A stretch of DNA of 64,000 nt, taken from contig CAYYYP010000009.1 of assembly GCA_964475985.1 (NCBI GenBank), forward strand, positions 14,662-78,661, given 5' to 3'. Numbering within the stretch: position 1 is the stretch's first letter; the number at the start of each line of letters is the position of its first letter. Under the pieces are notes generated by a model. It was given only the letters and a program-made list of their open reading frames with translations. It searched no databases and had not been told where the DNA came from. Shown piece after piece: positions 1 through 64,000 of this stretch. Origin of the DNA: an uncultured Oligoflexia bacterium (lineage in GTDB: Bacteria; Bdellovibrionota; UBA1018; CAYHWW01). Both the position numbers and the translations under genes were made by a program.

Positions 1-10991: not shown

Positions 10992-12317
10992 CTAAAGCAG
11001 ATTGCTAGCAAGTTCCGAAAGCCTAGACCGCTCACCCTTAGACAAAGTAACGTGCCCCGAAATGGATTCGTCCTTAAAACGATCCACCACGTAAGCCAAA
11101 CCATTGTTTGAAGAGTCAACGTAAGGATTATCAATCTGGAAACAGTCACCCGTGAGCACGATTTTGGTTCCATCACCCGCCCGCGTGATGATGGTTTTGA
11201 TTTCATGGGGCGTTAAGTTCTGGGCTTCATCCACAATCATGAACTGGTTAGGAATACTTCTTCCCCGAATATAGGTCAGAGGTTCAATATTCAAAAGCCC
11301 CTGGCTCATGAGCTCTTGGCAGCCCCTACCCGCTCCACGTTTTGGATTTTTTGTTGAAGTTGCGCCAAAAAGAAAATCAATATTATCAAAAATAGGCTGC
11401 ATCCAAGGATTTAATTTCTCTTCGATATCGCCCGGTAAAAAACCAATATCTTTACCCAAGGGAAATACGGGCCTTGAGACAAGCAACCTTTGGTAAACGC
11501 CTTCGTCCACCGTTTTAGCTAGGCCAGCCGCGATGGCGAGCAAAGTTTTTCCGGTTCCGGCTTTTCCCACGAGGCTCACTAACTTGATCTCATCATTAAG
11601 CAGCATATCCATAGCAAAACTCTGTTCGGCATTCTTTGGGAAAATGCCCCAGAGGCCTTCTAGCGGTTTATAAATAGGAACAATTGAATCGATTTCCCGC
11701 TCGTAACGACCCATGGCCGTATGATTCGCATTGAGCTCGTCCCGCAAAATCACATATTCGTTGGCGAAAAACTTCCGGCCTTTTTGGTGGTGATTCACTT
11801 TTTTATGGGCGTAGAATTCATCAACGACCTGCGATGGTACAGAAACCGTAGAAAGTCCTGAATAAAGTTCATCCGCATGAATTTCGCTAGGTTCGTAATC
11901 CTCTGCGGCAAGTCCCAACGCGTCAGCCTTCAATCGCAAATTGATATCTTTGGTCACGAACACCAAAGGTTTTTTAGGATTGAGTTTTTGGAGGTGTAAC
12001 GCGGCCGCAAGAATACGATTATCGGGTGTATCTTCCGGTAAACCAGGGGGCAAAGTTCCCGTATGGCCAAGTTCCACGGTGATGGTTCCGCCCGTGGATA
12101 ATTTCACGCCCTGGGAGAGTTTTCCATTCTGCCTAAGCGAGTCCATGAGCCGGGAAAAATACCTGGCGTTCCGACCGTTCTCCGACATCTCACGCTTGAA
12201 GCGGTCCACCTCCTCCACGACCGTAATGGGGATAACGATTTCATTGGCTCCAAGTTTATAAAGCGCCTGTGGGTCAAATAACAAAACATTGGTGTCTACA
12301 ACGAAAATCTTTTTCAA
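10992..12317 (-). CDS. PhoH-like ATPase with an N-terminal PIN domain (PhoH2/YlaK type)
   Basis: N-terminal PIN-like segment (IFVVDTNVLLFDP...) followed by a Walker A motif (GKAGTGKT) and the PhoH core. Confidence 0.85.
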   Translation of the reverse strand: MKKIFVVDTNVLLFDPQALYKLGANEIVIPITVVEEVDRFKREMSENGRNARYFSRLMDSLRQNGKLSQGVKLSTGGTITVELGHTGTLPPGLPEDTPDNRILAAALHLQKLNPKKPLVFVTKDINLRLKADALGLAAEDYEPSEIHADELYSGLSTVSVPSQVVDEFYAHKKVNHHQKGRKFFANEYVILRDELNANHTAMGRYEREIDSIVPIYKPLEGLWGIFPKNAEQSFAMDMLLNDEIKLVSLVGKAGTGKTLLAIAAGLAKTVDEGVYQRLLVSRPVFPLGKDIGFLPGDIEEKLNPWMQPIFDNIDFLFGATSTKNPKRGAGRGCQELMSQGLLNIEPLTYIRGRSIPNQFMIVDEAQNLTPHEIKTIITRAGDGTKIVLTGDCFQIDNPYVDSSNNGLAYVVDRFKDESISGHVTLSKGERSRLSELASNLL

Positions 12318-12394
12318 AACATTCTCCCTTCACTCACAATGCGAGTGTATCGACGGTTCTCGAAATGAGAAAGGGGGAAGTCGAAAAGATTCCG

Positions 12395-13546
12395 TTATTG
12401 ATATAATCGCGGCCGCTTGCGTTTTTCGAAATCTTCGTCTTTCGAACGTCTGCCCGAGGAAGCATCGATCTTCATGGTGAACTGCACCATGTATCTGCGC
12501 TCGGTTTTCATTCCCCAGAGCGGCAACGCTTGGGATGCGTAGGAAGAGGCCGCAACTTCAAACAACCAGAGATCTACTTTTGCACCTAGGGTCCAACTCA
12601 GTTGCGAGAGGCCCGCCTGCACCGACAACTCACGTAGGCAGAGTTCCGTTCCAAAATGGAGTTTTTTGCGTGGATCCTCCCCGGTATCTTCCATGTGACG
12701 CACCTCGCCCGAAACTTTGAAGTTATAGCCAGGTTTTTTAGGCAAACCAAAGATCACAGCGCCCCCCAGGGCCATGTTGCTCTTAATGGGAGGAGGGATC
12801 CTTGATTGCAACCTCGTTCCAAAACTCGTGTCGCCAATATCATGCCACGCAAAGCCCGTGATAAAATCTATATTTTGCGTAAAAGGGATCTCATACTGAA
12901 ACCCTAAATCGATTCCAAACCCTGTGCCCGGATCAGAAATCAAAGACTTCACAAACCCGCTGTCGTTGAGCACAAATGTGGTGACGGGAATTTTCTGATT
13001 GATTCCCGTACGCGTCAGCACTTTACCCGTCACTCCATAACGAAAGAGGTGTTTTGGCGCGATGCCCCGGCTCTCCGAACCGAAACCCGCCACAAAACCT
13101 CGCGTGTAATAATAGTTCACCGAAATCTGAGGTAAAGCGGTGTTATTTATACTTAGGTCGCCATTGAAATCCGCGTAATACCCCACGGTAAAATGTGGCA
13201 AAAGCAGGCTTGGAAAAATGGAACCATTGAGATGGATGTTTTTTCCAAAGAGCTTATCTAGCGCGTCCTGGCTAAAGCCATCTTCCGTAATTTTCCTGAT
13301 GTAATTATAGCTCAGACGCAGATCATCGCTGGCTTCAAATTTAGGATTCAGCATACGCAGCTGAATCCCAGAATTAAATGCGATCCCCGCTGGATTGTAA
13401 AATACGGCATCAGCATCATCGGCAATGGCGGTGAAAGCGTTACCCATACCCATTGCACGCACACCCCGATAGAATTCCGGAAGCTCGTTAGCGGCAAATG
13501 CATTTGATAAACCCAACGCCGTAACCAGAATGGCCCAGATTCTCAA
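12395..13546 (-). CDS. Predicted outer-membrane beta-barrel protein (FadL/OmpP1-like N-terminal motif)
   Basis: Signal peptide (MRIWAILVTALGLSNAFA), then GMGNAFTAIADDADAVFYNPAGIA, which resembles the FadL-family N-terminal hatch motif. The rest is rich in alternating beta-strand-like segments with aromatic residues. Confidence 0.5.
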   Translation of the reverse strand: MRIWAILVTALGLSNAFAANELPEFYRGVRAMGMGNAFTAIADDADAVFYNPAGIAFNSGIQLRMLNPKFEASDDLRLSYNYIRKITEDGFSQDALDKLFGKNIHLNGSIFPSLLLPHFTVGYYADFNGDLSINNTALPQISVNYYYTRGFVAGFGSESRGIAPKHLFRYGVTGKVLTRTGINQKIPVTTFVLNDSGFVKSLISDPGTGFGIDLGFQYEIPFTQNIDFITGFAWHDIGDTSFGTRLQSRIPPPIKSNMALGGAVIFGLPKKPGYNFKVSGEVRHMEDTGEDPRKKLHFGTELCLRELSVQAGLSQLSWTLGAKVDLWLFEVAASSYASQALPLWGMKTERRYMVQFTMKIDASSGRRSKDEDFEKRKRPRLYQ

Positions 13547-13588
13547 AGTAAGGTTAAAGTTAAATTGACTTAGTTTCAGTTGCCGCTC

Positions 13589-14377
13589 CTACCAACTCGC
13601 ATCGATGGCGGCAATGAAACCCGTCCCGATGGTATCTTCGGCCGCCGTGCACACCGCCGGATCAACATTAGTGCAACCGCCAAGCGCGCACACCGCGGCA
13701 ACCACTGTGCTCAAATTGGCAAGGGTTCCGGTGTCTGCCCCCAATGAATCCAAAGAATCATTGATGGTCGAAAATGCAACCTGTATGGAACAACGCTCAG
13801 CCATCGTCGCATCCGACGCGACAAGGGGCGTAGTCTGCGCGCCGGTACCGGAGTCTGCGACGCCCATGCGCGAAATCAAAGATGAGATTACGCCGAGCTG
13901 CATGAAGATCATATAAACATTTGCGTCACCCGGGCGATCCACCGCAAACAAAGAACCATTGGGCGCCGTGGTGCGCAGGATGGTGGCCGCTTCCATGAAA
14001 TTTGCATAATGCCCGTCGGACCCGTTGGAATAGAGTGAACTCACGATAATATTCCAGATATTACCCGATCCCTTAAGATTGGTGATGATCCTCGTCATAG
14101 AGAACCCGGCCTTGCATGCGTAGGCCGAGGAAAAAACCATTCTGACCTCGTTGTCCGTACGGGAGGATTGATAGAGTGGCGTTAAGGTTTCAATGGCCTT
14201 ATCGCAATTCCCGGAATTCAGATAAAGATTGGCCTCTTCAATGACGGCCTGTTTTCCATTATCCGATTGAATGTCCCGGTAGCTTCCGCAGGAATTGAAA
14301 AACAAACTGAGACCCAGCAGCCCCAAAGCCGAAACAGAAAATAACCGACAAGGTTTTTTTGGAAAATCCATTTTCAC
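13589..14377 (-). CDS. Hypothetical secreted protein or lipoprotein
   Basis: N-terminal hydrophobic segment ending ...LSLFFNSC, with no recognisable domain. Confidence 0.45.
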   Translation of the reverse strand: MKMDFPKKPCRLFSVSALGLLGLSLFFNSCGSYRDIQSDNGKQAVIEEANLYLNSGNCDKAIETLTPLYQSSRTDNEVRMVFSSAYACKAGFSMTRIITNLKGSGNIWNIIVSSLYSNGSDGHYANFMEAATILRTTAPNGSLFAVDRPGDANVYMIFMQLGVISSLISRMGVADSGTGAQTTPLVASDATMAERCSIQVAFSTINDSLDSLGADTGTLANLSTVVAAVCALGGCTNVDPAVCTAAEDTIGTGFIAAIDASW

Positions 14378-14407
14378 AAAACCACTTCCTAAAAAATTTT
14401 TAAATTA

Positions 14408-15652
14408 TTAATGTAATTCGTTTATTGCCCGAACGACCCTGCGCGTGCCTTCGGCCACATCTTCATCACTGACGGCGAAGCTCAATCTTAAAAACTCTGG
14501 ATGGCCAAACCCCGAACCTGCCACCGTGCCCACATGTGCAGTATTGAGCAGATACATCGCTAAATCATCCGTGGTCCTCACGATCACTTCCTGTCCCTCA
14601 ATATTATTGTACTTCTGACCCAGCGCCGCCTCAACATTCAAGAAAAGATAGAAGGCTCCGCCGGGGGTAATAAATGACAACTGTTTACGAGATTCCTTTT
14701 GGATGATGCCGATCATTGCGGCAAGTCGACGTTTGAAAGCCGCCTGTAGCGGGGTAAAATCTGCCGAAGGGATATCTAAGGCCCGCAAACCGCCGTACTG
14801 CACGATACTCGCAGCCCCCGAAGTGCTCTGCCCTTGCAAAATGGACATGGCCTGCAAAATTTTCCTAGGTCCAGCCGCGTACCCTAACCTCCAGCCCGTC
14901 ATGGAATATGCTTTTGAAAAACCATTGACGGTAACCGTTCTTAAAAACGCATCTTCCGAAACGGAGCCAAAGGAACAAAATTCGCCATTAAAAATGAGTT
15001 TTTCATAAATTTCATCGGAGCAAACCAAAACCTTGGTACCTTCGAGCGCCATGGCAAATGCTGTAAGTTCGGATTTGGAATAAACGATGCCACAGGGATT
15101 GCTTGGACTATTGAGAATCAAAACTTTAGTACGGGGGCCAATGCTTTTTTTAAGCTGCTCCACCGTAAGTTTATACGAAGTAGCAGCATTTGTTTTCAGA
15201 ACGATCGGAGTGCCTCCGGCAAGCCGCACCATTTCTGGATAACTGACCCAGTAGGGGCTTGGAATTAAAACTTCATCTCCGGGAGAAATGACGGCCAATA
15301 AAAAGTTAAAGATGGCCTGCTTAGCACCGCTTGAAACTACGACGTCATCGGAGGTGTAAGCCAGTCCGTTCTCATCTTTGAACTTTTTTGCGATGCGCGC
15401 GCGCAACTCGGGAAGCCCAGGGACCGCGGTGTATTTATTTTTCCCGTCGGAAACCGCCTTCATAACGGCTTCATTTATTACGAAAGGCACCGGAAAATCG
15501 GGCTCGCCCGCCGCAAAATTAATTACGGAAATCCCTTTGGCCGCAAGCGCCCGAGTAGCCGCAGCCATTTTTAGAGTAGCGCTTTCGGCCACCCCTTGCA
15601 TTCTTTCCGCTAAGGAAAAATCGAGAGCATTGTTTTGGGATGATGGAGTCAT
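14408..15652 (-). CDS. PLP-dependent aminotransferase, class I/II (aspartate aminotransferase-like)
   Basis: Contains the SFSKAYSMTGWRLGY PLP-lysine motif, an N-P/SNPCG-type region and overall AAT-like architecture. Confidence 0.9.
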   Translation of the reverse strand: MTPSSQNNALDFSLAERMQGVAESATLKMAAATRALAAKGISVINFAAGEPDFPVPFVINEAVMKAVSDGKNKYTAVPGLPELRARIAKKFKDENGLAYTSDDVVVSSGAKQAIFNFLLAVISPGDEVLIPSPYWVSYPEMVRLAGGTPIVLKTNAATSYKLTVEQLKKSIGPRTKVLILNSPSNPCGIVYSKSELTAFAMALEGTKVLVCSDEIYEKLIFNGEFCSFGSVSEDAFLRTVTVNGFSKAYSMTGWRLGYAAGPRKILQAMSILQGQSTSGAASIVQYGGLRALDIPSADFTPLQAAFKRRLAAMIGIIQKESRKQLSFITPGGAFYLFLNVEAALGQKYNNIEGQEVIVRTTDDLAMYLLNTAHVGTVAGSGFGHPEFLRLSFAVSDEDVAEGTRRVVRAINELH

Positions 15653-15669
15653 AGTTTATTCTTAAACCT

Positions 15670-16164
15670 TCATTCTTTTTTTTTGTTTAAATAAGCGACC
15701 ACTTGCCTTGGTAAATAAGGACTAACGTCCCCCCCGAAACTTAAGAGTTCTTTAATCATGGAAGAACTTAAAAAATAAAGATTTTGGCCGGTCGCCATAA
15801 AAAACGTTTCGATATTTCCACGCAGTTCCCGGTTCATGGAAGCCATCATGAACTCGTATTCAAAATCACTGGCGGCCCGCAACCCGCGCACCAGAACGCT
15901 CGCGGAGTGTTTTCGCGCGTAATCCACCACCAAACCGTCCCACTGATCAACCTTTACGTTACGGAAGGGCTTCACGACTTTAGAAATGAGATCCACCCGC
16001 TCCTGCGCCGTGAGTAAGGTGGTCTTACGGTTTTTTTTCCCTTCGTTATTCGCAACGAGGATGGTCAGTTCCAAAAAATAGGATCTTGCGCGGGTTACGA
16101 TATCCAAATGCCCGTTGGTGAACGGATCAAATGTACCGGCATAAATGGCTTTAGGTGGCTTCAC
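15670..16164 (-). CDS. coaD: Phosphopantetheine adenylyltransferase
   Basis: AIYAGTFDPFTNGHLDIV nucleotidyltransferase motif in a ~160-aa protein. It overlaps rsmD by 14 bp, matching the conserved rsmD-coaD operon. Confidence 0.93.
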   Translation of the reverse strand: MKPPKAIYAGTFDPFTNGHLDIVTRARSYFLELTILVANNEGKKNRKTTLLTAQERVDLISKVVKPFRNVKVDQWDGLVVDYARKHSASVLVRGLRAASDFEYEFMMASMNRELRGNIETFFMATGQNLYFLSSSMIKELLSFGGDVSPYLPRQVVAYLNKKKE

Positions 16165-16798
16165 CCATTCTTCTTACAAGAATCACGACTTGGCTTCCAC
16201 CGTATTTCTTCACTTCCATCAACTCTAGGTTGGCGATTTTCAATAAATCGTAAACTTCATCGTTGAGCAGCGGGATATCCGCATTCTCTTCAAAGAAAAA
16301 TAGGCCTTCGCTTTTTAAAAAGGCGTCGGGAACCTTACTCAAAATTTTAAGGATCTTTAAAAAGTAGCCTTGATCATAAGGCGGGTCAGCCCAGATCACG
16401 TCAAAGCGCTGATCTTTTAACGTCTGATCTTGAGTTAAAAAAACTAGAACATCCTCCTCCTCTAGAGTTGCGTCCCATTTCAAGCTCTGCGTAGCGGTTT
16501 TTTGTACCGTTTTTGCATTTTCCGCAAAACGCTTCATGTTTTTTTTAAGGACTCTCACCGTCTGAAAGTGATTTTCGACAAAATGCACGCTTTGGAATCC
16601 CGCACTTAAGAGCTCAAAACCCACCGCGCCAGAACCGGCGAAAAGATCAAGGGCGGACAGATTCTGCGTGTGACCAAAGTAAGAGCGAATGACGTTCATG
16701 ACGGCTTGCCGCAAACGTTGGGCAGAAGGCCTAGTTTGCGCTCCGTCCGGCGCATTGATTTTAAGACCTTTATAAATACCGGAAGTCAAAACGAGCAT
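16151..16798 (-). CDS. rsmD: 16S rRNA (guanine966-N2)-methyltransferase RsmD
   Basis: SAM-binding motif LDLFAGSGAVGFE and the catalytic ADPPY motif, positioned directly upstream of coaD. Confidence 0.85.
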   Translation of the reverse strand: MLVLTSGIYKGLKINAPDGAQTRPSAQRLRQAVMNVIRSYFGHTQNLSALDLFAGSGAVGFELLSAGFQSVHFVENHFQTVRVLKKNMKRFAENAKTVQKTATQSLKWDATLEEEDVLVFLTQDQTLKDQRFDVIWADPPYDQGYFLKILKILSKVPDAFLKSEGLFFFEENADIPLLNDEVYDLLKIANLELMEVKKYGGSQVVILVRRMGEAT

Positions 16799-16818
16799 GG
16801 TTGAACCATACCCTAAGT

Positions 16819-17370
16819 TTAAGCCGCGTCGCGACCCTTTAAAGGAATTCGGAATTCGGCGCCAGAATCTGTCGAAATCGCCAAGGTATCTTTTTCCAGG
16901 GTTAAAATTACGCGCGTTCCGTTTTGCTCAAACTCAAGGGAGATCGCAGCGCAGCCCCCCACTTTAAGGGCAAGGCCTCCGCCGCCGAAACTTTGCTCAT
17001 AACCGTGAGTGTCACCGGCAGGTGTAGTTGTTGTTTCAAAAGCCAAGGGGTCAGGATGGACAACGTGGGCATCAGTTTCTACTAAACTTTCAGTGGCAAT
17101 TTTTGTATTTTTAATGGGAATCACCTTTGCATTTGGGGAAGCGGCCCCTTCGGTTTCGTGGTCAAAAATTTCGGCATTCGTTGCCGTGTCGACTGGTTCG
17201 GAAGGATTTTGAGGCGCCAGGGCATGTGCCGAGGTGTCGGGAGTTGTCTCGGCCGTCGTCGCAGTGGCCGTTTTGCTTTCAATGCCTTCAATCTCAGCCA
17301 GGATTTTTTCAATCTCATCTGATTGGTTGGAAAAACCGGATCCGGTATTTGAATTGGCGGCGTCTGTCAT
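16819..17370 (-). CDS. Hypothetical acidic protein
   Basis: 183 aa with a Glu/Asp/Thr/Ala-rich N-terminus and a Gly-rich C-terminal beta-like segment. No recognisable family. Confidence 0.4.
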   Translation of the reverse strand: MTDAANSNTGSGFSNQSDEIEKILAEIEGIESKTATATTAETTPDTSAHALAPQNPSEPVDTATNAEIFDHETEGAASPNAKVIPIKNTKIATESLVETDAHVVHPDPLAFETTTTPAGDTHGYEQSFGGGGLALKVGGCAAISLEFEQNGTRVILTLEKDTLAISTDSGAEFRIPLKGRDAA

Positions 17371-17567
17371 AGTTTTCTCCTTCTCGGCAACGTTTTTTTA
17401 AAGTTGCTGCGCATTAAATTTATAAAATTTCAAATTTCAAGGCGCCTTACATGAAGAACTTCGGACAGATGACTTTAAATATTAAGTTTCTAAGAAATTT
17501 TTTCAAACAAAGGTAGGCGAATACTTCCGAGTTGGTTAAACCTTTTCTTTGCTGTGGTTGCCTCAAA

Positions 17568-20500
17568 ATGACGTCCAACTTTGACTCTTTCCCAAAAAAT
17601 TTGAATCAAGCCCCCCGCGAAAATGACGGTATTTTTGCGATGATGGGCCTTATCGACAAGGACGTTTTATCTAAAAGCCTGAATGTTCCTACGGGCAAAG
17701 CCTTGAATCCCAAGCCCGTACAAAAATCTAGGCCACCCGCCGCCGCACCAAAGCTTACCCTTTCTGGCGAAGAATGGATTCAGCCTAAAAATGAAGTGTC
17801 GTTCCATCCCATTCTAAAGAGTTTTGATGAGTTATTTGAGCTCTTTAGACGGGATATCTTTCAACACCGAGATCAACTGCTCCACCTGAACAGCTCGCGG
17901 CGTCAAATGATTGAGCGCAGGCTTGAGGTCATCGCCAGGCGCATCGCAAGGGCGCGCGGCGAAAAACCCATTAAGGTTCTCTCGCTTCCCGATGTCCTAA
18001 GGGACTCTTTTCACGATATGCGGGAGAAATCCCAAGCCTTAGCGGCCCTGGATGGTTTTATCGCTGAAGTTGCGCTCCATAACATTTTTCAAATTGCGTT
18101 TCTGCTCTCGGCCGATGTTGCTCGATTACGCACGTTTGAAAAAAATGATCTCACGCGTCTTAATTTTGTCTGTCATTCCTTCGTCAATCAAAAGACCATC
18201 GCCTTCAACCAAGACAAATGCTCCTGGAACTTTGTGCGGCCAAGCATTTATTCCTGGTACAGCCTCTCCCCCATCGCCCTTGAGCAGCTCAACGCTGAGA
18301 CACTGAATCGTTTGTTGCGCAAGGACAGCCCCAGCCACAAACAAAATCAATTTATAGATTTTTCTTCTCTTGCGCCAGAACAAGAGTCTTTCGCCTTTGA
18401 GCCCCTTACGCAGAACATAAGCCAGCTTTTGGACGGCTGGTTATCTTCGACTCACCATAAAGCGGCGTTTGATCATCTCGATTTTGCGACAGAACGTTCA
18501 GGCATTCGCTCTCTGCTTAATTTTTTGGAGGCAGAACTTGGTGTTTCCCTGGCGGATCGCATTCAGCGGCGGCTGTTTTTAAAACGGGCGTTTTTGCCCT
18601 GCTTGGAGTCAGGCGCCTGGGCTTTGGAACTTCTTGAAAGCATGTTCAAAGTGCTTGAGCAGCAGTGGACCAGGGAAGGCGCGCTCCAAGGAAATCTCGG
18701 AACAGTTTCCCAAAATGTCGTAGAGGCCATTGAATATTCTTTGCAAAATTCACTCTGGGGTTGTGAGGGCGAAAGCTTTGAAACCTTTCAGCTGGAGGCA
18801 AGGGTACTTATCCGCGTAGTTGAATTCCTCAGCAAATTTGAAAACCACGGAGCTGGATTATTTAGCCAGGATGGTGGAGCACAATCGCTTTATCATTACC
18901 ATGGATCAAAGGCGCGCCCCTTACGCATTCCCCATGGGATTCGGATCGCGCCTCACCTTGGCATTGAACTTCATAATTTGGTTCAAGAGCCTTTAAGTCC
19001 TTCCTTCACTAATTTGATGGAAATCGGCATGTCACACGGAAGGTCGGCTCTGAAGTTTTCAAACGATGGCGTAGGCCTTCCGAATGCAACTACGTCCCAG
19101 GGCGTGGCTTCAGCATCTCCTGCTTCGCTGGATCTCGCTTCCTCTGCCCATTGCCAACTCTCACACCAAGCGAACACGGCGGCCGTCATTCAAAACTCTG
19201 AGAACTTCGATCTTGCGATTGTTTTAGATCATATCGACCGGGTGCGCTCGACACGGTGGCTTAAAGCTTTAGGTGAACAGGCTCCGTATTGGCGTGCATT
19301 CTTGGGCAGCAGTTCTAATTTGAATTGGGGCGAGTTGCACTTAGCCCTTGCACTTTCAAAGCTTAAGGAAAATGGAACTTGTGTGTTTTTATCCCACCGC
19401 ACCCTTCCCGATGGTGGGGATGGCGATCGTTTGCGCCGATGGATTTTAAGCCAAGCCACCTTGGAAGTGCAAGTGCTTGACCTGCCTGAGGAATCCTTTG
19501 GAAGTTATCGGCACCTCTACGTGTTTAAACGTTGCTCCCAAAAGACGGAGCGCGATCACCATCGCGTGCACTTTGGATCTTGGCGTGAACCACTTTCCCT
19601 TTCATTACTGGAAGAATCTTCCAGTACGCAGTGGGAAATTTCCGAGCGCGGGTGGGATCAAGTTTTTGTAAGGGGTGCAGCTCCTCTTGTGAGGCACCTT
19701 ACCCATAAGTTTCCCAAACTTTTTCAAGTGGCGTCCGTGCAAACTTGGTCGCCCGATCAACGTGGCGAGATGCAAGCGCTGTTTGATCAGAAGGATGTCG
19801 CGGCCCTTGAGGTCAAACGACAAGGTTATCGTTTGGAGTTTCAGCCCCTGCAGGCTCACTCGCCCTCCCGCGAGCGAGTCGTCATCTTCCCGCACAATGC
19901 GAATGATTTGTCTTGGCTGTGCAGCGTTTTAAATTCTTCGCCCGTTCAATTTTGGATCAAAATGCAGTTGACCCAGGAAGGTGGGCCCTTGCGAGCCCAA
20001 GACATGCGTTCCATACCCGTAGTGGATATGGCCTCCGTTTCATCCGAAGTGGTAACGCAGTATTTGCAATGGCTTTCTGGAGAACAATCTTCATCCCGAA
20101 TGAATGAAACGGCACTTTTGGAATGGTGCCGCACGGCAAGCCAAGAAGAAAAGGCGCCCATGATGGTGGCTCTGTCGCGCAGGCGCTTTACGCAGAAACG
20201 TACGCTCAACCGCTACCTTGACCTTTTTGAAACCTTTGAAGAGGACAAGTTGGATTTTGATCCGGAACGCCTCAGCGTATTTTACCCAGAACATCTGCTT
20301 TCCCAGATTGGCGAAGTATCTCACATTCGAGTGCAATACATTCACCCCACCGCCGTGAATCCAAATTCAAATTTAGGTTCGGGATCGGTGGCCAATTGGG
20401 TTTTGCGCGAAGTGAATGTTTCCCAAGCATCTGCGGCATCTTCACCGGCATTCTCATTGATTCAGGTTCAAGTAAAACAAGGCGGTCAGATCCGTTTCTT

Positions 20501-20765
20501 AATTCCAAGGATTTTGGCCGATCTTTTCGTGTCCCAACTCAAACGTTTGCGGGACTTCACTTGGGAAGAGGCGTTACAAATTTTGCGGGTGCCCTCTGAC
20601 CTTGAGCTTTTTGAGGCTCAGACTTCAGAAATCAGAAGAGTTTGCCAACAAACCTTATTGGAAGTGAGAGCAACGGACCGGGTTATGGAGGTCCTCTCCC
20701 TTGATCTATTTGAGATCCTGCCCCAGGATCGTCAGTACCTGAGGAGTGAGCTCAATTGGGTGTAG
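17568..20765 (+). CDS. Large hypothetical protein with a degenerate gamma-class N6-adenine methyltransferase-like core and a TaqI-like C-terminal target-recognition domain
   Basis: The ORF track starts at a TTG at 17532; I took the first ATG (MTSNF...) at 17568. FDLAIVLDHI sits where FDvIvgNPPY would be, so the catalytic motif is lost. A motif V-like segment (ELHLALALSKLKENGTCVFLSH) follows, then motif VI-VIII-like DRLRRWILSQATLEVQVLDLPEESF...LYVFKRC. The C-terminus has an LSWLCSVLNSSPVQFWIK...GG...IPV pattern typical of TaqI-like TRDs. The N-terminal ~550 aa is unassigned. Confidence 0.55.
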   Translation: MTSNFDSFPKNLNQAPRENDGIFAMMGLIDKDVLSKSLNVPTGKALNPKPVQKSRPPAAAPKLTLSGEEWIQPKNEVSFHPILKSFDELFELFRRDIFQHRDQLLHLNSSRRQMIERRLEVIARRIARARGEKPIKVLSLPDVLRDSFHDMREKSQALAALDGFIAEVALHNIFQIAFLLSADVARLRTFEKNDLTRLNFVCHSFVNQKTIAFNQDKCSWNFVRPSIYSWYSLSPIALEQLNAETLNRLLRKDSPSHKQNQFIDFSSLAPEQESFAFEPLTQNISQLLDGWLSSTHHKAAFDHLDFATERSGIRSLLNFLEAELGVSLADRIQRRLFLKRAFLPCLESGAWALELLESMFKVLEQQWTREGALQGNLGTVSQNVVEAIEYSLQNSLWGCEGESFETFQLEARVLIRVVEFLSKFENHGAGLFSQDGGAQSLYHYHGSKARPLRIPHGIRIAPHLGIELHNLVQEPLSPSFTNLMEIGMSHGRSALKFSNDGVGLPNATTSQGVASASPASLDLASSAHCQLSHQANTAAVIQNSENFDLAIVLDHIDRVRSTRWLKALGEQAPYWRAFLGSSSNLNWGELHLALALSKLKENGTCVFLSHRTLPDGGDGDRLRRWILSQATLEVQVLDLPEESFGSYRHLYVFKRCSQKTERDHHRVHFGSWREPLSLSLLEESSSTQWEISERGWDQVFVRGAAPLVRHLTHKFPKLFQVASVQTWSPDQRGEMQALFDQKDVAALEVKRQGYRLEFQPLQAHSPSRERVVIFPHNANDLSWLCSVLNSSPVQFWIKMQLTQEGGPLRAQDMRSIPVVDMASVSSEVVTQYLQWLSGEQSSSRMNETALLEWCRTASQEEKAPMMVALSRRRFTQKRTLNRYLDLFETFEEDKLDFDPERLSVFYPEHLLSQIGEVSHIRVQYIHPTAVNPNSNLGSGSVANWVLREVNVSQASAASSPAFSLIQVQVKQGGQIRFLIPRILADLFVSQLKRLRDFTWEEALQILRVPSDLELFEAQTSEIRRVCQQTLLEVRATDRVMEVLSLDLFEILPQDRQYLRSELNWV

Positions 20766-21493
20766 AGCTGAGACACGTCAATGGTTGTCTTTTTTTGCGC
20801 AGGCAACTTCGCCTCCTAAAAGACCTGATGGCGGACAAGTCAGCATTTGCAAAGTCCACATTAGAGCTTCTAAACTCGCTTGATTCAAAATTGCCCAATG
20901 ACGAAAATGGAATTCCTCCCCTGGAAGTTTTTGAGTCCTATCTCATCGATGACCTGGATGCGAGTACGGTGCTTCATCACCATTCCGAGGAATTGTTAAG
21001 ACTTGAAAAAATGATTCTGGAACAAAGTTTGTCGGAAACTTCCCGTGAGCAATTCCAGAAGAATCTACGCCACCCGCTGGAACTTAAGGAACGTTCCAAA
21101 TTTTTTGGGCGTAAGGCGGCGTTTGAAATCCTAGAACGTGGAGAACTGGTGCGCCCGCGTCCCTCGGAGGAACTTACCCTTAAGCAAACTCAATGGATTC
21201 TCTATCACCGGTTTCAGTTCGTGCCTTCGTATCAGGAACAGGGTTTTCTCACGGTAAGGGATCTGGAATCGCATTTGCTCATGGAAAATCGTGGCTGCCC
21301 TCACATACGTTGGCAGAGGTCAGCTGAGTTATTGGATTTACTTTGTGATCTAGAAGCGGATTTTTTTCTAGGATTTCTAGAGGTCACGGCCCCCCGCAGC
21401 CATTTTCAAAAGAGGCCGTCGGCATTGGCCCATTGTTGCGTGTGGGAGCTTCACTCTACGGCTGGCTTATCTACTCTTTCAAGCCAGCGATAA
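20756..21493 (+). CDS. Hypothetical protein, translationally coupled to the upstream large gene
   Basis: The ORF overlaps the stop of the upstream gene by 10 bp, and its 3' end overlaps the convergent regulator gene by 43 bp. No recognisable domain. The true start may be the internal Met (MADKSAF). Confidence 0.4.
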   Translation: MGVELRHVNGCLFLRRQLRLLKDLMADKSAFAKSTLELLNSLDSKLPNDENGIPPLEVFESYLIDDLDASTVLHHHSEELLRLEKMILEQSLSETSREQFQKNLRHPLELKERSKFFGRKAAFEILERGELVRPRPSEELTLKQTQWILYHRFQFVPSYQEQGFLTVRDLESHLLMENRGCPHIRWQRSAELLDLLCDLEADFFLGFLEVTAPRSHFQKRPSALAHCCVWELHSTAGLSTLSSQR

Positions 21494-22923
21494 ACTGTAC
21501 GCAAATTGATCCCTAAAATCTGCGCAGCCTGTGCTTTGTCACCTCGACATAGGTCCAGTGTTTGGCGAATCACATGATCTTCAATCTGGCGAAGGGGTGT
21601 ACCGAAGGGAAGTACGATGTGAGCTTCGGGTTCGGCCTTCGCAGATAAAGACTGTTCAAGAATTTGTTTTGGTAGATCACGAACCGTAATCAGTCCGCCT
21701 TGGCAAAGAGCCGCTCCGCGTTCCACGACGTTGCGCAGTTCTCGCACGTTTCCCGGCCAGTCATAACTTTTGCAGAGCGTCCTAGCTTCCTTCGTCATGC
21801 TGACTTCCTGTCGAAGGTTTTCTTGTTCAGGTGTCGTGAAAAACCGGCAAAAGTAATCTAGCAAAGCTTCGATGTCGCCAGGGCGCTGGCGCAATGGATA
21901 CACATCAACGCTCACTACGCGTAATCGGTAGAGTAAATCTTCCCGGAACTTTCCCTGGTCGCAAAGAGATTCAAGCTCCTGGTTCGCCGCCGTAACCCAG
22001 CGCACATCGATTCGTCTACTCTCGTTACTGCCTAGGGGGCGCACCTCTTTTTCCTGGATGACCCTCAGTAATTTTGACTGCATGCTCAAACTCATAGACG
22101 TGATCTCATCAAGAAAAAATGTACCACCGTCGGCCAAGGTAATCTGACCGGGTTTTTCTTGGTGAGCTCCCGTAAAAGCTCCACGTTCATAACCAAAAAG
22201 TTCACTCTCTAATAAAGTTTCCGGCAACGCTGCCGCATTGAGCGCTACGAAAGGTCCATTTTTCCGGAGGCTTTTCTCATGAAGTCGCTTGGCCAGGAGT
22301 TCCTTTCCCGTGCCACTCTCCCCGGTGATGAGCACCGACGCTAAGGTCGGCGCCACTTGATCAATCAGCTGAAGAACCGCTTGGGATTTTAAATCCTTTG
22401 CGATGAACTCCGTGGGCGGCGCAGGAGTCATGGGAAGCGAGGCCGCCTTTTTGGCTTGTTTTAGGCGGTAGGCGCGCAATCTTAAAGTTTCCTGGCAGAG
22501 GAGTTCCAGTTCCTTTTTTTTAAGCGGCTTCATCAAAAAGTGGATGGCACCCTGGCGCATGAGCTCGATGGCCTGGGCGAGATCGCCATAGGCCGTCATA
22601 AAAGCCACGTGCGGGCGGGACGTTTTATCACGTTGTCCCTGACCGCTATGAATCACCAGGTTTTCTAGGCAAGCATGCTTAAAGAACAAGTCCCCATCCA
22701 TGACGGGCATTCTCAAATCGCAAAGGATCAAATCAAATTGTCCCTGATTCCTCAGGATCTGCAATCCTTCTTCGCCGTGGGCAGCGCTCGTGCAATCATG
22801 ACCCAATCGTAAAAACATCTCCTGCAAAGAAACGCGGCCTGAGACATCGTCATCAATGGTGAGGATGCGAAGTTTCCGAAGCTCCTCAGGATGCCCGGAT
22901 GGTTGACGCGTAGGGGGTTTCAT
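21451..22923 (-). CDS. Sigma-54-dependent transcriptional response regulator (NtrC family)
   Basis: Receiver domain (LTIDDD...ILCDLRMPVMDG), an AAA+ sigma-54 activator core (GESGTGKELLAKRLH, a GAFTGA-like ERGAFTGA) and a C-terminal Fis-type HTH. Confidence 0.9.
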   Translation of the reverse strand: MKPPTRQPSGHPEELRKLRILTIDDDVSGRVSLQEMFLRLGHDCTSAAHGEEGLQILRNQGQFDLILCDLRMPVMDGDLFFKHACLENLVIHSGQGQRDKTSRPHVAFMTAYGDLAQAIELMRQGAIHFLMKPLKKKELELLCQETLRLRAYRLKQAKKAASLPMTPAPPTEFIAKDLKSQAVLQLIDQVAPTLASVLITGESGTGKELLAKRLHEKSLRKNGPFVALNAAALPETLLESELFGYERGAFTGAHQEKPGQITLADGGTFFLDEITSMSLSMQSKLLRVIQEKEVRPLGSNESRRIDVRWVTAANQELESLCDQGKFREDLLYRLRVVSVDVYPLRQRPGDIEALLDYFCRFFTTPEQENLRQEVSMTKEARTLCKSYDWPGNVRELRNVVERGAALCQGGLITVRDLPKQILEQSLSAKAEPEAHIVLPFGTPLRQIEDHVIRQTLDLCRGDKAQAAQILGINLRTVYRWLERVDKPAVE

Positions 22924-24793
22924 TTGAGCGCTCTCCTAAATTCTTTGGGGCAAGGGTTTTGAAAAACTGCAATGGTAAGGAAACTTCAAAACACGCGGAA
23001 TTCTTTGCATTGACGCTCAAAGTAAGATCCCCCCCAAATTTACGGCAGAGCTCGCGGGCAACCGCTAAACCAAGGCCATGGCCCTTAGCCTTCGTCGTCA
23101 CGAAAGGCCTAAAAATTTCCGTTCGCAAATCTTGGGAAACACCTGGCCCGTTGTCCGAAACCCGCACTAAAAAATTTTGGGCTACCCGCACCGCTTCAAT
23201 GTGAATGATGCGTTGAGGCGGGGTGGAACCGCCGTGGGCTACGTTTTCGAGATGATCCAGGGTAAAGGCCTCCATGGAATTTTTTACTAAATTCAACAAT
23301 ATTTGTTGAAGTGCGCGCGCTAGATCCTGGGGCAGAAACACCTCTTCCATGGCCTGGGAAATATTGAGATCCATTTCCACGCCATGGGCCATGAGTTGAA
23401 GACTCATGAGATTTAAGCTGTGCTCAAACACTTTTTGAAACTCAACTTTCTTTTTAGCGCTCCAATCATCGCCGATGCGCTGGGTGGAATCACGCGAAAC
23501 ATTCAAGTATTCATCACAAGTGCGATTAAGACGGTCAATCTCCCCGTGAATCAACGCAAGCCTAGCTGAGTCATTTTTTGAAACTTCCAGCATTTCTAAC
23601 TGTAAACTTAATGCATTTAATGGATTCCTGATTTCATGGGCCATCTGGCTTGCCATTTTACCCATGAAGCTCAGTTTTTCCGCAACGCCTAGCCGCTCCT
23701 CTAATTCTACCCGCGGAGTCACGTCGGAAATGATCACCAGGCAATTGACCGCATTTTCTAAGTCAATAAACTGCAAATTGAAATCAAAAGATTTTCCCGC
23801 CAAACGGCCAATTCCTTTAAGTTCATGGAGCTGCAGATTTTCGCCCTTTGCCAACACCGCATTGAGATCCACGCCCAGGTTTTCCAAGAACAACCTTTTT
23901 GAATCAGAGAGCTTAGGTGCGCCTTCATTTTGAAACATGCGCCAGAACGATTTGTTCGTACGTAGAATTCCCCCGTCATGACTGAGCATCATGAGAGCTA
24001 AGTCCAGGGAATCGAGAATTTTATCGCTCAGTGACGTGAGTTTTTTTAGGTCATCTAGACGCCGATGGGAGAATTCTAGCTCAAGGGTTGAGGTGCGTAG
24101 AATTTCTTGCATACTCCTACTGCGGTGGGAAATCTCAAGTTCTTTTTCCTTCTGCAGCTCCTCGAATCTCCGGCGAAAACCGCTTCGTTTCGCCCAGGCG
24201 ACTCCCGCAAAAATGGAAAGGTAGAACGCCCACATGAGAAGTAGATTTCTACTCAATGTATTTTGTTTTACCTGCCAACCGGCCAGGGTATGTTTCTGTT
24301 CGCGTGCGAGGTTCTCTAGACTTCTTTCCATTCGCGCCTGGAGTTCCCTTAAGGACAAGTAAAACTCACCTCCCGCCGTCAAATCACCTTGCGATAAAGC
24401 CCGCTTTAAATTTTTTGCAAAACTTAAGTCTTGCTCGGCGAGCAAGTCATTTTGGTGGGAAAGCAAGTTCTTAAGGCTTCCGTAGGAGGTGTCGAGTTTC
24501 TTAATCAACGACTGGACTTCGGGCTCAATAAATTTTTTGTAGGCGCCGGGCGGTAGGTTTAAATCGAAGTCTTCCGAGCCCCATTTGGAGAATTGCACCG
24601 AGGAGTCAATCATTTTGCGGTACAGTACGAAACGGCCCACGATGTTTTCCGTCTGGGCGAGCGCTCCTTCCACTAGGTTTTGCTGCATGTTCTTGAGTTC
24701 AATCAGTTCTTGATATGCCCAATAGCTTTTACTAGCTAAAACCAACCCTGCGACCAGAAGCACTAGAGGTAAAGGATCCCGAGTTTTGCCCAT
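22886..24793 (-). CDS. Sensor histidine kinase
   Basis: N-terminal membrane anchor with coiled regions, an H-box (MAHEIRNPLNAL) and an HATPase_c domain (VSDNGPGV...GHGLGLAVAREL). It overlaps the downstream regulator gene by 38 bp. Confidence 0.88.
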   Translation of the reverse strand: MGKTRDPLPLVLLVAGLVLASKSYWAYQELIELKNMQQNLVEGALAQTENIVGRFVLYRKMIDSSVQFSKWGSEDFDLNLPPGAYKKFIEPEVQSLIKKLDTSYGSLKNLLSHQNDLLAEQDLSFAKNLKRALSQGDLTAGGEFYLSLRELQARMERSLENLAREQKHTLAGWQVKQNTLSRNLLLMWAFYLSIFAGVAWAKRSGFRRRFEELQKEKELEISHRSRSMQEILRTSTLELEFSHRRLDDLKKLTSLSDKILDSLDLALMMLSHDGGILRTNKSFWRMFQNEGAPKLSDSKRLFLENLGVDLNAVLAKGENLQLHELKGIGRLAGKSFDFNLQFIDLENAVNCLVIISDVTPRVELEERLGVAEKLSFMGKMASQMAHEIRNPLNALSLQLEMLEVSKNDSARLALIHGEIDRLNRTCDEYLNVSRDSTQRIGDDWSAKKKVEFQKVFEHSLNLMSLQLMAHGVEMDLNISQAMEEVFLPQDLARALQQILLNLVKNSMEAFTLDHLENVAHGGSTPPQRIIHIEAVRVAQNFLVRVSDNGPGVSQDLRTEIFRPFVTTKAKGHGLGLAVARELCRKFGGDLTLSVNAKNSACFEVSLPLQFFKTLAPKNLGERSNETPYASTIRAS

Positions 24794-24907
24794 TGACTCA
24801 TATTCTACATGAGGCGGAATTTAGAAAAAGGATGATGCTTTAAGTCAGACAAGACAAATTGCCAAAGTTAGGAAGTTTTTGCCTAGCTTGGAAAGGGCTC
24901 ACCGGTG

Positions 24908-25029
24908 GCCACACGACGGCCCAAAAAAACTTGCGTGAGGAAACGGGCATCCTGCCCTGCTTCACGCTTGGGATCGTCATCGTGACGCGTGAGCTTCCTC
25001 ACGCAAGTTTTTTTGGGCCGCCGTGTTTC
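24908..25029. repeat. Composite palindromic element, copy B: ~33-bp inverted arms with one mismatch around a 52-nt structured core, in opposite orientation to copy A
   Basis: Arms are cacacgacggcccaaaaaaacttgcgtgaggaa and ttcctcacgcaagtttttttgggccgccgtgt. The reverse complement of the core matches copy A (CTCACGCGTCA[G/C]GATGACG[G/-]ATCCCA[C/A]GCGTG) and then forms GGGCA-gga-TGCCC where copy A has GCGCA-cga-TGCGC. Confidence 0.8.
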
Positions 25030-25167
25030 ATACGCTGTGCATTTCTTTGGCCTGGAATTACATATCTAACAAACGAATTTAAATTGATTACTTTTCTCAG
25101 GACATACTTTGCGTACGGGCGCTGGCATTTTGGATCGAGGTCGTTGCTGCACCTATGACAAACTGAC

Positions 25168-28100
25168 CTACCGCAAACCCTGAAGGCTTTTTGTAATGCA
25201 GTTTAAACCTTCGGCCGAGGTTGGGGTTTCGATTAGTGGAGTGAGGAGATTTGTTAGTGTGGTTTGGAGTTCGGTGCCTTGGGGGCCGCGGTAGTGGGCG
25301 AAGGATCTTTCGGTGAAACCGCGGGCGGCTTGCGTTTTAGAGATGACGTGGGCGGCCGTGGTGGAGAAGGCTTGCCTGAGTTGGCTGGGAGATGGACTTA
25401 CTTCTAGATTTAGTTCGGAGTGAATGGAGTTCAAATGAGTTACGGCCTCACCTACGGAAATTTGGTTTTGGTTTAATCTTTGATAGGTACGAATAAGGCG
25501 GTCGGCGAGCATGAGGGCTTCGCGAGGGTCGAGGCTTTGGTGTCCGCCTACACTTTGGATGATGCGCCGGAGTTGGGAGTGTTCGCGGGCGATGGCTTCG
25601 TTTCTTTCGTTTAAGACACTAGATTCAAGTCCTAAGGGGTTACCTAAAAATGGGATAGTCGTGGGCTCGTGGGCTAAATTTTCAGTGATGGATTGGGACG
25701 GCTCAGTTGGGCTAGAAGCGGCAACCGGCGCCTCAGTGAGTCCAAGTGCAAGATAGTCTCGCAGCGGAGGTAAGGCGTACGTTAAAGGTGCACTATCAAC
25801 AGATTTTGTTGTATTTGTAGCTGTAGCTGTCGCAAAATTTGGGGACGCGTTTTGGATGCGCCTGCGGGCGATAAATTCTCTTGCTCTCATCGCCGCGTTC
25901 CTTGCCCTGCGCCACCATTCTTGAATATGACTTTGGGTGGTTTGGAATCCTCGTCTTAATCCTGCACCACGGGATTGCGCGACTGCCGGCACCGGCGAGC
26001 GAGGGTCGCGTCGGTTTGGGGTTGAATCATAAATCGTACGGCGAATTTCGCCAGCGGGTGACCTGCGCAGTTCGTGAGTTCTTGCGTGAAAGTCGTCAGC
26101 CCTTAATGTCCGAGCACCCGGCTCCACCCAGAATTCCGAGCGGGACTCAACTCTCACCGATGGATTTCCACCATGATAGCTTTCTAGAACCGCACTAAAA
26201 ATTTCACTGGCGCCAGAACACTGCGTGCAGACCACGGCATCCTCCGCCAGAAACCTTGCTAGCGGCGTGAACTCATTTTCAAGTTTCGTACTGGGATGCG
26301 CAGGAAATGTTTGTTCCGATCGGTAAGTATAAAGGCCTGACTCTCGAACCGTGGCTTCCAGTTCTGATCCAACCACTAAAATACTATTGCGTTCGGAGTG
26401 CGACCGCATCAAAGCATCAAGCCTATCCGCTAATACTACAAAACCCGCATCCCTAAGTCGCATAATCACCGGTCTTAGGCGTTCTATTTCATAAGTCTGC
26501 GAAAGCGGATTTGCCGCATCGGGCGTGGCGGATATTCGGTAAGCGGCATTGATATGAAAGAAGGGAACCTGCCCCCCGACCTCTCTTCGCAAACGAACAA
26601 TGTTTTCCCGCGTTGGCCCGTGCATGAGAACATCATAATCTTTACCTTGCTTAAGCCTGCGGCCTTGGAGATCGGTCACTTCAATATGGGAGAGCACGTG
26701 ATTTTCTGGCCGCGGAAGTGGTGCATCCGGGGCATGTGGCCCGCCGAGCATGGGAACTCGAGTGCGAACCTCCACCAACGCCGGATAATTTCTATTTCTT
26801 CCACGTAAAAGCCAAGCCACGGGATTCCTTGCGGGAGGTGGTGGTACGTTCACAACATGGGATTCTGAAGCATTTCTAAAATCTTCAACTTGTCCCAGGA
26901 GAAAGTGAGCGGGCATTTGTTCTCGAGGAATTCGCCCGCGGTAAGCCACATGATAATGAATGTCGTCCTTTGGGATATGGTTGGTCGCGGTGCTCCTAGC
27001 CCCCAATGGCAACGCTACCGGCTGCGGGGTAGCGGTCGCCGATGTTGGAGGAGCTTCTAAATTATTATTATTTTGGGCCGTCGGCATTAGAAACCCGCCG
27101 TGGTTAGCTCGGTCTATCCGTTCCACTAAGTTTTCGGCGGGTAAATTATTACGCCTAAGCGATCGTTCTCTTTCCAATACAGAGTCCATTCCTTCGCTCC
27201 AAAGGTGAGCCTCCAATGCTACGGCAGCTTTGTTGATGTCATTTGGCAACCACCGCAACGGTTGGGTTTGTTCATGCTGCCGCACGAAATGTCCGAGCTG
27301 AAATTCCATATCGGAATCTGCGGTAAACTGCGCATCAAGCACCCTCACCCCTTCCGCATAATTCTGAATCAAATGCGGTACGGATCTTCGAAATAAAGTC
27401 TCCCGAACGAGGTCCTGCTCCGTAAGTATCTCGCCCCGGGGCCCCCTGGCGTCTGGCTCCGTCATGAAATATGTGGAAACCGCGTCCGGGTTCATTTCTG
27501 GGGGTAAATGCGGTAAATACTGGAGCGTGCTCACGGGCACCCTTTGACCGCTCAGCAATAGAACAGGTTCATTTGTAAGCGAATCCCATTCAAAATTAAT
27601 TCTATTTAGGTCAGCGACATCCAAGATATGCACGTCTTTTCCAATCCTGCGTCCCTGCACATCAAAACCTTCCGGTAGAACTCCTCGATAATTCGGATCC
27701 GGAATATACGCGAGCGATCCATGCCCTTCCGAGATCATCGTCGCAAATGCGCCTCGAAATCGGTTCCGTAAAACATCCAACTGCCTTCGCCGCCACAGGG
27801 CTAATTCCTGAGCCGGCGGCAGCCGCAAAGCATTGGCTTTTCTTACTCTTGCATCGTGGGTAAGATGGGTGACCAGCCGATGATAATCCTGATTATAGGG
27901 TGGTTGATTTAGGAAACGTTCCGGGCTCAGCGTGACCGAATTTTTTTGAATGAAATCTGGCGTTCGAGATGGAATGCCCGGAAGGGAAAGTGGCGCCACT
28001 TGGGGCAAGTTTTCAGGTAATGGGCTCGCCGATACTCCATAGGGAGCAATGCTTCTAGTTGATAAAACGACTTCGGTTAACGGATGAGACTGGCTGATGG

Positions 28101-30429
28101 TTTCTAAAATTTGCGCTCGCGCCTGAACGTCGATGACCGTCTGTTCCCTTGGGGATAAAGGCGGAAGCATTGCTTCGTTGGACGTTACTTTTTCGCCCGT
28201 TTCGGAAACATTTTGTGCCGGGTTTCGTTGTCGCGCCTGCAACCGCAAGTAATCATGCTGAAGCCGAGTCATGGGGTCTAGTAAAAAGCTCTCCCCTCGC
28301 GACTGCACTGCCTCGTCCAGAAGTCGGTTTCGCCGCAAATGCCCGATCCGCATATTCCGAATGCGATCCGCCCCAAACAAGGTGGTGCCCCAATTGATTG
28401 CATTATAAATTTCTGACGCAGTACGGTCCGTAATTTTTGAATGATCAAATAATGTCGTGAGGCTCGGAAGCCCTGGCTGCTTCACCGTACTTAGCACCAC
28501 TTGGGCAAGGTCACCTAAGGACCCATCTTGTCCCCTTAGGCGGAGCAAAGGTTCTTCCTGCTCCCTCACAATATTCCCAACGCCAAGTGACTGAGCCACA
28601 TCTAGATCCGGCGTAATAAAGAGCGCCATCCCCGAATGGACACTGCGCACCGGCGTAGGGCCCGCCAAAAGAAGTTCAACATCGTTTGTGCGTTCCAGTA
28701 GAGACGAAGGAACCGTCATATGCGACTGCGAACCTATGTAACGATCATAAAGTACTCCGCTGGGTATACCTCGCCTTCGCACCCAGTCCCTCGTGCGGTT
28801 ATGCCAGTCCGCAGTATTATCGCCCCACCATTTACCATGGCCAGCATCCACGCCGGCCCGCACTTCGGGGATGGTGTGGTAGAAATCAGTTAAGGTGTCG
28901 AGCGCATAGGTATAATTTAATGAACTTGGGGTTTCTGTTCTTAAAATTTCCACAAGCTCGTCGCGAATATTTCTATCGTAGTGGACCAAACGGCGAAAGG
29001 CCGGAAAGAAATTTAAAAACTTTCGGTTTCTTACATCTTCGAGAATAAACGCCCTAGTCTCCGGCGTGTAGGCCGAGGCAGGGATTGCGCGATTAAGGGA
29101 AGAAATCAATCGGTCGTAGGGAAACTGATTCCTAAGATATGGAGCATTATAAATATTAATTATTGCAGCCTGGACCTCCGGTCTCGAATAACCCACATCA
29201 ACCATGTCTGGCAGGCGCGCTACGGCGTGCATAATCAACGCTACGTTAAGGTGAGTCCCATCGCCGCCACTGTTCCTCGAGATATTTCGCGCAAAGTGCC
29301 CCAAAACATACGCCGAAAGCTCAGGCGAAAAAGTTTCTTTAGAACCCTGGTATCTATCAGCCGTTAGTTTTAAAATTTTCGCCACCAAGTTATAGCGACC
29401 TTGAGCTTCAAGTTCCGGTAAAATATATCGGGCTAACGCGGCCTCGGGCGGCCGTAACTTAGTACGTTTATTGTTCAGTTCTGCGGTGAGAATATCCACA
29501 AATGCATCAGGGTCCCTCCGCAATTCTGCTAAGTAAAAATCTCGAATCCGCGGGCTCGCATACATGAGGTGCGGAAAAAGATGGAAGATATCTTTTGGTT
29601 GTGAAAGAAGCGCACTTTCAATTTCTGGATGGAGCTGGCGAGTATTTCCTAATTTCTGAATAAGCTGCCGCATATCATCCCCGTAAAAGTACCCCCTAGC
29701 GTGCCGCCGCAAAAAAGCCTCGCGCACCCAACGGACTCCATTCACGTGCTCAAGCAAAGAAGATTCAAACACTAGCGCGTCAAGATCTGCAGATTCCATG
29801 ACCAGACTTCCAGAGTCCGTACTCCAAGGGTGCGCCGCAAGTAAGGGCCCCCATTGCTCCAAGTCAGCCCGTGGAGTGTGGTAGTACACCGCCAGCCCTT
29901 TGATAAACGTATCCTCCGCAACGAATCGCTCCCCCTCGGGAACTTCGTAGAGTCTCGCTAAAATAAGGGATTTAAACCGTTGATTACCGTTCGCAATATG
30001 AAAGAGTCGCGCCCATACGTCCATGCTCGAATAATTCGTACGACGTAAAAAGCTCAATAAAATTTTAATCCCATCAAGCCCCGACCATGAGTATCCCGTC
30101 GCATGCAAAATCCGATACGCCTTTTCACCACGGAGCGCCTCCGCTTCAGCCCCACTTTGAAGGCCTCGGGCAAGCCGCACAAGTTCATCCAACGCCACTT
30201 GCCGATCACCGGCATTTTGGTTGAAAATCGCCTTAATTAAAAATACAAATCCGTCGGCCTGCGCCGACTGGAAGTCAAACGTATCCACGATGGCCCCTAC
30301 CCGTTCCCGAATCAAATGCGGTGGTGAACCAAAAACCAAATGCGGAGAAAATCCCTCCGCCGCCAACACTGCGACGAGGGTAAAACACCACAACCTAAAT
30401 TTTGACCAGGTTTTTGGGACGGACGTCAT
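25168..30429 (-). CDS. Giant hypothetical secreted protein (1753 aa) with no recognisable domain
   Basis: Uninterrupted 5.26-kb ORF starting ATGACGTCC with an N-terminal signal-like segment (FRLWCFTLVAVLAAEG). Arg-rich, with composition similar to the 1616-aa protein. It is followed by palindromic element B. Confidence 0.7.
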   Translation of the reverse strand: MTSVPKTWSKFRLWCFTLVAVLAAEGFSPHLVFGSPPHLIRERVGAIVDTFDFQSAQADGFVFLIKAIFNQNAGDRQVALDELVRLARGLQSGAEAEALRGEKAYRILHATGYSWSGLDGIKILLSFLRRTNYSSMDVWARLFHIANGNQRFKSLILARLYEVPEGERFVAEDTFIKGLAVYYHTPRADLEQWGPLLAAHPWSTDSGSLVMESADLDALVFESSLLEHVNGVRWVREAFLRRHARGYFYGDDMRQLIQKLGNTRQLHPEIESALLSQPKDIFHLFPHLMYASPRIRDFYLAELRRDPDAFVDILTAELNNKRTKLRPPEAALARYILPELEAQGRYNLVAKILKLTADRYQGSKETFSPELSAYVLGHFARNISRNSGGDGTHLNVALIMHAVARLPDMVDVGYSRPEVQAAIINIYNAPYLRNQFPYDRLISSLNRAIPASAYTPETRAFILEDVRNRKFLNFFPAFRRLVHYDRNIRDELVEILRTETPSSLNYTYALDTLTDFYHTIPEVRAGVDAGHGKWWGDNTADWHNRTRDWVRRRGIPSGVLYDRYIGSQSHMTVPSSLLERTNDVELLLAGPTPVRSVHSGMALFITPDLDVAQSLGVGNIVREQEEPLLRLRGQDGSLGDLAQVVLSTVKQPGLPSLTTLFDHSKITDRTASEIYNAINWGTTLFGADRIRNMRIGHLRRNRLLDEAVQSRGESFLLDPMTRLQHDYLRLQARQRNPAQNVSETGEKVTSNEAMLPPLSPREQTVIDVQARAQILETISQSHPLTEVVLSTRSIAPYGVSASPLPENLPQVAPLSLPGIPSRTPDFIQKNSVTLSPERFLNQPPYNQDYHRLVTHLTHDARVRKANALRLPPAQELALWRRRQLDVLRNRFRGAFATMISEGHGSLAYIPDPNYRGVLPEGFDVQGRRIGKDVHILDVADLNRINFEWDSLTNEPVLLLSGQRVPVSTLQYLPHLPPEMNPDAVSTYFMTEPDARGPRGEILTEQDLVRETLFRRSVPHLIQNYAEGVRVLDAQFTADSDMEFQLGHFVRQHEQTQPLRWLPNDINKAAVALEAHLWSEGMDSVLERERSLRRNNLPAENLVERIDRANHGGFLMPTAQNNNNLEAPPTSATATPQPVALPLGARSTATNHIPKDDIHYHVAYRGRIPREQMPAHFLLGQVEDFRNASESHVVNVPPPPARNPVAWLLRGRNRNYPALVEVRTRVPMLGGPHAPDAPLPRPENHVLSHIEVTDLQGRRLKQGKDYDVLMHGPTRENIVRLRREVGGQVPFFHINAAYRISATPDAANPLSQTYEIERLRPVIMRLRDAGFVVLADRLDALMRSHSERNSILVVGSELEATVRESGLYTYRSEQTFPAHPSTKLENEFTPLARFLAEDAVVCTQCSGASEIFSAVLESYHGGNPSVRVESRSEFWVEPGARTLRADDFHARTHELRRSPAGEIRRTIYDSTPNRRDPRSPVPAVAQSRGAGLRRGFQTTQSHIQEWWRRARNAAMRAREFIARRRIQNASPNFATATATNTTKSVDSAPLTYALPPLRDYLALGLTEAPVAASSPTEPSQSITENLAHEPTTIPFLGNPLGLESSVLNERNEAIAREHSQLRRIIQSVGGHQSLDPREALMLADRLIRTYQRLNQNQISVGEAVTHLNSIHSELNLEVSPSPSQLRQAFSTTAAHVISKTQAARGFTERSFAHYRGPQGTELQTTLTNLLTPLIETPTSAEGLNCITKSLQGLR

Positions 30430-30545
30430 CTTCTAAGTGATCGGAAGAAGACCAGAATCCATGGATAGCTAGGTTAGCTTAAATCAAAAAAGCGAATTTC
30501 ACTTGGCAAAAGATTCCCCACGCCACGGCATTAAATTTATTTTAT

Positions 30546-32273
30546 TTAGAGCTTAGCCTCGGCCACATCCAATTCAAGCCTTGGCGCTAAGGGCTGGGGC
30601 GCGCCAAGCAGGAAATTTTTACCCTCAAACTCGATAAGGCTAAGCCCCAGTTCGTCAAACCGAGCGGCAAAACTTTTTTGAAAAGCATGACCCTGCTTCC
30701 AACCATGACCACCGCTTGCGATACCTAAACCAATTTGATTTAAAATTTTCTCAGAAAAATCGGGCACCACCGGCCAAAGTCCCAGAGCCAAAGAATGAAT
30801 GCCCGCGATGATATCGGAAATCACCACGGCGAGAACTGCCTTAAGGCTCTCATCGTTCGCGGCCTGTTTCGCCAATGCCCAAGGTTTTGTTTCGTCGATG
30901 AATTTATTCAGTGACATGGAGAATGCCTGAAGGGCATTGCAATATCCCATGGTGTTAAAATCTAGAACAGACTTTTGTAGAAGCTCCCCCTCACGCCCTA
31001 AAATTTCCTGCATGCGATCCCACACTGAAGCAAGGCCTGGAAACTTAGCAAGATAAGCCACCCGCTCAGCCGAGCCCTCCGGAAAAATGCTAACTTTCCC
31101 CTGCCAATCCGGAAAATATTTATGAGTCATGCTCACCACACGGTTCACGAGGTTGCCCATATTATTTGCAAGGTCAGCGTTGCACTTCGTGACTAAGTCT
31201 TCGTCGGAGTAATTGCCATCCCCTTCAAAAACATTTGCCGAAAGCAAATACCAACGCAAACTATTGACCCCATAATCCTTCATAACTGCATCGGGGGTCA
31301 CGAGATTTCCCCGGCTTTTGCTCATCTTTTCGCCTTTGTAGTGCAGCCAACCGTGGGCCCTTACGCTCTTTGGCAAGGGCACGGGCTTACCGCCATCGCC
31401 ATGGGTAGAAAGCAACATTGCTGGCCAGTACACGCAGTGAAACCGCGTAATATCTTTGCCAATCACATGCACATCACACGGCCAAAATTTTTCAAAAAGT
31501 TTTTCATCGCTCAAATATCCCACGGCCGACAGATAATTGATAAGCGCGTCGTACCACACGTAAATCACGTGCTCCGGATCCCAAGGCACCGGCACACCAA
31601 ACTTGAAGGACGTACGGGAAACGGAAAAATCCCGAAGCCCAGATTTTACAAATTCCTTAATTTCCTGCGCTCGAGAATCGGGCTTTAAGAACCCACCCTC
31701 CAGCAAAGTTTCAATTTCCTTTTGATAAGCACTCAGTTTGAAAAAATAATTTTCTTCCGACACCAACCTTAAATTGGTTTTGTGGGTGGGGCATTGGCCA
31801 GCCAAAGCATCTTTTTCGGTATAAAAACTCTCACAAGAATCACAGTAGTGACCATCGTACTTCTGTTTGTAAATGTCGCCCTTCTCGTAGGCTCTAGTAA
31901 TAAGATTTTTACAAACCGCTACATGATCCGCATCCGAAGTACGGATGAAGCGATCAAAACTTACCTGCATCTCGGCCATGGTTTTTAAGATGTCACTTGC
32001 CATGAGGTCACAATAGCTTTGGGGGTCCATCCCTTTAGCGAGCGCCGCTTTTTCTACGTTTTGACTGTGCTCATCCAAGCCCGTGGAAAAAAATACTGGT
32101 TTTCCCAACATGCGTTGTGCCCTTGCCACCATGTCGGCAGCGAGCACCTCCCAGGCAAATCCTACATGCATACGATTGTTCGGATAGGCAATGGCGGTGG
32201 AGAGGTAAAATCCTTTTTGATCCTTTTGCATGATTCTACTATGGCATAGCCAGGTAATTCTTGCCCACAGCAA
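30546..32273 (-). CDS. metG: Methionine--tRNA ligase
   Basis: Class I aaRS with a KMSKS motif (GEKMSKSRGN), a zinc-knuckle region (YCDSCESFYTE) and a HIGH-like region (NNRMHVGF). The true start is probably an internal Met (MQKDQKGFYL...). Confidence 0.85.
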   Translation of the reverse strand: MLWARITWLCHSRIMQKDQKGFYLSTAIAYPNNRMHVGFAWEVLAADMVARAQRMLGKPVFFSTGLDEHSQNVEKAALAKGMDPQSYCDLMASDILKTMAEMQVSFDRFIRTSDADHVAVCKNLITRAYEKGDIYKQKYDGHYCDSCESFYTEKDALAGQCPTHKTNLRLVSEENYFFKLSAYQKEIETLLEGGFLKPDSRAQEIKEFVKSGLRDFSVSRTSFKFGVPVPWDPEHVIYVWYDALINYLSAVGYLSDEKLFEKFWPCDVHVIGKDITRFHCVYWPAMLLSTHGDGGKPVPLPKSVRAHGWLHYKGEKMSKSRGNLVTPDAVMKDYGVNSLRWYLLSANVFEGDGNYSDEDLVTKCNADLANNMGNLVNRVVSMTHKYFPDWQGKVSIFPEGSAERVAYLAKFPGLASVWDRMQEILGREGELLQKSVLDFNTMGYCNALQAFSMSLNKFIDETKPWALAKQAANDESLKAVLAVVISDIIAGIHSLALGLWPVVPDFSEKILNQIGLGIASGGHGWKQGHAFQKSFAARFDELGLSLIEFEGKNFLLGAPQPLAPRLELDVAEAKL

Positions 32274-32302
32274 TTTCTTAGGAAATCTACCGAAGAAAAC
32301 AC

Positions 32303-34978
32303 GTGGCCGAACCTATTTCTAACAACCTCAAAGATATGATCGAAGATTCACCCGAATTTGACCCGCGGGCACAAATTATTTTCATCCATCCTTTGACCCC
32401 GTCCTTACAAAAACTCCTGGAATCCCTGAAGAAAGATCCTAATTCGAATCTCATCGAAGCGGGCAGCGCCATGGAAGCGATGCAAATCGCTCAGATGTAT
32501 AAACCGTGTATCCTAACGGGCAGCATGACCCAGGATTCTGACATTGTAAAAATGTTCACTTTATTTGCGGGCCTCAAATCCGACATCAAAAACAATCACA
32601 TCAAAACAATGTTGTTATCCGCGGTAAAGGATACTCGCATCGTTAGAAAATTTTCCGACTTAGGCTGCACAGATTACATTTTTGAACCGGTTCCCATTCG
32701 GCAGCTCCTCCATAAATTCAGCCTGCAAATCCGCGCAAACCGGGCGGCCCGCAAACAGCGCAATAACAAAGACATTGATTTAAAACGATTGGACCAAAAG
32801 CAATTCCAACGCAACAATCTTAACCAGGAAAATGCGGCGAATTTACGAGAACTTGCCGCCAATGAAGTAGAACAGGATTGCTGGATTACCCGGGGAAAAC
32901 CGAGGCTAATCGACGGAACCTGGAACGTGTCCATGATTGGTCCGCCCACCCATGAAGGAAGGTGGGAAAGGCATAACGATCAGATCTGGAAGTACGTGCC
33001 AAGTGATCCTAAAAGTCTTGGGCCCGAAAAGGGAAATTGGTATTTCTCAGGCCAAAAGCCAAGTTACTCAAGGCTTGAATGGCTTTTCAAGAGTGACGCA
33101 CCAAAACTCTACTTCCAGGACGCAAAAGGAAAAATTCTATTTTATAAGCTTAATCTTGCCGCTGACGAAAAACTGGAAATGGCTAAGGACTCAGCCATTG
33201 CCCAGCAACGATTGGCCGAAGAAAAAAGGCAAATTGAAGAGCTGGCAAATTCGGCTGAACCAGAATCGTCGCCAAATAAAAATAAAAAAGAAACATTGAG
33301 TCCTGACGAACACGTTTCAAATTCTAGCGATTCGGAAAAGGAAACGCCAGAGGATGAAACGGGGGAATCGAGCGATTCCGAATCCAATAATTTACAATAT
33401 AAAAGTCTAAAGACAGAAAGCCAGGATAAGGCTAGTGCCCGTAAAAAAAGGAATCTAATTGAGGTCCCCCCGGGGGCCGAAGTAGATTCACCGGAAGCAA
33501 ACGAAGATAACCCCGAAGAAAAAGCGCTAAAAAGAAAACGAGCAAGTACGATTGTGGTGCCACCCGGCAAAGATCAGCCAAAGGCACCGGCCACCACAAG
33601 CCAAAGTCCAACTAATGACCCCTTAACTTCAAAAACTCAATCTCCCAAATCTGCCGAAGAAGAACCAACGCAAAGGCCCATGGTACCTCCCGGCCAAATT
33701 GCCAAAAATTCCTCTTCCAAGAAAACAGCCGCCCATAATGAAAAAGAAAACTCAGGCCCATCCAATGTTCCTAAATCTAATGATCCCACCGCAAATTCTA
33801 GTTCCGGGCCTAACCAAACTCCTGCCAAATTTTCAAAAAAGGACCGCGCTGTTAGAGCGGATGGTGATTCACTTCAGGATCAGGAACCTGACCCTGAAAA
33901 GCAAAGGAGAGGCTTAGACCAAAGAAACTTTTTGCAAAAAAAGGATTCAGAGAAAGGTCCAAACCCGGGAAACACTCGGCCTAAGGTCAACGATCAGCCC
34001 ACCTTAAACAGAAAAAACTCCGAAGAAAATGGCGATGAGAACCAGCCTCTGAAGTCAAAAAATTTCCTAAAGAAAAAAAGTATCGAGGAAAAAAACCAAA
34101 GCCACTCTGAAGATGCCACCAACGCGAGTTCTAGGGAAAATAAGGGCCAAGGCCCAAGCACCGACCCTAACGCATCGAAGGTAAGGCAGCCAAGCGCAAA
34201 CCATCTCGAAAGAAAAGCGAATGGTTCCGGACCTGATGTCGCCGGTGCATCCCGGAAGCAAAACGAAACGATCAAAAAAAATCTGGCGGACAATAACGGT
34301 AATCCAGAAAACACGCCCAACCCAAATAAAGCCGCTGCAAAGCAAGCCCCAAAAAGGAAAACTAGAGAGGCCTCGGAGGGCTCTCCAACTATTGGAGAAA
34401 CTGAAGGATCAGCCGGTGACAACTTTCAAGCAGACGATGAGGATTCGCCGCTAACCCCCGAAGAAACCTCACCGGTCTCGACCGATTTATTATCAAAAGA
34501 CGAGCAGACTCTACTGACCAAAGAAGATTTCTCCGTTGAATTTGATCCCAGTGCAGCGGAACCGTTAAATGCATCCGAAACCTTACCCCCCTTAGTTTTG
34601 CTTATGAAAATCACCGATTTATTAACTCAGCGAAATCTCCCGCTGGAGCAGCTCACCGAAAAAATCTTCAAAATCCTTTTTCAGGAACTGAAAAAAATTT
34701 ATCGCAGCCCTAAACTTTTTTTATTGCAAGCAGACTCTACTCTACAATTGGCATTTCCACCCTCCCCTGCTTTAACCCCCGGACGCCCCGTGGCATTGAG
34801 TGCAATCCATAAAATTTTCCCCCTCTCGGTATCCGATAAGTCTTCGGGCTTCCTGTGCCTAGAACTGAATGGCCCCCAAATGGATCCAGCGGAACTTGCA
34901 AAATACCGCGTGGTAGCACTGGGCCTGTTATCATTAATGCAATGCCTCACGGTCAAAAACCCGGCAAAAGCTGCCTAA
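32303..34978 (+). CDS. Hypothetical protein: receiver-like N-terminal domain, ~550-aa K/E/S/P/N-rich disordered region, and a structured C-terminal domain
   Basis: GTG start in the ORF track. The N-terminal ~130 aa has receiver-fold-like alternation but no clear phospho-acceptor Asp. A long low-complexity middle follows, then a C-terminal ~180-aa hydrophobic/structured region. It lies immediately upstream of the HD-GYP gene. Confidence 0.5.
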   Translation: MAEPISNNLKDMIEDSPEFDPRAQIIFIHPLTPSLQKLLESLKKDPNSNLIEAGSAMEAMQIAQMYKPCILTGSMTQDSDIVKMFTLFAGLKSDIKNNHIKTMLLSAVKDTRIVRKFSDLGCTDYIFEPVPIRQLLHKFSLQIRANRAARKQRNNKDIDLKRLDQKQFQRNNLNQENAANLRELAANEVEQDCWITRGKPRLIDGTWNVSMIGPPTHEGRWERHNDQIWKYVPSDPKSLGPEKGNWYFSGQKPSYSRLEWLFKSDAPKLYFQDAKGKILFYKLNLAADEKLEMAKDSAIAQQRLAEEKRQIEELANSAEPESSPNKNKKETLSPDEHVSNSSDSEKETPEDETGESSDSESNNLQYKSLKTESQDKASARKKRNLIEVPPGAEVDSPEANEDNPEEKALKRKRASTIVVPPGKDQPKAPATTSQSPTNDPLTSKTQSPKSAEEEPTQRPMVPPGQIAKNSSSKKTAAHNEKENSGPSNVPKSNDPTANSSSGPNQTPAKFSKKDRAVRADGDSLQDQEPDPEKQRRGLDQRNFLQKKDSEKGPNPGNTRPKVNDQPTLNRKNSEENGDENQPLKSKNFLKKKSIEEKNQSHSEDATNASSRENKGQGPSTDPNASKVRQPSANHLERKANGSGPDVAGASRKQNETIKKNLADNNGNPENTPNPNKAAAKQAPKRKTREASEGSPTIGETEGSAGDNFQADDEDSPLTPEETSPVSTDLLSKDEQTLLTKEDFSVEFDPSAAEPLNASETLPPLVLLMKITDLLTQRNLPLEQLTEKIFKILFQELKKIYRSPKLFLLQADSTLQLAFPPSPALTPGRPVALSAIHKIFPLSVSDKSSGFLCLELNGPQMDPAELAKYRVVALGLLSLMQCLTVKNPAKAA

Positions 34979-35025
34979 TTTTCGGCAAAAATTAGCGCTT
35001 ATCTTCGCGTAAACGCAATCTGCTT

Positions 35026-36405
35026 TTGCTCGTCCAGACTTTTGTCGATGAAACCACTGAGGTGCTATCTCAGGTGGCAAAAGTCGGGAATTTAAAACTC
35101 TATTTGGAAATCGACATCGACGAGTTGCGGGAAGGCGAGACCATTCCGTTTTCGTTGCATTTTCATTTGCCATTAAATGACCGAGTGGTGTGCCTCAAAC
35201 GTCGAAACTCCCTCATTGAACCAGGATTCATCCAGAAGTTTAAACAAAAAGGTTTTACATCCTTATTGATTCAAGAAACGGATGAAGAAATCCTAAAAGA
35301 ATATTTAGTCAATGCGGATGCCGCGGCCATAAACTCCGATGCAGCAAATGCAGATGCCCCGACTGCCACCGCAGACGGATTCAACGCAGCGGCTCCGGAT
35401 TTGCTTACCGCTTCCCTGGATATTCTCGGTAAACGCAGCGAAAACTCTGAAGACCTCCTTCACCTACCAAAAGTAGAAGTTCCAGAACTTGAAAAACAAA
35501 TTGTTACCGACGAAGCAGAACTTCCAACGCTCACGCCAGAAGTGACCCTGCCCTTAAGTTCAATTTATGAACCGGAACCACAGCCCGCCGCCGGTGTGAA
35601 CGCCGATCTTGACCTGTCGGCCGAGCAAGCATCACGTCTCAAACAAGCTCTGCAAGGGATGAGTGCCCCGAACACGCAGACCCGCGGTAAATCACTTAAG
35701 GAACTTAAGTCCCTCGCCAAGGAAGTGATCCTCGCCGACGAACGCCCGAGCAGTATATTTAGCCAGCTTTGGCAGGAAGTCGTAGATGCCGATGAAGCCG
35801 GTCACTGCGGAAATGTAGCAACCTTTAGTGTCCTTTTTTCCATGGCCCTAGGCCACCGGGACCGCGAAATTTTAAAAGACGTAGCTTTTGCCGGACTAGT
35901 CCACGATATTGGATTAACGCAGGTGGACAGGAATGTGGTTTTAGCCCCATCAAAAGAAAATGCCTCCCCTGCCCTGCAAGCACACGTTTCCCAAACTTTA
36001 TTTTTGTTAACGCAGCTTGCTATAACTCCGCCGCCACGGTCTGTAACTTTTATTTTACAGCATCATGAAAAATTCGACGGAACGGGATACCCTAAGAAGG
36101 TCAAAAATTGGGATATCCAAGAGCTCTCCCAATCCCTAAGCATGGCCGATCTTTTTGATGACATGTTCCATGGCGGCTTTGACGGTAAAGAACGCACCAT
36201 AACTGAAGCCTTCCGAGATCTGATGATTCTGGAGAAAAGTAAAATTTTTCCTCAACATTACAATCCTGATCTTTTTGTTCGTTTAGTCCAGTGGATTCAG
36301 AACCAGACCCAAGAATTAGTCCTTGATGAAGCACTGAATATCATTGAAGAAAGCTTAGCCGGAACAATAGTAAAGCAATTTAATCCGGAGAAAAAAGCCG
36401 CCTAA
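35026..36405 (+). CDS. HD-GYP domain c-di-GMP phosphodiesterase with an uncharacterised N-terminal domain
   Basis: HD motif (AGLVHDIGL) and the HHEKFDGTGYP signature of HD-GYP. Confidence 0.85.
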   Translation: MLVQTFVDETTEVLSQVAKVGNLKLYLEIDIDELREGETIPFSLHFHLPLNDRVVCLKRRNSLIEPGFIQKFKQKGFTSLLIQETDEEILKEYLVNADAAAINSDAANADAPTATADGFNAAAPDLLTASLDILGKRSENSEDLLHLPKVEVPELEKQIVTDEAELPTLTPEVTLPLSSIYEPEPQPAAGVNADLDLSAEQASRLKQALQGMSAPNTQTRGKSLKELKSLAKEVILADERPSSIFSQLWQEVVDADEAGHCGNVATFSVLFSMALGHRDREILKDVAFAGLVHDIGLTQVDRNVVLAPSKENASPALQAHVSQTLFLLTQLAITPPPRSVTFILQHHEKFDGTGYPKKVKNWDIQELSQSLSMADLFDDMFHGGFDGKERTITEAFRDLMILEKSKIFPQHYNPDLFVRLVQWIQNQTQELVLDEALNIIEESLAGTIVKQFNPEKKAA

Positions 36406-36512
36406 AATTATTTTACGCTTCGCAACAAAAACCGTGCGCGTCTGCCTTGCTGTGATAAGACTTTCCACATCGATTCCTCCTTAAGTTGCGTAAAAAAAGA
36501 TTGGAATCGGTG

Positions 36513-36551
36513 AAAAAGCACCCCGCAAAATCTGCGGGGTGCTTTTTTTTT
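36513..36551. terminator. Bidirectional Rho-independent terminator between convergent genes
   Basis: aaaaagcaccccgcaaaatctgcggggtgcttttttttt, a GC stem flanked by an A-run and a T-run. Confidence 0.85.
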
Positions 36552-36562
36552 AGGTTTTGTCC

Positions 36563-37099
36563 TTAAGTACCATTTGGATCACAAGCGATACCTTGGCGAG
36601 TGAGGGCCTCGCAAACGGCTTGCTTAATGTATTGTTCATTGCGGCTCTGGGCATCCCGGTCAATGCATTCCAAATTATTCACCATGAGATCAAGCATGCT
36701 GAGCGCGACGTGCCCACCCTGTAAAGTGATCGCTAACGGCGTAGCGATCCCACTGCAGATCAAACCAATCTGGGCAATACCGGCCGTGATGTGAATCACC
36801 GTCAACGATGCTTGGAGCACTTGCTTGTCGGTACACGACAAAGTTTTTGATTGCTCAATGGCCGCATCCACCGGGTCTTGAGAATACTGGTCTTGAGTCA
36901 TCCAGTGACTAATGCCACCTCCTTGCTCGCACTCCTGCACTCGGCTTACGGAAAATGTCGCGCTTCCGGGCCCTGGATACACATCACCTACGGAAATGTC
37001 AGCGTTTGCTGTAGGGCTTAGAAGACAGGTGCCAAAAATGAGGACACCTACAACGGATATCAGACTCACCATTTTTAATTTTTTACGATCTTCGCTCAT
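36563..37099 (-). CDS. Small Cys-containing secreted hypothetical protein
   Basis: Signal-like segment (MVSLISVVGVLIFGTCLLSPTANA), 8 Cys and an AAGGAG RBS. A nested hairpin lies in the 5' UTR. Confidence 0.5.
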   Translation of the reverse strand: MSEDRKKLKMVSLISVVGVLIFGTCLLSPTANADISVGDVYPGPGSATFSVSRVQECEQGGGISHWMTQDQYSQDPVDAAIEQSKTLSCTDKQVLQASLTVIHITAGIAQIGLICSGIATPLAITLQGGHVALSMLDLMVNNLECIDRDAQSRNEQYIKQAVCEALTRQGIACDPNGT

Positions 37100-37220
37100 G
37101 ACTGATTGCTCTCCTTTATTAAGGGGCAGTTAAGGGTAAGCGTCACCTCACCCTCACTGCCCTTGGCTTTTGAAAAGGCCAAGTGAGCAACTTCAATGCC
37201 ACGAACTTTAAACCTGAGTT

Positions 37221-38831
37221 CTACTCGTAAATGCTTTCTGATTTTATGGTTTGTGTCTCATCGGCTTTGCCATAGGGAACTTTAAATTTCTGAATGAGCG
37301 CATCCTCGCGTTTGATCTCCGGCGACTTCTCAACTCCCGCAGGATAATGGATGCTGCATTCCGGCGCAGAAATTTCCTTTAAAAAACGTGAGGGGTCCGG
37401 CGTCACTACTACCGCACTCATGCTTTCATCCAAATTCGTTTGAGGAAAATGTCGCCGAACGGCCGCTTGTACCTCCTGAAACTTCAGCTTGCGAATTTTA
37501 CTCTGAAGGCGGGAAAGATTTTTTGCGGGCAAACCATAAAAAACAGAATCCATTTCAAATCCCAAATTTCGATCTAGCCCTAAAGCCAGAAGCGGAACGG
37601 CTCCCACTAAATGCTTTTGCGTATCTTTGAACTCTTGAGGCGTCAGACCTTGTTTAGAAAAACTCTCAACCTCACCAAAAACTTGCCTAAAAGCAAAACA
37701 TGCATTTTCAAGGGAGGTCGGCCTTACCCAAACGGTAAACGCCTGTTTGCGCCTAGCCACATGGACAGGAGTGATAAGGTGCGTTCCGCCGTCCGGAAGT
37801 TCTTCAATGTAAGAATAGGTTCCATAGTTTAGGCCTCGCTCTTCCCGTACCACTTGCATGAGCCTACCCACAAAAACCCGGTGTTTGCCTAAACCTTGGC
37901 TTGCCAGATAAAGCGCCGGGAAATCCGGATGCCCGCGCGTAACTGAAATCGGCATGCCAAAGTGCATGCCTACAGCTTCAAACGGACCCTCCACCAATTG
38001 CATTTTTACGGCGGGAGCCTTCTTTGCGACGCTGGTCTCGACCCTTGACTCCGGAACCGATTTTTTTGGGTGCTGAGATTTGATGATGGCAATCTGTTCA
38101 ATCAAGTTTTTTAGTTTGCCTTCAGATTCCGCATTCAAATTACCAGCGACACCCACGACTAACTTTGCCGATAAAAAACTGTTTAGATAATATTCCTGAA
38201 TGCGATCCAATTTCAAATGAGCTACAGCTTTGGCCCGGCCAAAAGTTGAGTGTCCGTAACCACGCCATTCAGGGGTCGCGGCATTCATGGCCATTAAATT
38301 TTCTAACGCCTGCTTGCCCAGCTCTTCCTGGTCCTCCCGGGGCGCCCTTCGCTCAAGGTCTTCCGTAAGCTCGGTTTTGAGCCGCTCAAACTCTTGCGGA
38401 TCAAAGGCTGGAGCCAGCATAATTTGGGAAAGCACGCCTATAATTTCTGAGCAGTGGGAAGTTTCGCAAATTAACTTTAATGTGGTTTGATCTCTCCTCA
38501 CCGAAACTTGTACGTCGGCTGCCAGGGGATAAAAATATTCTTCAATGGCGTGGCGCCCCCTTGCCGGAAGTTTTTCCTTACCTAAACTTAATTCCTTAAC
38601 CCCACCTTCACGAAGCAAGGCCGCCATTAAAAAGGTAATTCCTTCTTCACCCTGGGGATCGGCCGCGGAACCCGTCTCAAACGTGAGGTGTACGGCAGCT
38701 AGCGGAAGTTGTTTGGTAGGAAGCCTTACCCACTGAATGTCCGTAGCAAAAACGGCAGTGCTGAAAAAACTCAGGAATAGAATATTAAGCTTCACGAAGG
38801 TCCCCATAGTTTTCATTTTATTCATTTTCAT
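37221..38831 (-). CDS. M16-family peptidase-like protein lacking the HxxEH motif (probable non-catalytic partner)
   Basis: Signal peptide and M16 fold-like length and architecture, but no HxxEH. It overlaps the upstream M16 gene by 4 bp. Confidence 0.75.
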   Translation of the reverse strand: MKMNKMKTMGTFVKLNILFLSFFSTAVFATDIQWVRLPTKQLPLAAVHLTFETGSAADPQGEEGITFLMAALLREGGVKELSLGKEKLPARGRHAIEEYFYPLAADVQVSVRRDQTTLKLICETSHCSEIIGVLSQIMLAPAFDPQEFERLKTELTEDLERRAPREDQEELGKQALENLMAMNAATPEWRGYGHSTFGRAKAVAHLKLDRIQEYYLNSFLSAKLVVGVAGNLNAESEGKLKNLIEQIAIIKSQHPKKSVPESRVETSVAKKAPAVKMQLVEGPFEAVGMHFGMPISVTRGHPDFPALYLASQGLGKHRVFVGRLMQVVREERGLNYGTYSYIEELPDGGTHLITPVHVARRKQAFTVWVRPTSLENACFAFRQVFGEVESFSKQGLTPQEFKDTQKHLVGAVPLLALGLDRNLGFEMDSVFYGLPAKNLSRLQSKIRKLKFQEVQAAVRRHFPQTNLDESMSAVVVTPDPSRFLKEISAPECSIHYPAGVEKSPEIKREDALIQKFKVPYGKADETQTIKSESIYE

Positions 38832-40228
38832 TGCCCCACCAATTCCACAATGGTTCGGCCTTCTGGCTTAAGGTAAGTGTTCGCGAACTGCACGACGTCA
38901 CCTTTAGTTAATAAACTTATCTTATTTAGTGCACGATCCAATACACCTAAGTCCCGCTCAAATGTAACAAACCAGGCGATCTGGCCAGCCAAACGATCGG
39001 GCGCCGAAAACCACCCTACTTTGGCGTAATTCAAAATTCTTTCCTTGGTGCGCCTTAACCGACCTTCATCTACCTTACCTTGGCGAAGGTCCTCAAAGGC
39101 CTCGAGAATTCCATTTTGAATTTCCTCCATATGGCCTTCGCCTTTTTTAGACAGCCTGACCTGTATGACCCAAAGATCAGGATCCACCGTTTCACGATGC
39201 CCAGAATCCACGGAGTCGATCCACTGTTTTTCAAACCGAAACTTCTGTTGAAAAGGGCTGGTTTCGGAAAAAAGCATCTCAGAAAGCACATCCATCACGG
39301 CCCCCTCCGGGCGGCTGGTACGAAACTCCGGCACCTTAAAACCCACGGCAAAACGCTGGGCTGTGAGTTTCTCTAGTTCCACCTTGGCTTTGAGCGGACC
39401 TTTTTGTTCAGGCTCCTTTGGTGAATCCTCAATCTTCGTTGCAGGCTCTTTCCAATTTCCAAAATATTTTTTGACTAGGCTTAAGCTTTTTTCAAAATCC
39501 ACATCCCCCACCAGCACGATGGAAGTATTAGATGGCCGGTAAAACTTCTTAAAGAAGGGCCACACATCTTTGTAGCGATTAGGGAATTCTAAAATGTCGG
39601 CTTTATATCCCATGGTCGTATGCCCATAGGGGTGATTATGAAAGGCCGTTTGCCGAATCATTTCCTCCAGTTGAAACTCCGGCTGAGCTACATCCTTGTG
39701 ATACTCACCTAGAACGGCGCCCGCTTCATCCTTCAGAAGTTTCTCTGAGAAAAACAAATTCTGAAATCGGTCGCCCTCGATCTCGAGCACCTTATCCAAA
39801 TAAATTTTAGCTACCGTTCCATGATAATTCGTAACATCGTAGGACGTCCAAGCGCTTTCTTCACTTCCAATAAGAACGAAGTCGCGCTTGAGCTGCACGT
39901 GGGTGCGTTTTTTTGTACCCCGGAACATGAGATGCTCAAAAAAGTGCGCAAATCCCGTTTTTCCTTTTTCCGTTTCGTTGCGGGAACCCACCCGGACGGG
40001 GATTTCGTAAGCAATCACGCCTGGAGAGGGGTATTTGACCATGTAAACTCGAAGGCCGTTGGCAAGAACTTCCTCCCTATGCGGAAGGGACAATATGCGC
40101 GCGGCAAGAGCGTCCGGGGTGAAAATGAACGCTAAGGCAATCTGGAATTTAAGCAGAAAAAAAACTAAATTTTTATTAAACTTAAAGAACCCACTGATCA
40201 GCCGAGTTTGAAGTTTTTGAAGCATCAT
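38828..40228 (-). CDS. M16-family zinc metallopeptidase (pitrilysin/insulinase-like)
   Basis: Inverted zinc-binding motif HFFEHLMFRGT and an N-terminal signal/TM segment. Confidence 0.88.
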   Translation of the reverse strand: MMLQKLQTRLISGFFKFNKNLVFFLLKFQIALAFIFTPDALAARILSLPHREEVLANGLRVYMVKYPSPGVIAYEIPVRVGSRNETEKGKTGFAHFFEHLMFRGTKKRTHVQLKRDFVLIGSEESAWTSYDVTNYHGTVAKIYLDKVLEIEGDRFQNLFFSEKLLKDEAGAVLGEYHKDVAQPEFQLEEMIRQTAFHNHPYGHTTMGYKADILEFPNRYKDVWPFFKKFYRPSNTSIVLVGDVDFEKSLSLVKKYFGNWKEPATKIEDSPKEPEQKGPLKAKVELEKLTAQRFAVGFKVPEFRTSRPEGAVMDVLSEMLFSETSPFQQKFRFEKQWIDSVDSGHRETVDPDLWVIQVRLSKKGEGHMEEIQNGILEAFEDLRQGKVDEGRLRRTKERILNYAKVGWFSAPDRLAGQIAWFVTFERDLGVLDRALNKISLLTKGDVVQFANTYLKPEGRTIVELVGQ

Positions 40229-40273
40229 GATGCTGATTAAAGCACAGAATTTTTTGCCTAGCCAAAGAACTTC

Positions 40274-43129
40274 TTGCGCTTGATGGAACAGAAATCTTTC
40301 CGCGAATTTTTCCTCCTCTTCTCAGATCGGCCAGTATATAACCACCCTACTTATAAGGAACTGCCATTCATGCCTCAGGTGAAATCTCTTTCCGCTCGCC
40401 CAGAAACTCGCAACCCAAAAGGTTCTTCTACGCAGGACGTCACCCAAGTCGACCTCGCCCTTCTAAGGCGACTTGCTAAGCGGGCTCATTACTATTCCAC
40501 GCAAATGATTCATCTCGCCAATAACCGAGACGACGTACAAAAAGGTGATCCTAAAATTGGAGGTCATCCGGCGGCCTGCGCAAGCCTCACCCACATCATG
40601 GGCGCACTTCATCTTTTAGTTCGTGAACCCCAGGATCACATTGCCGTAAAACCCCACGGTTCTCCCATGGACCACGCTTATCACCATATGCTGGGTCTTT
40701 TTTACCACCAAGATGGCAGCCGCTTTTCCACGGACCAGGCCAAACGCGCGATGCATCATTTGCGTAAATTCGGTGATCCCGATTCTGCAAGCTACGATCC
40801 CGTTTTTCAAAGCTATCATGCGGCCTGGGATCCGGATGCTTTCAACTATTTTCCCTCGGGCACGGTTGGCATTCCACCGGTAGCTTCCGCCTATATGGCA
40901 CTAGGTTACCGCTTTGCTAAGGACCATGGTTTTGAAGTGCCAGAAAACGCACACTTCTGGAGCATCATGGGCGATTCGGAATTCCGAGAAGGTTCCTTAC
41001 ATGAGTGTATTCCGGACTTAGCCGAGCGACACCTAGGAAATGTGACTTGGATTGTTGATTACAATCGACAGAATCTTGATGGCGCTCGCATCAAGTCCGA
41101 CGACCTTACGGGCACGGACGCTGACCGCATTGAAAAACTCGCCAAAGCCAATGGCTGGGATGTTTTAAATCTTCGACATGGCCATAAACGCACCGAGTTT
41201 TTTCAAAAAACCGGTGGTGAAGCATTACGGAAAGTTTTTGAACTCCACTTATCCGATTACGAATTTCAAAGCCTCTTGCTCGCAAAGGATGGAAAAATTG
41301 CGAGAAAACGGTTCATTGAGCTTGAGCCCATTTTAGAGCGGGCCCTTTCGGCATTAAGTGATCAGGAAGTTAGGGAATTGGTAGAAGACCTCGGTGGTCA
41401 TGACTTCAAGACCCTGTATGACGCCTTTAAAAAATGTCGACTAAGCCAACGTAAACCGACCATGGTTATTGCCCACACCATCAAGGGTTGGAACTTAGAT
41501 TGTGCTGCGGCTTCTGGAAATCACAGCGCACTTCCGAGCGATGAAGAAGTTGTGAGAATCAGGGATTCAGAAAAAATTCCTAGCAACGATGTGTTTGCTC
41601 TCTTTGGCGCTAACTCTGAAGAGACAGCTTTCTGCGCAAAACGCGGGGAATATCTGCATAAAGGATTTGAATCCCAGCGTGCATTAAAACAAAGGAATTT
41701 AGAACGAGCACTGAAACGTTTTGATGAAGTTCAAGGACTTCCCGATTCCTTTGGTATTGATCTTAAATTGGTACCTTGGGCGAACACCCAGTGGATGTGG
41801 GGGCAGCTTGCGGCCAAGTTAGTGCGTATTGCTAACACCAAGGAGCCAAAAGGTTCTGATTTACAGTGGAAACCCATTGCCGATGCTCTGGTCACCATGG
41901 CGCCGGATGTCGGAACCTCAACCAATTTAAATCCTAGCATGGATGGTAAAATTTACGGGCCTGACGCACCGAACTTCGAAGACATCTATCATGTGCGGGA
42001 CTCCAGACGGCCTGACCTCGTACCTTTAGAACGCCAAACCAATCGACATATTCGGTTTGAAATTGAAGAAGCCAATGCTATGTCCTGCGCCGGCAGTTTT
42101 GGAAAGTTAAGGGACGTACTGGGAGTACCGGTTCTCCCCATGATGTCGATTTACGACTTCTTCATCAAACGTGCGCTAGATCAACTTTTTTACAATGCCT
42201 ATTGGCGCTCAAGTTTTATTTTAGTGGGAACACCCTCTGGCGTTTCCCTTTCTCCGGAAGGCGCTCAACATTCTTGGAAATCTGATTTACAAATTCCCAA
42301 TCTCATCACGTGGGAACCGGCTTATGCGTTGGAACTCGACTGGATTTTTGCCGACGCAGTGAAACGTCATTACCTTGCCAATAATCTGGGTCGCCAGTCC
42401 GTACTCATCCGTGCGGTCACCATGAGCATTGATCAAAAACCCATGATGGCCTGTTTGAAAAAACAAAACCGTTTTCAAGGCAAAACCGATGCAGAGATCC
42501 TAGCCGTCACTCGGGAAGAGTGTCTGGCCGGCGGTTACTGGCTCATCAATCATGAAGGCGCAAATGGTTATCTGCCGGGCGAGAACGTCGTGCATATCTT
42601 TGCCATGGGGACCCTGGTTCCCCAGGCCATCGAAGCAAGCCAGAATCTTGAGAAAAAGGGCGTGTTTGCGAACGTCATTGTAGTGACCTCACCAGATTTA
42701 CTCTGCGGAAATCTTGGACATGATGATGATTTCCGCCACCTGAAAAAAACTTTGGGCATTAATGGAAATCTTTATTTGACCTCGGGCCAAGTCGCAAAAA
42801 CAAACGATCAAAATCAGAGCGGCGCCAAACCCGTGCTCACCCCTTCAAATATATTGGATTTACGATCGATCCGCGGCGCTCGCATCCCCATCGTATCGAC
42901 TCACGATGGTGAGCCAGGCCTTTTGGACAATCTAGGTTCTATCATTGGGGTGCCCCACGAGACGCTCGCGGTACGTAAACACAGCAAGTCCGGAAGGCCG
43001 GTTGATGTTTTTGCATACCAACACATCAATGCCGCTTCGGTGGAAGCTGCCGTAGACCAGGTTTTTGAAACCGCGGCCTCAGAAGAAATCCTAGTAGACC
43101 CAAGGTTGCTAGAAAACTTAAAGTCCTGA
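40274..43129 (+). CDS. 2-oxoacid (pyruvate) dehydrogenase E1 component, homodimeric AceE type
   Basis: ThDP-binding region GDSEFREGSLHE...VDYNRQNLDG parallels AceE GDGEMDEPES...NCNLQRLDGPV. The ~900-aa length fits AceE. The start is more likely the ATG at 40370 (MPQVKSL, preceded by AAGGA). No E2 or E3 gene is adjacent. Confidence 0.7.
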   Translation: MRLMEQKSFREFFLLFSDRPVYNHPTYKELPFMPQVKSLSARPETRNPKGSSTQDVTQVDLALLRRLAKRAHYYSTQMIHLANNRDDVQKGDPKIGGHPAACASLTHIMGALHLLVREPQDHIAVKPHGSPMDHAYHHMLGLFYHQDGSRFSTDQAKRAMHHLRKFGDPDSASYDPVFQSYHAAWDPDAFNYFPSGTVGIPPVASAYMALGYRFAKDHGFEVPENAHFWSIMGDSEFREGSLHECIPDLAERHLGNVTWIVDYNRQNLDGARIKSDDLTGTDADRIEKLAKANGWDVLNLRHGHKRTEFFQKTGGEALRKVFELHLSDYEFQSLLLAKDGKIARKRFIELEPILERALSALSDQEVRELVEDLGGHDFKTLYDAFKKCRLSQRKPTMVIAHTIKGWNLDCAAASGNHSALPSDEEVVRIRDSEKIPSNDVFALFGANSEETAFCAKRGEYLHKGFESQRALKQRNLERALKRFDEVQGLPDSFGIDLKLVPWANTQWMWGQLAAKLVRIANTKEPKGSDLQWKPIADALVTMAPDVGTSTNLNPSMDGKIYGPDAPNFEDIYHVRDSRRPDLVPLERQTNRHIRFEIEEANAMSCAGSFGKLRDVLGVPVLPMMSIYDFFIKRALDQLFYNAYWRSSFILVGTPSGVSLSPEGAQHSWKSDLQIPNLITWEPAYALELDWIFADAVKRHYLANNLGRQSVLIRAVTMSIDQKPMMACLKKQNRFQGKTDAEILAVTREECLAGGYWLINHEGANGYLPGENVVHIFAMGTLVPQAIEASQNLEKKGVFANVIVVTSPDLLCGNLGHDDDFRHLKKTLGINGNLYLTSGQVAKTNDQNQSGAKPVLTPSNILDLRSIRGARIPIVSTHDGEPGLLDNLGSIIGVPHETLAVRKHSKSGRPVDVFAYQHINAASVEAAVDQVFETAASEEILVDPRLLENLKS

Positions 43130-44215
43130 CGCTCCGGCCGGCAATGCATCGGCACAGCATCTGAAACCCGTTGAATAATCGTGATAACTGAAACTGTGGC
43201 TAGGCGTTGCATACAAACAGCCGACGCCATTGATGCTGGTATCTGCGTAGTAGCCGCCCCTAAAGGCATGGGTACCTGCGTTGCCCGTCCATTCGTGAAC
43301 GTTTCCCACCAGATCACAAATTCCTTCTTCCGTGCGGCAATCACAATCGGAGTTTGCCCCAGAACGGTGCCCCGTTAGCCAAACGGTATCGGCCTGCATA
43401 TTGATGCAATAATCAGCCGTAATGAGTGATAAATAATTTCGGTTGGAAACCGCACCGGGCCGGGGACTGCTTTGCGAATAAAGATTTTGCAATGATGCTG
43501 CCGGATGGCCTGAGTGTCGCTCATAACTCCGATTACAACGATCGCGTAGATTTTGATTGTAGGCTCGGCAAGGCCTATAATCCCTTGAGCTTGGCAACTG
43601 ACACGTTTCAATACTGCAAAAAAACTGGGGGCCAAGGCAGGCCCTTTGCCACTCCCGAGGAGTGCAAAGCCGTTTGCCTCCGGCTTGACAAGCTCGTTCG
43701 GCCAAGGAACCAGAGATGTGGGTTTGTGGAACAACCCCGTCAACCGACACCGCAACTACATTTGATCCAGCTACGCTCCTTGGCTCAACGTACGGTGATA
43801 GGGCCGCCGTTAATCCTACCGATGGAGTTGCCCCGGCGGCGGCAGGAACGGACTCTCTCACTAAGCTTGCTTCAAACCGATCTATACAAAAGCCCTGAGC
43901 AACGCTCCTCGAAGAATTAATGTCTTCGCAATTTTTTCCAGGTAAAAAGGACATTCCATGGGGGCAGCGAGGGTGGAATAAAACCTGTCTTTGCCTCGTT
44001 AAATTTTGATTTACCTCCGGAACAACTGCCGCCATAGATTCCCAACTTCGGCACTGCGTTTGGGTGATTCGTGACAGGGGTCGCACCGTTCTCGGCGGCA
44101 TGGAAGTAGCGGCGGAGTTCTCCGGGCACTCGGGCGCGGGCAACGAAGGCATCGGTTGTGCTAGTGCCTGTGTGCTGAACCAAACTAAAAAAAATAACTC
44201 GAAAAAAGAAATCAC
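43118..44215 (-). CDS. Formylglycine-generating-enzyme family protein (SUMF1/DUF323 fold), secreted
   Basis: LVGNVHEWTGN...FRGGYY resembles the FGE-sulfatase GNVWEW...RGGSW signature, with an N-terminal signal peptide. Confidence 0.7.
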   Translation of the reverse strand: MISFFELFFLVWFSTQALAQPMPSLPAPECPENSAATSMPPRTVRPLSRITQTQCRSWESMAAVVPEVNQNLTRQRQVLFHPRCPHGMSFLPGKNCEDINSSRSVAQGFCIDRFEASLVRESVPAAAGATPSVGLTAALSPYVEPRSVAGSNVVAVSVDGVVPQTHISGSLAERACQAGGKRLCTPREWQRACLGPQFFCSIETCQLPSSRDYRPCRAYNQNLRDRCNRSYERHSGHPAASLQNLYSQSSPRPGAVSNRNYLSLITADYCINMQADTVWLTGHRSGANSDCDCRTEEGICDLVGNVHEWTGNAGTHAFRGGYYADTSINGVGCLYATPSHSFSYHDYSTGFRCCADALPAGASGL

Positions 44216-44227
44216 GTCACCTACCTA

Positions 44228-44680
44228 TCAAGCGAGCGCCGCGAGGCTTGGATCCACGTTCTTGGCAAGAACCTTCAAACGGTCTTGCAAAACGTGGGAC
44301 TCAGCTACTGCTTCGGCCGTGCGGGTTTTATCATCTAAACAATCCACTAGTTCCTGCACCGTATTTAATACATCTGCCCAAAAACCGGCAAAGAAAGGCA
44401 GAAGCGCCCACTTTTTAGTTTCAGCCGCTCGGTAACCCATATGCTTGCAAATCTCTGCGATTTTTCCGATCCGACTCAGGCCCTCATGTTCGGGGTCCAA
44501 CGTCGCGATGGTTTTTGCGGCACCCATAATACGATCGATCTTTTGCGCAAATTCAGAAAGCAGTTCCGGTGCATCTGACCCATCAGAGTCTTCGATTTTT
44601 TCTACTATGACGCTCAGCTCCGTAATCAAGCCCTTCGTCTCCACTAAAAAAGATTCTATGATTTCCTGGTCGATGGCCAT
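44228..44680 (-). CDS. Hypothetical helical protein (possible Hpt-like domain)
   Basis: 150 aa, predicted all-helical, and adjacent to cheY. An Hpt assignment is weak because Asp sits where the His would be. Confidence 0.35.
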   Translation of the reverse strand: MAIDQEIIESFLVETKGLITELSVIVEKIEDSDGSDAPELLSEFAQKIDRIMGAAKTIATLDPEHEGLSRIGKIAEICKHMGYRAAETKKWALLPFFAGFWADVLNTVQELVDCLDDKTRTAEAVAESHVLQDRLKVLAKNVDPSLAALA

Positions 44681-44685
44681 CCGAT

Positions 44686-45105
44686 TTAACCCACTGCCTT
44701 CTTTTTCTGAATCATATCGTAAACCGCTTTTAACTTTTCCCTTAAAGTGTCGGGAGTGAATGGTTTTGTGACGTAATTGCTGACGCCTGCCTTGATTGCC
44801 TCAACAACTTGGGATTTTTCTGACTCGGCCGTCAACAAAAGAAAAGGTGTAGTTTTTACCGCTTCTAAAGCTCTAACTTTTCTGAGCAGGTCAATACCTT
44901 TTAATTTTGGCATATTCCAATCTGAGAGAATTAACTGGAAAGCCTCACCGGTGGCCGCCGCTGCTTCGATCAAAGGCCAAGCTGTTTCGCCGTCGTCAGC
45001 TTCCGTAAGATTTTTATATCCCATTTCCATGAGAGTCTTTTTAACGATTTTCCTCATGGTCATCATATCGTCCACAACTAAGATTTTCGTGTCGGCAGCA
45101 AACAT
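44686..45105 (-). CDS. cheY: CheY-like single-domain response regulator
   Basis: ILVVDDMMTMR...LILSDWNMPKLKG...KPF receiver motifs in a 139-aa protein. Confidence 0.88.
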   Translation of the reverse strand: MFAADTKILVVDDMMTMRKIVKKTLMEMGYKNLTEADDGETAWPLIEAAAATGEAFQLILSDWNMPKLKGIDLLRKVRALEAVKTTPFLLLTAESEKSQVVEAIKAGVSNYVTKPFTPDTLREKLKAVYDMIQKKKAVG

Positions 45106-45137
45106 TATTTAATTCCCTTCCCAAATGCATTTTTCCG

Positions 45138-45638
45138 CTACTTGATTAATGTTCCTTCCACCGTAACTTCCATAGTGAAAGGCCCCACATCGGTATCAAA
45201 TGGCAGCACCACCGTCGGAGCTTTAGACAAGTGCTTCATGGATAAAATTTTACCACGCACAACGGTAGGGATAGCTTTTTCGATTTTATAATTTTTTTCA
45301 TTTAAGGCAGTTTTTGCGTAGCCAAAAATTATATTTAGTAGCTCGCCAGCACCATCCTCTAATTCTTTGGAAAGGCATGCATGCTTCTCTCCAATCATTT
45401 TTTCCATAAGGTTTAGAAAGGTCGCTTCATTAAAGACTAACGCGATGGATCCGCTGAAAACTTTGCTAGTGAGGCCAATTACGGCAGCGATATCGCCGCC
45501 TAGTTCCTTAGATGGGTCTTTAAAGTAGGGCTTGCCTGGTTTAACCTCCAATTGACACTGAACTTTTAACGTATTCAGAGTTCCATCTACAAACGGCCTA
45601 ATAAATTCAACATCTATCTTCGGCGTATCCATGGTCAC
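45138..45638 (-). CDS. CheX-like chemotaxis phosphatase (CheC/CheX/FliY family)
   Basis: ~165 aa with a CheX-like pattern (GDIAAVIGLTSKVFSGSIALVF...ELLNIIFG), immediately upstream of cheY. Confidence 0.6.
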   Translation of the reverse strand: MTMDTPKIDVEFIRPFVDGTLNTLKVQCQLEVKPGKPYFKDPSKELGGDIAAVIGLTSKVFSGSIALVFNEATFLNLMEKMIGEKHACLSKELEDGAGELLNIIFGYAKTALNEKNYKIEKAIPTVVRGKILSMKHLSKAPTVVLPFDTDVGPFTMEVTVEGTLIK

Positions 45639-45731
45639 CTGCCCTTGCTAATACATTTAGGATGATTGAAATTTTAGGATCTCGCATTAAAAAATGGCAG
45701 TTGCCCCAAATAAATCGTGAATCGGAATTTA

Positions 45732-46370
45732 TTAGAGTGCCGAGCGGCAAGGATCTCCATTCGATTTACCCAAAATTGATCGAAATCCGCGATTTTGCAG
45801 TTCTTCATAAATCATATCTGGCGAAACACCTGGCTGCCCTCGAGGTGGAGATTTCTCCATTTGCTTAAAAAATTTTTTCCAGTATTCGCCACCGAACTGC
45901 ATGGGCTCAGGCTGAATATGAAAGGCCACGGCCGCAAGTTCGCTACAATAGTATGCATCATTCCCCCAGGTAAACTCTAGATCATAGAGCTTACCTAATT
46001 GCCGACGTAGAAGGGCCTCCGAAAATTCGTGCTCTTCCTGAATGTCCTTCTGTAAAATATGGGGCTCTGTCCCAAACTGAAGGAGTCGATCCCAGGATAT
46101 TAACTCAACGCCTCGGCCAGGATAGCTATGGAGCCAACCTTCATCTAAACGGATTGCAAGATGAGAAAAACCTAAACGCCTTTGCCCGTCCAAAAGGATG
46201 AGCTCTTGAGTCACAGGATGCCGCCAGCGCAGAAAAACCACCTCAACCAGGCGGGCATCGCACCCAAAACTAAAAAAAACTCCAAAAATGAACGAGAAGG
46301 AAATGAAATGGCGGGTCGAATAAAAACTCGCAAAGGGACGGCTTAAAAACGCTCTTCCCGCCAGCTTCAT
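45732..46370 (-). CDS. YiiX-like permuted papain-fold hydrolase (DUF830-like)
   Basis: WGNDAYYCSELAAVAF resembles the catalytic Cys region of permuted NlpC/P60 enzymes. Confidence 0.5.
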   Translation of the reverse strand: MKLAGRAFLSRPFASFYSTRHFISFSFIFGVFFSFGCDARLVEVVFLRWRHPVTQELILLDGQRRLGFSHLAIRLDEGWLHSYPGRGVELISWDRLLQFGTEPHILQKDIQEEHEFSEALLRRQLGKLYDLEFTWGNDAYYCSELAAVAFHIQPEPMQFGGEYWKKFFKQMEKSPPRGQPGVSPDMIYEELQNRGFRSILGKSNGDPCRSAL

Positions 46371-47071
46371 TAAAGCAGAATTTCCATCAATGCATAAACT
46401 ACGATGGCCAAAGCAAAACCGCAGTGAATGACACCCTTAACGGTGGTCATGGGGCCAGTTTTTCCTTTAAGCGCATTAGCCTCAAGCAATCCAACGATGA
46501 TCAAAAGCAAAAGCGAATAAAGACCAAGATGGGATTCCATATTGAAAGTTACGGGCAAATGACTTGCAGCGCCCATGTAAAACAATAGTGGAATGGAGAA
46601 AACAACGTTTGTACGGGAGGCCACTAGTCCACGCGCGGCTGCGGCTGCGGCGTCGGGTAAAGCCTGCCCGCCCTGAGCAACCCTGGTGGCGGATTCAATC
46701 ACGATTTTCTGTTGTGGCCAAATGACAAACCAAACGTTGGCCCACATGAATAAACCAAAAAGGGTGCCCGTAAGAATAGAAACTCCCCAGGAACTTACGT
46801 AAATATCGGCTCCAGCTTCGTGGCCACGCATCATAAGAATCAAAATGCCGGTGATCAGAGTGAACATTGCGCCCCATCTGAACCACCAAAGCGCATTCGG
46901 AAGCATTTTTTGAATCATATTGGACTTCGTTGTTCCATCGGTTTGGCTGAAAAACGGACCTTGCACAAAGTTAAAGTAATAAAGCAGACCAATCCAAATG
47001 ATCCCAAAGAAAAAATGAAACCATCGTAAAATGAATTGTAAACCAGTCGAACTAAACAGCGCGATTTCCAT
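46370..47071 (-). CDS. Hypothetical integral membrane protein (5-6 TM)
   Basis: Multiple hydrophobic helices (HFFFGIIWIGLLYYFNF...). Confidence 0.6.
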   Translation of the reverse strand: MEIALFSSTGLQFILRWFHFFFGIIWIGLLYYFNFVQGPFFSQTDGTTKSNMIQKMLPNALWWFRWGAMFTLITGILILMMRGHEAGADIYVSSWGVSILTGTLFGLFMWANVWFVIWPQQKIVIESATRVAQGGQALPDAAAAAARGLVASRTNVVFSIPLLFYMGAASHLPVTFNMESHLGLYSLLLLIIVGLLEANALKGKTGPMTTVKGVIHCGFALAIVVYALMEILL

Positions 47072-47166
47072 GAAAATAATCTCCCCATTGTAAGTGATTT
47101 GCGTATGATTGCGGTGGCTTTACGCTAGGTCTAGGCACTTTAACCGTCAAGAAATCTCTTGGGGCG

Positions 47167-47415
47167 CTAACGGCAGTTGGCCAGATACTCTTGTTTGAAT
47201 CTTTCACAGATTTCATGGAAATTTTGGACAGACCAAGCCTCGCGCGAAAAACTTTCCGCCAAGCAGTGCCGGTAGGCCTGCTCGCTTTGAATTTCACAAT
47301 CCTGCGCTTCCGTAGCTGGGGCATGCAGCCGGACCGCTCCAACCGAATAGGCTACGGATGAAAAGCTAAGGAGCAATAACCACCCAAGACCCGTGAATTT
47401 TCTAAACGAGCACAT
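47167..47415 (-). CDS. Small secreted Cys-containing hypothetical protein
   Basis: Signal-like N-terminus and 5 Cys in 82 aa. Confidence 0.35.
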   Translation of the reverse strand: MCSFRKFTGLGWLLLLSFSSVAYSVGAVRLHAPATEAQDCEIQSEQAYRHCLAESFSREAWSVQNFHEICERFKQEYLANCR

Positions 47416-47502
47416 TGCTTATGTGTGCCTCCCAGTGGGCAGGGCTAACTCAACTTTTCTGGCTAGAAAAGCCCCTAGGTTTTTATTCGCAGGAATTTAA
47501 GA

Positions 47503-48498
47503 TCATTCGTCCTGAATAAAACCTAACTTTTTCACCAATGCAGAGTACGTTTTAATTTCCTGCACTCGCTCTTTACCGTAGAACGTCGCATCCAAGCTGA
47601 TATGCTCTAGAGCTTTTTTGAGATGGTTCAATGCCCCTACGTAATCGTGTCGTGCAGCTAAAGTTTTCGCGAGTTCAAGTCTTACCAGCGGATTCGTTTC
47701 GTCAAACTCAAGTACACGAAACAACGTTTTTAGAATTTTGGAATGCAAAAGTTTTAAACTCAAATCAATGCGTTTTGAACTTAATGGTGAAAGCGCGTCC
47801 GCCTGAGACAGAAACTCTTCGGCCCGGTCCAAATCACCGGCATCTAAAAATGCGCGCCCTAAACCCGTGAGCGCTGGCACATACTTAGGCTGAAGGTCCA
47901 AAGCATGGGAAAAACAGCGCTTAGCTAAGGTTACATCTGGCTTGTTCAGAAAAAAATTTCCGGCGTGGGTTAAATATTGAGGTGTGACGCCAGCGGGACT
48001 GACTTCATATCCGCTAACGACTTTTCTAAAAATACGATCGGCTTCTAGGGGATTACGTTCCATGAAGTGCCGATAAGCCTCGCGCACCAGAGTTAACGGG
48101 TCATCGGGCAAAAGCTTTTTGCGGGCATTCTTAGTTTTTAAATATTCATCTACTTGGGCCTTAAGGTCTACCCCGGCAAAGGGCTTAGTAAGCAGGGCGT
48201 TGACTTCAAGCTCCATGGCAAGATGAAGAAGATCATCCCGCTTTTCCTCAAGGGCTAAGATGACATAAAGGTCATCTACAAAAGGTCGCCACTGAAGCTT
48301 TTCTAAAAGGCGCTCAGAACTTCCGTCTTCTAAACTGACCTCGACGATCATGACGTGAACCACATTTTCCGTCAAAAACCGAATGGCCGACTTCATGTTA
48401 GAGGCATAGAAAGTGCGCACGTCCGTAGTGGACTGACGCAGGAACTGATCCATGATGTCCCGCAAAAGGATCTGGGTACCGACGTTTAAGATATTCAC
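47503..48498 (-). CDS. Receiver-like domain protein with C-terminal TPR repeats
   Basis: N-terminal receiver-fold pattern (VMIVEVSLEDGS...TKPF) and TPR-like repeats in the C-terminal half. Confidence 0.65.
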   Translation of the reverse strand: MNILNVGTQILLRDIMDQFLRQSTTDVRTFYASNMKSAIRFLTENVVHVMIVEVSLEDGSSERLLEKLQWRPFVDDLYVILALEEKRDDLLHLAMELEVNALLTKPFAGVDLKAQVDEYLKTKNARKKLLPDDPLTLVREAYRHFMERNPLEADRIFRKVVSGYEVSPAGVTPQYLTHAGNFFLNKPDVTLAKRCFSHALDLQPKYVPALTGLGRAFLDAGDLDRAEEFLSQADALSPLSSKRIDLSLKLLHSKILKTLFRVLEFDETNPLVRLELAKTLAARHDYVGALNHLKKALEHISLDATFYGKERVQEIKTYSALVKKLGFIQDE

Positions 48499-49788
48499 TT
48501 AAACTATTTTAGCATTCTCTTCAGGAGATAATTTGGTTTTTCTTGAGCCAGAATAGAGGTCAAAGATCAAAAATTGCCCATCTAGGCCACCATGATTGAA
48601 CTTAAACTTCTGGGACGGCTTAAGCCCGATATGTTTAGTCATGGTGGCGTCCCCCATGAGCACGCCAGCACGCCAGCCCGTAAAATGATGTTTGAGGTGG
48701 CTGCCCAGTTTGGAGTAAAACTCTTCCAGGGATTCCTTCACCGCGATGCGCTCGCCAAAGGGAGGGTTCATCACCAACAAGGGATCGGCACCCATGGAGT
48801 TTTTGAGTTGATCACCTTCAAGTCTGAAAAAATCTTGTTTCTGAATTTTGAATTGCGCGTCGTGTAAATCCAAATCAAAGGGTGGCCGAATGTCAAAACC
48901 AAGGGGCGCACGGCCACGACGAATGCGTTTCTGGGCGTCGCTAACAATTTCACGCCAAAGGGCCGCATCGTAGCCGGGCCAATTTTGAAAACAAAAAATA
49001 TTCTGATCGGAATGACTGTTCTCAAGCCTAAAAAGGCCAGGCGCACGATTCTGAGCCATAAGCTGAGCTTCCCACAGAAAAGTGCCTGAACCACACATAG
49101 GATCCATAAGTGGTCGATCCGACCCTGGCTCATAACCTAACAAAAAAAGAAGTGCGGCCGCGGCCGACTCGCGGATGGGAGCTTCGGCCCAATCCCGGTA
49201 GCCCCTACGATTCAGACTATCACCACTGGAATCCAAAGATAAAGTGGCGCGGTGCCCCAGAAAATGCAGGTGCACTCGGATATCAGCACCGGAGCGTTTC
49301 ACGCTTGGCCTTTGCCCCTTGGTTTTTTGCCTTACGCGATCCACCACCGCATCTTTAAGTTTCTGCGAAAGGAAATGGGTGTTCACGGCGCCTAAACCGA
49401 TCTTAGTCGTATCGATGACAAATGTTTTTTCTGGCGGAATCAGTTGCTCCCAGGGAAACCTGATCGCACGCTTGTAAAGTTCATCGGAGCTCTGCGCCTC
49501 AAAGGACATGGCGGTTTGCAACACACGGCTCGCCGTCCTCAGCCACAAATTGCACAAATAGAGAAACCTTCGCGAAAGGGAATTCACCAACTCTTCTGAG
49601 TCAGGATCCGTAACTGAAGGCTTGCCCTTCAGTGCTAGCTCCACATCTACGCCCCCAAAACCAGGCTTCATATACAGATTTACCTGCTCGGCCAATGAAC
49701 CAAAAGGTTGTTCTGGCCGAGATAAAAACTCAATTTCTTTTATTGTAGCAGTTTCAAGACCGGGGGTCGTAACGATAAAGAATCTCAT
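48499..49788 (-). CDS. THUMP-domain class I SAM methyltransferase (RlmL/UPF0020-like rRNA m2G methyltransferase)
   Basis: Motif I LMDPMCGSGTFL and the catalytic LVMNPPFGERI motif, with an N-terminal THUMP-like region. Confidence 0.8.
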   Translation of the reverse strand: MRFFIVTTPGLETATIKEIEFLSRPEQPFGSLAEQVNLYMKPGFGGVDVELALKGKPSVTDPDSEELVNSLSRRFLYLCNLWLRTASRVLQTAMSFEAQSSDELYKRAIRFPWEQLIPPEKTFVIDTTKIGLGAVNTHFLSQKLKDAVVDRVRQKTKGQRPSVKRSGADIRVHLHFLGHRATLSLDSSGDSLNRRGYRDWAEAPIRESAAAALLFLLGYEPGSDRPLMDPMCGSGTFLWEAQLMAQNRAPGLFRLENSHSDQNIFCFQNWPGYDAALWREIVSDAQKRIRRGRAPLGFDIRPPFDLDLHDAQFKIQKQDFFRLEGDQLKNSMGADPLLVMNPPFGERIAVKESLEEFYSKLGSHLKHHFTGWRAGVLMGDATMTKHIGLKPSQKFKFNHGGLDGQFLIFDLYSGSRKTKLSPEENAKIV

Positions 49789-49840
49789 GATTTGGAAGTG
49801 GTCATTATCATGGCTTCAAGATAAAGGAACGACCTCGTTT

Positions 49841-50671
49841 ATGAACTTCGAAAATTATATAATCATCATTCTCGCCATTACCCTCAACGGATTTGCCGGC
49901 CTCGCAGGCGGGCTCATCCCCTCCTCCACCATCCATACCCACCTCTCAAAGCTTCTGGCCTGCGCCGCGGGCGTACTTCTGGCCACGGCATTTTTGGATC
50001 TTCTGCCCCATGCCTTTGAATTCAATCAATTAAGTTTAGTCCCAGGCCAGCTACTGCACGGCGAAGTGCTCTTTGCGGCCAACCAACATTTTTCCATAAC
50101 GACAATATTTACAGCATGCCTCATCGGTTTTTTTGCGTTTTACCTCATTGAAATGCTTTTCGGCAGCCACGCCACGGGCCAGCAAGGTCATCGTCACGAC
50201 CACGTGGGTCCCCTCATTCTGCTGGGGGATGCCCTCCACAATATCACCGATGGCTTAGCTATTACTGCAGCCTTTATGGTGAATACTCCAACCGGTATCG
50301 CCACTACGGCCACGGTACTTCTGCACGAACTTCCCCAAGAAATTGCCGACTTCACGATTCTGATTTCAAAGGGCTGGACTCGAAAAAAGGCCTTGTTTTG
50401 GCTGTTTTTAGTACAACTTTCGGCTTTCCTCGGCATGGCGGCAGGCCTTACGCTGGCCTCTGAGAAATTCCACTTCTCACCGTTGGTACTCTCATTTTCG
50501 GCCGGAGGGTTCATTTACATTGCCGCCGCCGATTTGTTGCCAGGCTTGCATCGCATTTCCTCCCATCATTCGGAGGACGATGATTGTTTGCACGAGAAAA
50601 TCACCCGAGTCGTTTTTATGGGCATTGGCATTGGCATCATCCTACTTTTTCACTGCTTTTTTTCGGAATAA
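49841..50671 (+). CDS. ZIP-family metal (zinc) transporter, ZupT-like
   Basis: HNITDGLAI and HELPQEIADF signatures across 8 TM segments. I chose the ATG at 49841 (MNFENY...) because the ORF-track start at 49622 overlaps the divergent upstream gene. Confidence 0.82.
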   Translation: MNFENYIIIILAITLNGFAGLAGGLIPSSTIHTHLSKLLACAAGVLLATAFLDLLPHAFEFNQLSLVPGQLLHGEVLFAANQHFSITTIFTACLIGFFAFYLIEMLFGSHATGQQGHRHDHVGPLILLGDALHNITDGLAITAAFMVNTPTGIATTATVLLHELPQEIADFTILISKGWTRKKALFWLFLVQLSAFLGMAAGLTLASEKFHFSPLVLSFSAGGFIYIAAADLLPGLHRISSHHSEDDDCLHEKITRVVFMGIGIGIILLFHCFFSE

Positions 50672-52328
50672 AACTCATTGCCCTTTCCGTCATGGCGGTG
50701 ATGGTGAGACTTGGATTAACGCCAAGATTAGCGGGGATGGCCGATCCATCGCAGACCCTAAAGTTCTCGTAGTGAAACAAGCGGTGCTGAGGATCGATCA
50801 CTCCAACCTCAGCCGATCCACCGATGACGCAGCCACCTAAAATATGGGCCGTGGTGGGGATTTCTAAACTTATTTCATTAATAGCGCTTTGGGGAATGCC
50901 GTTTACTTTTTCGGCGTACCTTCTAGCCACTTCATTTCCGACGGGAATATATGCTGGCGGGGCGATATTTTTTTCCACTGCCTCCTTCGCATTCATTTCC
51001 GTCGTCATCCGCCTACGAAAAAGCGTTGACCAGTCGCGGCCTAAAACAAAATTCATTTTATTGTCTAAACTCTGCATCACGAGGAAAATTACCGTATTCT
51101 TTGCCCAATCCCGCGTCGTCATCAGGCGCAACAAATCCAACGGATTTTTAAGGAAAGCAGCGATTATTTTCGCGAACCGAAACAGCCAGAACTGCGAAGT
51201 ACCATCGGGGCTGCCATCTACCATCGGTACGGCAAGGAGCCGCATGAAAGATGAGCCTTTGGGATATCGCACGGGCTCAATGAAAGTATGGGGGTCGGCC
51301 TGAAATCCTGAACTTATGGCGATGCCGTTGGAACAGTCCATACCTGGTTTTCGCAAAGTGACCCCGACCAGGGCCTCGCTGTTGGTGCGCACATACTGGC
51401 CCAGTTTTGCCGAAATTCGCGGCATAGAAGCGATTTTTTGTTTCATTCGCAAAAGCAGGTTTACGGAGCCTAAAACCCCGGCCGAAAGCACGACGGACTT
51501 CGCGTAAAAAGTATAACGGCGTCTGATTGGCCAAAAATCGGTAATTTTTTGGGCGACAATTTTATAACCATTTTTGCCCGTCGCACGAACATCAGCTTCA
51601 CCCGCGTCGTTCAGGGGCCAAATTTCTGAAACCTCAAGCTCGGGTTTAATTTCCGCTCCGTGCTTTTGGGCAAAAAATAAATAGTTTTTATCTAGAGTGT
51701 TTTTTGCTCCAAAACGACAACCTACCATACAACCACCACAATGATTGCACCCCGTGCGCGGTGGTCCGGCTCCCCCAAAATATGGATCGGGTACCAGTTG
51801 CCCTTCCTTACCGGGAGCACCAAAATAAATTCCCACCGGAACGCTAGTAAACGTTTCTTCTTTACCCATATCGCTTGCACAATGTTTAAGAGTGGCGTCG
51901 ACTTCGGTCATGTAAGGGTTCACCGTCACGCCCAGCATTCGTTTTGCGGTGGCGTAATGCTCGGCAAGTTCTTTTTTCCACGCCGCAAGTTGGTTCCATA
52001 CGGGCGAAGCATAAAAAGCATCCCCAGGTTCTAGGAGAGTATTGGCGTAAACGAGACTTCCCCCTCCGACACCCGAACCGCTTAAAATCAAAACATTACG
52101 AAAAAGCGTCATCGCCTGAATGCCAAAACACCTCAGCAACGGCATCCAAAGGTATCGAAAAACATTCCAATTGCTCTTAGGAAAATCCTTAGCCTCAAGC
52201 TTCTTACCCCGCTCAAGCACAAGAACGCTGTAGCCCTTCTCCGCCAAACGCAACGCAGAGACGCTTCCTCCGAACCCAGACCCAATAATGACAAAGTCTG
52301 CGTCATACTTCGTAATTCGATCACCCAT
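50637..52328 (-). CDS. GMC-family FAD-dependent oxidoreductase (cholesterol oxidase/choline dehydrogenase-like)
   Basis: N-terminal FAD motif DFVIIGSGFGGSVSALRLAEKG and the GMC C-terminal region. Confidence 0.88.
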   Translation of the reverse strand: MGDRITKYDADFVIIGSGFGGSVSALRLAEKGYSVLVLERGKKLEAKDFPKSNWNVFRYLWMPLLRCFGIQAMTLFRNVLILSGSGVGGGSLVYANTLLEPGDAFYASPVWNQLAAWKKELAEHYATAKRMLGVTVNPYMTEVDATLKHCASDMGKEETFTSVPVGIYFGAPGKEGQLVPDPYFGGAGPPRTGCNHCGGCMVGCRFGAKNTLDKNYLFFAQKHGAEIKPELEVSEIWPLNDAGEADVRATGKNGYKIVAQKITDFWPIRRRYTFYAKSVVLSAGVLGSVNLLLRMKQKIASMPRISAKLGQYVRTNSEALVGVTLRKPGMDCSNGIAISSGFQADPHTFIEPVRYPKGSSFMRLLAVPMVDGSPDGTSQFWLFRFAKIIAAFLKNPLDLLRLMTTRDWAKNTVIFLVMQSLDNKMNFVLGRDWSTLFRRRMTTEMNAKEAVEKNIAPPAYIPVGNEVARRYAEKVNGIPQSAINEISLEIPTTAHILGGCVIGGSAEVGVIDPQHRLFHYENFRVCDGSAIPANLGVNPSLTITAMTERAMSFIPKKSSEKVG

Positions 52329-52682
52329 GCTTTAAATTCTGCACGATCGCTACACCGTAGAGCAAGACGCAAAACAAACTATAGCAGGAGCCTCGCCCCA
52401 CCAGAAAATATACCTATAGGGACCCGCGCGCCACGGAAGTTCTGGGCAGTAGCCCAGAACTCGGGCCATGCTAAAGCATGGTCACGGAGCTGGAAGCGTA
52501 GTGAACGGGCGAAGCCCCGAAGGGGCGCGCGTTGAAGGCACGACGCCTGTACCCCTTCGGCTGGGTATTCCGACTGCCGAGTAGTTACAGTTCAGAAAGG
52601 ACACGGACAAGCGCTTAGAGTACGACCGCAAATGATGCACGGAAGATCTTTATGAGATTCATTTGGTATTGGCGTTCCACAA

Positions 52683-52723
52683 ATAAAAAAGGCCCGCACC
52701 GACCGTTAAGTCAGTGCGGGCCC
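52683..52723 (-). terminator. Rho-independent terminator of the EF-G gene
   Basis: On the minus strand the sequence reads gggcccgcac...gtgcgggcc followed by ttttttatttg. Confidence 0.85.
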
Positions 52724-52736
52724 AAGTTATAGTGAT

Positions 52737-54848
52737 CTACTTATTTTCTTTAGCGCGCTTCTCTTGGTAAGCTTTCACCATTTCTTCTTGGACGTTCCTT
52801 GGTACCGGAGCGTACTTCAAAAATTCCATCGTGAATTCGCCTTTACCTTGGGTTGCGGAGCGAAGGTCAGTTGAGTAACCAAACATTTCCGTTAGAGGAA
52901 CTTCCGATTCAATCACACAATAATTTTCTTGAGTGCTTGAACCTAGGATCATCCCACGGCGCTGATTGATGCCCCCCATGACTGAACCTTGAAACTCTTC
53001 TGGAGCTTGAACTTCAAGTTTCATGATGGGTTCAAGAACCGTAGGAGCTGCGTTGGGGTAGCTTTCCCGGAAAGCGGCCATGGCGCATATTTTAAACGCC
53101 ATTTCTGAGGAGTCCACGTCATGGTAGGAGCCGTCCGTCAAAACTGCCCTTACGCCAACCACTGGAAACCCGATGAGAGTTCCAGTTCTGACTTGATCTT
53201 GGAAACCTTTGTCCACGGCAGGAATATATTCACGAGGAATGGATCCGCCGAAAACTTCGTTCACAAACTCATAGGTATTGACCGCATCCGCTGGCAACGG
53301 CTCGATGTAACCAACCACTTTAGCGAACTGACCAGAACCACCGGTTTGTTTCTTGTGGGTGTAGTTGAAGTCAGCGCGACGGCTAATGGTTTCTCTAAAG
53401 GCAACCTGAGGTTTACCCACCACAACTTCCGTAGCGTATTCCCGACGAATTCGTTCACAATAGATTTCTAAGTGAAGTTCACCCATGCCGCTAATGATGG
53501 TCTGGGCACTTTCTTCGTCACGATGAACACGGAAAGTTGGATCTTCCTTGGAAAAACGATTCAGGGCCTTAGCAAAATTCGCTTGCCCTGCTTTATCCTT
53601 AGGCGTGATGGAGAGAGAAATCACCGCATTAGGAATGAACATAGAGCTCATGGTGTAATGAACTTTTTCGTCGGTGAAAGTATCCCCAGAAGAACACTCC
53701 ACGCCGAACATGGCCACGATGTCTCCGGCCACGGCAAAGTCAATTTCGTCCATTTCGCTAGCATGCATGCGCACAACCCTAGGAATCCGCACACGACGCT
53801 TCAAATTCACGTTGTAAATGAAATCGCCTTTACGAACGGTGCCCTGATAAATTCGCATGTAAGTGAGCTGGCCGTATTTTCCGTCCTCAAGCTTAAACGC
53901 AAGGCCAACGAAAGGTTCTTTATCACTGCTCTTCAGAACAACCTTCTCTTCGTTGTTGTCTTGATCGTGGGCAATGTTTTCTTTTTGCGTTGGATCAGGC
54001 AGGTAGGCCGTCACGCCGTTCAGAAGATGCTGAACACCTTTGTTCTTAAAGGCGGAGCCGACAAACACGGGAGTGAATGCAAGCGAAAGTGTAGCCTTTC
54101 TAATGATAGGTGCCATCTCCGCCGCTGAAACATCCTGACCTTCAAGATATTTCTCCATGATTTTTTCATCAAACTCAGCCAAAGCTTCCACCAATGAAAG
54201 ACGGTACTTTTTACAGTCTTCAAGAATGTCAGCTGGGATTTCTTCAATGCGAATATTTTCACCGTTATCACCGTCGAAATAAAGGGCTTCCATTTTCACT
54301 AAATCAACTAAGCCTTTGAACTGATCTTCAGCGCCAATGGGATAGGTTACCAAATGCGCATTATGGCCTAGTTTTTCGCGAAGCTGTTGAACCCCACGGA
54401 ACGGGTTAGCGCCCGCGCGATCCATTTTGTTCACAAAACAAAGGCGAGGAACTTTATAACGCTTCATTTGGCGGTCAACGGTGATGGATTGTGATTGCAC
54501 GCCGGCAACGGAACAAAGCACTAAAATAGCACCGTCAAGCACTCGCAGAGAACGTTCCACTTCAATGGTGAAGTCCACGTGGCCAGGAGTATCAATGATA
54601 TTGACGTTATAATCGCCCCACATGACGTACGTGGCGGCAGACTGAATGGTGATCACTTTTTCTCGCTCCAGATCCATGAAGTCCATGGTAGCGCCCACAC
54701 CACTTTTGCCTTTCACTTCTTCAATTTTGTGAATGCGGTCCGTGTAAAATAGAATACGCTCGGTAAGGGTAGTTTTACCTGAGTCGATGTGCGCCGAAAT
54801 ACCGATATTACGCACCTTATCTATGGGAACTTGTTTTTGAGAGGCCAT
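52737..54848 (-). CDS. fusA: Elongation factor G (translational GTPase), possibly an EF-G2-type paralog
   Basis: G-domain motifs [14 protein letters not shown] and NKMD across all five EF-G domains. It is not in a str operon (orn lies upstream). Confidence 0.88.
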
Positions 54849-55007
54849 GGCCGAAGGATCCTTTCTCTAAAGAGAGACAATAAAAGACTGCTTGAGTTTT
54901 AAGATCTTCCTTCATTACTTGATTTGAAGACCAAAAAAAACAGCTTTTTTCGTGGGTTATTATAAATTGAAACTATTTATGGCGGGAAAAACATATGTGG
55001 CTTTGGC

Positions 55008-55613
55008 TTAACCAGGCACCTGAATGTATTTAAGGTAAAAAGCCAACTCCGCGATGGAAGCCTTAACATCATCAAGGGCCCGATGCCGATCATCGTTCTT
55101 AGGAAACTCCACACCGAATCTGGAACGAAAGACCTGTTTGAACGATGAAACATCAATAATACGATAGTGTAGGCGCTTTGCAAGTTTTTGCATATAGGCC
55201 AATAAAAAGCGCTGGTCGTTACCTACAGAATTACCGCAGAGCACAATACGTTCATCGGCCGGAAAATGGCGCTCAATCAGCTCTAAAAGCTCGGACTCCA
55301 CCTGGGCTTCTGGAAAAGAGACTGGCGGACCCTGCAGCACTTTTGCAGTAAGGCCCGTGGCACCGTGGGTTTTGGTGCACCATTCGTCCATGGCGTCCAA
55401 AGCGGCATGGGGCTGCTGCACTACGCGGTGATAGGTTTCCAATTCATTCAAATGCAAATCTGTCACGATGACGGCGACCTCGATAATGCGACAGGTCTTC
55501 TCGTCAAGGCCCGTCATCTCGAGATCAATCCAAAACATTTTAGACATCTTTTCTTTTTTATCTGTCGAGTTTTTCTTATCGTTGTTAGTCATGAGTAGGG
55601 TCCTATTCTGCAT
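55008..55613 (-). CDS. orn: Oligoribonuclease
   Basis: DEDDh exonuclease motif (FWIDLEMTGLD). The start is probably the internal MSKM. Confidence 0.88.
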   Translation of the reverse strand: MQNRTLLMTNNDKKNSTDKKEKMSKMFWIDLEMTGLDEKTCRIIEVAVIVTDLHLNELETYHRVVQQPHAALDAMDEWCTKTHGATGLTAKVLQGPPVSFPEAQVESELLELIERHFPADERIVLCGNSVGNDQRFLLAYMQKLAKRLHYRIIDVSSFKQVFRSRFGVEFPKNDDRHRALDDVKASIAELAFYLKYIQVPG

Positions 55614-55648
55614 CCATTCTGGCCCATCGCCAAGGAGGTTTTTGATTC

Positions 55649-56431
55649 ATGCTCGCACTCATCTCTGGAGCTACTAGCGGAATTGGCGAAGCCTGCGCTA
55701 AGTTGCTCGCCAAAAACGGGATTGATTTATTTTTGATCGGGCGCCGATCCCCGGAATTAAAAAATCTCTCGGCCAGCCTGAAAGACGTTGGTGTGCAGGT
55801 CTTTGCGGAAAGTTGCGATTTGCGGGATCGGGAGAAGATCCAAGCGATATTCAAAACCCACGCAGGAATTTTTGATTCCCACTTGGGCTTTTTGATTAAC
55901 AATGCGGGCTTGGCAAAAGGTATGAGTTATTTCCAGGACGTGAATCCAAACGATCACAAGAATTTTGATGAAATGATTGATGTCAATTTTAAAAGTTTAG
56001 TATTTATGACCGGCCAAGCCTTGCCCTATCTTATTAAGCAAAAGGCGCTGGCGCATATCGTAAATATTGGATCGGTGGCGGGACATTACACTTACCCCAA
56101 AGGAAATGTTTATTGCGCGACCAAGGCGGCCGTGAGGGTATTTAACGAAGCCTTGCGACAGGATCTCAACGGAACCGGGGTGAGGGTAACGAGCATTGAT
56201 CCAGGCATGGTCGAGACGGCTTTTAGTCAGACTCGTTTTGAAGGTGATCAAACCAAGGCAAAAGCCGTCTATTCTGGGATGACACCGCTACATGCAATGG
56301 ATATCGCAGAAGCTGTACTGTGGTCTCTGAATCGACCCGCCCATGTCAATATTCAGGAGATGATCATTTACCCCACCGATCAGGCGAGCCCGGCATTGGT
56401 GAATCGAAGAGAGCCGAAATCCCTGATCTAA
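55649..56431 (+). CDS. Short-chain dehydrogenase/reductase (SDR) family oxidoreductase
   Basis: N-terminal ISGATSGIG and the catalytic YCATKAA (YxxxK) motif. Confidence 0.9.
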   Translation: MLALISGATSGIGEACAKLLAKNGIDLFLIGRRSPELKNLSASLKDVGVQVFAESCDLRDREKIQAIFKTHAGIFDSHLGFLINNAGLAKGMSYFQDVNPNDHKNFDEMIDVNFKSLVFMTGQALPYLIKQKALAHIVNIGSVAGHYTYPKGNVYCATKAAVRVFNEALRQDLNGTGVRVTSIDPGMVETAFSQTRFEGDQTKAKAVYSGMTPLHAMDIAEAVLWSLNRPAHVNIQEMIIYPTDQASPALVNRREPKSLI

Positions 56432-56563
56432 AAAAACCGCGGCGCCTCCGTTTCCTGTCAGATCCTTAGCGGGTGTCAAAAAATGACACACTAAGTAAGC
56501 AGACCTAGGTCCCACCTCCGTTTCAACCCTCTGTTTTATATATATAAATTATTTATAGAGACC

Positions 56564-56579
56564 TGGCACCCGGCTTGCT
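56564..56579 (+). promoter_or_regulatory. Sigma-54 (-24/-12) promoter
   Basis: cTGGCACccggcTTGCt matches TGGCAC-N5-TTGC exactly, ~35 bp upstream of the 56613 start codon and preceded by an AT-rich tract (tatatataaatta). Confidence 0.6.
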
Positions 56580-56612
56580 CCTCCTAAGCCTGAAGGATGG
56601 AGGGGTTAGCAT

Positions 56613-57845
56613 ATGGGATCTCATTCAAGCACCCGTAGGGGTTACACACAAAATTTAAGGTTTGGTTTTTTGCTCTTAGTTTCGATTTCTATTTTTAGCG
56701 TCATGTCAGGGGGCTGCGCCAATGACAACGGAAAAGGAAACTCTGCCGTCGCGGGAACCAACAGCACGGCGGCAAGCAGCTCGCTATCTACGGAGCTTAG
56801 TTTATCGCCAAATTCCCAAACGGTTACCGTAAGCAGCCGAGTTCCCTTCACCGCAAGTGGCGGCGTTCCACCTTACACTTACCGAGTGCTTTCGGGTGGC
56901 GGCGACATTACTACGGCTGGCGTTTACACCGCGCCGTCTTCTTCCTCCAGCGTGCAAGTAGGCGTATTTGATTCCTATGGCACCTGGGCCTACGCAACCC
57001 TTACGGTTTCAAGCGCGGCACCGACCTCTCAAGATTTAACTTTAAGCCCCGCTTCGCAAACCGTGAATCCTAGCGCTTCTTTCCAAGTGACAGCTTCCGG
57101 CGGAACCTTACCGTACACCTACTACGCCATTTCTGGCGGGGCCGTACTGACAAACGCCACTAATGGAACCTTTACTGCGCCTTCCAGCGCTTCGTCTGTT
57201 CAAGTTGCCGTACAAGACGGCACGGGATTACGGGCCTATGCCTGGATTACGGTCTCAGGAGCAAGCACTCCGTTACTCCTAACGCCTGCGAGTCCGAGCA
57301 TTGTTGGTGGTACAACGACCAGGTTTACGGCCTCGGGCGGAACTGGGACTTACAACTCATATTTCGTTTATTCCGGTGGCGGAACCATTAGCCCAACTGG
57401 TGAGTACACGTCTGTATCATCACTTTCGACATACACCGTTCGGGTGGGCGTGCAAGATTCCGGTGGTAACACTACTTATGCCTCCGTAACCGTAACGCCT
57501 AATGTCACCTGCTCCGGAAATTACACCATTTACCAATACTCATCGAGCACCTCTTGGACCGGCACCATGAATATCACTCAGTATGCTAGCGGTTATTTCA
57601 CAGGAACCATGTACTTTGCAGGGCAAGGTTTAGGATACGGGTCCACTGCGATCTCAGGTAACTGTTATACCAATGGAACAATCGCATTTACCCGGGTAGG
57701 TCCTTTTGGTGCCAGTGGCGGACGAACCTACCCTACTCAGACCTTCACCGGGAACTTCTACAGCACCACGGGATCGCAAGTAGCCATGTATGGAAGTTTC
57801 ACAGCACTAGATCAGACTTTAAATTGGTATGCAGTTCCTAGATAA
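56613..57845 (+). CDS. Tandem-repeat lipoprotein or secreted protein
   Basis: Signal sequence plus Cys (SVMSGGCAN). Four ~70-aa repeats of the form LSPxSQTV...FTASGGxxPYTY...SGGG...YTAPSSxSSVQV...AYAxxTV, followed by a Tyr/Thr/Gly-rich C-terminal domain. Confidence 0.7.
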   Translation: MGSHSSTRRGYTQNLRFGFLLLVSISIFSVMSGGCANDNGKGNSAVAGTNSTAASSSLSTELSLSPNSQTVTVSSRVPFTASGGVPPYTYRVLSGGGDITTAGVYTAPSSSSSVQVGVFDSYGTWAYATLTVSSAAPTSQDLTLSPASQTVNPSASFQVTASGGTLPYTYYAISGGAVLTNATNGTFTAPSSASSVQVAVQDGTGLRAYAWITVSGASTPLLLTPASPSIVGGTTTRFTASGGTGTYNSYFVYSGGGTISPTGEYTSVSSLSTYTVRVGVQDSGGNTTYASVTVTPNVTCSGNYTIYQYSSSTSWTGTMNITQYASGYFTGTMYFAGQGLGYGSTAISGNCYTNGTIAFTRVGPFGASGGRTYPTQTFTGNFYSTTGSQVAMYGSFTALDQTLNWYAVPR

Positions 57846-58160
57846 TATAAACACCGCGTGGAGTGTAAATTTGACACGGGCGTACAAATTTTACGCAGTC
57901 AAAGTGACCCCACGCGGTTAAAGAATTGAAACCAGATACCTAGCGCAGGCCAGAGAAAAACGAAAAATCACCGGATAAGTAAGCACTTAAAACTAAGAAA
58001 AACTTTATAAATTTTGAACAGTTATTACAAAGGGAAGGAGACGATAATCCGAAAAAAAAATCCAAGAAAACGCCGTTTGGTTTGCTGCGTTACTTTTGGT
58101 TCAAAACTTGCTATTTAGCTCAGTAAGTTTAGTCGCTTTTTTGGAGGACAACGGAACACT

Positions 58161-58424
58161 ATGAAAAACCTACATATGATTACTAAGGTTAAGGATGTCA
58201 AAGGATTCACGATGCTGGTTGAGTTTGACAATGAGCACGTTCGGGCCGTCGACCTCACTAAACTTATTACCCAACGCACCACCTATCGGCGTCTTAAGGA
58301 CCCCTCCTTTTTTAAGCAGTTCCAAATCGCCAACGGCGGAATTGCCTGGTCCCGGGATCTGCATATCACCGGTCCGACCTTGTACCACATGGGCGATGAC
58401 ACGGATCAGCAAAGCCTAAACTAA
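58161..58424 (+). CDS. Small DUF2442-like protein
   Basis: 87 aa. The VEFDNEHVRAVDLTKL pattern resembles DUF2442-type small proteins. It follows a 315-bp non-coding gap. Confidence 0.4.
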   Translation: MKNLHMITKVKDVKGFTMLVEFDNEHVRAVDLTKLITQRTTYRRLKDPSFFKQFQIANGGIAWSRDLHITGPTLYHMGDDTDQQSLN

Positions 58425-58433
58425 AGTTATTAC

Positions 58434-58468
58434 AAAAAGGCCGCTCAAATTTCTGAGGGGCCTTTTTT
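58434..58468. terminator. Bidirectional Rho-independent terminator
   Basis: aaaaaggccgctcaaatttctgaggggccttttttat between convergent genes. Confidence 0.75.
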
Positions 58469-59284
58469 ATTGAAGAATAAGTCCACCCTGCCTTTTAAGG
58501 CCGGAACCCCAATTTTCGAATAATCATCAAATGCTTCAAACTGCATGTCGCGACCAAACAAATCTTGGAGAGCGGCCCTTCTTTTCAGAAATGAAGCTTC
58601 ATCCACCTTGCGAACCATCGCATCATCGGCGTGGGAAAAAGATTTTAACTTTTCTTGAATCTGTTCAACGCTTCCTAAATAGGAATGATGCCATCCCCAA
58701 TAGTTCTTAGATACCTTTCGGCTCTTTCGGTTTCGCAGGATGTGAGGTGAAAAACTTTCATCCCAACCGTAGCCCGCGCGAAATATCACCGGCAAACTCC
58801 AGTCCCTTGCGCTCCGGGGCGCGGCGATCCATGTGTTTAAATGATAATAAGTGCAGTAATACTTGGGATGGATGTAATTGCGCCAAATTCTGAGAGGCGA
58901 AGAAAAGTACCGAAAAATTTCGGCCTTCGCTTCGGGCAGAAGAAACTCATCAAAATCCTGCACCAAAACCAAGTCGCTTTTCTCCACCAGTCGATTCATT
59001 TTCAAGAATTGAAAAGCGGCATCTCGCTCAAAGGCGTCCCGCTTTTCAAAGGATTCTCCCTTGAGCACCCGTAGATCCACGGGCAGAAAAATCACCCTTT
59101 TTTGTAAATCGGCGGGCAGAGAATCCAAAAGCGCAGGAACCTTAAACGGCCGATGCACCTTCTCCGAATGAGAATCCTCGGCCTCTGCGATCACCAGTAA
59201 ATCGGCGTAAGTGAGGGTATTTTGAACTCGCTCAAGAAAGAAATGGTCTTCATTCCAAAAGTGCGTCGTTTCGATGAACCTCAT
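58445..59284 (-). CDS. Hypothetical protein
   Basis: 279 aa with no recognisable motif, sitting one base upstream of dedA. Confidence 0.5.
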   Translation of the reverse strand: MRFIETTHFWNEDHFFLERVQNTLTYADLLVIAEAEDSHSEKVHRPFKVPALLDSLPADLQKRVIFLPVDLRVLKGESFEKRDAFERDAAFQFLKMNRLVEKSDLVLVQDFDEFLLPEAKAEIFRYFSSPLRIWRNYIHPKYYCTYYHLNTWIAAPRSARDWSLPVIFRAGYGWDESFSPHILRNRKSRKVSKNYWGWHHSYLGSVEQIQEKLKSFSHADDAMVRKVDEASFLKRRAALQDLFGRDMQFEAFDDYSKIGVPALKGRVDLFFNKKGPSEI

Positions 59285-59285
59285 T

Positions 59286-59936
59286 TCACTTCCTTACGAG
59301 CAGCCTCTTTTTAATGGCGACTACAGCTACGTAACACACGCCTAAAGCAACGATGCCAAGAATGATGGCATGGAGTTTCATCTTTAGTGCAGCAACCATG
59401 GCCTCGGGAGAATCAAGCAGTTCAGGTTGGGCGCCAATCACATTTTTACCAAAATACGCTAAAATCACGCACCAAATGAATGATCCCAGGATAGTAGCTG
59501 CAGAAAAAGAGCGAAAATTCATTCCTAAAATACCGGCCGGGATCGAGATCAAATGGCGAACCACCGGCAAAAGCCTAGCCCAGAAAATTCCGAATACGGA
59601 ATACTGAGCAACCCACTTCGAAGCTAAGACTAACTTTTCTTCGCCAAGGAAAAAATAACGCCCATAACGACGTACAAAAGGAAGGCCCAACCACTTAGCC
59701 ACGTAATAAGTAATGGCCGCCCCCAAATAACTGCCTAGGGTAGCCGCAAAAATCACTCCCCAGAAATCAAGTTTTCCCTGAGCCGCCCAGAATGCGGCCG
59801 GAGGCACCACAATTTCTGAGGGCACAGGGAAAATGGAACTTTCCATCGCCATAAGTAAAACAACGCCTGCGTAACCGCCGTCGCGAACCAACTCGAACCA
59901 AAACTTCATCAACTCGTGTAAACTAGAGCTCAACAT
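59286..59936 (-). CDS. DedA-family (SNARE-associated) membrane protein
   Basis: DedA/TVP38 pattern (LMAMESSIFPVPSEIVVPPAAF...) across several TM segments. Confidence 0.82.
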   Translation of the reverse strand: MLSSSLHELMKFWFELVRDGGYAGVVLLMAMESSIFPVPSEIVVPPAAFWAAQGKLDFWGVIFAATLGSYLGAAITYYVAKWLGLPFVRRYGRYFFLGEEKLVLASKWVAQYSVFGIFWARLLPVVRHLISIPAGILGMNFRSFSAATILGSFIWCVILAYFGKNVIGAQPELLDSPEAMVAALKMKLHAIILGIVALGVCYVAVVAIKKRLLVRK

Positions 59937-59966
59937 GAAGGCTAAGGTTCCAGAGGCGGCATCGTT

Positions 59967-60434
59967 TTACCAGACTTTTTTCAAGCACTGGCCTTTCCCA
60001 TCCCAGGCGCCGCACTTCCCGGAGCTACCTTCATCGTTATAGGAATCATCCATAGGTTTTTTCGCGAAGTACTCCTTATTTTTCCATGAACCATCATCAT
60101 AATTTTCCTCCTGGTAATAGTTATGTTGAGCCACGGTAGTGTAATGAGTGTTGGTGAAACCAAAACCGAAGAACGGGATCTGAGCAACGATGGAAAGACT
60201 GGGGGCTGGGTGAGAGGTTGTAACGGTCCTCGTGGTTGTAGTCGTGACTTCATATGCATTGGCGTGGGGCGCCAATACGCTAAAGGTAATTCCGAGAAAA
60301 CCTCCGCCTAAAGTCACAAGTAAAAGTTTTTGAATTGTAGTTTTTATTTTTTGGATTTTCATACGAACAGATCTCCTTATGGAAACCACCAATAAGCGAG
60401 AGACGTGCCAGCTTGGTTTGAATTGCCACCTCAA
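59967..60434 (-). CDS. Small secreted hypothetical protein
   Basis: Signal-like segment LLLVTLGGGFLGITFSVLAPHANA, then a Thr-rich stretch (TTTTTRTVTT) and a Tyr/Asp-rich C-terminus. The true start is probably an internal Met. Confidence 0.45.
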   Translation of the reverse strand: MRWQFKPSWHVSRLLVVSIRRSVRMKIQKIKTTIQKLLLVTLGGGFLGITFSVLAPHANAYEVTTTTTRTVTTSHPAPSLSIVAQIPFFGFGFTNTHYTTVAQHNYYQEENYDDGSWKNKEYFAKKPMDDSYNDEGSSGKCGAWDGKGQCLKKVW

Positions 60435-60598
60435 AATTTCGCTTTGATTTCCAGCATGAGGGTCGTGAAATCATATCTTTTAGAAGTCAAAGTTGACGCG
60501 CCTGCCAAATTTGGCAGACTTCTTTCTGGACAAAAGAAGCAGCTTCTATGAAAACGGCACTGAATAAAGCCGCCAGCAGTGGAGCGTAAAACGAGTTC

Positions 60599-61708
60599 TT
60601 GTACGCCCAAGGAGAGTTCATGTCCAAAAAGATGTCTAAAGGTAATCTAGAGTTCGACCCCAATGCTGCTGCATTGGACGGTGCAGGGATTTTTGGACTG
60701 CCTTTCCATGAAAACAATGCCTCCCTGGTAGTCATCCCGGTTCCTTGGGAAGTGACAACTTCCTACGGGGGCGGCACGAGCGAAGGGCCCAACGCGGTGC
60801 TTGAAGCAAGTTATCAAGTAGACCTTTTTGATGAAGTGTTAGGCAGCATTTATAAACCGGGGATTTTTTTTGATCAAACGCCACTTAAGTCCACGTCTCT
60901 AGTGAAGCGCTGGAATCGTGAGGGCCGAGCGCTTGCCCAAAAAATCATCGCCAAGGGCGGGCGCATTGATGGCAATAAAATGCTGCAAAAAACATTAAAT
61001 CAGGTGAACGATCTAGGCGAAAAAATGAACGAATGGGTACGCTCACAAACCCTTAAGCGCCTGTCTGAAGAGAAATTCATCGGCATTCTAGGAGGGGACC
61101 ATTCCGTGCCCTATGGCGCCATGCAGGCAATTGCCGAGGACGGACATTTTCTTTCAGGGGAATATGGGATTCTCCATTTTGATGCGCATATGGATACACG
61201 AAATGCGTACGAAGGATTTCAATGGTCCCACGCCTCCATTATGCACAACGTGATTACAAAAATACCCGAGGTCACAAAACTGGTTCATGTGGGTGTGCGA
61301 GATTTTTGTGAAGAAGAATTTGTTTTCTCCCAGGAAAATAAAGATCGGGTTTCTATTTTTTCTGACTTTAGAATTCGTGACCTGCAAAATCGTGGAGTTC
61401 CGTTTGAAAAGACCGCTCAAAATATCGTTTCAAATTTACCTCAGCGAGTATGGGTGTCTTTCGACATCGATGGGCTTGACCCAAGATTTTGTCCGAATAC
61501 CGGTACGCCCGTGCCGGGTGGACTCGAATTGCACGAAGCACTTTGCATCCTCAAAGCGGTCGTGGATTCAGGCCGGAAAATTATTGGTTTTGATTTGAAT
61601 GAAGTTGCACCAGCGGCTTCTGGAAAAAGTGAATGGGATGCGAACGTGGGTGCGCGGCTTTTATACAAGCTCTCAGGCTGGCTTTTTAAAAGTCAGAAGT
61701 TAATTTAA
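60599..61708 (+). CDS. Arginase-family ureohydrolase (agmatinase/formiminoglutamase-like)
   Basis: Mn-binding motifs GGDHSV, DAHMDT and SFDIDGLDP. The start is probably MSKKMSKG. Confidence 0.82.
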   Translation: MYAQGEFMSKKMSKGNLEFDPNAAALDGAGIFGLPFHENNASLVVIPVPWEVTTSYGGGTSEGPNAVLEASYQVDLFDEVLGSIYKPGIFFDQTPLKSTSLVKRWNREGRALAQKIIAKGGRIDGNKMLQKTLNQVNDLGEKMNEWVRSQTLKRLSEEKFIGILGGDHSVPYGAMQAIAEDGHFLSGEYGILHFDAHMDTRNAYEGFQWSHASIMHNVITKIPEVTKLVHVGVRDFCEEEFVFSQENKDRVSIFSDFRIRDLQNRGVPFEKTAQNIVSNLPQRVWVSFDIDGLDPRFCPNTGTPVPGGLELHEALCILKAVVDSGRKIIGFDLNEVAPAASGKSEWDANVGARLLYKLSGWLFKSQKLI

Positions 61709-61726
61709 ATTTATTTGTCTCACTTT

Positions 61727-61769
61727 GTTTGATTCATCAGGGGCGCTTTGACCCGCTGATGAATCAAAC
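61727..61769. terminator. Bidirectional terminator hairpin
   Basis: gtttgattcatcag and ctgatgaatcaaac form a 14-bp stem between convergent genes. Confidence 0.7.
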
Positions 61770-61782
61770 AAATCGTAAAAGA

Positions 61783-63477
61783 TTAAGCCCGAGCTAGTTT
61801 TTTATACTTAATGCGTTTTGGAATAAGACTGTCTACTCCCCTACGCTTCATGAGGTCGTTTTCATAATCGGTGTAATTGCCGTCAAAAAACACGAGCTGG
61901 GAATCCCCTTCAAACGCTAAAATATGCGTAGCAACCCGGTCTAAAAACCAGCGATCATGGCTGATCACAAGTACGCAACCGGCATAATGCTCAATTGCTT
62001 CTTCAAGGGCCCGGATCGTATTCACATCAAGATCGTTAGTGGGTTCATCTAACATCAGTACGTTGGATCCGCTGCGCAACATACGTGCTAGGTGAACACG
62101 ATTTCGCTCTCCGCCCGAAAGCACGCTCACACGTTTTTGTTGATCTTCGCCTTTGAAATTGAATCGGCCTACGTAAGCCCGGGAATTCACGTCACGCTTT
62201 CCAAGGGTAATGGTTTCATCACCGCCGGAAATGATTTCCCAAACGCTTTTACCGGATTCTAAAGAATCGCGATTTTGATCGACGTAACCAAGTTGCACGG
62301 AAGTGCCGATGGTAATTTTGCCTGAGTCAGGCTCTTCCTGCCCGGTGATCATTTTGAAAAGGGTCGTTTTACCGGCGCCATTGGGACCGACAATTCCCAC
62401 CACGGCTGACCTTGGGATTTTGAAACTCACGTCATCTAAAAGAATGCGGTCACCAAATGATTTTGAAACATGGTCAAACTCAATGACCTGTTCACCCAAG
62501 CGAGGACCCGGCGGAATGTAAATTTCGATATCTTCATCCCGTTTGTCGGCTTGTTCATTCACCAGCTTATCGTAGGCAGAGAGCCTAGCTTTGCTTTTTG
62601 CTTGGCGTGCCTTAGGAGAAGAACGCACCCATTCAAGTTCGCGCTGTAAAGTTTTTTGCAGTTTGCTTTCAGAGCGCTGTTCCTGGGCTACCCGTTTTTC
62701 TTTTTGCTCAAGCCAGGATGAATAATTTCCTTGGTAAGGAATGCCCTCACCACGATCAAGCTCAAGGATCCAACCGGCTACGTTATCTAGGAAGTAACGA
62801 TCGTGGGTCACGGCAATAACGGTGCCCGGATATTTTTGCAAATGCCGCTCAAGCCAATGCACGGATTCGGCGTCTAGGTGATTCGTTGGTTCGTCCAGCA
62901 AAAGAACGTCGGGTTGTCTGAGCAGGAGGCGACAAAGCGCAACTCGTCGTTTTTCCCCGCCTGAGAGGGAAGAAATTTTTGCGTCGGCCGGTGGGCAGCG
63001 CAGAGCATCCATGGCCATTTGGAGCCTACTGTCCAACTCCCAAATTTGGTGATGGTCCATTTTTTCTTGGAGTTCACCTTGGCGATTGATGAGCTTATCC
63101 ATGGTATCGGCATCCATTTCCTCACCAAATTTTATTGCAATATCTTCAAATTCTTTTTTGATGGCGATGAGTTCAGAAACGCCCTCTTCAACGCATTCGA
63201 TCACCGTTTTGTTTGGATCAAGATTGGGTTCTTGTTCCAAGTAGCCGGTGGTATAACCTTTATCTGAAGTTATCGTTCCTAAATAATCTTTATCAGTTCC
63301 GGCGATGATGCGTAACAGACTGCTTTTTCCCGCCCCATTCAGACCAAGCACCCCAATTTTAGCGCCGTAAAAAAATGAGAGGTAAATGTCTTTTAGAACC
63401 TGTTTTTTTGGTGGATGGACACGTCCCACTCCCTGCATGGAAAAAATAACTTTGTTTTGGGCGGGTTGTGCAGCCAT
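61783..63477 (-). CDS. ettA: ABC-F ATPase, energy-dependent translational throttle EttA
   Basis: Two ABC NBDs. The N-terminus [51 protein letters not shown] closely matches EttA/YjjK. Confidence 0.9.
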
Positions 63478-63658
63478 AAAAACCTCCTCATAGATTTTGA
63501 ATCGAGAGCAAAACCCTAACCTGAAGCCGGGGCAGTCGTCACAGAAATTATTTTGACGATATACTTAAGCGCCATTGGATTTCGAAAGAAATTCCTTTGG
63601 AAATTTGCGCGGCTTACCCTAGATTCGTTCAGTGCAATAGTACCTGTAGCGGAGACCC

Positions 63659-64000
63659 ATGGAGAAGAAGAGCCTCTTCAAAAAACTAATCATCATTTTT
63701 CTCGTAGTCTTCATTGACCTCTTAGGTTTTGGGCTCGTGATTCCCATTCTGCCGTATTATGCGCGGGCCTACGGAGCGAGCGCTACGACCTTGGGGGCAT
63801 TATTAGGGGTCTATTCCCTGATGCAATTTTTTTGTGCACCTTTGTGGGGCGCATTATCTGATCGTTGGGGACGTAAGCCCATTTTACTCATCACGATTTT
63901 TGGCACGGCGGCAGCTCACACCCTTTTAGGTTTGGCGCAAAGCCTTGAAGTCCTATTCATCGGCAGACTTATGGCAGGACTTTTTGGTGCGAACATTTCA
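63659..64000 (+). CDS. MFS transporter (drug:H+ antiporter-like), 3'-truncated by the window edge
   Basis: MEKKSLFKKLIIIFLVVFIDLLGFGLVIPILP... and the GRKPILL motif typical of the MFS TM2-3 loop. There is no stop codon inside the window, so it is absent from the ORF track. Confidence 0.7.
   Translation, partial: MEKKSLFKKLIIIFLVVFIDLLGFGLVIPILPYYARAYGASATTLGALLGVYSLMQFFCAPLWGALSDRWGRKPILLITIFGTAAAHTLLGLAQSLEVLFIGRLMAGLFGANIS

What the first reader, a model, noticed from the sequence alone, without database searches (positions are those of the whole stretch)
17568..21493. Large protein with a catalytically degenerate N6-adenine methyltransferase-like core plus a TaqI-like recognition domain, coupled to a small ORF
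The region around residues 560-700 follows gamma-class amino-methyltransferase motif order. The NPPY catalytic tetrad is replaced (FDLAIVLDHI where FDvIvgNPPY would be). The downstream motifs are preserved (ELHLALALSKLKENGTCVFLSH; RLRRWILSQATLEVQVLDLPEESF...VFKRC), and a C-terminal LSWLCSVLNSSPVQFWIK...GGPL...IPVVD segment resembles TaqI-like TRDs. An inactive MTase-like, DNA-recognition scaffold fused to a ~550-aa unknown N-terminus and overlapping a 245-aa ORF by 10 bp could be a novel defence or epigenetic-sensing module, comparable to inactive-MTase components of restriction-related systems. The motif assignments come from memory, not from an alignment.
Basis: inference. Interest (0 to 1): 0.65.

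Follow-up and report, generated by a model that had tools for sequence, protein, structure and literature searches.

The report
Dead DNA-methyltransferase-like core gene, predatory bacteria
This 1065-residue protein has the shape of an adenine DNA methyltransferase with its DNA-reading domain but has lost the residues needed to methylate; it is not a mobile defence gene but sits in the same housekeeping neighbourhood in the 15 related Bdellovibrio-group loci that have upstream sequence, usually with a small cysteine/histidine partner gene, and its function is unknown.

Summary
Window 17568-20765 (+) encodes a 1065-aa protein, and a 245-aa ORF (20756-21493) overlaps it by 10 nt behind a GAGGAG ribosome-binding site.

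- **Profile searches:** the target itself matches no Pfam or NCBIfam model.
- **Homologues:** an exhaustive search found 46 relatives. The two subfamilies align at hhalign E 1e-51. Three members of the distant subfamily pass Pfam's Eco57I threshold.
- **Structure:** an alignment-based AlphaFold model (pLDDT 82) matches only gamma-class adenine DNA methyltransferases that carry a TaqI-like recognition domain: BREX PglX, CamA, BpuSI, M.TaqI.
- **Lost motifs:** NPPY is replaced by LDHI. No family member has (N/D/S/T)PP(Y/F/W). The motif I acid and motif X are also lost.
- **Not defence:** the gene faces rsmD-coaD-aminotransferase divergently in all 15 related loci with upstream flank. No defence partner lies nearby. 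The recognition domain is no more variable than the rest of the protein.
- **Partner gene:** the small ORF is conserved downstream in 10 of 13 distinct loci. It has a CPH...C...C motif and weak V4R/ATC-hydrolase similarity.

My best reading is a vertically inherited pseudo-methyltransferase that acts as a non-catalytic nucleic-acid-recognition scaffold. Its identity is well supported. Its function is inferred.

The parts
17371..17567 (.). Divergent intergenic region between the conserved orf183-rsmD-coaD operon (minus strand) and the large gene (plus strand). Presumed promoter region.
   Evidence: The consensus scan found no sigma-70-like site on the + strand here.
17568..20765 (+). Large gene ('BIG'), 1065 aa: a catalytically degenerate PglX/Eco57I-like MTase-TRD protein.
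17568..17804 (+). Residues 1-79: poorly conserved N-terminal tail, predicted disordered.
   Evidence: pLDDT below 50 for residues 1-29 and 37-76. Pairwise identity 0.19.
17805..18332 (+). Residues 80-255: all-helical N-terminal bundle. It carries the family's most conserved motifs (LNxxRR at 107-112, EVA at 167-169, NxYSW at 226-230). It has no beta-sheet, so no PD-(D/E)xK nuclease fold.
   Evidence: Secondary structure and pLDDT above 90. Column counts. No PDB sequence relative.
18543..19667 (+). Residues 326-700: Rossmann-like class-I methyltransferase fold, with seven strands in canonical order.
18591..18614 (+). Motif I equivalent, FLPCLESG (residues 342-349). The Pro and the last Gly are kept. 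The acidic residue and the GxG are lost.
18765..18767 (+). E400, the motif II acidic residue (equivalent to M.TaqI E71). It is E or D in 26 of 27 family members.
19002..19166 (+). Residues 479-533: a 55-residue Ser/Ala/Gly-rich disordered insertion. Relatives have only 3-21 residues here.
19206..19235 (+). Motif IV equivalent, FDLAIVLDHI (residues 547-556). Strand beta4 is kept and the NPPY tetrad is replaced by L553-D-H-I556.
19323..19415 (+). Motifs after motif IV, NWGELHLALALSKLKENGTCVFLSHRTLPDG (residues 586-616). This is the part that still gives weak hits to MTase profiles.
19668..20072 (+). Residues 701-835: TaqI-like target-recognition domain, including the LNSSPVQFW...IPVVD core (nt 19899-20030).
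   Evidence: Sub-threshold TaqI_C hits in 5 different relatives, at the aligned position. M.BseCI alignment. Fold matches to TaqI, CamA and PglX.
20073..20765 (+). Residues 836-1065: C-terminal helical plus beta-strand domain with conserved W999, E1001 and P1009. Stop codon at 20763-20765.
20741..20746 (+). GAGGAG Shine-Dalgarno site inside the end of the large gene, 9 nt upstream of the small ORF's TTG start.
20756..21493 (+). Small ORF, 245 aa, overlapping the large gene by 10 nt. It has a conserved CPHxR...C...GF...C motif and weak V4R/ATC-hydrolase-like similarity. Its 3' end overlaps the convergent NtrC-type gene by 43 nt.

Best explanation
The large gene encodes a pseudo-enzyme descended from the PglX / type IIG (Eco57I, MmeI) branch of gamma-class N6-adenine DNA methyltransferases.

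It keeps the whole architecture: a helical N-terminal bundle, a Rossmann methyltransferase fold, a TaqI-like target-recognition domain and a C-terminal domain. It has lost what is needed for methyl transfer:
- the Asn and the aromatic residue of NPPY, which hold the flipped adenine;
- the acidic residue and GxG of motif I;
- motif X.

It is not part of a mobile defence island. It is a gene found once in the window and once in each related locus, with a fixed position in Bdellovibrionota (Bacteriovoracia/Oligoflexia), facing the rsmD-coaD operon. In most lineages it is translationally coupled to a small Cys/His protein.

Inferred mechanism: the MTase-TRD clamp still closes on nucleic acid, most likely duplex DNA at a conserved target, and acts as a non-catalytic recognition or scaffold module. 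The N-terminal bundle is the most conserved part of this family. Together with the small partner protein it would provide the output, through protein contacts or ligand control.

Shown: the fold, the homology, the loss of motifs, the synteny and the gene pairing. Inferred: nucleic-acid binding, the partner interaction and any physiological role.
For: Homology:
- phmmer against 1.84 billion representatives gives 46 relatives, 18 of them at E<=1e-30.
- hhalign of the target subfamily against the P0022 subfamily gives probability 100%, E 1.4e-51, over 809 columns.
- P0022, P0024 and P0046 pass the Pfam Eco57I gathering score (42, 53 and 39 bits against 25.3). They also give weak MmeI_Mtase, N6_Mtase and TaqI_C hits.

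Fold:
- The AlphaFold2 model built with 43 sequences has pLDDT 82.3 and pTM 0.69.
- All 50 Foldseek PDB matches listed are adenine DNA methyltransferases or restriction-modification enzymes: PglX/BrxX (E 1.8e-7, 1059-1113 columns), CamA, BpuSI, M.TaqI, a Vibrio vulnificus MTase (7eew), LlaBIII, M.BseCI.
- The 10 best BFVD matches, and most of the next dozen, are named DNA methylases or restriction-modification proteins.

Degeneracy:
- No [NDST]PP[YFWH] occurs at the motif IV position in any of the 47 family sequences. The only regex match is SPPH at residue 11 of the fragment P0009.
- Alignment to the verified M.TaqI sequence maps N105-P-P-Y108 onto L553-D-H-I556 and E45 onto L343.
- The tetrad columns vary across the family, while E400, E410, G349 and K598 are nearly invariant.

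Core-gene behaviour:
- Among the 19 loci fetched, BIG lies directly opposite the rsmD-coaD operon in the 14 of the 15 loci with upstream flank; in the 15th, L011, two uncharacterised genes and two further genes lie between them. Aminotransferase, orf262 and phoH lie further upstream where the flank reaches them.
- The P0022 locus keeps rsmD and secA nearby.
- GC content is unremarkable.
- Neighbours are housekeeping genes and 8 nearby orphan ORFs give no PADLOC hit.
- TRD identity of 0.33 is comparable to the other domains, 0.30-0.46.

Pairing: a homologue of the small ORF lies immediately downstream in 10 of 13 distinct loci with flank. One of these (L019) was not used to build the HMM and scores E 1e-32.
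Against: - No direct evidence of nucleic-acid binding exists. Domain net charges are near neutral and uninformative.
- The target itself matches no curated profile.
- TM-scores to solved structures are low (0.13-0.40), as expected for multidomain proteins, so the domain-by-domain correspondence rests on sequence-level alignments (the family alignment; hhalign) and on secondary-structure order.
- The motif II acid (E400) and a 'GLExH' motif after strand beta3 are conserved. Some ligand binding in the old cofactor pocket therefore cannot be excluded.
- The small partner is missing in three clades, so it is not obligatory.
Confidence: 0.6

Rival explanations
1. The fold is kept only as a scaffold. 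The protein no longer recognises nucleic acid and instead binds a small adenosine-containing or other ligand in the remnant cofactor pocket, or binds other proteins. It would work with the V4R-like partner as a metabolic or signalling sensor.
For: The motif II acid E400 is E or D in 26 of 27 members. E410 is invariant. 'GLExHxxxQL' after beta3 is conserved. The partner has weak similarity to the small-molecule-binding V4R/ATC_hydrolase families, and in several relatives a ChaN-like haem-binding gene follows it. The N-terminal bundle, not the TRD, holds the most conserved residues.
Against: The TRD and the C-terminal domain are retained at full length and are conserved about as well as the other domains (0.33 and 0.30 against 0.33-0.46) in all clades. 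That is hard to explain if nucleic-acid recognition were lost. The V4R and ATC_hydrolase hits are below the curated thresholds.
Confidence: 0.25
2. It is a component of a new or BREX-like anti-phage defence system: an inactive methyltransferase that supplies target recognition to an effector.
For: The closest solved structure is BREX PglX, which is the specificity factor of BREX (PMC11341690). There is a weak PADLOC hit to mad2.
Against: No PglZ, BrxC, BrxL, nuclease or other PADLOC-recognised partner lies in the neighbourhood. The gene has a fixed syntenic position beside rsmD-coaD in every related locus. It has no compositional anomaly. The TRD is not hypervariable. The all-helical N-terminus excludes a type IIG nuclease domain.
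Confidence: 0.07
3. It is still an active methyltransferase for DNA, RNA or protein that uses a non-canonical catalytic loop.
For: The overall fold and the motif II acid are intact. The P0022/P0024 clade keeps a canonical motif I (DPTMGSG) and motif X (YTPP), with CPPE at motif IV.
Against: In the target and most relatives, motif X, the motif I acid and all four motif IV positions are replaced. The replacements differ between clades: LDHI, EE.., CPPE. A functional catalytic loop would be expected to be conserved. No alternative xPP[YFW] motif is conserved elsewhere.
Confidence: 0.05
4. It is a decaying relic (pseudogene) of an old R-M gene and has no function.
For: The catalytic motifs are lost. 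The target has a 55-residue disordered insertion.
Against: The reading frame is intact at 850-1065 aa in dozens of cluster representatives that share only 17-40% identity. Invariant residues are spread over all domains, and the synteny and the coupled partner gene are conserved. This requires long-term purifying selection.
Confidence: 0.03

Closest known systems
BREX PglX / BrxX methyltransferase (PDB 8C45, 8Q56, 9EWZ)
   Same: It is the best structural match, and the alignment spans almost the full length (1059-1113 columns, E 1.8e-7). The architecture is co-linear: N-terminal helical bundle without a nuclease, gamma-class MTase fold, TRD, helical spacer and C-terminal domain. Compare PglX 1-227, 227-661, 662-849, 850-960 and 961-1225 in PMC11341690 with residues 80-255, 326-700, 701-835 and 836-1065 here.
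   Different: PglX has GSG and NPPY, binds SAM, methylates DNA and sits in a six-gene BREX island. The window protein lacks both motifs, has no BREX neighbours and is a syntenic core gene. In PglX the MTase region is more conserved than the N-terminal bundle (PMC11341690). Here the bundle carries many of the most conserved residues.
Eco57I / MmeI / BpuSI type IIG-IIL enzymes (Pfam PF07669, PF20473; PDB 3S1S)
   Same: There is sequence-level homology through intermediates: relatives P0022, P0024 and P0046 pass the Eco57I gathering threshold and give weak MmeI_Mtase hits, and these align with the target subfamily at E 1e-51. BpuSI is a fold match.
   Different: There is no N-terminal PD-(D/E)xK endonuclease; the N-terminus is all-helical. 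There is no NPPY. The target itself scores on none of these profiles.
M.TaqI, M.BseCI and CamA (gamma-class orphan or type II adenine MTases with a TaqI_C recognition domain)
   Same: The order of motifs I-II-IV-V/VI followed by the C-terminal TRD with the LNS...F/W...lPiP signature is shared. M.BseCI is the only PDB sequence hit of the family profile and of P0024. M.TaqI aligns by hhalign at E 1e-3. CamA and TaqI are fold matches.
   Different: These are 420-590-aa active enzymes. They have neither the N-terminal bundle nor the long C-terminal domain.
V4R / ATC_hydrolase small-molecule-binding domains (Pfam PF02830, PF14196), compared with the small ORF
   Same: The C-terminal Cys/His motif region of the small-ORF family gives sub-threshold hits: ATC_hydrolase 22.7 bits (cut-off 28.1) and V4R 13.1 bits.
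   Different: The hits are below the curated cut-offs. The target's own small ORF gives no hit and no structure was predicted for it. This is a lead, not an assignment.

Membership tests
Gamma-class N6-adenine DNA methyltransferase (Pfam Eco57I PF07669 / N6_Mtase PF02384) | Class-I Rossmann methyltransferase fold with the gamma motif order (X, I, II, III, IV, V-VIII, then the TRD) | tested here: met
   The AF2 model has strands in canonical order. All 50 listed PDB matches and the 10 best BFVD matches are adenine DNA MTases or restriction-modification enzymes. The motif order was mapped by alignment.
Gamma-class N6-adenine DNA methyltransferase (Pfam Eco57I PF07669 / N6_Mtase PF02384) | Motif IV catalytic tetrad (N/D/S)PP(Y/F/W) | tested here: not met
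   The tetrad is LDHI at residues 553-556. No such motif occurs anywhere in the target or at this position in any of the 46 relatives.
Gamma-class N6-adenine DNA methyltransferase (Pfam Eco57I PF07669 / N6_Mtase PF02384) | Motif I (D/E)PxxGxG for SAM binding | tested here: not met
   The sequence is LPCLESG. Only the Pro and the last Gly are conserved. The acidic residue is present in 2 of 27 family members.
Gamma-class N6-adenine DNA methyltransferase (Pfam Eco57I PF07669 / N6_Mtase PF02384) | Score above the curated Pfam gathering threshold | tested here: not met
   The target gives 0 hits at E<=10. The threshold is met only by the distant relatives P0022, P0024 and P0046.
Gamma-class N6-adenine DNA methyltransferase (Pfam Eco57I PF07669 / N6_Mtase PF02384) | SAM-dependent methylation of adenine in DNA | not testable with these tools
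   This needs biochemistry or a methylome.
TaqI_C target-recognition domain (PF12950) | Profile match above threshold | tested here: not met
   The target gives no hit. Five different relatives give sub-threshold hits (best E 2e-4; 15-19 bits in the members scanned individually, against a cut-off of 26.5) at the aligned position.
TaqI_C target-recognition domain (PF12950) | Fold and position: immediately C-terminal to the MTase domain, ending in the LNS..(F/W)...lPiP signature | tested here: met
   LNSSPVQFW...IPVVD lies at residues 788-820. It aligns with the M.BseCI TRD. Whole-chain fold matches to TaqI, CamA and PglX include this region.
BREX system, PglX component | Encoded with pglZ, brxC, brxL, brxA and brxB | tested here: not met
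   The neighbours are rsmD, coaD, an aminotransferase, phoH and an NtrC/histidine-kinase pair. Eight nearby orphan ORFs give no PADLOC hit.
BREX system, PglX component | Active GxG and NPPY motifs | tested here: not met
Type IIG/IIL restriction-modification enzymes (MmeI, BpuSI, Eco57I) | N-terminal PD-(D/E)xK endonuclease domain | tested here: not met
   Residues 80-255 are purely helical at pLDDT above 90. There are no MmeI_N or nuclease profile hits.
V4R / ATC_hydrolase clan (small ORF) | Profile match above threshold | tested here: inconclusive
   One orthologue scores 22.7 bits against a cut-off of 28.1 for ATC_hydrolase. Another scores 13.1 bits against 31 for V4R. The target's own small ORF gives no hit. 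The CPH...C...C motif is conserved.

The most novel reading that the evidence does not exclude
A PglX-like methyltransferase was domesticated early in Bdellovibrionota. It has since served as a non-catalytic, sequence-specific DNA reader whose output passes through its highly conserved N-terminal helical bundle and a translationally coupled V4R-like Cys/His ligand-binding partner. This would be a new kind of chromosomal regulator or organiser built from restriction-modification hardware in predatory bacteria.
Probability: 0.25. Interest if true: 0.7.

Novelty: new variant of a known kind. Interest (0 to 1): 0.5.

Why it matters
Catalytically dead DNA methyltransferases that have become core genes are well known in eukaryotes (DNMT3L, for example; this is from my own knowledge). 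To my knowledge, and in the four literature searches run here, they are little documented in bacteria, where Eco57I/PglX-type proteins are treated as mobile defence or orphan enzymes.

This family has no Pfam or NCBIfam model. The sources that name a member call it 'hypothetical protein'. It is found throughout a group of predatory and related bacteria, at a fixed locus.

If it still reads DNA, it would show restriction-modification recognition hardware recruited for a housekeeping role. It would also give a natural example of a methyltransferase-TRD module acting purely as a reader.

There is a practical point as well. Structure-based annotation pipelines would probably label it an adenine methyltransferase, or a BREX or type IIG component. 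On this evidence that label would be wrong.

Tried and rejected
- **Word-indexed homologue search.** With the single protein, with the small ORF and with a 43-sequence profile it returned only the query itself. The exhaustive phmmer search was needed.
- **Single-sequence AlphaFold2.** It was useless, with pLDDT 33.6.
- **Exact look-up of the encoding contig.** It failed.
- **The search for related loci with the broad alignment A1.** It had no searchable conserved stretch.
- **PDB sequence searches.** The single-protein search gave only chance-level hits. A profile of the N-terminal bundle against the PDB gave nothing meaningful.
- **Domain charge analysis.** It was meant as a proxy for DNA binding and was uninformative.
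- **ChaN-like third gene.** It follows the pair in several relatives but is absent from the window, so it is not an obligatory part of the unit.
- **Metagenome scan.** It added only three loci.
- **Literature searches.** Searches for bacterial pseudo-methyltransferases, for Bdellovibrio methylomes and for inactive PglX homologues found nothing that describes this family.
- **Alternative start for the small ORF.** I considered the ATG at 20828, which would remove the overlap. I rejected it because the TTG at 20756 has a GAGGAG site and the stretch encoded upstream of the ATG resembles the orthologues.

Full report
**1. What is in the sequence**

The mechanical ORF runs 17532-20765 on the plus strand. 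From the first ATG (17568) it encodes 1065 aa, and a protein of exactly this sequence is on record from NCBI.

A second ORF, 20756-21493 (245 aa from a TTG), overlaps the end of the first by 10 nt. GAGGAG at 20741-20746 lies 9 nt upstream of that TTG. The next in-frame ATG (20828) has no such site. The residues encoded between the TTG and that ATG resemble the N-termini of the orthologous small proteins. The overlap and the translational coupling are therefore real.

**2. Is it methyltransferase-like?**

Taken alone, the protein matches nothing in Pfam or NCBIfam even at E<=10. It has no meaningful PDB sequence relative. Three independent libraries do give weak hits to DNA methyltransferase models at one place, residues 589-669:
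- PADLOC mad2, E 0.0028
- PADLOC MTase_II, E 0.0041
- PHROG 1600, E 0.011

The word-indexed homologue search found only the protein itself. An exhaustive phmmer scan of 1.84 billion cluster representatives found 46 relatives, 18 of them at E<=1e-30. Most are 850-1000 aa long. They fall into three subfamilies:
- the target's own subfamily, about 28-40% identical to the target over the full length;
- a large subfamily with 'FTPTLRDGS' at the motif I position;
- a small subfamily comprising P0022, P0024, P0033, P0038, P0046 and P0042.

Three members of the small subfamily pass Pfam's gathering score for Eco57I (42.4, 52.8 and 39.0 bits against 25.3). They also give weak MmeI_Mtase, N6_Mtase and TaqI_C hits. 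Profile-profile comparison of the target subfamily with this subfamily gives probability 100% and E 1.4e-51 over 809 columns, so the homology covers the full length and is secure.

The family profile and P0024 each have a single PDB sequence hit, the gamma-class adenine methyltransferase M.BseCI. It aligns co-linearly at motif I, at the region after motif IV, and at the TRD.

**3. Structure**

Single-sequence AlphaFold2 failed with pLDDT 33.6. With the 43-sequence alignment the model reached pLDDT 82.3 and pTM 0.69, with 655 residues above 90. It shows these regions:

| Residues | Feature |
|---|---|
| 1-76 | disordered tail |
| 80-255 | all-helical bundle |
| about 326-700 | seven-stranded Rossmann fold, interrupted by a disordered insertion at 479-533 |
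| about 701-835 | mixed alpha/beta domain |
| 836-1065 | C-terminal helical plus beta-strand domain |

Foldseek against the PDB returned adenine DNA methyltransferases and restriction-modification enzymes in all 50 listed rows, each at probability 1.00:
- BREX PglX/BrxX, E 1.8e-7, with 1059-1113 aligned columns
- CamA
- BpuSI
- M.TaqI
- a Vibrio vulnificus MTase (7eew)
- LlaBIII
- M.BseCI

Against predicted viral structures, the 10 best matches, and most of the next dozen, are named DNA methylases or restriction-modification proteins; the best are 760-1020-aa proteins of giant viruses. TM-scores are low (0.13-0.40), as expected when multidomain proteins differ in domain packing. For that reason I take the residue-level mapping from the sequence-level alignments (the family alignment; hhalign).

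The layout is co-linear with published PglX: helical bundle 1-227, MTase 227-661 with GxG at 315-317 and NPPY at 509-512, TRD 662-849, spacer helices, then a C-terminal region (PMC11341690).

**4. Is it catalytically degenerate?**

I verified that my recalled M.TaqI sequence is identical to PDB 1AQJ, then aligned it to the family profile. That alignment is weak on its own: hhalign E 1e-3, probability 21%, 224 columns. It agrees with the internal family alignment. The mapping is:

| M.TaqI | Target |
|---|---|
| E45-P-A-C-A-H-G51 (motif I) | L343-P-C-L-E-S-G349 |
| E71 (motif II) | E400 |
| FDLILG-N105-P-P-Y108 (motif IV) | FDLAIV-L553-D-H-I556 |

Column counts over 27 full-length members show:
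- The Pro (24/27) and the last Gly (26/27) of motif I are kept. The acidic residue is present in only 2 of 27.
- The motif II acid is kept (E or D in 26/27).
- The four motif IV positions have neither Asn nor an aromatic residue and differ between clades: LDHI or xDHPD, EE.., and CPPE.

A regular-expression scan found no [NDST]PP[YFWH] at this position in any of the 47 family sequences. The only match is SPPH at residue 11 of the fragment P0009. Only P0022 and P0024 retain a canonical motif I (DPTMGSG) and motif X (YTPP), with CPPE at motif IV. They look like an intermediate stage of decay.

I conclude that methyl transfer is lost. E400, the invariant E410 and a 'GLExHxxxQL' motif after strand beta3 are all conserved, so some ligand binding in the old pocket remains possible.

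**5. Context: a core gene, not a defence island**

The window is ordinary chromosome. It carries secA, metG, coaD, rsmD, an aminotransferase, phoH, an NtrC-type regulator with its histidine kinase, and several large orphan ORFs. GC content across the gene (0.46-0.50) matches the surroundings. Eight neighbouring uncharacterised ORFs have no PADLOC match.

Ten related loci came from species-representative genomes. They are MAGs labelled Bdellovibrionota, Bacteriovoracia/Bacteriovoracaceae, Oligoflexia or (older naming) Deltaproteobacteria, plus one 4-kb contig binned as WWE3. In all nine of these loci that have upstream sequence, the gene sits divergently from orf183-rsmD-coaD. Aminotransferase, orf262, the DUF5723-like gene and phoH follow where the flank reaches them.

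The same arrangement holds for the distant subfamilies: P0026, P0023 and P0033. P0022 is looser, with rsmD about 6.5 kb upstream, beyond four other genes, and secA nearby.

Within the target subfamily the TRD is no more divergent (mean pairwise identity 0.33) than the other domains (0.30-0.46). This is unlike restriction-modification enzymes, whose TRDs diversify with specificity; that contrast is my own knowledge and was not tested here.

Fixed position, one copy in the window and in each locus examined and full-length conservation down to 17-20% identity all point to vertical inheritance under purifying selection.

**6. The small ORF**

tblastn found no match to it in the related loci. A 224-261-aa ORF does lie directly downstream on the same strand in most of them.

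An HMM built from those ORFs hits the window's small ORF at 38.9 bits, E 3.5e-14 against a single target. A rebuilt HMM finds a homologue in an independent locus, L019, at E 1e-32, and a weak, probably frameshifted one in L005.

Counting distinct loci that have downstream flank, the window included, 10 of 13 carry it. It is absent in these clades:
- L007/L010
- P0022
- P0033

The family shares a CPHxR...C...GF...C pattern. Its Pfam hits are sub-threshold: ATC_hydrolase at 22.7 bits against a cut-off of 28.1, and V4R at 13.1 bits. This hints at a Cys/His ligand- or metal-binding domain and is not an assignment.

In several relatives a ChaN-like (Cofac_haem_bdg) gene follows. The window has none.

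**7. How it most likely works**

*Shown:* the protein is a full-length descendant of the PglX/type IIG branch of gamma-class adenine methyltransferases. It lacks the catalytic and most cofactor-binding residues. It has no nuclease domain, since the N-terminus is all-helical. It is a syntenic core gene coupled to a small Cys/His protein.

*Inferred:* the MTase-TRD clamp and the C-terminal domain are conserved as a unit, so the simplest function is non-catalytic recognition of nucleic acid, probably duplex DNA at a conserved target.

In PglX the MTase region is more conserved than the N-terminal bundle (PMC11341690). Here the bundle carries many of the best-conserved residues: L107, N108, R111, K180, W220, Y228, S229 and W230. 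This suggests that selection now acts mainly on a protein-interaction or output surface there.

My confidence in the identity and the degeneracy is about 0.9. My confidence in the nucleic-acid-reader mechanism is about 0.4. The combined figure I report is 0.6.

**8. Rivals**

- A ligand- or protein-binding scaffold that no longer reads nucleic acid (0.25).
- A defence component (0.07).
- A still-active enzyme with a non-canonical loop (0.05).
- A decaying relic (0.03).

The evidence for and against each is given in the Rival explanations section.

**9. Comparison with known families and novelty**

By fold and descent the protein belongs with Eco57I/MmeI/PglX-type enzymes. It fails the defining tests of each of these groups:
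- an active methyltransferase (motifs I and IV, and the profile thresholds);
- a BREX PglX (gene context);
- a type IIG enzyme (nuclease domain).

I file it as a new variant of a known kind: an unannotated family of pseudo-methyltransferases fixed as a lineage-specific core gene. Four literature searches found no description of it.

I score interest at 0.5. The identity is solid and the domestication is moderately surprising, but the function is unknown and no mechanism has been demonstrated.

Noticed in passing
window 4531-9381 (-), 25168-30429 (-), 32303-34978 (+), 40274-43129 (+): Four very large ORFs (1616, 1753, 891 and 951 aa) lie among housekeeping genes. None has a PADLOC match, and the three scanned against Pfam (not the 951-aa ORF) have no Pfam match either. 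Large orphan proteins appear common in this genome.
   Followed up: partly
window 16819-17370 (-): A 183-aa ORF with no Pfam or PADLOC match lies at the head of the rsmD-coaD operon, directly opposite the large gene. It is conserved at this position in the nine genome-derived loci with upstream flank (34-52% identity). In more distant loci an unannotated ORF of about 248 aa occupies the same position. It could be functionally linked through the shared divergent promoter region.
   Followed up: partly
window 19002-19166 (+), residues 479-533 of the large protein: A 55-residue Ser/Ala/Gly-rich insertion, predicted disordered, lies between strands beta3 and beta4 of the MTase fold. It is unique to this genome's copy; relatives have 3-21 residues here.
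   Followed up: partly
L003 5630-7339, L004 11385-13085, L008 11366-12991, L013 12477-14228: In several relatives a 541-587-aa ChaN-like gene (Pfam Cofac_haem_bdg, Tiki superfamily) follows the small ORF on the same strand, making a three-gene array. The gene is absent from the whole window.
   Followed up: yes
window 21451-21493: The 3' end of the small ORF overlaps the 3' end of the convergent NtrC-type sigma-54 activator gene (21451-22923, minus strand) by 43 nt. The NtrC/histidine-kinase pair lies downstream of the large gene, at variable distance, in five of the other distinct loci (L001, L003, L006, L008, L013).
   Followed up: no
P0022 and P0024 (locus L011 7639-10605): A sister clade keeps a canonical motif I (DPTMGSG) and motif X (YTPP) but has CPPE in place of NPPY. 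It may be an intermediate stage of loss, or an enzyme with an unusual catalytic loop. In L011 an uncharacterised 1064-aa gene follows it.
   Followed up: partly
L007 (contig JBBRLF010000415.1): One orthologue lies on a 4-kb contig binned as 'candidate division WWE3'. This label disagrees with every other locus, all of which are Bdellovibrionota-type, so it is probably a binning error.
   Followed up: no
whole window: The scan of species-representative genomes did not return the window's own contig, although the target contains the search patterns. The source genome therefore seems not to be a GTDB species representative, and its organism name could not be obtained. The relatives place it in Bacteriovoracia/Oligoflexia.
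   Followed up: no

What the first reader, a model, noticed from the sequence alone, without database searches (positions are those of the whole stretch)
24908..25029. Copy B of the palindromic element, with compensatory base changes relative to copy A
The reverse complement of copy B's core matches copy A over ~32 nt with 2 substitutions and 1 indel. The adjacent mini-hairpin is GGGCA-gga-TGCCC where copy A has GCGCA-cga-TGCGC, so the second and second-to-last stem positions have swapped C-G for G-C. The long outer arms differ in sequence but stay fully paired, which points to selection on secondary structure rather than sequence. Copy B lies between the stop of the 1753-aa gene and the start of the sensor kinase/sigma-54 regulator operon, in the opposite orientation to copy A.
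Basis: seen in the sequence. Interest (0 to 1): 0.65.

Follow-up and report, generated by a model that had tools for sequence, protein, structure and literature searches.

The report
Hairpin repeat with conserved three-way cap
Copy B belongs to a previously undescribed family of about 150-base intergenic hairpin elements in an uncultured predatory-bacterium lineage (Bdellovibrionota); its long stem keeps perfect pairing while its sequence changes almost completely, a small cap stays constant, and one copy differs sharply between two nearly identical strains.

Summary
Copy B spans window 24895-25048 (core on the minus strand) and copy A spans 10777-10926 (plus strand). Both fold into a 34-bp stem capped by a three-way junction. 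The junction carries P2, which closes a 19-20 nt near-invariant loop, and P3, a 5-bp mini-hairpin.

A metagenome scan found two more copies in tandem on contig L024. These add compensatory changes in P2 and have entirely different, perfectly paired 39-41 bp stems.

Across the four copies the cap is 70-83% identical and the stem 33-56% identical. Each pair of copies shows 16-27 double compensatory changes and no broken pair.

A 98.4%-identical strain (L013) carries an arm that is about 42% different at the same locus. The boundary is sharp.

The element matches no Rfam family, no attC core sites, and no phage or plasmid sequence. No transposase lies in the window, and no convincing target duplication was found.

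My best reading (about 0.4) is a non-autonomous, structure-recognised mobile or recombining DNA hairpin, working like a REPIN or attC site, that also acts locally as a two-way transcription stop. A purely RNA-level role is the main rival. I call it a new variant of a known kind, but it rests on only four and a half copies.

The parts
24895..25048 (-). Copy B, whole element (left tail, P1 stem, three-way cap, right tail)
   Evidence: Exact segment mapping. The right boundary at 24895/24894 is defined by where strain L013 becomes identical to the window.
25027..25048 (-). B left tail. It contains GAAATGCACA, shared with copy A (GGAATGCACA).
   Evidence: Alignments. It pairs imperfectly with the right tail in the folds.
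24993..25026 (-). B P1 5' arm (34 nt): GC clamp, A7 tract, then GC-rich inner stem
   Evidence: 32 Watson-Crick plus 2 G-T pairs with the 3' arm.
24962..24992 (-). B P2 stem (TCACGC/GCGTGA) closing the conserved 19-nt loop GTCACGATGACGATCCCAA. The loop contains the CGTCA-cga-TGACG mini-palindrome.
   Evidence: The loop is near-invariant in all four copies.
24945..24957 (-). B P3 mini-hairpin GGGCA-gga-TGCCC
   Evidence: One covarying pair relative to copy A.
24911..24944 (-). B P1 3' arm (34 nt): inner stem, T7 tract, then GC clamp
   Evidence: This arm is hypervariable relative to strain L013.
24895..24910 (-). B right tail GGCCACCGGTGAGCCC, with the semi-conserved motif C-N-GGTGA
   Evidence: Alignment. 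The motif is CAGGTGA in A, CCGGTGG in c2, CCGATTA in c1 and CTGGTAA in L013.
10777..10926 (+). Copy A, whole element. P1 arms are 10795-10828 and 10877-10910, P2 with its loop is 10830-10859, and P3 is 10864-10876.
   Evidence: 34/34 Watson-Crick pairs in P1.

Best explanation
Copy B is one member of a new family of non-autonomous palindromic DNA elements of about 150 nt, in an uncultured Bdellovibrionota lineage.

When one strand is exposed, it folds into a long, perfectly paired stem (P1, 34-41 bp). The stem is capped by a conserved three-way junction made of P2 with an invariant 19-20 nt loop and the P3 mini-hairpin.

I propose that a trans-acting enzyme encoded elsewhere recognises the fold and the cap rather than the stem sequence. 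A hairpin-binding transposase or recombinase is the likely kind, in the manner of RAYT with REPINs or IntI with attC. Under that model copies can be moved, replaced or recombined, and the stem is free to change provided it stays paired. Hairpin-templated correction of one arm against the other would keep it perfect.

Where a copy sits between co-directional genes, its GC-rich inner stem flanked by A and T tracts probably also works as a two-way transcription stop or insulator.

What is shown: the architecture, the covariation, the cap conservation, the multi-copy and two-orientation distribution, and the sharp strain-level replacement. What is inferred: mobility, the existence of a partner enzyme, the single-stranded DNA form, and terminator activity.
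For: (1) Four full copies in two independent assemblies share the architecture, and they occur in both orientations relative to the flanking genes.

(2) The cap is 70-83% identical and the arms 33-56% identical. There are 16-27 double compensatory changes per pair of copies and none broken. P2 and P3 covary.

(3) Over 5.6 kb, strain L013 differs from the window by 1.6%. In the 48 nt of arm plus tail it differs at 20 positions plus a 2-nt indel (P about 1e-23). It then becomes identical at a sharp boundary, with the next roughly 450 nt showing no mismatch. Homologous recombination with a diverged donor would not leave that pattern.

(4) L013's arm is a mosaic. Its inner 9 nt equal B, and its outer part and tail resemble A (ACGTCTCNGGTRA). 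Likewise c1 and c2 share their inner 13 nt and then diverge completely.

(5) The L013 contig ends exactly at the arm/cap junction. A k-mer assembler would break there if the arms of that strain were also a perfect inverted repeat (inference).

(6) The element is absent downstream of PhoH2 in relatives with 76-86% identical PhoH2 (loci L014-L017 and L071-L076). In these relatives the gene content downstream of PhoH2 also differs from the window, so no true orthologous empty site was examined. A and B lie at the two ends of a conserved syntenic block, each next to orphan genes.

(7) Four of five arms carry a T4-T7 tract 13-17 nt from the junction, mirrored by an A tract, as in the plain two-way terminators of this genome at 36513-36547.

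(8) No Rfam family matches.
Against: No transposase, integrase or reverse transcriptase lies in the 64 kb window.

No convincing target-site duplication was found. The flanking 5-6 nt repeats are at chance level.

The terminal repeats are not conserved between copies, unlike classical MITEs.

Only two copies are known per genome fragment, so the copy number is unknown.

All non-Watson-Crick pairs (3-4 G-T) fall on the same 'forward' strand. That pattern fits an RNA as well as it fits single-stranded DNA.

Copy c1 lacks a T tract.

The L013 element is known only from one arm, so its pairing is inferred rather than seen.
Confidence: 0.4

Rival explanations
1. It is a cis-acting structured RNA, transcribed as part of the neighbouring mRNAs. 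The long hairpin with internal A and U tracts terminates or insulates transcription in both directions and protects mRNA ends, or serves as an RNase III site. The conserved cap binds a protein. On this reading the copies are old paralogues kept by the host.
For: Both window copies and both L024 copies lie between co-directional genes, 66-120 nt after a stop codon and 80-100 nt before the next start. Four of five arms have a GC-rich inner stem followed by a T tract, and terminator-like sites are called on both strands of A and on one strand of B. Covariation with a conserved loop is the usual signature of a functional RNA. The G-T pairs are all on one strand.
Against: Relative to the flanking genes, the forward strand is sense in B and c1 but antisense in A and c2, so co-transcription would give two different RNAs. 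A 34-41 bp stem plus a 50-nt cap is far more than termination needs, since this genome's ordinary terminators have 15-17 nt arms. Copy c1 has no T tract. Ordinary RNA evolution does not explain a 42% arm difference with a sharp boundary between strains that are 98.4% identical.
Confidence: 0.28
2. It is an independent small-RNA gene family. Each copy would have its own promoter, produce a hairpin RNA from the forward strand, and end in the U tract of the 3' arm. The variable duplex could be processed into short RNAs with copy-specific sequence.
For: Orientation is free relative to neighbouring genes. All 3-4 wobble pairs are G-U on the forward strand and would be A-C mismatches on the other. 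The forward strand folds 2-5 kcal/mol better in A and B under DNA parameters, although under RNA parameters the difference is at most 2.3 kcal/mol and c1 folds better in reverse. The A and B left tails share AAGRAATGCACA just upstream of the stem.
Against: No shared promoter-like motif was found upstream of all four copies, and the c1 and c2 left flanks are unrelated. The variable arm segments match nothing beyond chance in the window, the fetched loci or the viral contigs, so no target is evident. With 3-4 events the wobble bias has p of about 0.06-0.13.
Confidence: 0.12
3. Only the cap, roughly 50-80 nt, is the mobile unit. It inserts into the loops of pre-existing two-way terminator hairpins, so the variable arms are host terminators rather than part of the element.
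For: The arms look like this genome's A-tract/GC-stem/T-tract terminators with the loop replaced by the cap. The arms differ at every locus while the cap is constant.
Against: The arms extend 12-19 perfectly paired bp beyond the A and T tracts, which ordinary terminators do not. The arm differs between two strains at the same locus, while the inner 9 nt and the outer flank stay the same. Arm and tail motifs are shared between unlinked copies: ACGGC, the T tract, and CTC-CNGGTGA.
Confidence: 0.1
4. It is an inert palindrome or an assembly artefact, with no function and no mobility.
For: All the data come from metagenome assemblies, and palindromes are difficult for assemblers. L013 breaks at the arm.
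Against: The same architecture, with a conserved cap, appears in three independent data sets: an NCBI MAG, a JGI contig and a Logan contig. Cap conservation at 70-83% against arms at 33-56%, with zero broken pairs, is not what decay produces.
Confidence: 0.05

Closest known systems
REPINs (REP doublets forming hairpins) mobilised by RAYT transposases
   Same: Both are non-coding intergenic elements of about 100-150 nt that fold into one long hairpin. Both have more conserved ends, a middle where compensatory changes on both sides are common (PMC3116915, read), an asymmetric tail, occurrence as singlets or inverted clusters, and no transposase of their own.
   Different: In REPINs the two REP arms, including an invariant 16-mer, are the conserved part and the central spacer is the variable part. 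Here the apex (three-way cap) is the most conserved part and most of the stem is hypervariable. No REP-like repeated 16-mer exists here, no RAYT is seen in the window, and the copy number is unknown.
Integron attC recombination sites
   Same: Both are palindromic sites whose sequence varies from copy to copy while the folded single-strand structure is kept. attC is recognised by structure, its terminal structure can be branched in large sites, and extrahelical bases set strand choice (PMC2727003, read). Copies c1 and c2 have 1-2 bulged C's in one arm. The copies here sit next to variable or orphan genes.
   Different: No R''/R' core sites (RYYYAAC / GTTRRRY) occur within 20 nt of any copy. In attC the apex is the variable part, whereas here it is the conserved part. 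A and B have no extrahelical bases. There is no integrase and no co-oriented cassette array; the window copies are 14 kb apart and inverted.
Bacterial MITEs (for example Correia and ERIC elements)
   Same: Both are short, non-autonomous, multi-copy intergenic palindromic elements that can carry terminator or promoter activity.
   Different: MITE terminal inverted repeats are conserved among copies and flanked by target duplications. Here the repeats differ between copies and no significant duplication is seen.
Bidirectional intrinsic terminators
   Same: Both have an A tract, a GC-rich stem, a loop, the stem again and a T tract, lie between genes, and are symmetric on both strands.
   Different: The loop here is a conserved, structured 48-53 nt module. 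Pairing continues 12-19 bp beyond the A and T tracts. One copy (c1) has no T tract.

Membership tests
REP / REPIN | The arms are copies of a conserved REP sequence (an invariant roughly 16-mer, with a GTAG-type head) shared by all family members | tested here: not met
   Arms are 33-56% identical between copies and share no long word.
REP / REPIN | Two inverted units form one long hairpin, with compensatory changes in the less conserved part | tested here: met
   P1 has 34-41 bp, 16-27 double compensatory changes per pair of copies, and none broken.
REP / REPIN | A RAYT (Y1 HUH transposase) gene in the same genome, flanked by the repeats, and tens to hundreds of copies | not testable with these tools
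   Only 64 kb of the genome is available. No Y1 transposase is among the window ORFs. The rest of the 84-kb contig and the genome could not be fetched.
Integron attC | Conserved core sites R'' (RYYYAAC) and R' (GTTRRRY) at the foot of the hairpin | tested here: not met
   Neither motif occurs within any element plus 20 nt of flank.
Integron attC | Extrahelical bases and an unpaired central spacer in the stem | tested here: inconclusive
   A and B have uninterrupted stems. Copies c1 and c2 have a 2-nt and a 1-nt C bulge in the 3' arm.
Integron attC | Arrays of co-oriented cassettes next to an intI integrase gene | tested here: not met
   No integrase is in the window. A and B are 14 kb apart in opposite orientation, around conserved housekeeping genes.
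MITE | Terminal inverted repeats conserved among copies, plus a target-site duplication | tested here: not met
   The repeats differ between copies. Flanking direct repeats are 5-6 nt words of different sequence, about the number expected by chance.
Intrinsic terminator | A GC-rich stem of about 5-14 bp, a small loop (3-8 nt), and a U tract immediately after the stem | tested here: inconclusive
   A T4-T7 tract follows the 13-17 bp inner stem in 4 of 5 arms, but the 'loop' is a 48-53 nt structured cap and c1 lacks the tract. The scan flags local sub-hairpins only.
Any Rfam RNA family (including self-cleaving ribozymes, riboswitches and retron msr/msd) | A score at or above the family's gathering threshold | tested here: not met
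   There were zero hits at gathering thresholds in the window. In E-value mode only generic plant miRNA-precursor models scored, far below threshold and different for each copy.

The most novel reading that the evidence does not exclude
The family is a structure-specific recombination or transposition site whose stem is rewritten each time a copy is made or repaired, with one arm templated on the other. This would be a hairpin element with built-in stem diversification that marks, and helps exchange, strain-specific genes such as the giant orphan proteins. In effect it would be an attC-like system outside integrons, with the conserved and variable parts inverted.
Probability: 0.12. Interest if true: 0.85.

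Novelty: new variant of a known kind. Interest (0 to 1): 0.55.

Why it matters
If the reading is right, this family shows a third layout for bacterial hairpin elements: a conserved apex, a free-running stem and semi-conserved feet. REPINs have conserved arms, and attC sites have conserved feet with a variable apex.

The sharp replacement of a stem between strains that are 98.4% identical suggests active turnover at species level in a barely sampled predatory lineage. The copies sit beside orphan giant genes and at synteny breaks, so they may help explain how such genes move.

In practice, these palindromes break short-read assemblies of these genomes, as contig L013 shows. The cap gives a compact, searchable signature for a census.

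Tried and rejected
Pattern scans. The left-block pattern CACGCGTCANGATGACG gave only chance hits in viral contigs. With N0-1 and ATCC added it gave only chance hits in 185,579 representative genomes, so the source genome is not among them. A 22-base version found nothing in JGI metagenomes. The two-loop pattern found 53 loci, of which only L024 is a true member. A generalised core pattern found nothing in viral contigs.

Spacer or guide idea. The variable arms match nothing beyond chance in the window or the fetched loci. 19-20-mers from the c1 and c2 arms are absent from viral contigs.

Sequence similarity. BLAST of the element against phages and plasmids gave no match.

Ribozymes and riboswitches. 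There are no Rfam hits, and the junction strands (0-4 nt) are too short for a hammerhead core; that second point is my own reading of the sequence.

Sigma-54 or sigma-70 promoter in the cap. I found no match by inspection, and the promoter scans show nothing shared between copies.

DGR-type mutagenesis. The B versus L013 differences include all substitution types, not only changes at A.

attC core sites and target duplications were both negative.

Orthologous loci in relatives. The PhoH2 neighbourhoods L014-L017 and L071-L076 contain no copy.

The other flank in the L013 strain. A search with the C-terminal 600 aa of the 1753-aa protein returned nothing, not even the protein itself, although it is in the collection. 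That null therefore says nothing about whether the gene is present in the other strain.

Reaching beyond the window. Exact look-ups of SecA and the 564-aa ABC protein failed, because the gene index lacks this NCBI record.

Literature. Full-text searches for the core strings found no paper, and a keyword search on Bdellovibrio with palindromic, intergenic and repeat listed 13 papers whose titles and abstracts did not describe such an element; none was read in full.

Structure-pair tool. I did not run a formal count of structure pairs or covariance-model analysis. MAFFT misaligned copy A by one column, so I counted pairs in my own script instead.

Full report
**What is there.** Window 24911-25026 is a 32-nt inverted repeat, 31/32 complementary, around a 52-nt core. 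Window 10795-10910 is a 34/34 inverted repeat around a 48-nt core. These are by far the two longest local hairpins in the 64 kb. Either strand folds far better than shuffled sequence, as RNA or as DNA: z-scores run from -8.7 to -14.9, and 0 of 200 shuffles fold as well.

Read on the minus strand, B's core aligns with A's plus-strand core with 2 substitutions and 1 indel over about 32 nt. The adjacent mini-hairpin differs by one swapped pair, GGGCA/TGCCC against GCGCA/TGCGC. The 17-nt core pattern occurs twice in the window against 0.12 expected.

**Anatomy.** I call the strand that reads P2 then P3 the forward strand; it is minus for B and plus for A. On that strand each element has these parts in order.

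- A left tail, which carries AAGRAATGCACA in A and B.
- The P1 5' arm.
- P2, a 5-8 bp stem closing the loop GTCA-S-GA-W-GACG(G)ATYCCAM.
- A junction of 0-4 nt.
- P3, which reads GSGCA-NGA-TGCSC.
- The dinucleotide GT.
- The P1 3' arm.
- A right tail with the motif C-N-GGTGA.

B spans 24895-25048 and A spans 10777-10926. In A, B and the partial copy L013 the arms share a pattern more than a sequence. A 13-15 bp GC-rich inner stem is followed by an A tract in the 5' arm and a T tract in the 3' arm, and then by a GC clamp.

**Context.** The window is ordinary chromosome. It carries SecA, MetRS, EF-G, PhoH2, a kinase with a sigma-54 activator, and chemotaxis genes, and it has no transposase, integrase or reverse transcriptase. 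PhoH2 homologues place it in Bdellovibrionota/Oligoflexia, with the best hit at 86% identity. The source is an NCBI record with an 84,179-bp contig.

Both copies lie between co-directional minus-strand genes. A sits 66 nt after the PhoH2 stop and about 80 nt before the likely ATG (10695) of an orphan 434-aa gene. B sits 120 nt after the stop of an orphan 1753-aa gene and 100 nt before the kinase ATG.

The forward strand is antisense to the neighbouring genes in A and sense in B.

**More copies.** The left-block pattern gave only chance matches in viral contigs and in 185,579 representative genomes, and nothing in JGI metagenomes. A pattern built on the two mini-hairpin loops retrieved 53 metagenome loci. 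One of them, L024 (Ga0207094_1409, 1768 bp, 47% GC), is a true member and carries two copies. Copy c2 is at 1374-1537 on the plus strand and c1 is at 1106-1268 on the minus strand. They are inverted relative to each other, with about 105 nt between the mapped elements (about 136 nt between the stems). They lie between the stop of an unidentified gene and the start of a PilB/GspE-type ATPase gene.

Their stems are 39 and 41 bp, all Watson-Crick, with a 2-nt and a 1-nt C bulge in the 3' arm. An nhmmer search at maximum sensitivity found no other copy in the window or in any fetched locus.

**Covariation.** P2 is CACGC/GCGTG in A and B, TTCATCGC/GCGATGAA in c1, and TTGTTTGC/GCGAACAA in c2. That gives double changes at two to three pairs and one C-G to T-G change.

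In P1, aligned outward from the junction, each pair of copies differs at 18-27 of 34-39 positions. Of these, 16-27 are changed on both sides with pairing kept, 0-2 are single G-T changes, and none is broken. Sliding the partner strand by 1-3 nt gives 25-53% pairing against 100% in register. The cap is 70-83% identical between copies and the arms 33-56%.

All 3-4 non-Watson-Crick pairs are G-T on the forward strand. This is a weak hint (p about 0.06-0.13) that the forward strand is the folded one. With DNA parameters it folds 2-5 kcal/mol better in A and B. With RNA parameters the difference is at most 2.3 kcal/mol, and c1 folds better in reverse. These data cannot separate RNA from single-stranded DNA.

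**Strain comparison.** The kinase has one close homologue in 5.8 billion proteins, at 99% identity, on Logan contig L013 from SRR14932552. Over 5.6 kb L013 differs from the window at 1.6% of positions. Its first 50 nt, which correspond to B's 3' arm and tail, differ at 20 of 48 aligned positions plus a 2-nt indel (P about 1e-23). From window 24894 downward the next roughly 450 nt are identical.

The inner 9 nt of the arm (TTCCTCACG) equal B. The outer part and tail resemble A (ACGTCTCNGGTRA). Copies c1 and c2 show the same pattern: their inner 13 nt (GTACCCGCCAGAT) are shared and the rest is unrelated.

L013 starts exactly at the arm/cap junction. That is where a k-mer assembler breaks if the arms are a perfect inverted repeat, so that strain probably also has paired arms; this is an inference.

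The sharp boundary argues for replacement or rewriting of the element itself, not for import by homologous recombination from a diverged donor.

**Synteny.** Relatives with 76-86% identical PhoH2 keep the gene block from the sigma-54 regulator to PhoH2, but have different genes after PhoH2 and no element there. In L073 the kinase and MetRS are separated by three unrelated genes, where the window has the 1753-aa orphan. A and B therefore sit at the two ends of the conserved block. In both cases the orphan genes are on the element's 5' side.

The 1753-aa and 1616-aa orphans are distant paralogues, 29% identical over 258 aa with E = 2e-16. With two copies this association is suggestive only. In L024 the neighbours are not giant genes.

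**Comparison with known systems.** No Rfam family matches. REPINs share the long hairpin, the compensatory changes and the lack of a transposase, but their arms are the conserved part (PMC3116915). attC sites share the logic of variable sequence with kept fold, extrahelical bases and sometimes branched apices (PMC2727003). However, their conserved core sites are absent here, their apex is the variable part, and no integrase or cassette array is present. MITE criteria, namely conserved terminal repeats and a target duplication, are not met. The arms resemble this genome's two-way terminators (36513-36547), but they are twice as long, they enclose a conserved 50-nt cap, and c1 lacks the T tract.

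**Verdict.** The element is real and structured, it belongs to a small family not found in the public libraries searched, and its stem turns over quickly. I favour (about 0.4) a non-autonomous hairpin element recognised by fold and cap that also acts locally as a two-way transcription stop. RNA-only readings together get about 0.4. The cap-insertion and artefact readings get the rest.

The main limits are the small number of copies (four and a half), the lack of the rest of the genome, and the lack of any expression data.

Noticed in passing
window 25168-30429 (-) and 4531-9381 (-): The two giant ORFs (1753 and 1616 aa) have no Pfam domain. They are distant paralogues, 29% identical over 258 aa with E = 2e-16. 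Each lies within 1.5 kb of one copy of the element, on the element's 5' side. The 90%-identity cluster of the 1753-aa protein has a single member.
   Followed up: partly
window 24390-24446 (inside the histidine kinase gene): This is a second cluster of differences between the window and strain L013: 13 mismatches in 57 nt against a 1.6% background. It overlaps a 17-nt palindrome, CTTGCTCGGCGAGCAAG, and at least one pair changed on both sides (T-A to C-G). It may be a short recombination tract or another structure-constrained site.
   Followed up: no
window 10992-24793 compared with L016 and L073: The block from the kinase and sigma-54 regulator to PhoH2 is syntenic in relatives, and in L073 part of it is inverted. 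Gene content just outside both ends is different in every relative examined. Elements A and B sit exactly at these two ends.
   Followed up: partly
L024 1076-1104 (-): A strong sigma-70-like site (TTGACA, 17 nt, CAAAAT; 10 of 12) lies immediately after copy c1 and points into the PilB/GspE gene. A small GC hairpin (GAGGCCC-TTCG-GGGCCT) sits between c1 and c2.
   Followed up: no
L072 9151-9223: This is a different palindromic element in a relative (NCBI GCA_964360145.1). It has 20-nt perfect arms, AAGGCAACGAATGTTGCCTT, each itself a palindrome, around a 33-nt centre. It is unrelated in sequence to the family studied here.
   Followed up: no
window 36513-36547 and 61724-61772: These are ordinary two-way terminator-like hairpins between convergent genes: AAAAAGCACCCCGCA / TGCGGGGTGCTTTTT with a 5-nt loop, and a 17-nt AT-rich pair. 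They show what plain terminators look like in this genome.
   Followed up: no
window 9499-10803 (-) and 10829-11206 (-): The mechanical ORF list places the TTG start of the 434-aa ORF inside element A, and lists a 125-aa ORF across the element. The likely true start is the ATG at 10695, giving MLFGFKNLFRNILCLALVASILL, which looks like a signal peptide. The 125-aa ORF is probably spurious.
   Followed up: partly
L013 position 1 and L077 position 1: Short-read (Logan) contigs of the sister strain end at the arm/cap junction of the element, which indicates that these palindromes fragment assemblies of this lineage. L077, from SRR14932553, starts inside the kinase gene and does not reach the element.
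   Followed up: partly

What the first reader, a model, noticed from the sequence alone, without database searches (positions are those of the whole stretch)
25168..30429. Second giant (1753-aa) domain-less secreted protein, a possible paralog of the 1616-aa protein
The two giant proteins have the same character: signal peptide, Arg-rich content, elevated GC and no known domains. Each has a copy of the palindromic element next to it, and this one sits next to a sigma-54 two-component system. I could not establish homology between the two by eye, so paralogy is only suspected. Two giant unknowns in 64 kb is unusual.
Basis: inference. Interest (0 to 1): 0.65.

Follow-up and report, generated by a model that had tools for sequence, protein, structure and literature searches.

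The report
Giant secreted transglutaminase-like enzyme, rare family
The 1753-residue gene is real and encodes a secreted protein of a very rare, unnamed family from uncultured predatory-type bacteria (Bdellovibrionota); it contains a hidden, very divergent transglutaminase-like Cys-His-Asp enzyme core, and that core is the only part it detectably shares with the neighbouring 1616-residue protein.

Summary
The ORF 25168-30429(-) is real: 1753 aa, with a signal peptide, Arg 9.7 % and Lys 1.7 %, and no Pfam, NCBIfam or PDB sequence hit. Homology to the 1616-aa protein (4531-9381(-)) is real but limited. Only a stretch of about 310 aa aligns (BLASTP E 2e-16; hhalign 97.5 %), and the flanks are not detectably similar.

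An exhaustive HMMER search of 1.84 billion cluster representatives found 64 relatives. Three are full-length homologs (28-36 % identity). The rest are mostly 900-1450 aa, nearly all with signal peptides, and all come from metagenomes.

The shared core has an invariant Cys (G..C.QC.G.N), an invariant His (HA.T) and a near-invariant Asp (D.TP). AlphaFold (pLDDT 86-93) gives a beta-sandwich followed by an alpha/beta domain, with the Cys at a helix N-terminus and the His and Asp on successive strands. Against eight real bacterial transglutaminase-core sequences, hhalign aligns all three residues in register (P 2.6e-4; 0 of 300 shuffles reach the score). Foldseek finds no significant PDB neighbour; the best hit is transglutaminase 3 at E 0.26.

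A single Cys lies 4-29 residues from the C-terminus in 55 of 63 members. GC3 and codon usage are native, so there is no sign of horizontal acquisition. The sigma-54 system and the palindrome are neighbours without a shown functional link.

Verdict: a divergent secreted transglutaminase-fold thiol enzyme; its substrate is unknown.

The parts
25168..30429 (-). Complete gene for the 1753-aa secreted protein (stop codon included)
   Evidence: ORF list and translation. Full-length homologs P0010, P0011 and P0012 at 28-36 % identity.
30328..30429 (-). Putative Sec signal peptide, aa 1-34
   Evidence: Basic n-region and hydrophobic core LWCFTLVAVLAA. Nearly all family members start with a signal peptide. 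Judged by eye; the cleavage site is uncertain.
27568..28398 (-). N-terminal module shared with the shorter family members, about aa 678-954
   Evidence: hhalign of the target-subfamily N-region against the N-regions of 42 mid-size members: probability 94.5 %, E 8e-8, 194 columns.
26488..26775 (-). Beta-sandwich domain immediately before the catalytic core, aa 1219-1314
   Evidence: AlphaFold2 model, pLDDT mostly 80-97 in this part, all-beta. Foldseek matches Ig-like adhesin and pilin domains.
25975..26496 (-). Transglutaminase-like Cys-His-Asp catalytic core, aa 1312-1485. Codons: Cys1404 at 26218-26220, His1448 at 26086-26088, Asp1468 at 26026-26028, second Cys1401 at 26227-26229
   Evidence: Cys and His invariant in 64 of 64, Asp in 62 of 64. 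AlphaFold2 pLDDT 93.1, pTM 0.87. hhalign to real transglutaminase cores aligns the triad in register, P 2.6e-4, 0 of 300 shuffles reach the score. Codons verified.
25171..25974 (-). C-terminal region, aa 1486-1753, with the conserved near-terminal Cys1744 (codon 25198-25200)
   Evidence: hhalign of the target-subfamily C-region against mid-size members: probability 96.7 %, E 4e-10. A single Cys 4-29 aa from the end in 55 of 63 members, against 6.8 expected.
4531..9381 (-). The homologous 1616-aa gene (probable true start ATG at 9378, giving 1615 aa). Shared core is about aa 932-1294; the BLAST segment is encoded at 5509-6261
   Evidence: It is P0013. Its triad is intact (VAVC, HARTY, DSTP).
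24911..25026 (.). Palindromic element 142 bp downstream of the stop codon: 32-nt arms, 52-nt loop, with A7 and T7 runs inside the arms. Probably a bidirectional terminator and a repeated element
   Evidence: RNA fold -88 kcal/mol, z -10.7. Terminator-like hit. Loop sequence shared with the element at 10795-10910.
30506..30520 (-). Weak sigma-54-type -24/-12 match TGGGGAATCTTTTGC, whose 3' end lies 76 nt upstream of the ATG. A hint only
   Evidence: 11 matches in the window against 12.9 expected by chance. Not conserved upstream of homolog P0011.

Best explanation
The gene encodes a large protein exported by the Sec pathway. It belongs to a rare, uncurated family found in uncultured bacteria; this genome groups with Bdellovibrionota/Oligoflexia.

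The architecture is: signal peptide; a long N-terminal region (about 640 aa specific to the subfamily, then a module shared with the rest of the family); a beta-sandwich; a highly divergent transglutaminase-like (papain-type) catalytic domain with Cys1404, His1448 and Asp1468; and a C-terminal domain that ends in a conserved cysteine followed by a short amphipathic tail.

Shown here: the family, the invariant triad, the predicted topology, the in-register profile alignment to real transglutaminase cores, the secretion signals, and the native codon usage.

Inferred: outside the cytoplasm the protein acts as a thiol acyl-transfer enzyme (a protease, a deamidase/amidase, or a protein cross-linking transglutaminase). 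The large non-catalytic parts would serve substrate or surface binding.

Inferred more weakly: the near-C-terminal cysteine pairs with the active-site cysteine(s) as a disulfide latch that keeps the exported enzyme latent until it is reduced or processed. In most mature members these are practically the only cysteines.

The 1616-aa neighbour is a second, anciently diverged member with the same core.
For: - Family: an exhaustive HMMER search found 64 relatives at E <= 1e-3 among 1.84 billion representatives. All hits other than the full-length homologs map to the core.
- Conservation: Cys and His are invariant in 64 of 64, and Asp-x-Thr in 62 of 64.
- Structure: AlphaFold2 models are confident (pLDDT 86.2 and 93.1; pTM 0.80 and 0.87). 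The Cys sits at the N-terminus of a helix, the His at the start of a strand, and the Asp just after the next strand. A beta-sandwich precedes the core, as in animal transglutaminases.
- Profile comparison: hhalign of the family core against eight real 'transglutaminase family protein' sequences scores 29.6 (P 2.6e-4, 101 columns), with Cys, His and Asp aligned to the transglutaminase Cys, His and Asp. None of 200 shuffled templates or 100 shuffled queries reaches this score (mean 10.9, maximum 19.8).
- Fold search: the best of 350,542 PDB chains is transglutaminase 3. Vasohibin-2 and factor XIIIa are also in the top 21.
- Secretion: signal peptides are present in nearly all members.
- Cysteines: 55 of 63 members have one Cys near the C-terminus against 6.8 expected, and there are only 55 other Cys in 69,669 residues.
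- Native origin: GC3 and codon usage match the neighbours.
- Taxon: the closest named SecA relatives (62-69 % identity) are Oligoflexia, Bdellovibrionota and Bacteriovoracia MAGs.
Against: - No curated model recognises the domain (Pfam, NCBIfam, PADLOC).
- The family profile finds nothing in PDB sequences.
- Foldseek E-values are not significant (best 0.26, TM 0.38).
- hhalign probability is only 42 %. Against the single human TG2 core sequence, only the D-x-T-P motif aligned.
- No activity, substrate or localisation data exist.
- The disulfide-latch idea rests on the cysteine census alone.
- The N-terminal 640 aa remain entirely unexplained.
Confidence: 0.66

Rival explanations
1. A non-enzymatic surface or extracellular structural protein or adhesin. 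The conserved Cys, His and Asp would be structural (for example disulfide or metal ligands), and the large helical and beta-sandwich parts would do the work.
For: Size, signal peptide and the Ig-like beta-sandwich that matches adhesin and pilin domains. No significant match to any enzyme model.
Against: The strict invariance falls on exactly one Cys, one His and one Asp. Their order, spacing (44 and 20 residues) and secondary-structure positions are those of papain/transglutaminase enzymes, and they align in register with real transglutaminase cores. Adhesins usually show tandem repeats, and none were seen in the window.
Confidence: 0.12
2. A thiol-disulfide oxidoreductase-like module. The C-x-Q-C motif at a helix N-terminus, together with the third C-terminal cysteine, would act in redox chemistry rather than acyl transfer.
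For: The C-x-x-C motif is present in 50 of 64 members at a helix N-terminus. There is a conserved third Cys, and the proteins are otherwise almost free of cysteine.
Against: The first Cys is missing in 14 of 64 members, including the 1616-aa homolog (VAVC), while His and Asp are invariant or nearly so. No thioredoxin-fold protein appears among the fold matches. The profile aligns to transglutaminase cores instead.
Confidence: 0.08
3. A horizontally acquired polymorphic toxin or effector with a catalytic toxin domain near the C-terminus, delivered to other cells.
For: A long N-terminal region followed by a C-proximal catalytic domain; the composition is unusual for the window; the host lineage is predatory-type.
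Against: GC3 and codon usage are native. No known trafficking domains (RHS, PAAR, TPS, LXG) were found by Pfam. No conserved small 'immunity' gene lies next to the family genes in four contexts. The core is followed by a conserved domain of about 270 aa rather than ending the protein.
Confidence: 0.08

Closest known systems
Bacterial transglutaminase-like superfamily (Pfam PF01841 Transglut_core, COG1305 'transglutaminase family protein'; Makarova, Aravind & Koonin 1999, cited from own knowledge)
   Same: A Cys-His-Asp triad in the same order. The Cys is at a helix N-terminus, and the His and Asp lie on consecutive strands. The motifs resemble each other: H-A-x against H-A-W, and D-x-T-P against D-P-T. 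The profile alignment keeps the triad in register.
   Different: It is not recognised by the Pfam model. The Cys motif differs (C-x-Q-C-D-G-x-N instead of G-x-C-x-D-F-A). A three-helix bundle precedes the Cys helix. The domain is embedded in secreted proteins of 900-1800 aa with family-specific N- and C-terminal domains and a conserved near-terminal Cys.
Animal transglutaminases (TG2, TG3, factor XIIIa)
   Same: A beta-sandwich immediately before the catalytic core. Gln directly precedes the catalytic Cys (QC against GQCW). They are the best fold matches found in the PDB: 8rmy_A at rank 1 and 5mho_B at rank 21 for the core, and 6kzb and 5mhl for the two-domain model.
   Different: The fold match is not significant (E 0.26, TM 0.38). 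There is no Ca-binding insert between Cys and His. The C-terminal part is not shown to be beta-barrels. hhalign against the TG2 core aligned only the D-x-T-P motif.
LapG-type bacterial transglutaminase-like cysteine proteases (BTLCP, Pfam PF06035) and the giant adhesins they cleave (own knowledge)
   Same: An exported transglutaminase-fold thiol enzyme acting on large surface proteins would be a comparable mode of action.
   Different: No PF06035 match. LapG is a small protein of about 25 kDa that acts in trans. Here the core is part of the giant protein itself.
The 1616-aa protein of the same window (4531-9381(-))
   Same: Signal peptide, Arg-rich and Lys-poor composition, the same beta-sandwich plus Cys-His-Asp core at the same relative position, and a near-C-terminal Cys (C1596...DECILRSL...).
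   Different: 29 % identity, and only over about 310 aa. The N- and C-terminal regions are not detectably related. It lacks the first Cys of the CxQC motif. It has no full-length homolog in the 1.84-billion library.

Membership tests
Transglutaminase-like / papain-type Cys-His-Asp superfamily | Conserved catalytic Cys, His and Asp, in that order along the chain | tested here: met
   Cys1404 and His1448 invariant in 64 of 64 members, Asp1468 in 62 of 64. Spacing is 44 and 20 residues.
Transglutaminase-like / papain-type Cys-His-Asp superfamily | Cys at the N-terminus of an alpha-helix; His and Asp on adjacent beta-strands | tested here: met
   AlphaFold2 model with pLDDT 93.1: Cys93 starts helix 93-108, His137 is in strand 136-145, and Asp157 follows strand 151-156. 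This is a prediction. The side-chain geometry could not be inspected.
Transglutaminase-like / papain-type Cys-His-Asp superfamily | Significant sequence or profile similarity to recognised members (PF01841) | tested here: inconclusive
   Pfam hmmscan found nothing for the two window proteins, seven full-length relatives and 38 core sequences. hhalign against eight real transglutaminase cores gave P 2.6e-4 and probability 42 %, with the triad in register and 0 of 300 shuffles reaching the score. Supportive, but below the usual 90 % threshold.
Transglutaminase-like / papain-type Cys-His-Asp superfamily | Structural similarity to solved members | tested here: inconclusive
Transglutaminase-like / papain-type Cys-His-Asp superfamily | Thiol-dependent acyl-transfer activity | not testable with these tools
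   Needs biochemistry.
Same protein family as the 1616-aa neighbour (paralogy) | Significant homology between the two proteins | tested here: met
   BLASTP E 2e-16 over 258 aa. hhalign probability 97.5 %, E 8e-12 over 311 columns. Core Smith-Waterman z = 30.
Same protein family as the 1616-aa neighbour (paralogy) | Homology over the full length (recent duplication) | tested here: not met
   N- and C-terminal regions give z = 1.2 and -0.5. No further significant hhalign segments.
Thioredoxin-type CxxC oxidoreductases | Conserved CxxC pair on a thioredoxin fold | tested here: not met
   The first Cys is absent in 14 of 64 members, including the paralog. No thioredoxin-fold hits appear in Foldseek.
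Polymorphic toxin / contact-dependent effector systems | Known trafficking domain plus an adjacent immunity gene | tested here: not met
   No Pfam trafficking domains. Neighbours differ in all contexts examined.
Horizontally acquired island gene | Deviant GC3 or codon usage relative to the host genes | tested here: not met
   GC3 is 0.492 against 0.45-0.53 in the neighbours, and codon-usage distance is 0.055, the lowest in the window. The GC excess is at codon position 2.

The most novel reading that the evidence does not exclude
These proteins are true secreted protein cross-linking transglutaminases of a predatory-type bacterium, exported in a latent form that is locked by a disulfide between the near-C-terminal cysteine and the active-site CxQC. 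The strong lysine depletion of the organism's own signal-peptide proteins (Lys replaced by Arg) would then be self-protection against its own Gln-Lys cross-linking chemistry, or against a Lys-directed activity it releases. That would be a new enzyme architecture coupled to proteome-wide compositional immunity.
Probability: 0.1. Interest if true: 0.8.

Novelty: new variant of a known kind. Interest (0 to 1): 0.5.

Why it matters
The work turns two 'giant hypothetical proteins' into a testable object. It defines a protein family of about 64 sequence clusters with a predicted active site (Cys1404, His1448, Asp1468). No curated library recognises the family, and it has no significant structural neighbour in the PDB by Foldseek.

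If the enzymes are active, they extend the transglutaminase/papain superfamily into very large exported proteins of uncultured Bdellovibrionota. In that group, secreted enzymes that remodel prey or surfaces are of direct interest.

Two features give cheap, specific experimental handles: the conserved near-terminal cysteine, and the lysine-poor composition of this organism's exported proteins. On its own, however, an uncharacterised large secreted protein with a predicted catalytic triad is not rare in metagenome-assembled genomes. The finding is therefore of moderate rather than exceptional interest.

Tried and rejected
- Word-indexed homolog searches found only the protein itself when queried with the full protein, and nothing when queried with the family alignment.
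- Exact-sequence look-ups of the source contig failed.
- A scan of GTDB genomes with the full protein found nothing. The first alignment had no conserved stretch usable for a scan. The motif CAQCDG[STG]N found a single MAG and nothing in JGI metagenomes.
- Pfam, NCBIfam and PADLOC gave no hit for the target; the 1616-aa protein gave only sub-threshold matches. Pfam at E <= 10 on 38 cores found no recurrent family; one member matched arylamine N-acetyltransferase at E 0.048.
- PDB sequence searches with the protein and with the profile found nothing.
- hhalign against a single human TG2 core aligned only the D-x-T-P motif.
- tblastn of the core against plasmids found no match.
- Sigma-54 promoter idea: my first pattern had the wrong spacing. 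The correct TGG-N8-TTGC does occur upstream of the gene, but the total count in the window is at the chance level and the motif is absent upstream of homolog P0011. I keep it only as a hint.
- Conserved synteny: none in four contexts (and the window).
- Palindrome as a widespread element: 25 exact hits to its 19-nt loop in metagenome contigs are all chance matches inside coding DNA, without flanking inverted repeats.
- Literature searches for Bdellovibrio with transglutaminase-like proteins, or for lysine-depleted secretomes, returned nothing relevant.
- Horizontal transfer is rejected on GC3 and codon usage.
Full report
**1. The observation**

The ORF list gives a 1753-codon ORF at 25168-30429 on the minus strand with an ATG start, and a 1616-codon ORF at 4531-9381 on the same strand (translations). 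The second ORF most probably starts one codon later, at ATG 9378, which follows an AGGGG ribosome-binding site. That gives the 1615-aa form that exists in public protein sets as P0013.

The target begins MTSVPKTWSKFRLWCFTLVAVLAAEGFSPHLVFG, a basic n-region followed by a hydrophobic core. I read this as a Sec signal peptide by eye, because no predictor was available.

Arg is 9.7 % and Lys 1.7 %; the neighbour has 10.6 % and 1.5 %. GC is 0.512 and 0.504, against 0.483 for the window. Pfam, NCBIfam, PADLOC and PDB sequence searches return nothing for the target.

The downstream genes are a HisKA/HATPase_c histidine kinase (22886-24793) and a receiver/sigma-54-activator/HTH_8 regulator (21451-22923). 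Upstream is methionyl-tRNA synthetase. The rest of the window is ordinary chromosome: SecA, EF-G, an aminotransferase, M16 peptidases and others.

**2. Is it foreign DNA?**

No. Its GC3 (0.492) lies in the middle of the neighbours' range, and its codon-usage distance from the other genes (0.055) is the smallest in the window. The extra GC sits at codon position 2 (0.451 against about 0.35-0.40), so it reflects amino-acid composition: Arg, Pro and Ala replacing Lys.

**3. Are the two giants related?**

Yes, but only in one module. BLASTP finds a single significant segment, target 1237-1471 against 1041-1291, at 29 % identity and E 2e-16. An all-against-all BLASTP of 32 window ORFs finds no other related pair.

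Smith-Waterman scores against shuffled sequences give z = 30 for the core. The N-terminal parts give only 1.2 and the C-terminal parts -0.5. A profile of the target's own subfamily, compared with the neighbour by hhalign, extends the homology to 1156-1475 against 932-1294 (311 columns, probability 97.5 %, E 8e-12). Nothing else is significant.

**4. The family**

The word-indexed search of 5.8 billion proteins returned only the protein itself. The exhaustive HMMER search of 1.84 billion cluster representatives was queried with target aa 600-1753 aligned to the neighbour's core. It found 64 proteins at E <= 1e-3.

- Three are full-length homologs: P0010 (1721 aa), P0011 (1673 aa) and P0012 (1626 aa). 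They are 36, 33 and 28 % identical to the target over the whole length.
- One is the window neighbour itself (P0013).
- The rest are mostly 900-1450 aa and match only profile positions of about 610-930, which is the core.

Nearly all begin with a clear signal peptide. None carries a source name, and all come from metagenome assemblies or MAGs. A scan of 185,579 GTDB species genomes for the most conserved motif found one MAG. The family is therefore real but very rare.

Profile comparisons show the target shares more than the core with the shorter members. Its aa 678-954 match their N-terminal region (probability 94.5 %, E 8e-8), and its C-terminal region matches theirs (96.7 %, E 4e-10). The first 640 or so residues are specific to the giant subfamily.

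**5. Source organism**

The closest named relatives of the window's SecA (62-69 % identity) are MAGs labelled Oligoflexia, Bdellovibrionota, Bacteriovoracia and Bdellovibrionales. A near-identical strain is present in sequencing runs SRR14932552 and SRR14932553. P0011 comes from the same sample, SRR14932553.

**6. The core domain**

In an alignment of all 64 cores the invariant positions are Cys1404 and His1448. Asp1468 and Thr1470 are present in 62 of 64. The motifs are G-x-x-C-x-Q-C-x-G-x-N, H-A-x-T and D-x-T-P.

AlphaFold2 with 38 family sequences gives confident models: pLDDT 86.2 and pTM 0.80 for aa 1195-1500, and pLDDT 93.1 and pTM 0.87 for aa 1312-1494. The models show:

- A beta-sandwich (aa 1219-1314).
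- Three helices after it.
- A helix that starts exactly at the invariant Cys.
- Three strands, with the His at the start of the second strand and the Asp just after the third.

This is the topology of papain/transglutaminase-type thiol enzymes (established knowledge). A beta-sandwich directly before the core is also the arrangement in animal transglutaminases.

**7. Tests of membership in the transglutaminase superfamily**

Negative or weak results:
- Pfam at permissive thresholds on 38 cores found no recurrent family.
- The family profile against PDB sequences found nothing.
- Foldseek against 350,542 PDB chains found nothing below E 0.1. The best hit is transglutaminase 3 (8rmy_A, E 0.26, TM 0.38). 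Vasohibin-2, a transglutaminase-like protease, is at rank 12 and factor XIIIa at rank 21. TG2 and factor XIIIa also appear for the two-domain model.
- hhalign against the single human TG2 core aligned only D-x-T-P with D-P-T-P. I had first verified that this TG2 sequence is identical to PDB TG2 residues 250-401.

A fairer test used a reference alignment from real genes. I wrote a consensus-like probe and used it only to fish sequences. It retrieved 492 plasmid records, many annotated 'transglutaminase family protein'. I took eight diverse ones, from Burkholderia, Deinococcus, Sinorhizobium, Rhizobium, Bradyrhizobium, Clostridium, Ralstonia and Enterococcus.

hhalign of the family core against this alignment scores 29.6 (P 2.6e-4, probability 42 %, 101 columns). 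It places Cys1404 on the transglutaminase Cys (GVC), His1448 on the His (SHAW) and Asp1468 on the Asp (DPT).

Controls: 200 column-shuffled templates and 100 column-shuffled queries give a mean of 10.9, sd 2.3 and maximum 19.8, and none reaches 29.6. A reversed template scores 10.5. The positive control, bacterial cores against human TG2, scores 56.

I conclude that the core is a very divergent transglutaminase-like domain. The triad and topology criteria are met. The similarity criteria are supportive but below conventional thresholds.

**8. A second conserved feature**

These proteins are almost free of cysteine. In 55 of 63 members with a complete C-terminal region there is exactly one Cys 4-29 residues from the C-terminus, against 6.8 expected from composition. 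It is followed by a short amphipathic stretch. In the target this is LNC(1744)ITKSLQGLR, and in the neighbour DEC(1596)ILRSLSQT.

Apart from the signal peptide, the active-site Cys and the Cys three residues before it (present in 50 of 64), only 55 other Cys occur in 69,669 residues. Several members have just two Cys, the catalytic one and the terminal one.

I infer a functional pairing, most simply a disulfide latch or plug on the active site of the exported enzyme. This is inference only.

**9. Context**

- The palindrome at 24911-25026 (32-nt arms, 52-nt loop) lies 142 bp after the stop codon. As RNA it folds at -88 kcal/mol (z -10.7) and has A7 and T7 runs inside the arms, so either strand would read stem plus U-run. 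It looks like a bidirectional terminator between the gene and the kinase operon.
- A second copy with a near-identical loop sequence lies at 10795-10910. It is separated from the 1616-aa gene by ORF 9499-10803.
- A TGG-N8-TTGC match ends 76 nt upstream of the start codon. Such matches are no more frequent in the window than chance, and the motif is not conserved upstream of P0011.
- Family genes in other contigs have unrelated neighbours: an M3 peptidase and DUF1275; CYTH and a glyoxalase; an SDR and HtrA.

I therefore see no evidence of a functional link to the sigma-54 system or to the palindrome.

**10. Mechanism, novelty and score**

The best-supported reading is an exported thiol acyl-transfer enzyme (protease, deamidase or amidase, or cross-linking transglutaminase). 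Its large N-terminal part would bind a substrate or a surface. The enzyme may be held latent by its C-terminal cysteine.

It is a new variant of a known kind. The catalytic principle is known, but the family, its architecture, its cysteine pattern and its distance from every curated model and solved structure are new.

A specialist would find this mildly to moderately surprising. I score interest at 0.5, with a 10 % chance of the more remarkable reading set out in the novel case.

Noticed in passing
window ORFs 4531-9381, 9499-10803, 13589-14377, 25168-30429, 36563-37099, 43118-44215, 56613-57845: Lysine depletion is a trait of the signal-peptide proteins of this window in general. Lys is 0.2-3.4 % in 7 of 8 ORFs with an N-terminal signal or lipoprotein-like sequence, against 3.7-9.9 % in 23 ORFs without one (Mann-Whitney p = 3e-5). 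Arg is raised in several of them. The exception is the probable outer-membrane protein 12395-13546 (Lys 5.2 %)..
   Followed up: partly
window 10795-10910 and 24911-25026: Two nested-hairpin palindromic elements (34- and 32-nt arms, 48- and 52-nt loops) share the loop sequence CTCACGCGTCA(G/C)GATGACG and have A/T runs inside the arms, like bidirectional terminators. No copies were found in JGI metagenome contigs; the 25 exact 19-mer hits are chance matches in coding DNA..
   Followed up: partly
L002 1-152 (Logan SRR14932552 contig) against window 24794-25168: The contig of the near-identical strain ends 152 bp beyond the kinase gene, roughly at the palindromic element. An assembly break at a repeated or hairpin sequence would explain this. 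I did not align the two sequences.
   Followed up: no
window 37187-37201(-) and 56564-56578(+): Good sigma-54-type -24/-12 matches (TGGCATTGAAGTTGC and TGGCACCCGGCTTGC) lie in intergenic DNA directly upstream of two small Pfam-less exported proteins, ORFs 36563-37099 and 56613-57845. These are better candidates for targets of the NtrC-type regulator than the giant gene.
   Followed up: no
window 9499-10803(-): The mechanical TTG start is probably wrong. From Met37 the sequence MLFGFKNLFRNILCLALVASILLQLKLAVG reads as a signal peptide. The protein is Arg-rich and Lys-poor (9.0 % and 0.9 %), has no Pfam hit, and lies 118 nt upstream of the 1616-aa gene on the same strand, so it may be co-transcribed with it.
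   Followed up: partly
L007 75-102 against window 30427-30454: About 25 nt immediately upstream of the start codon are conserved between the target and homolog P0011 (TTCCGATnAnTTAGAAGATG), although the proteins are only 33 % identical. This could be a shared translation-initiation or regulatory element. P0011 comes from the same sample as the near-identical strain and is not syntenic, so it may be a third paralog.
   Followed up: partly
window 17532-20765(+) and 32303-34978(+): Two further large ORFs (1077 and 891 aa) have no Pfam match and no signal peptide. They are unrelated to the giants by BLASTP.
   Followed up: no
family member P0065 (1791 aa): One distant family member has HEAT repeats (PF13646, E 2e-24) in its N-terminal region. 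This hints that the long N-terminal parts of the family may be alpha-solenoids.
   Followed up: no
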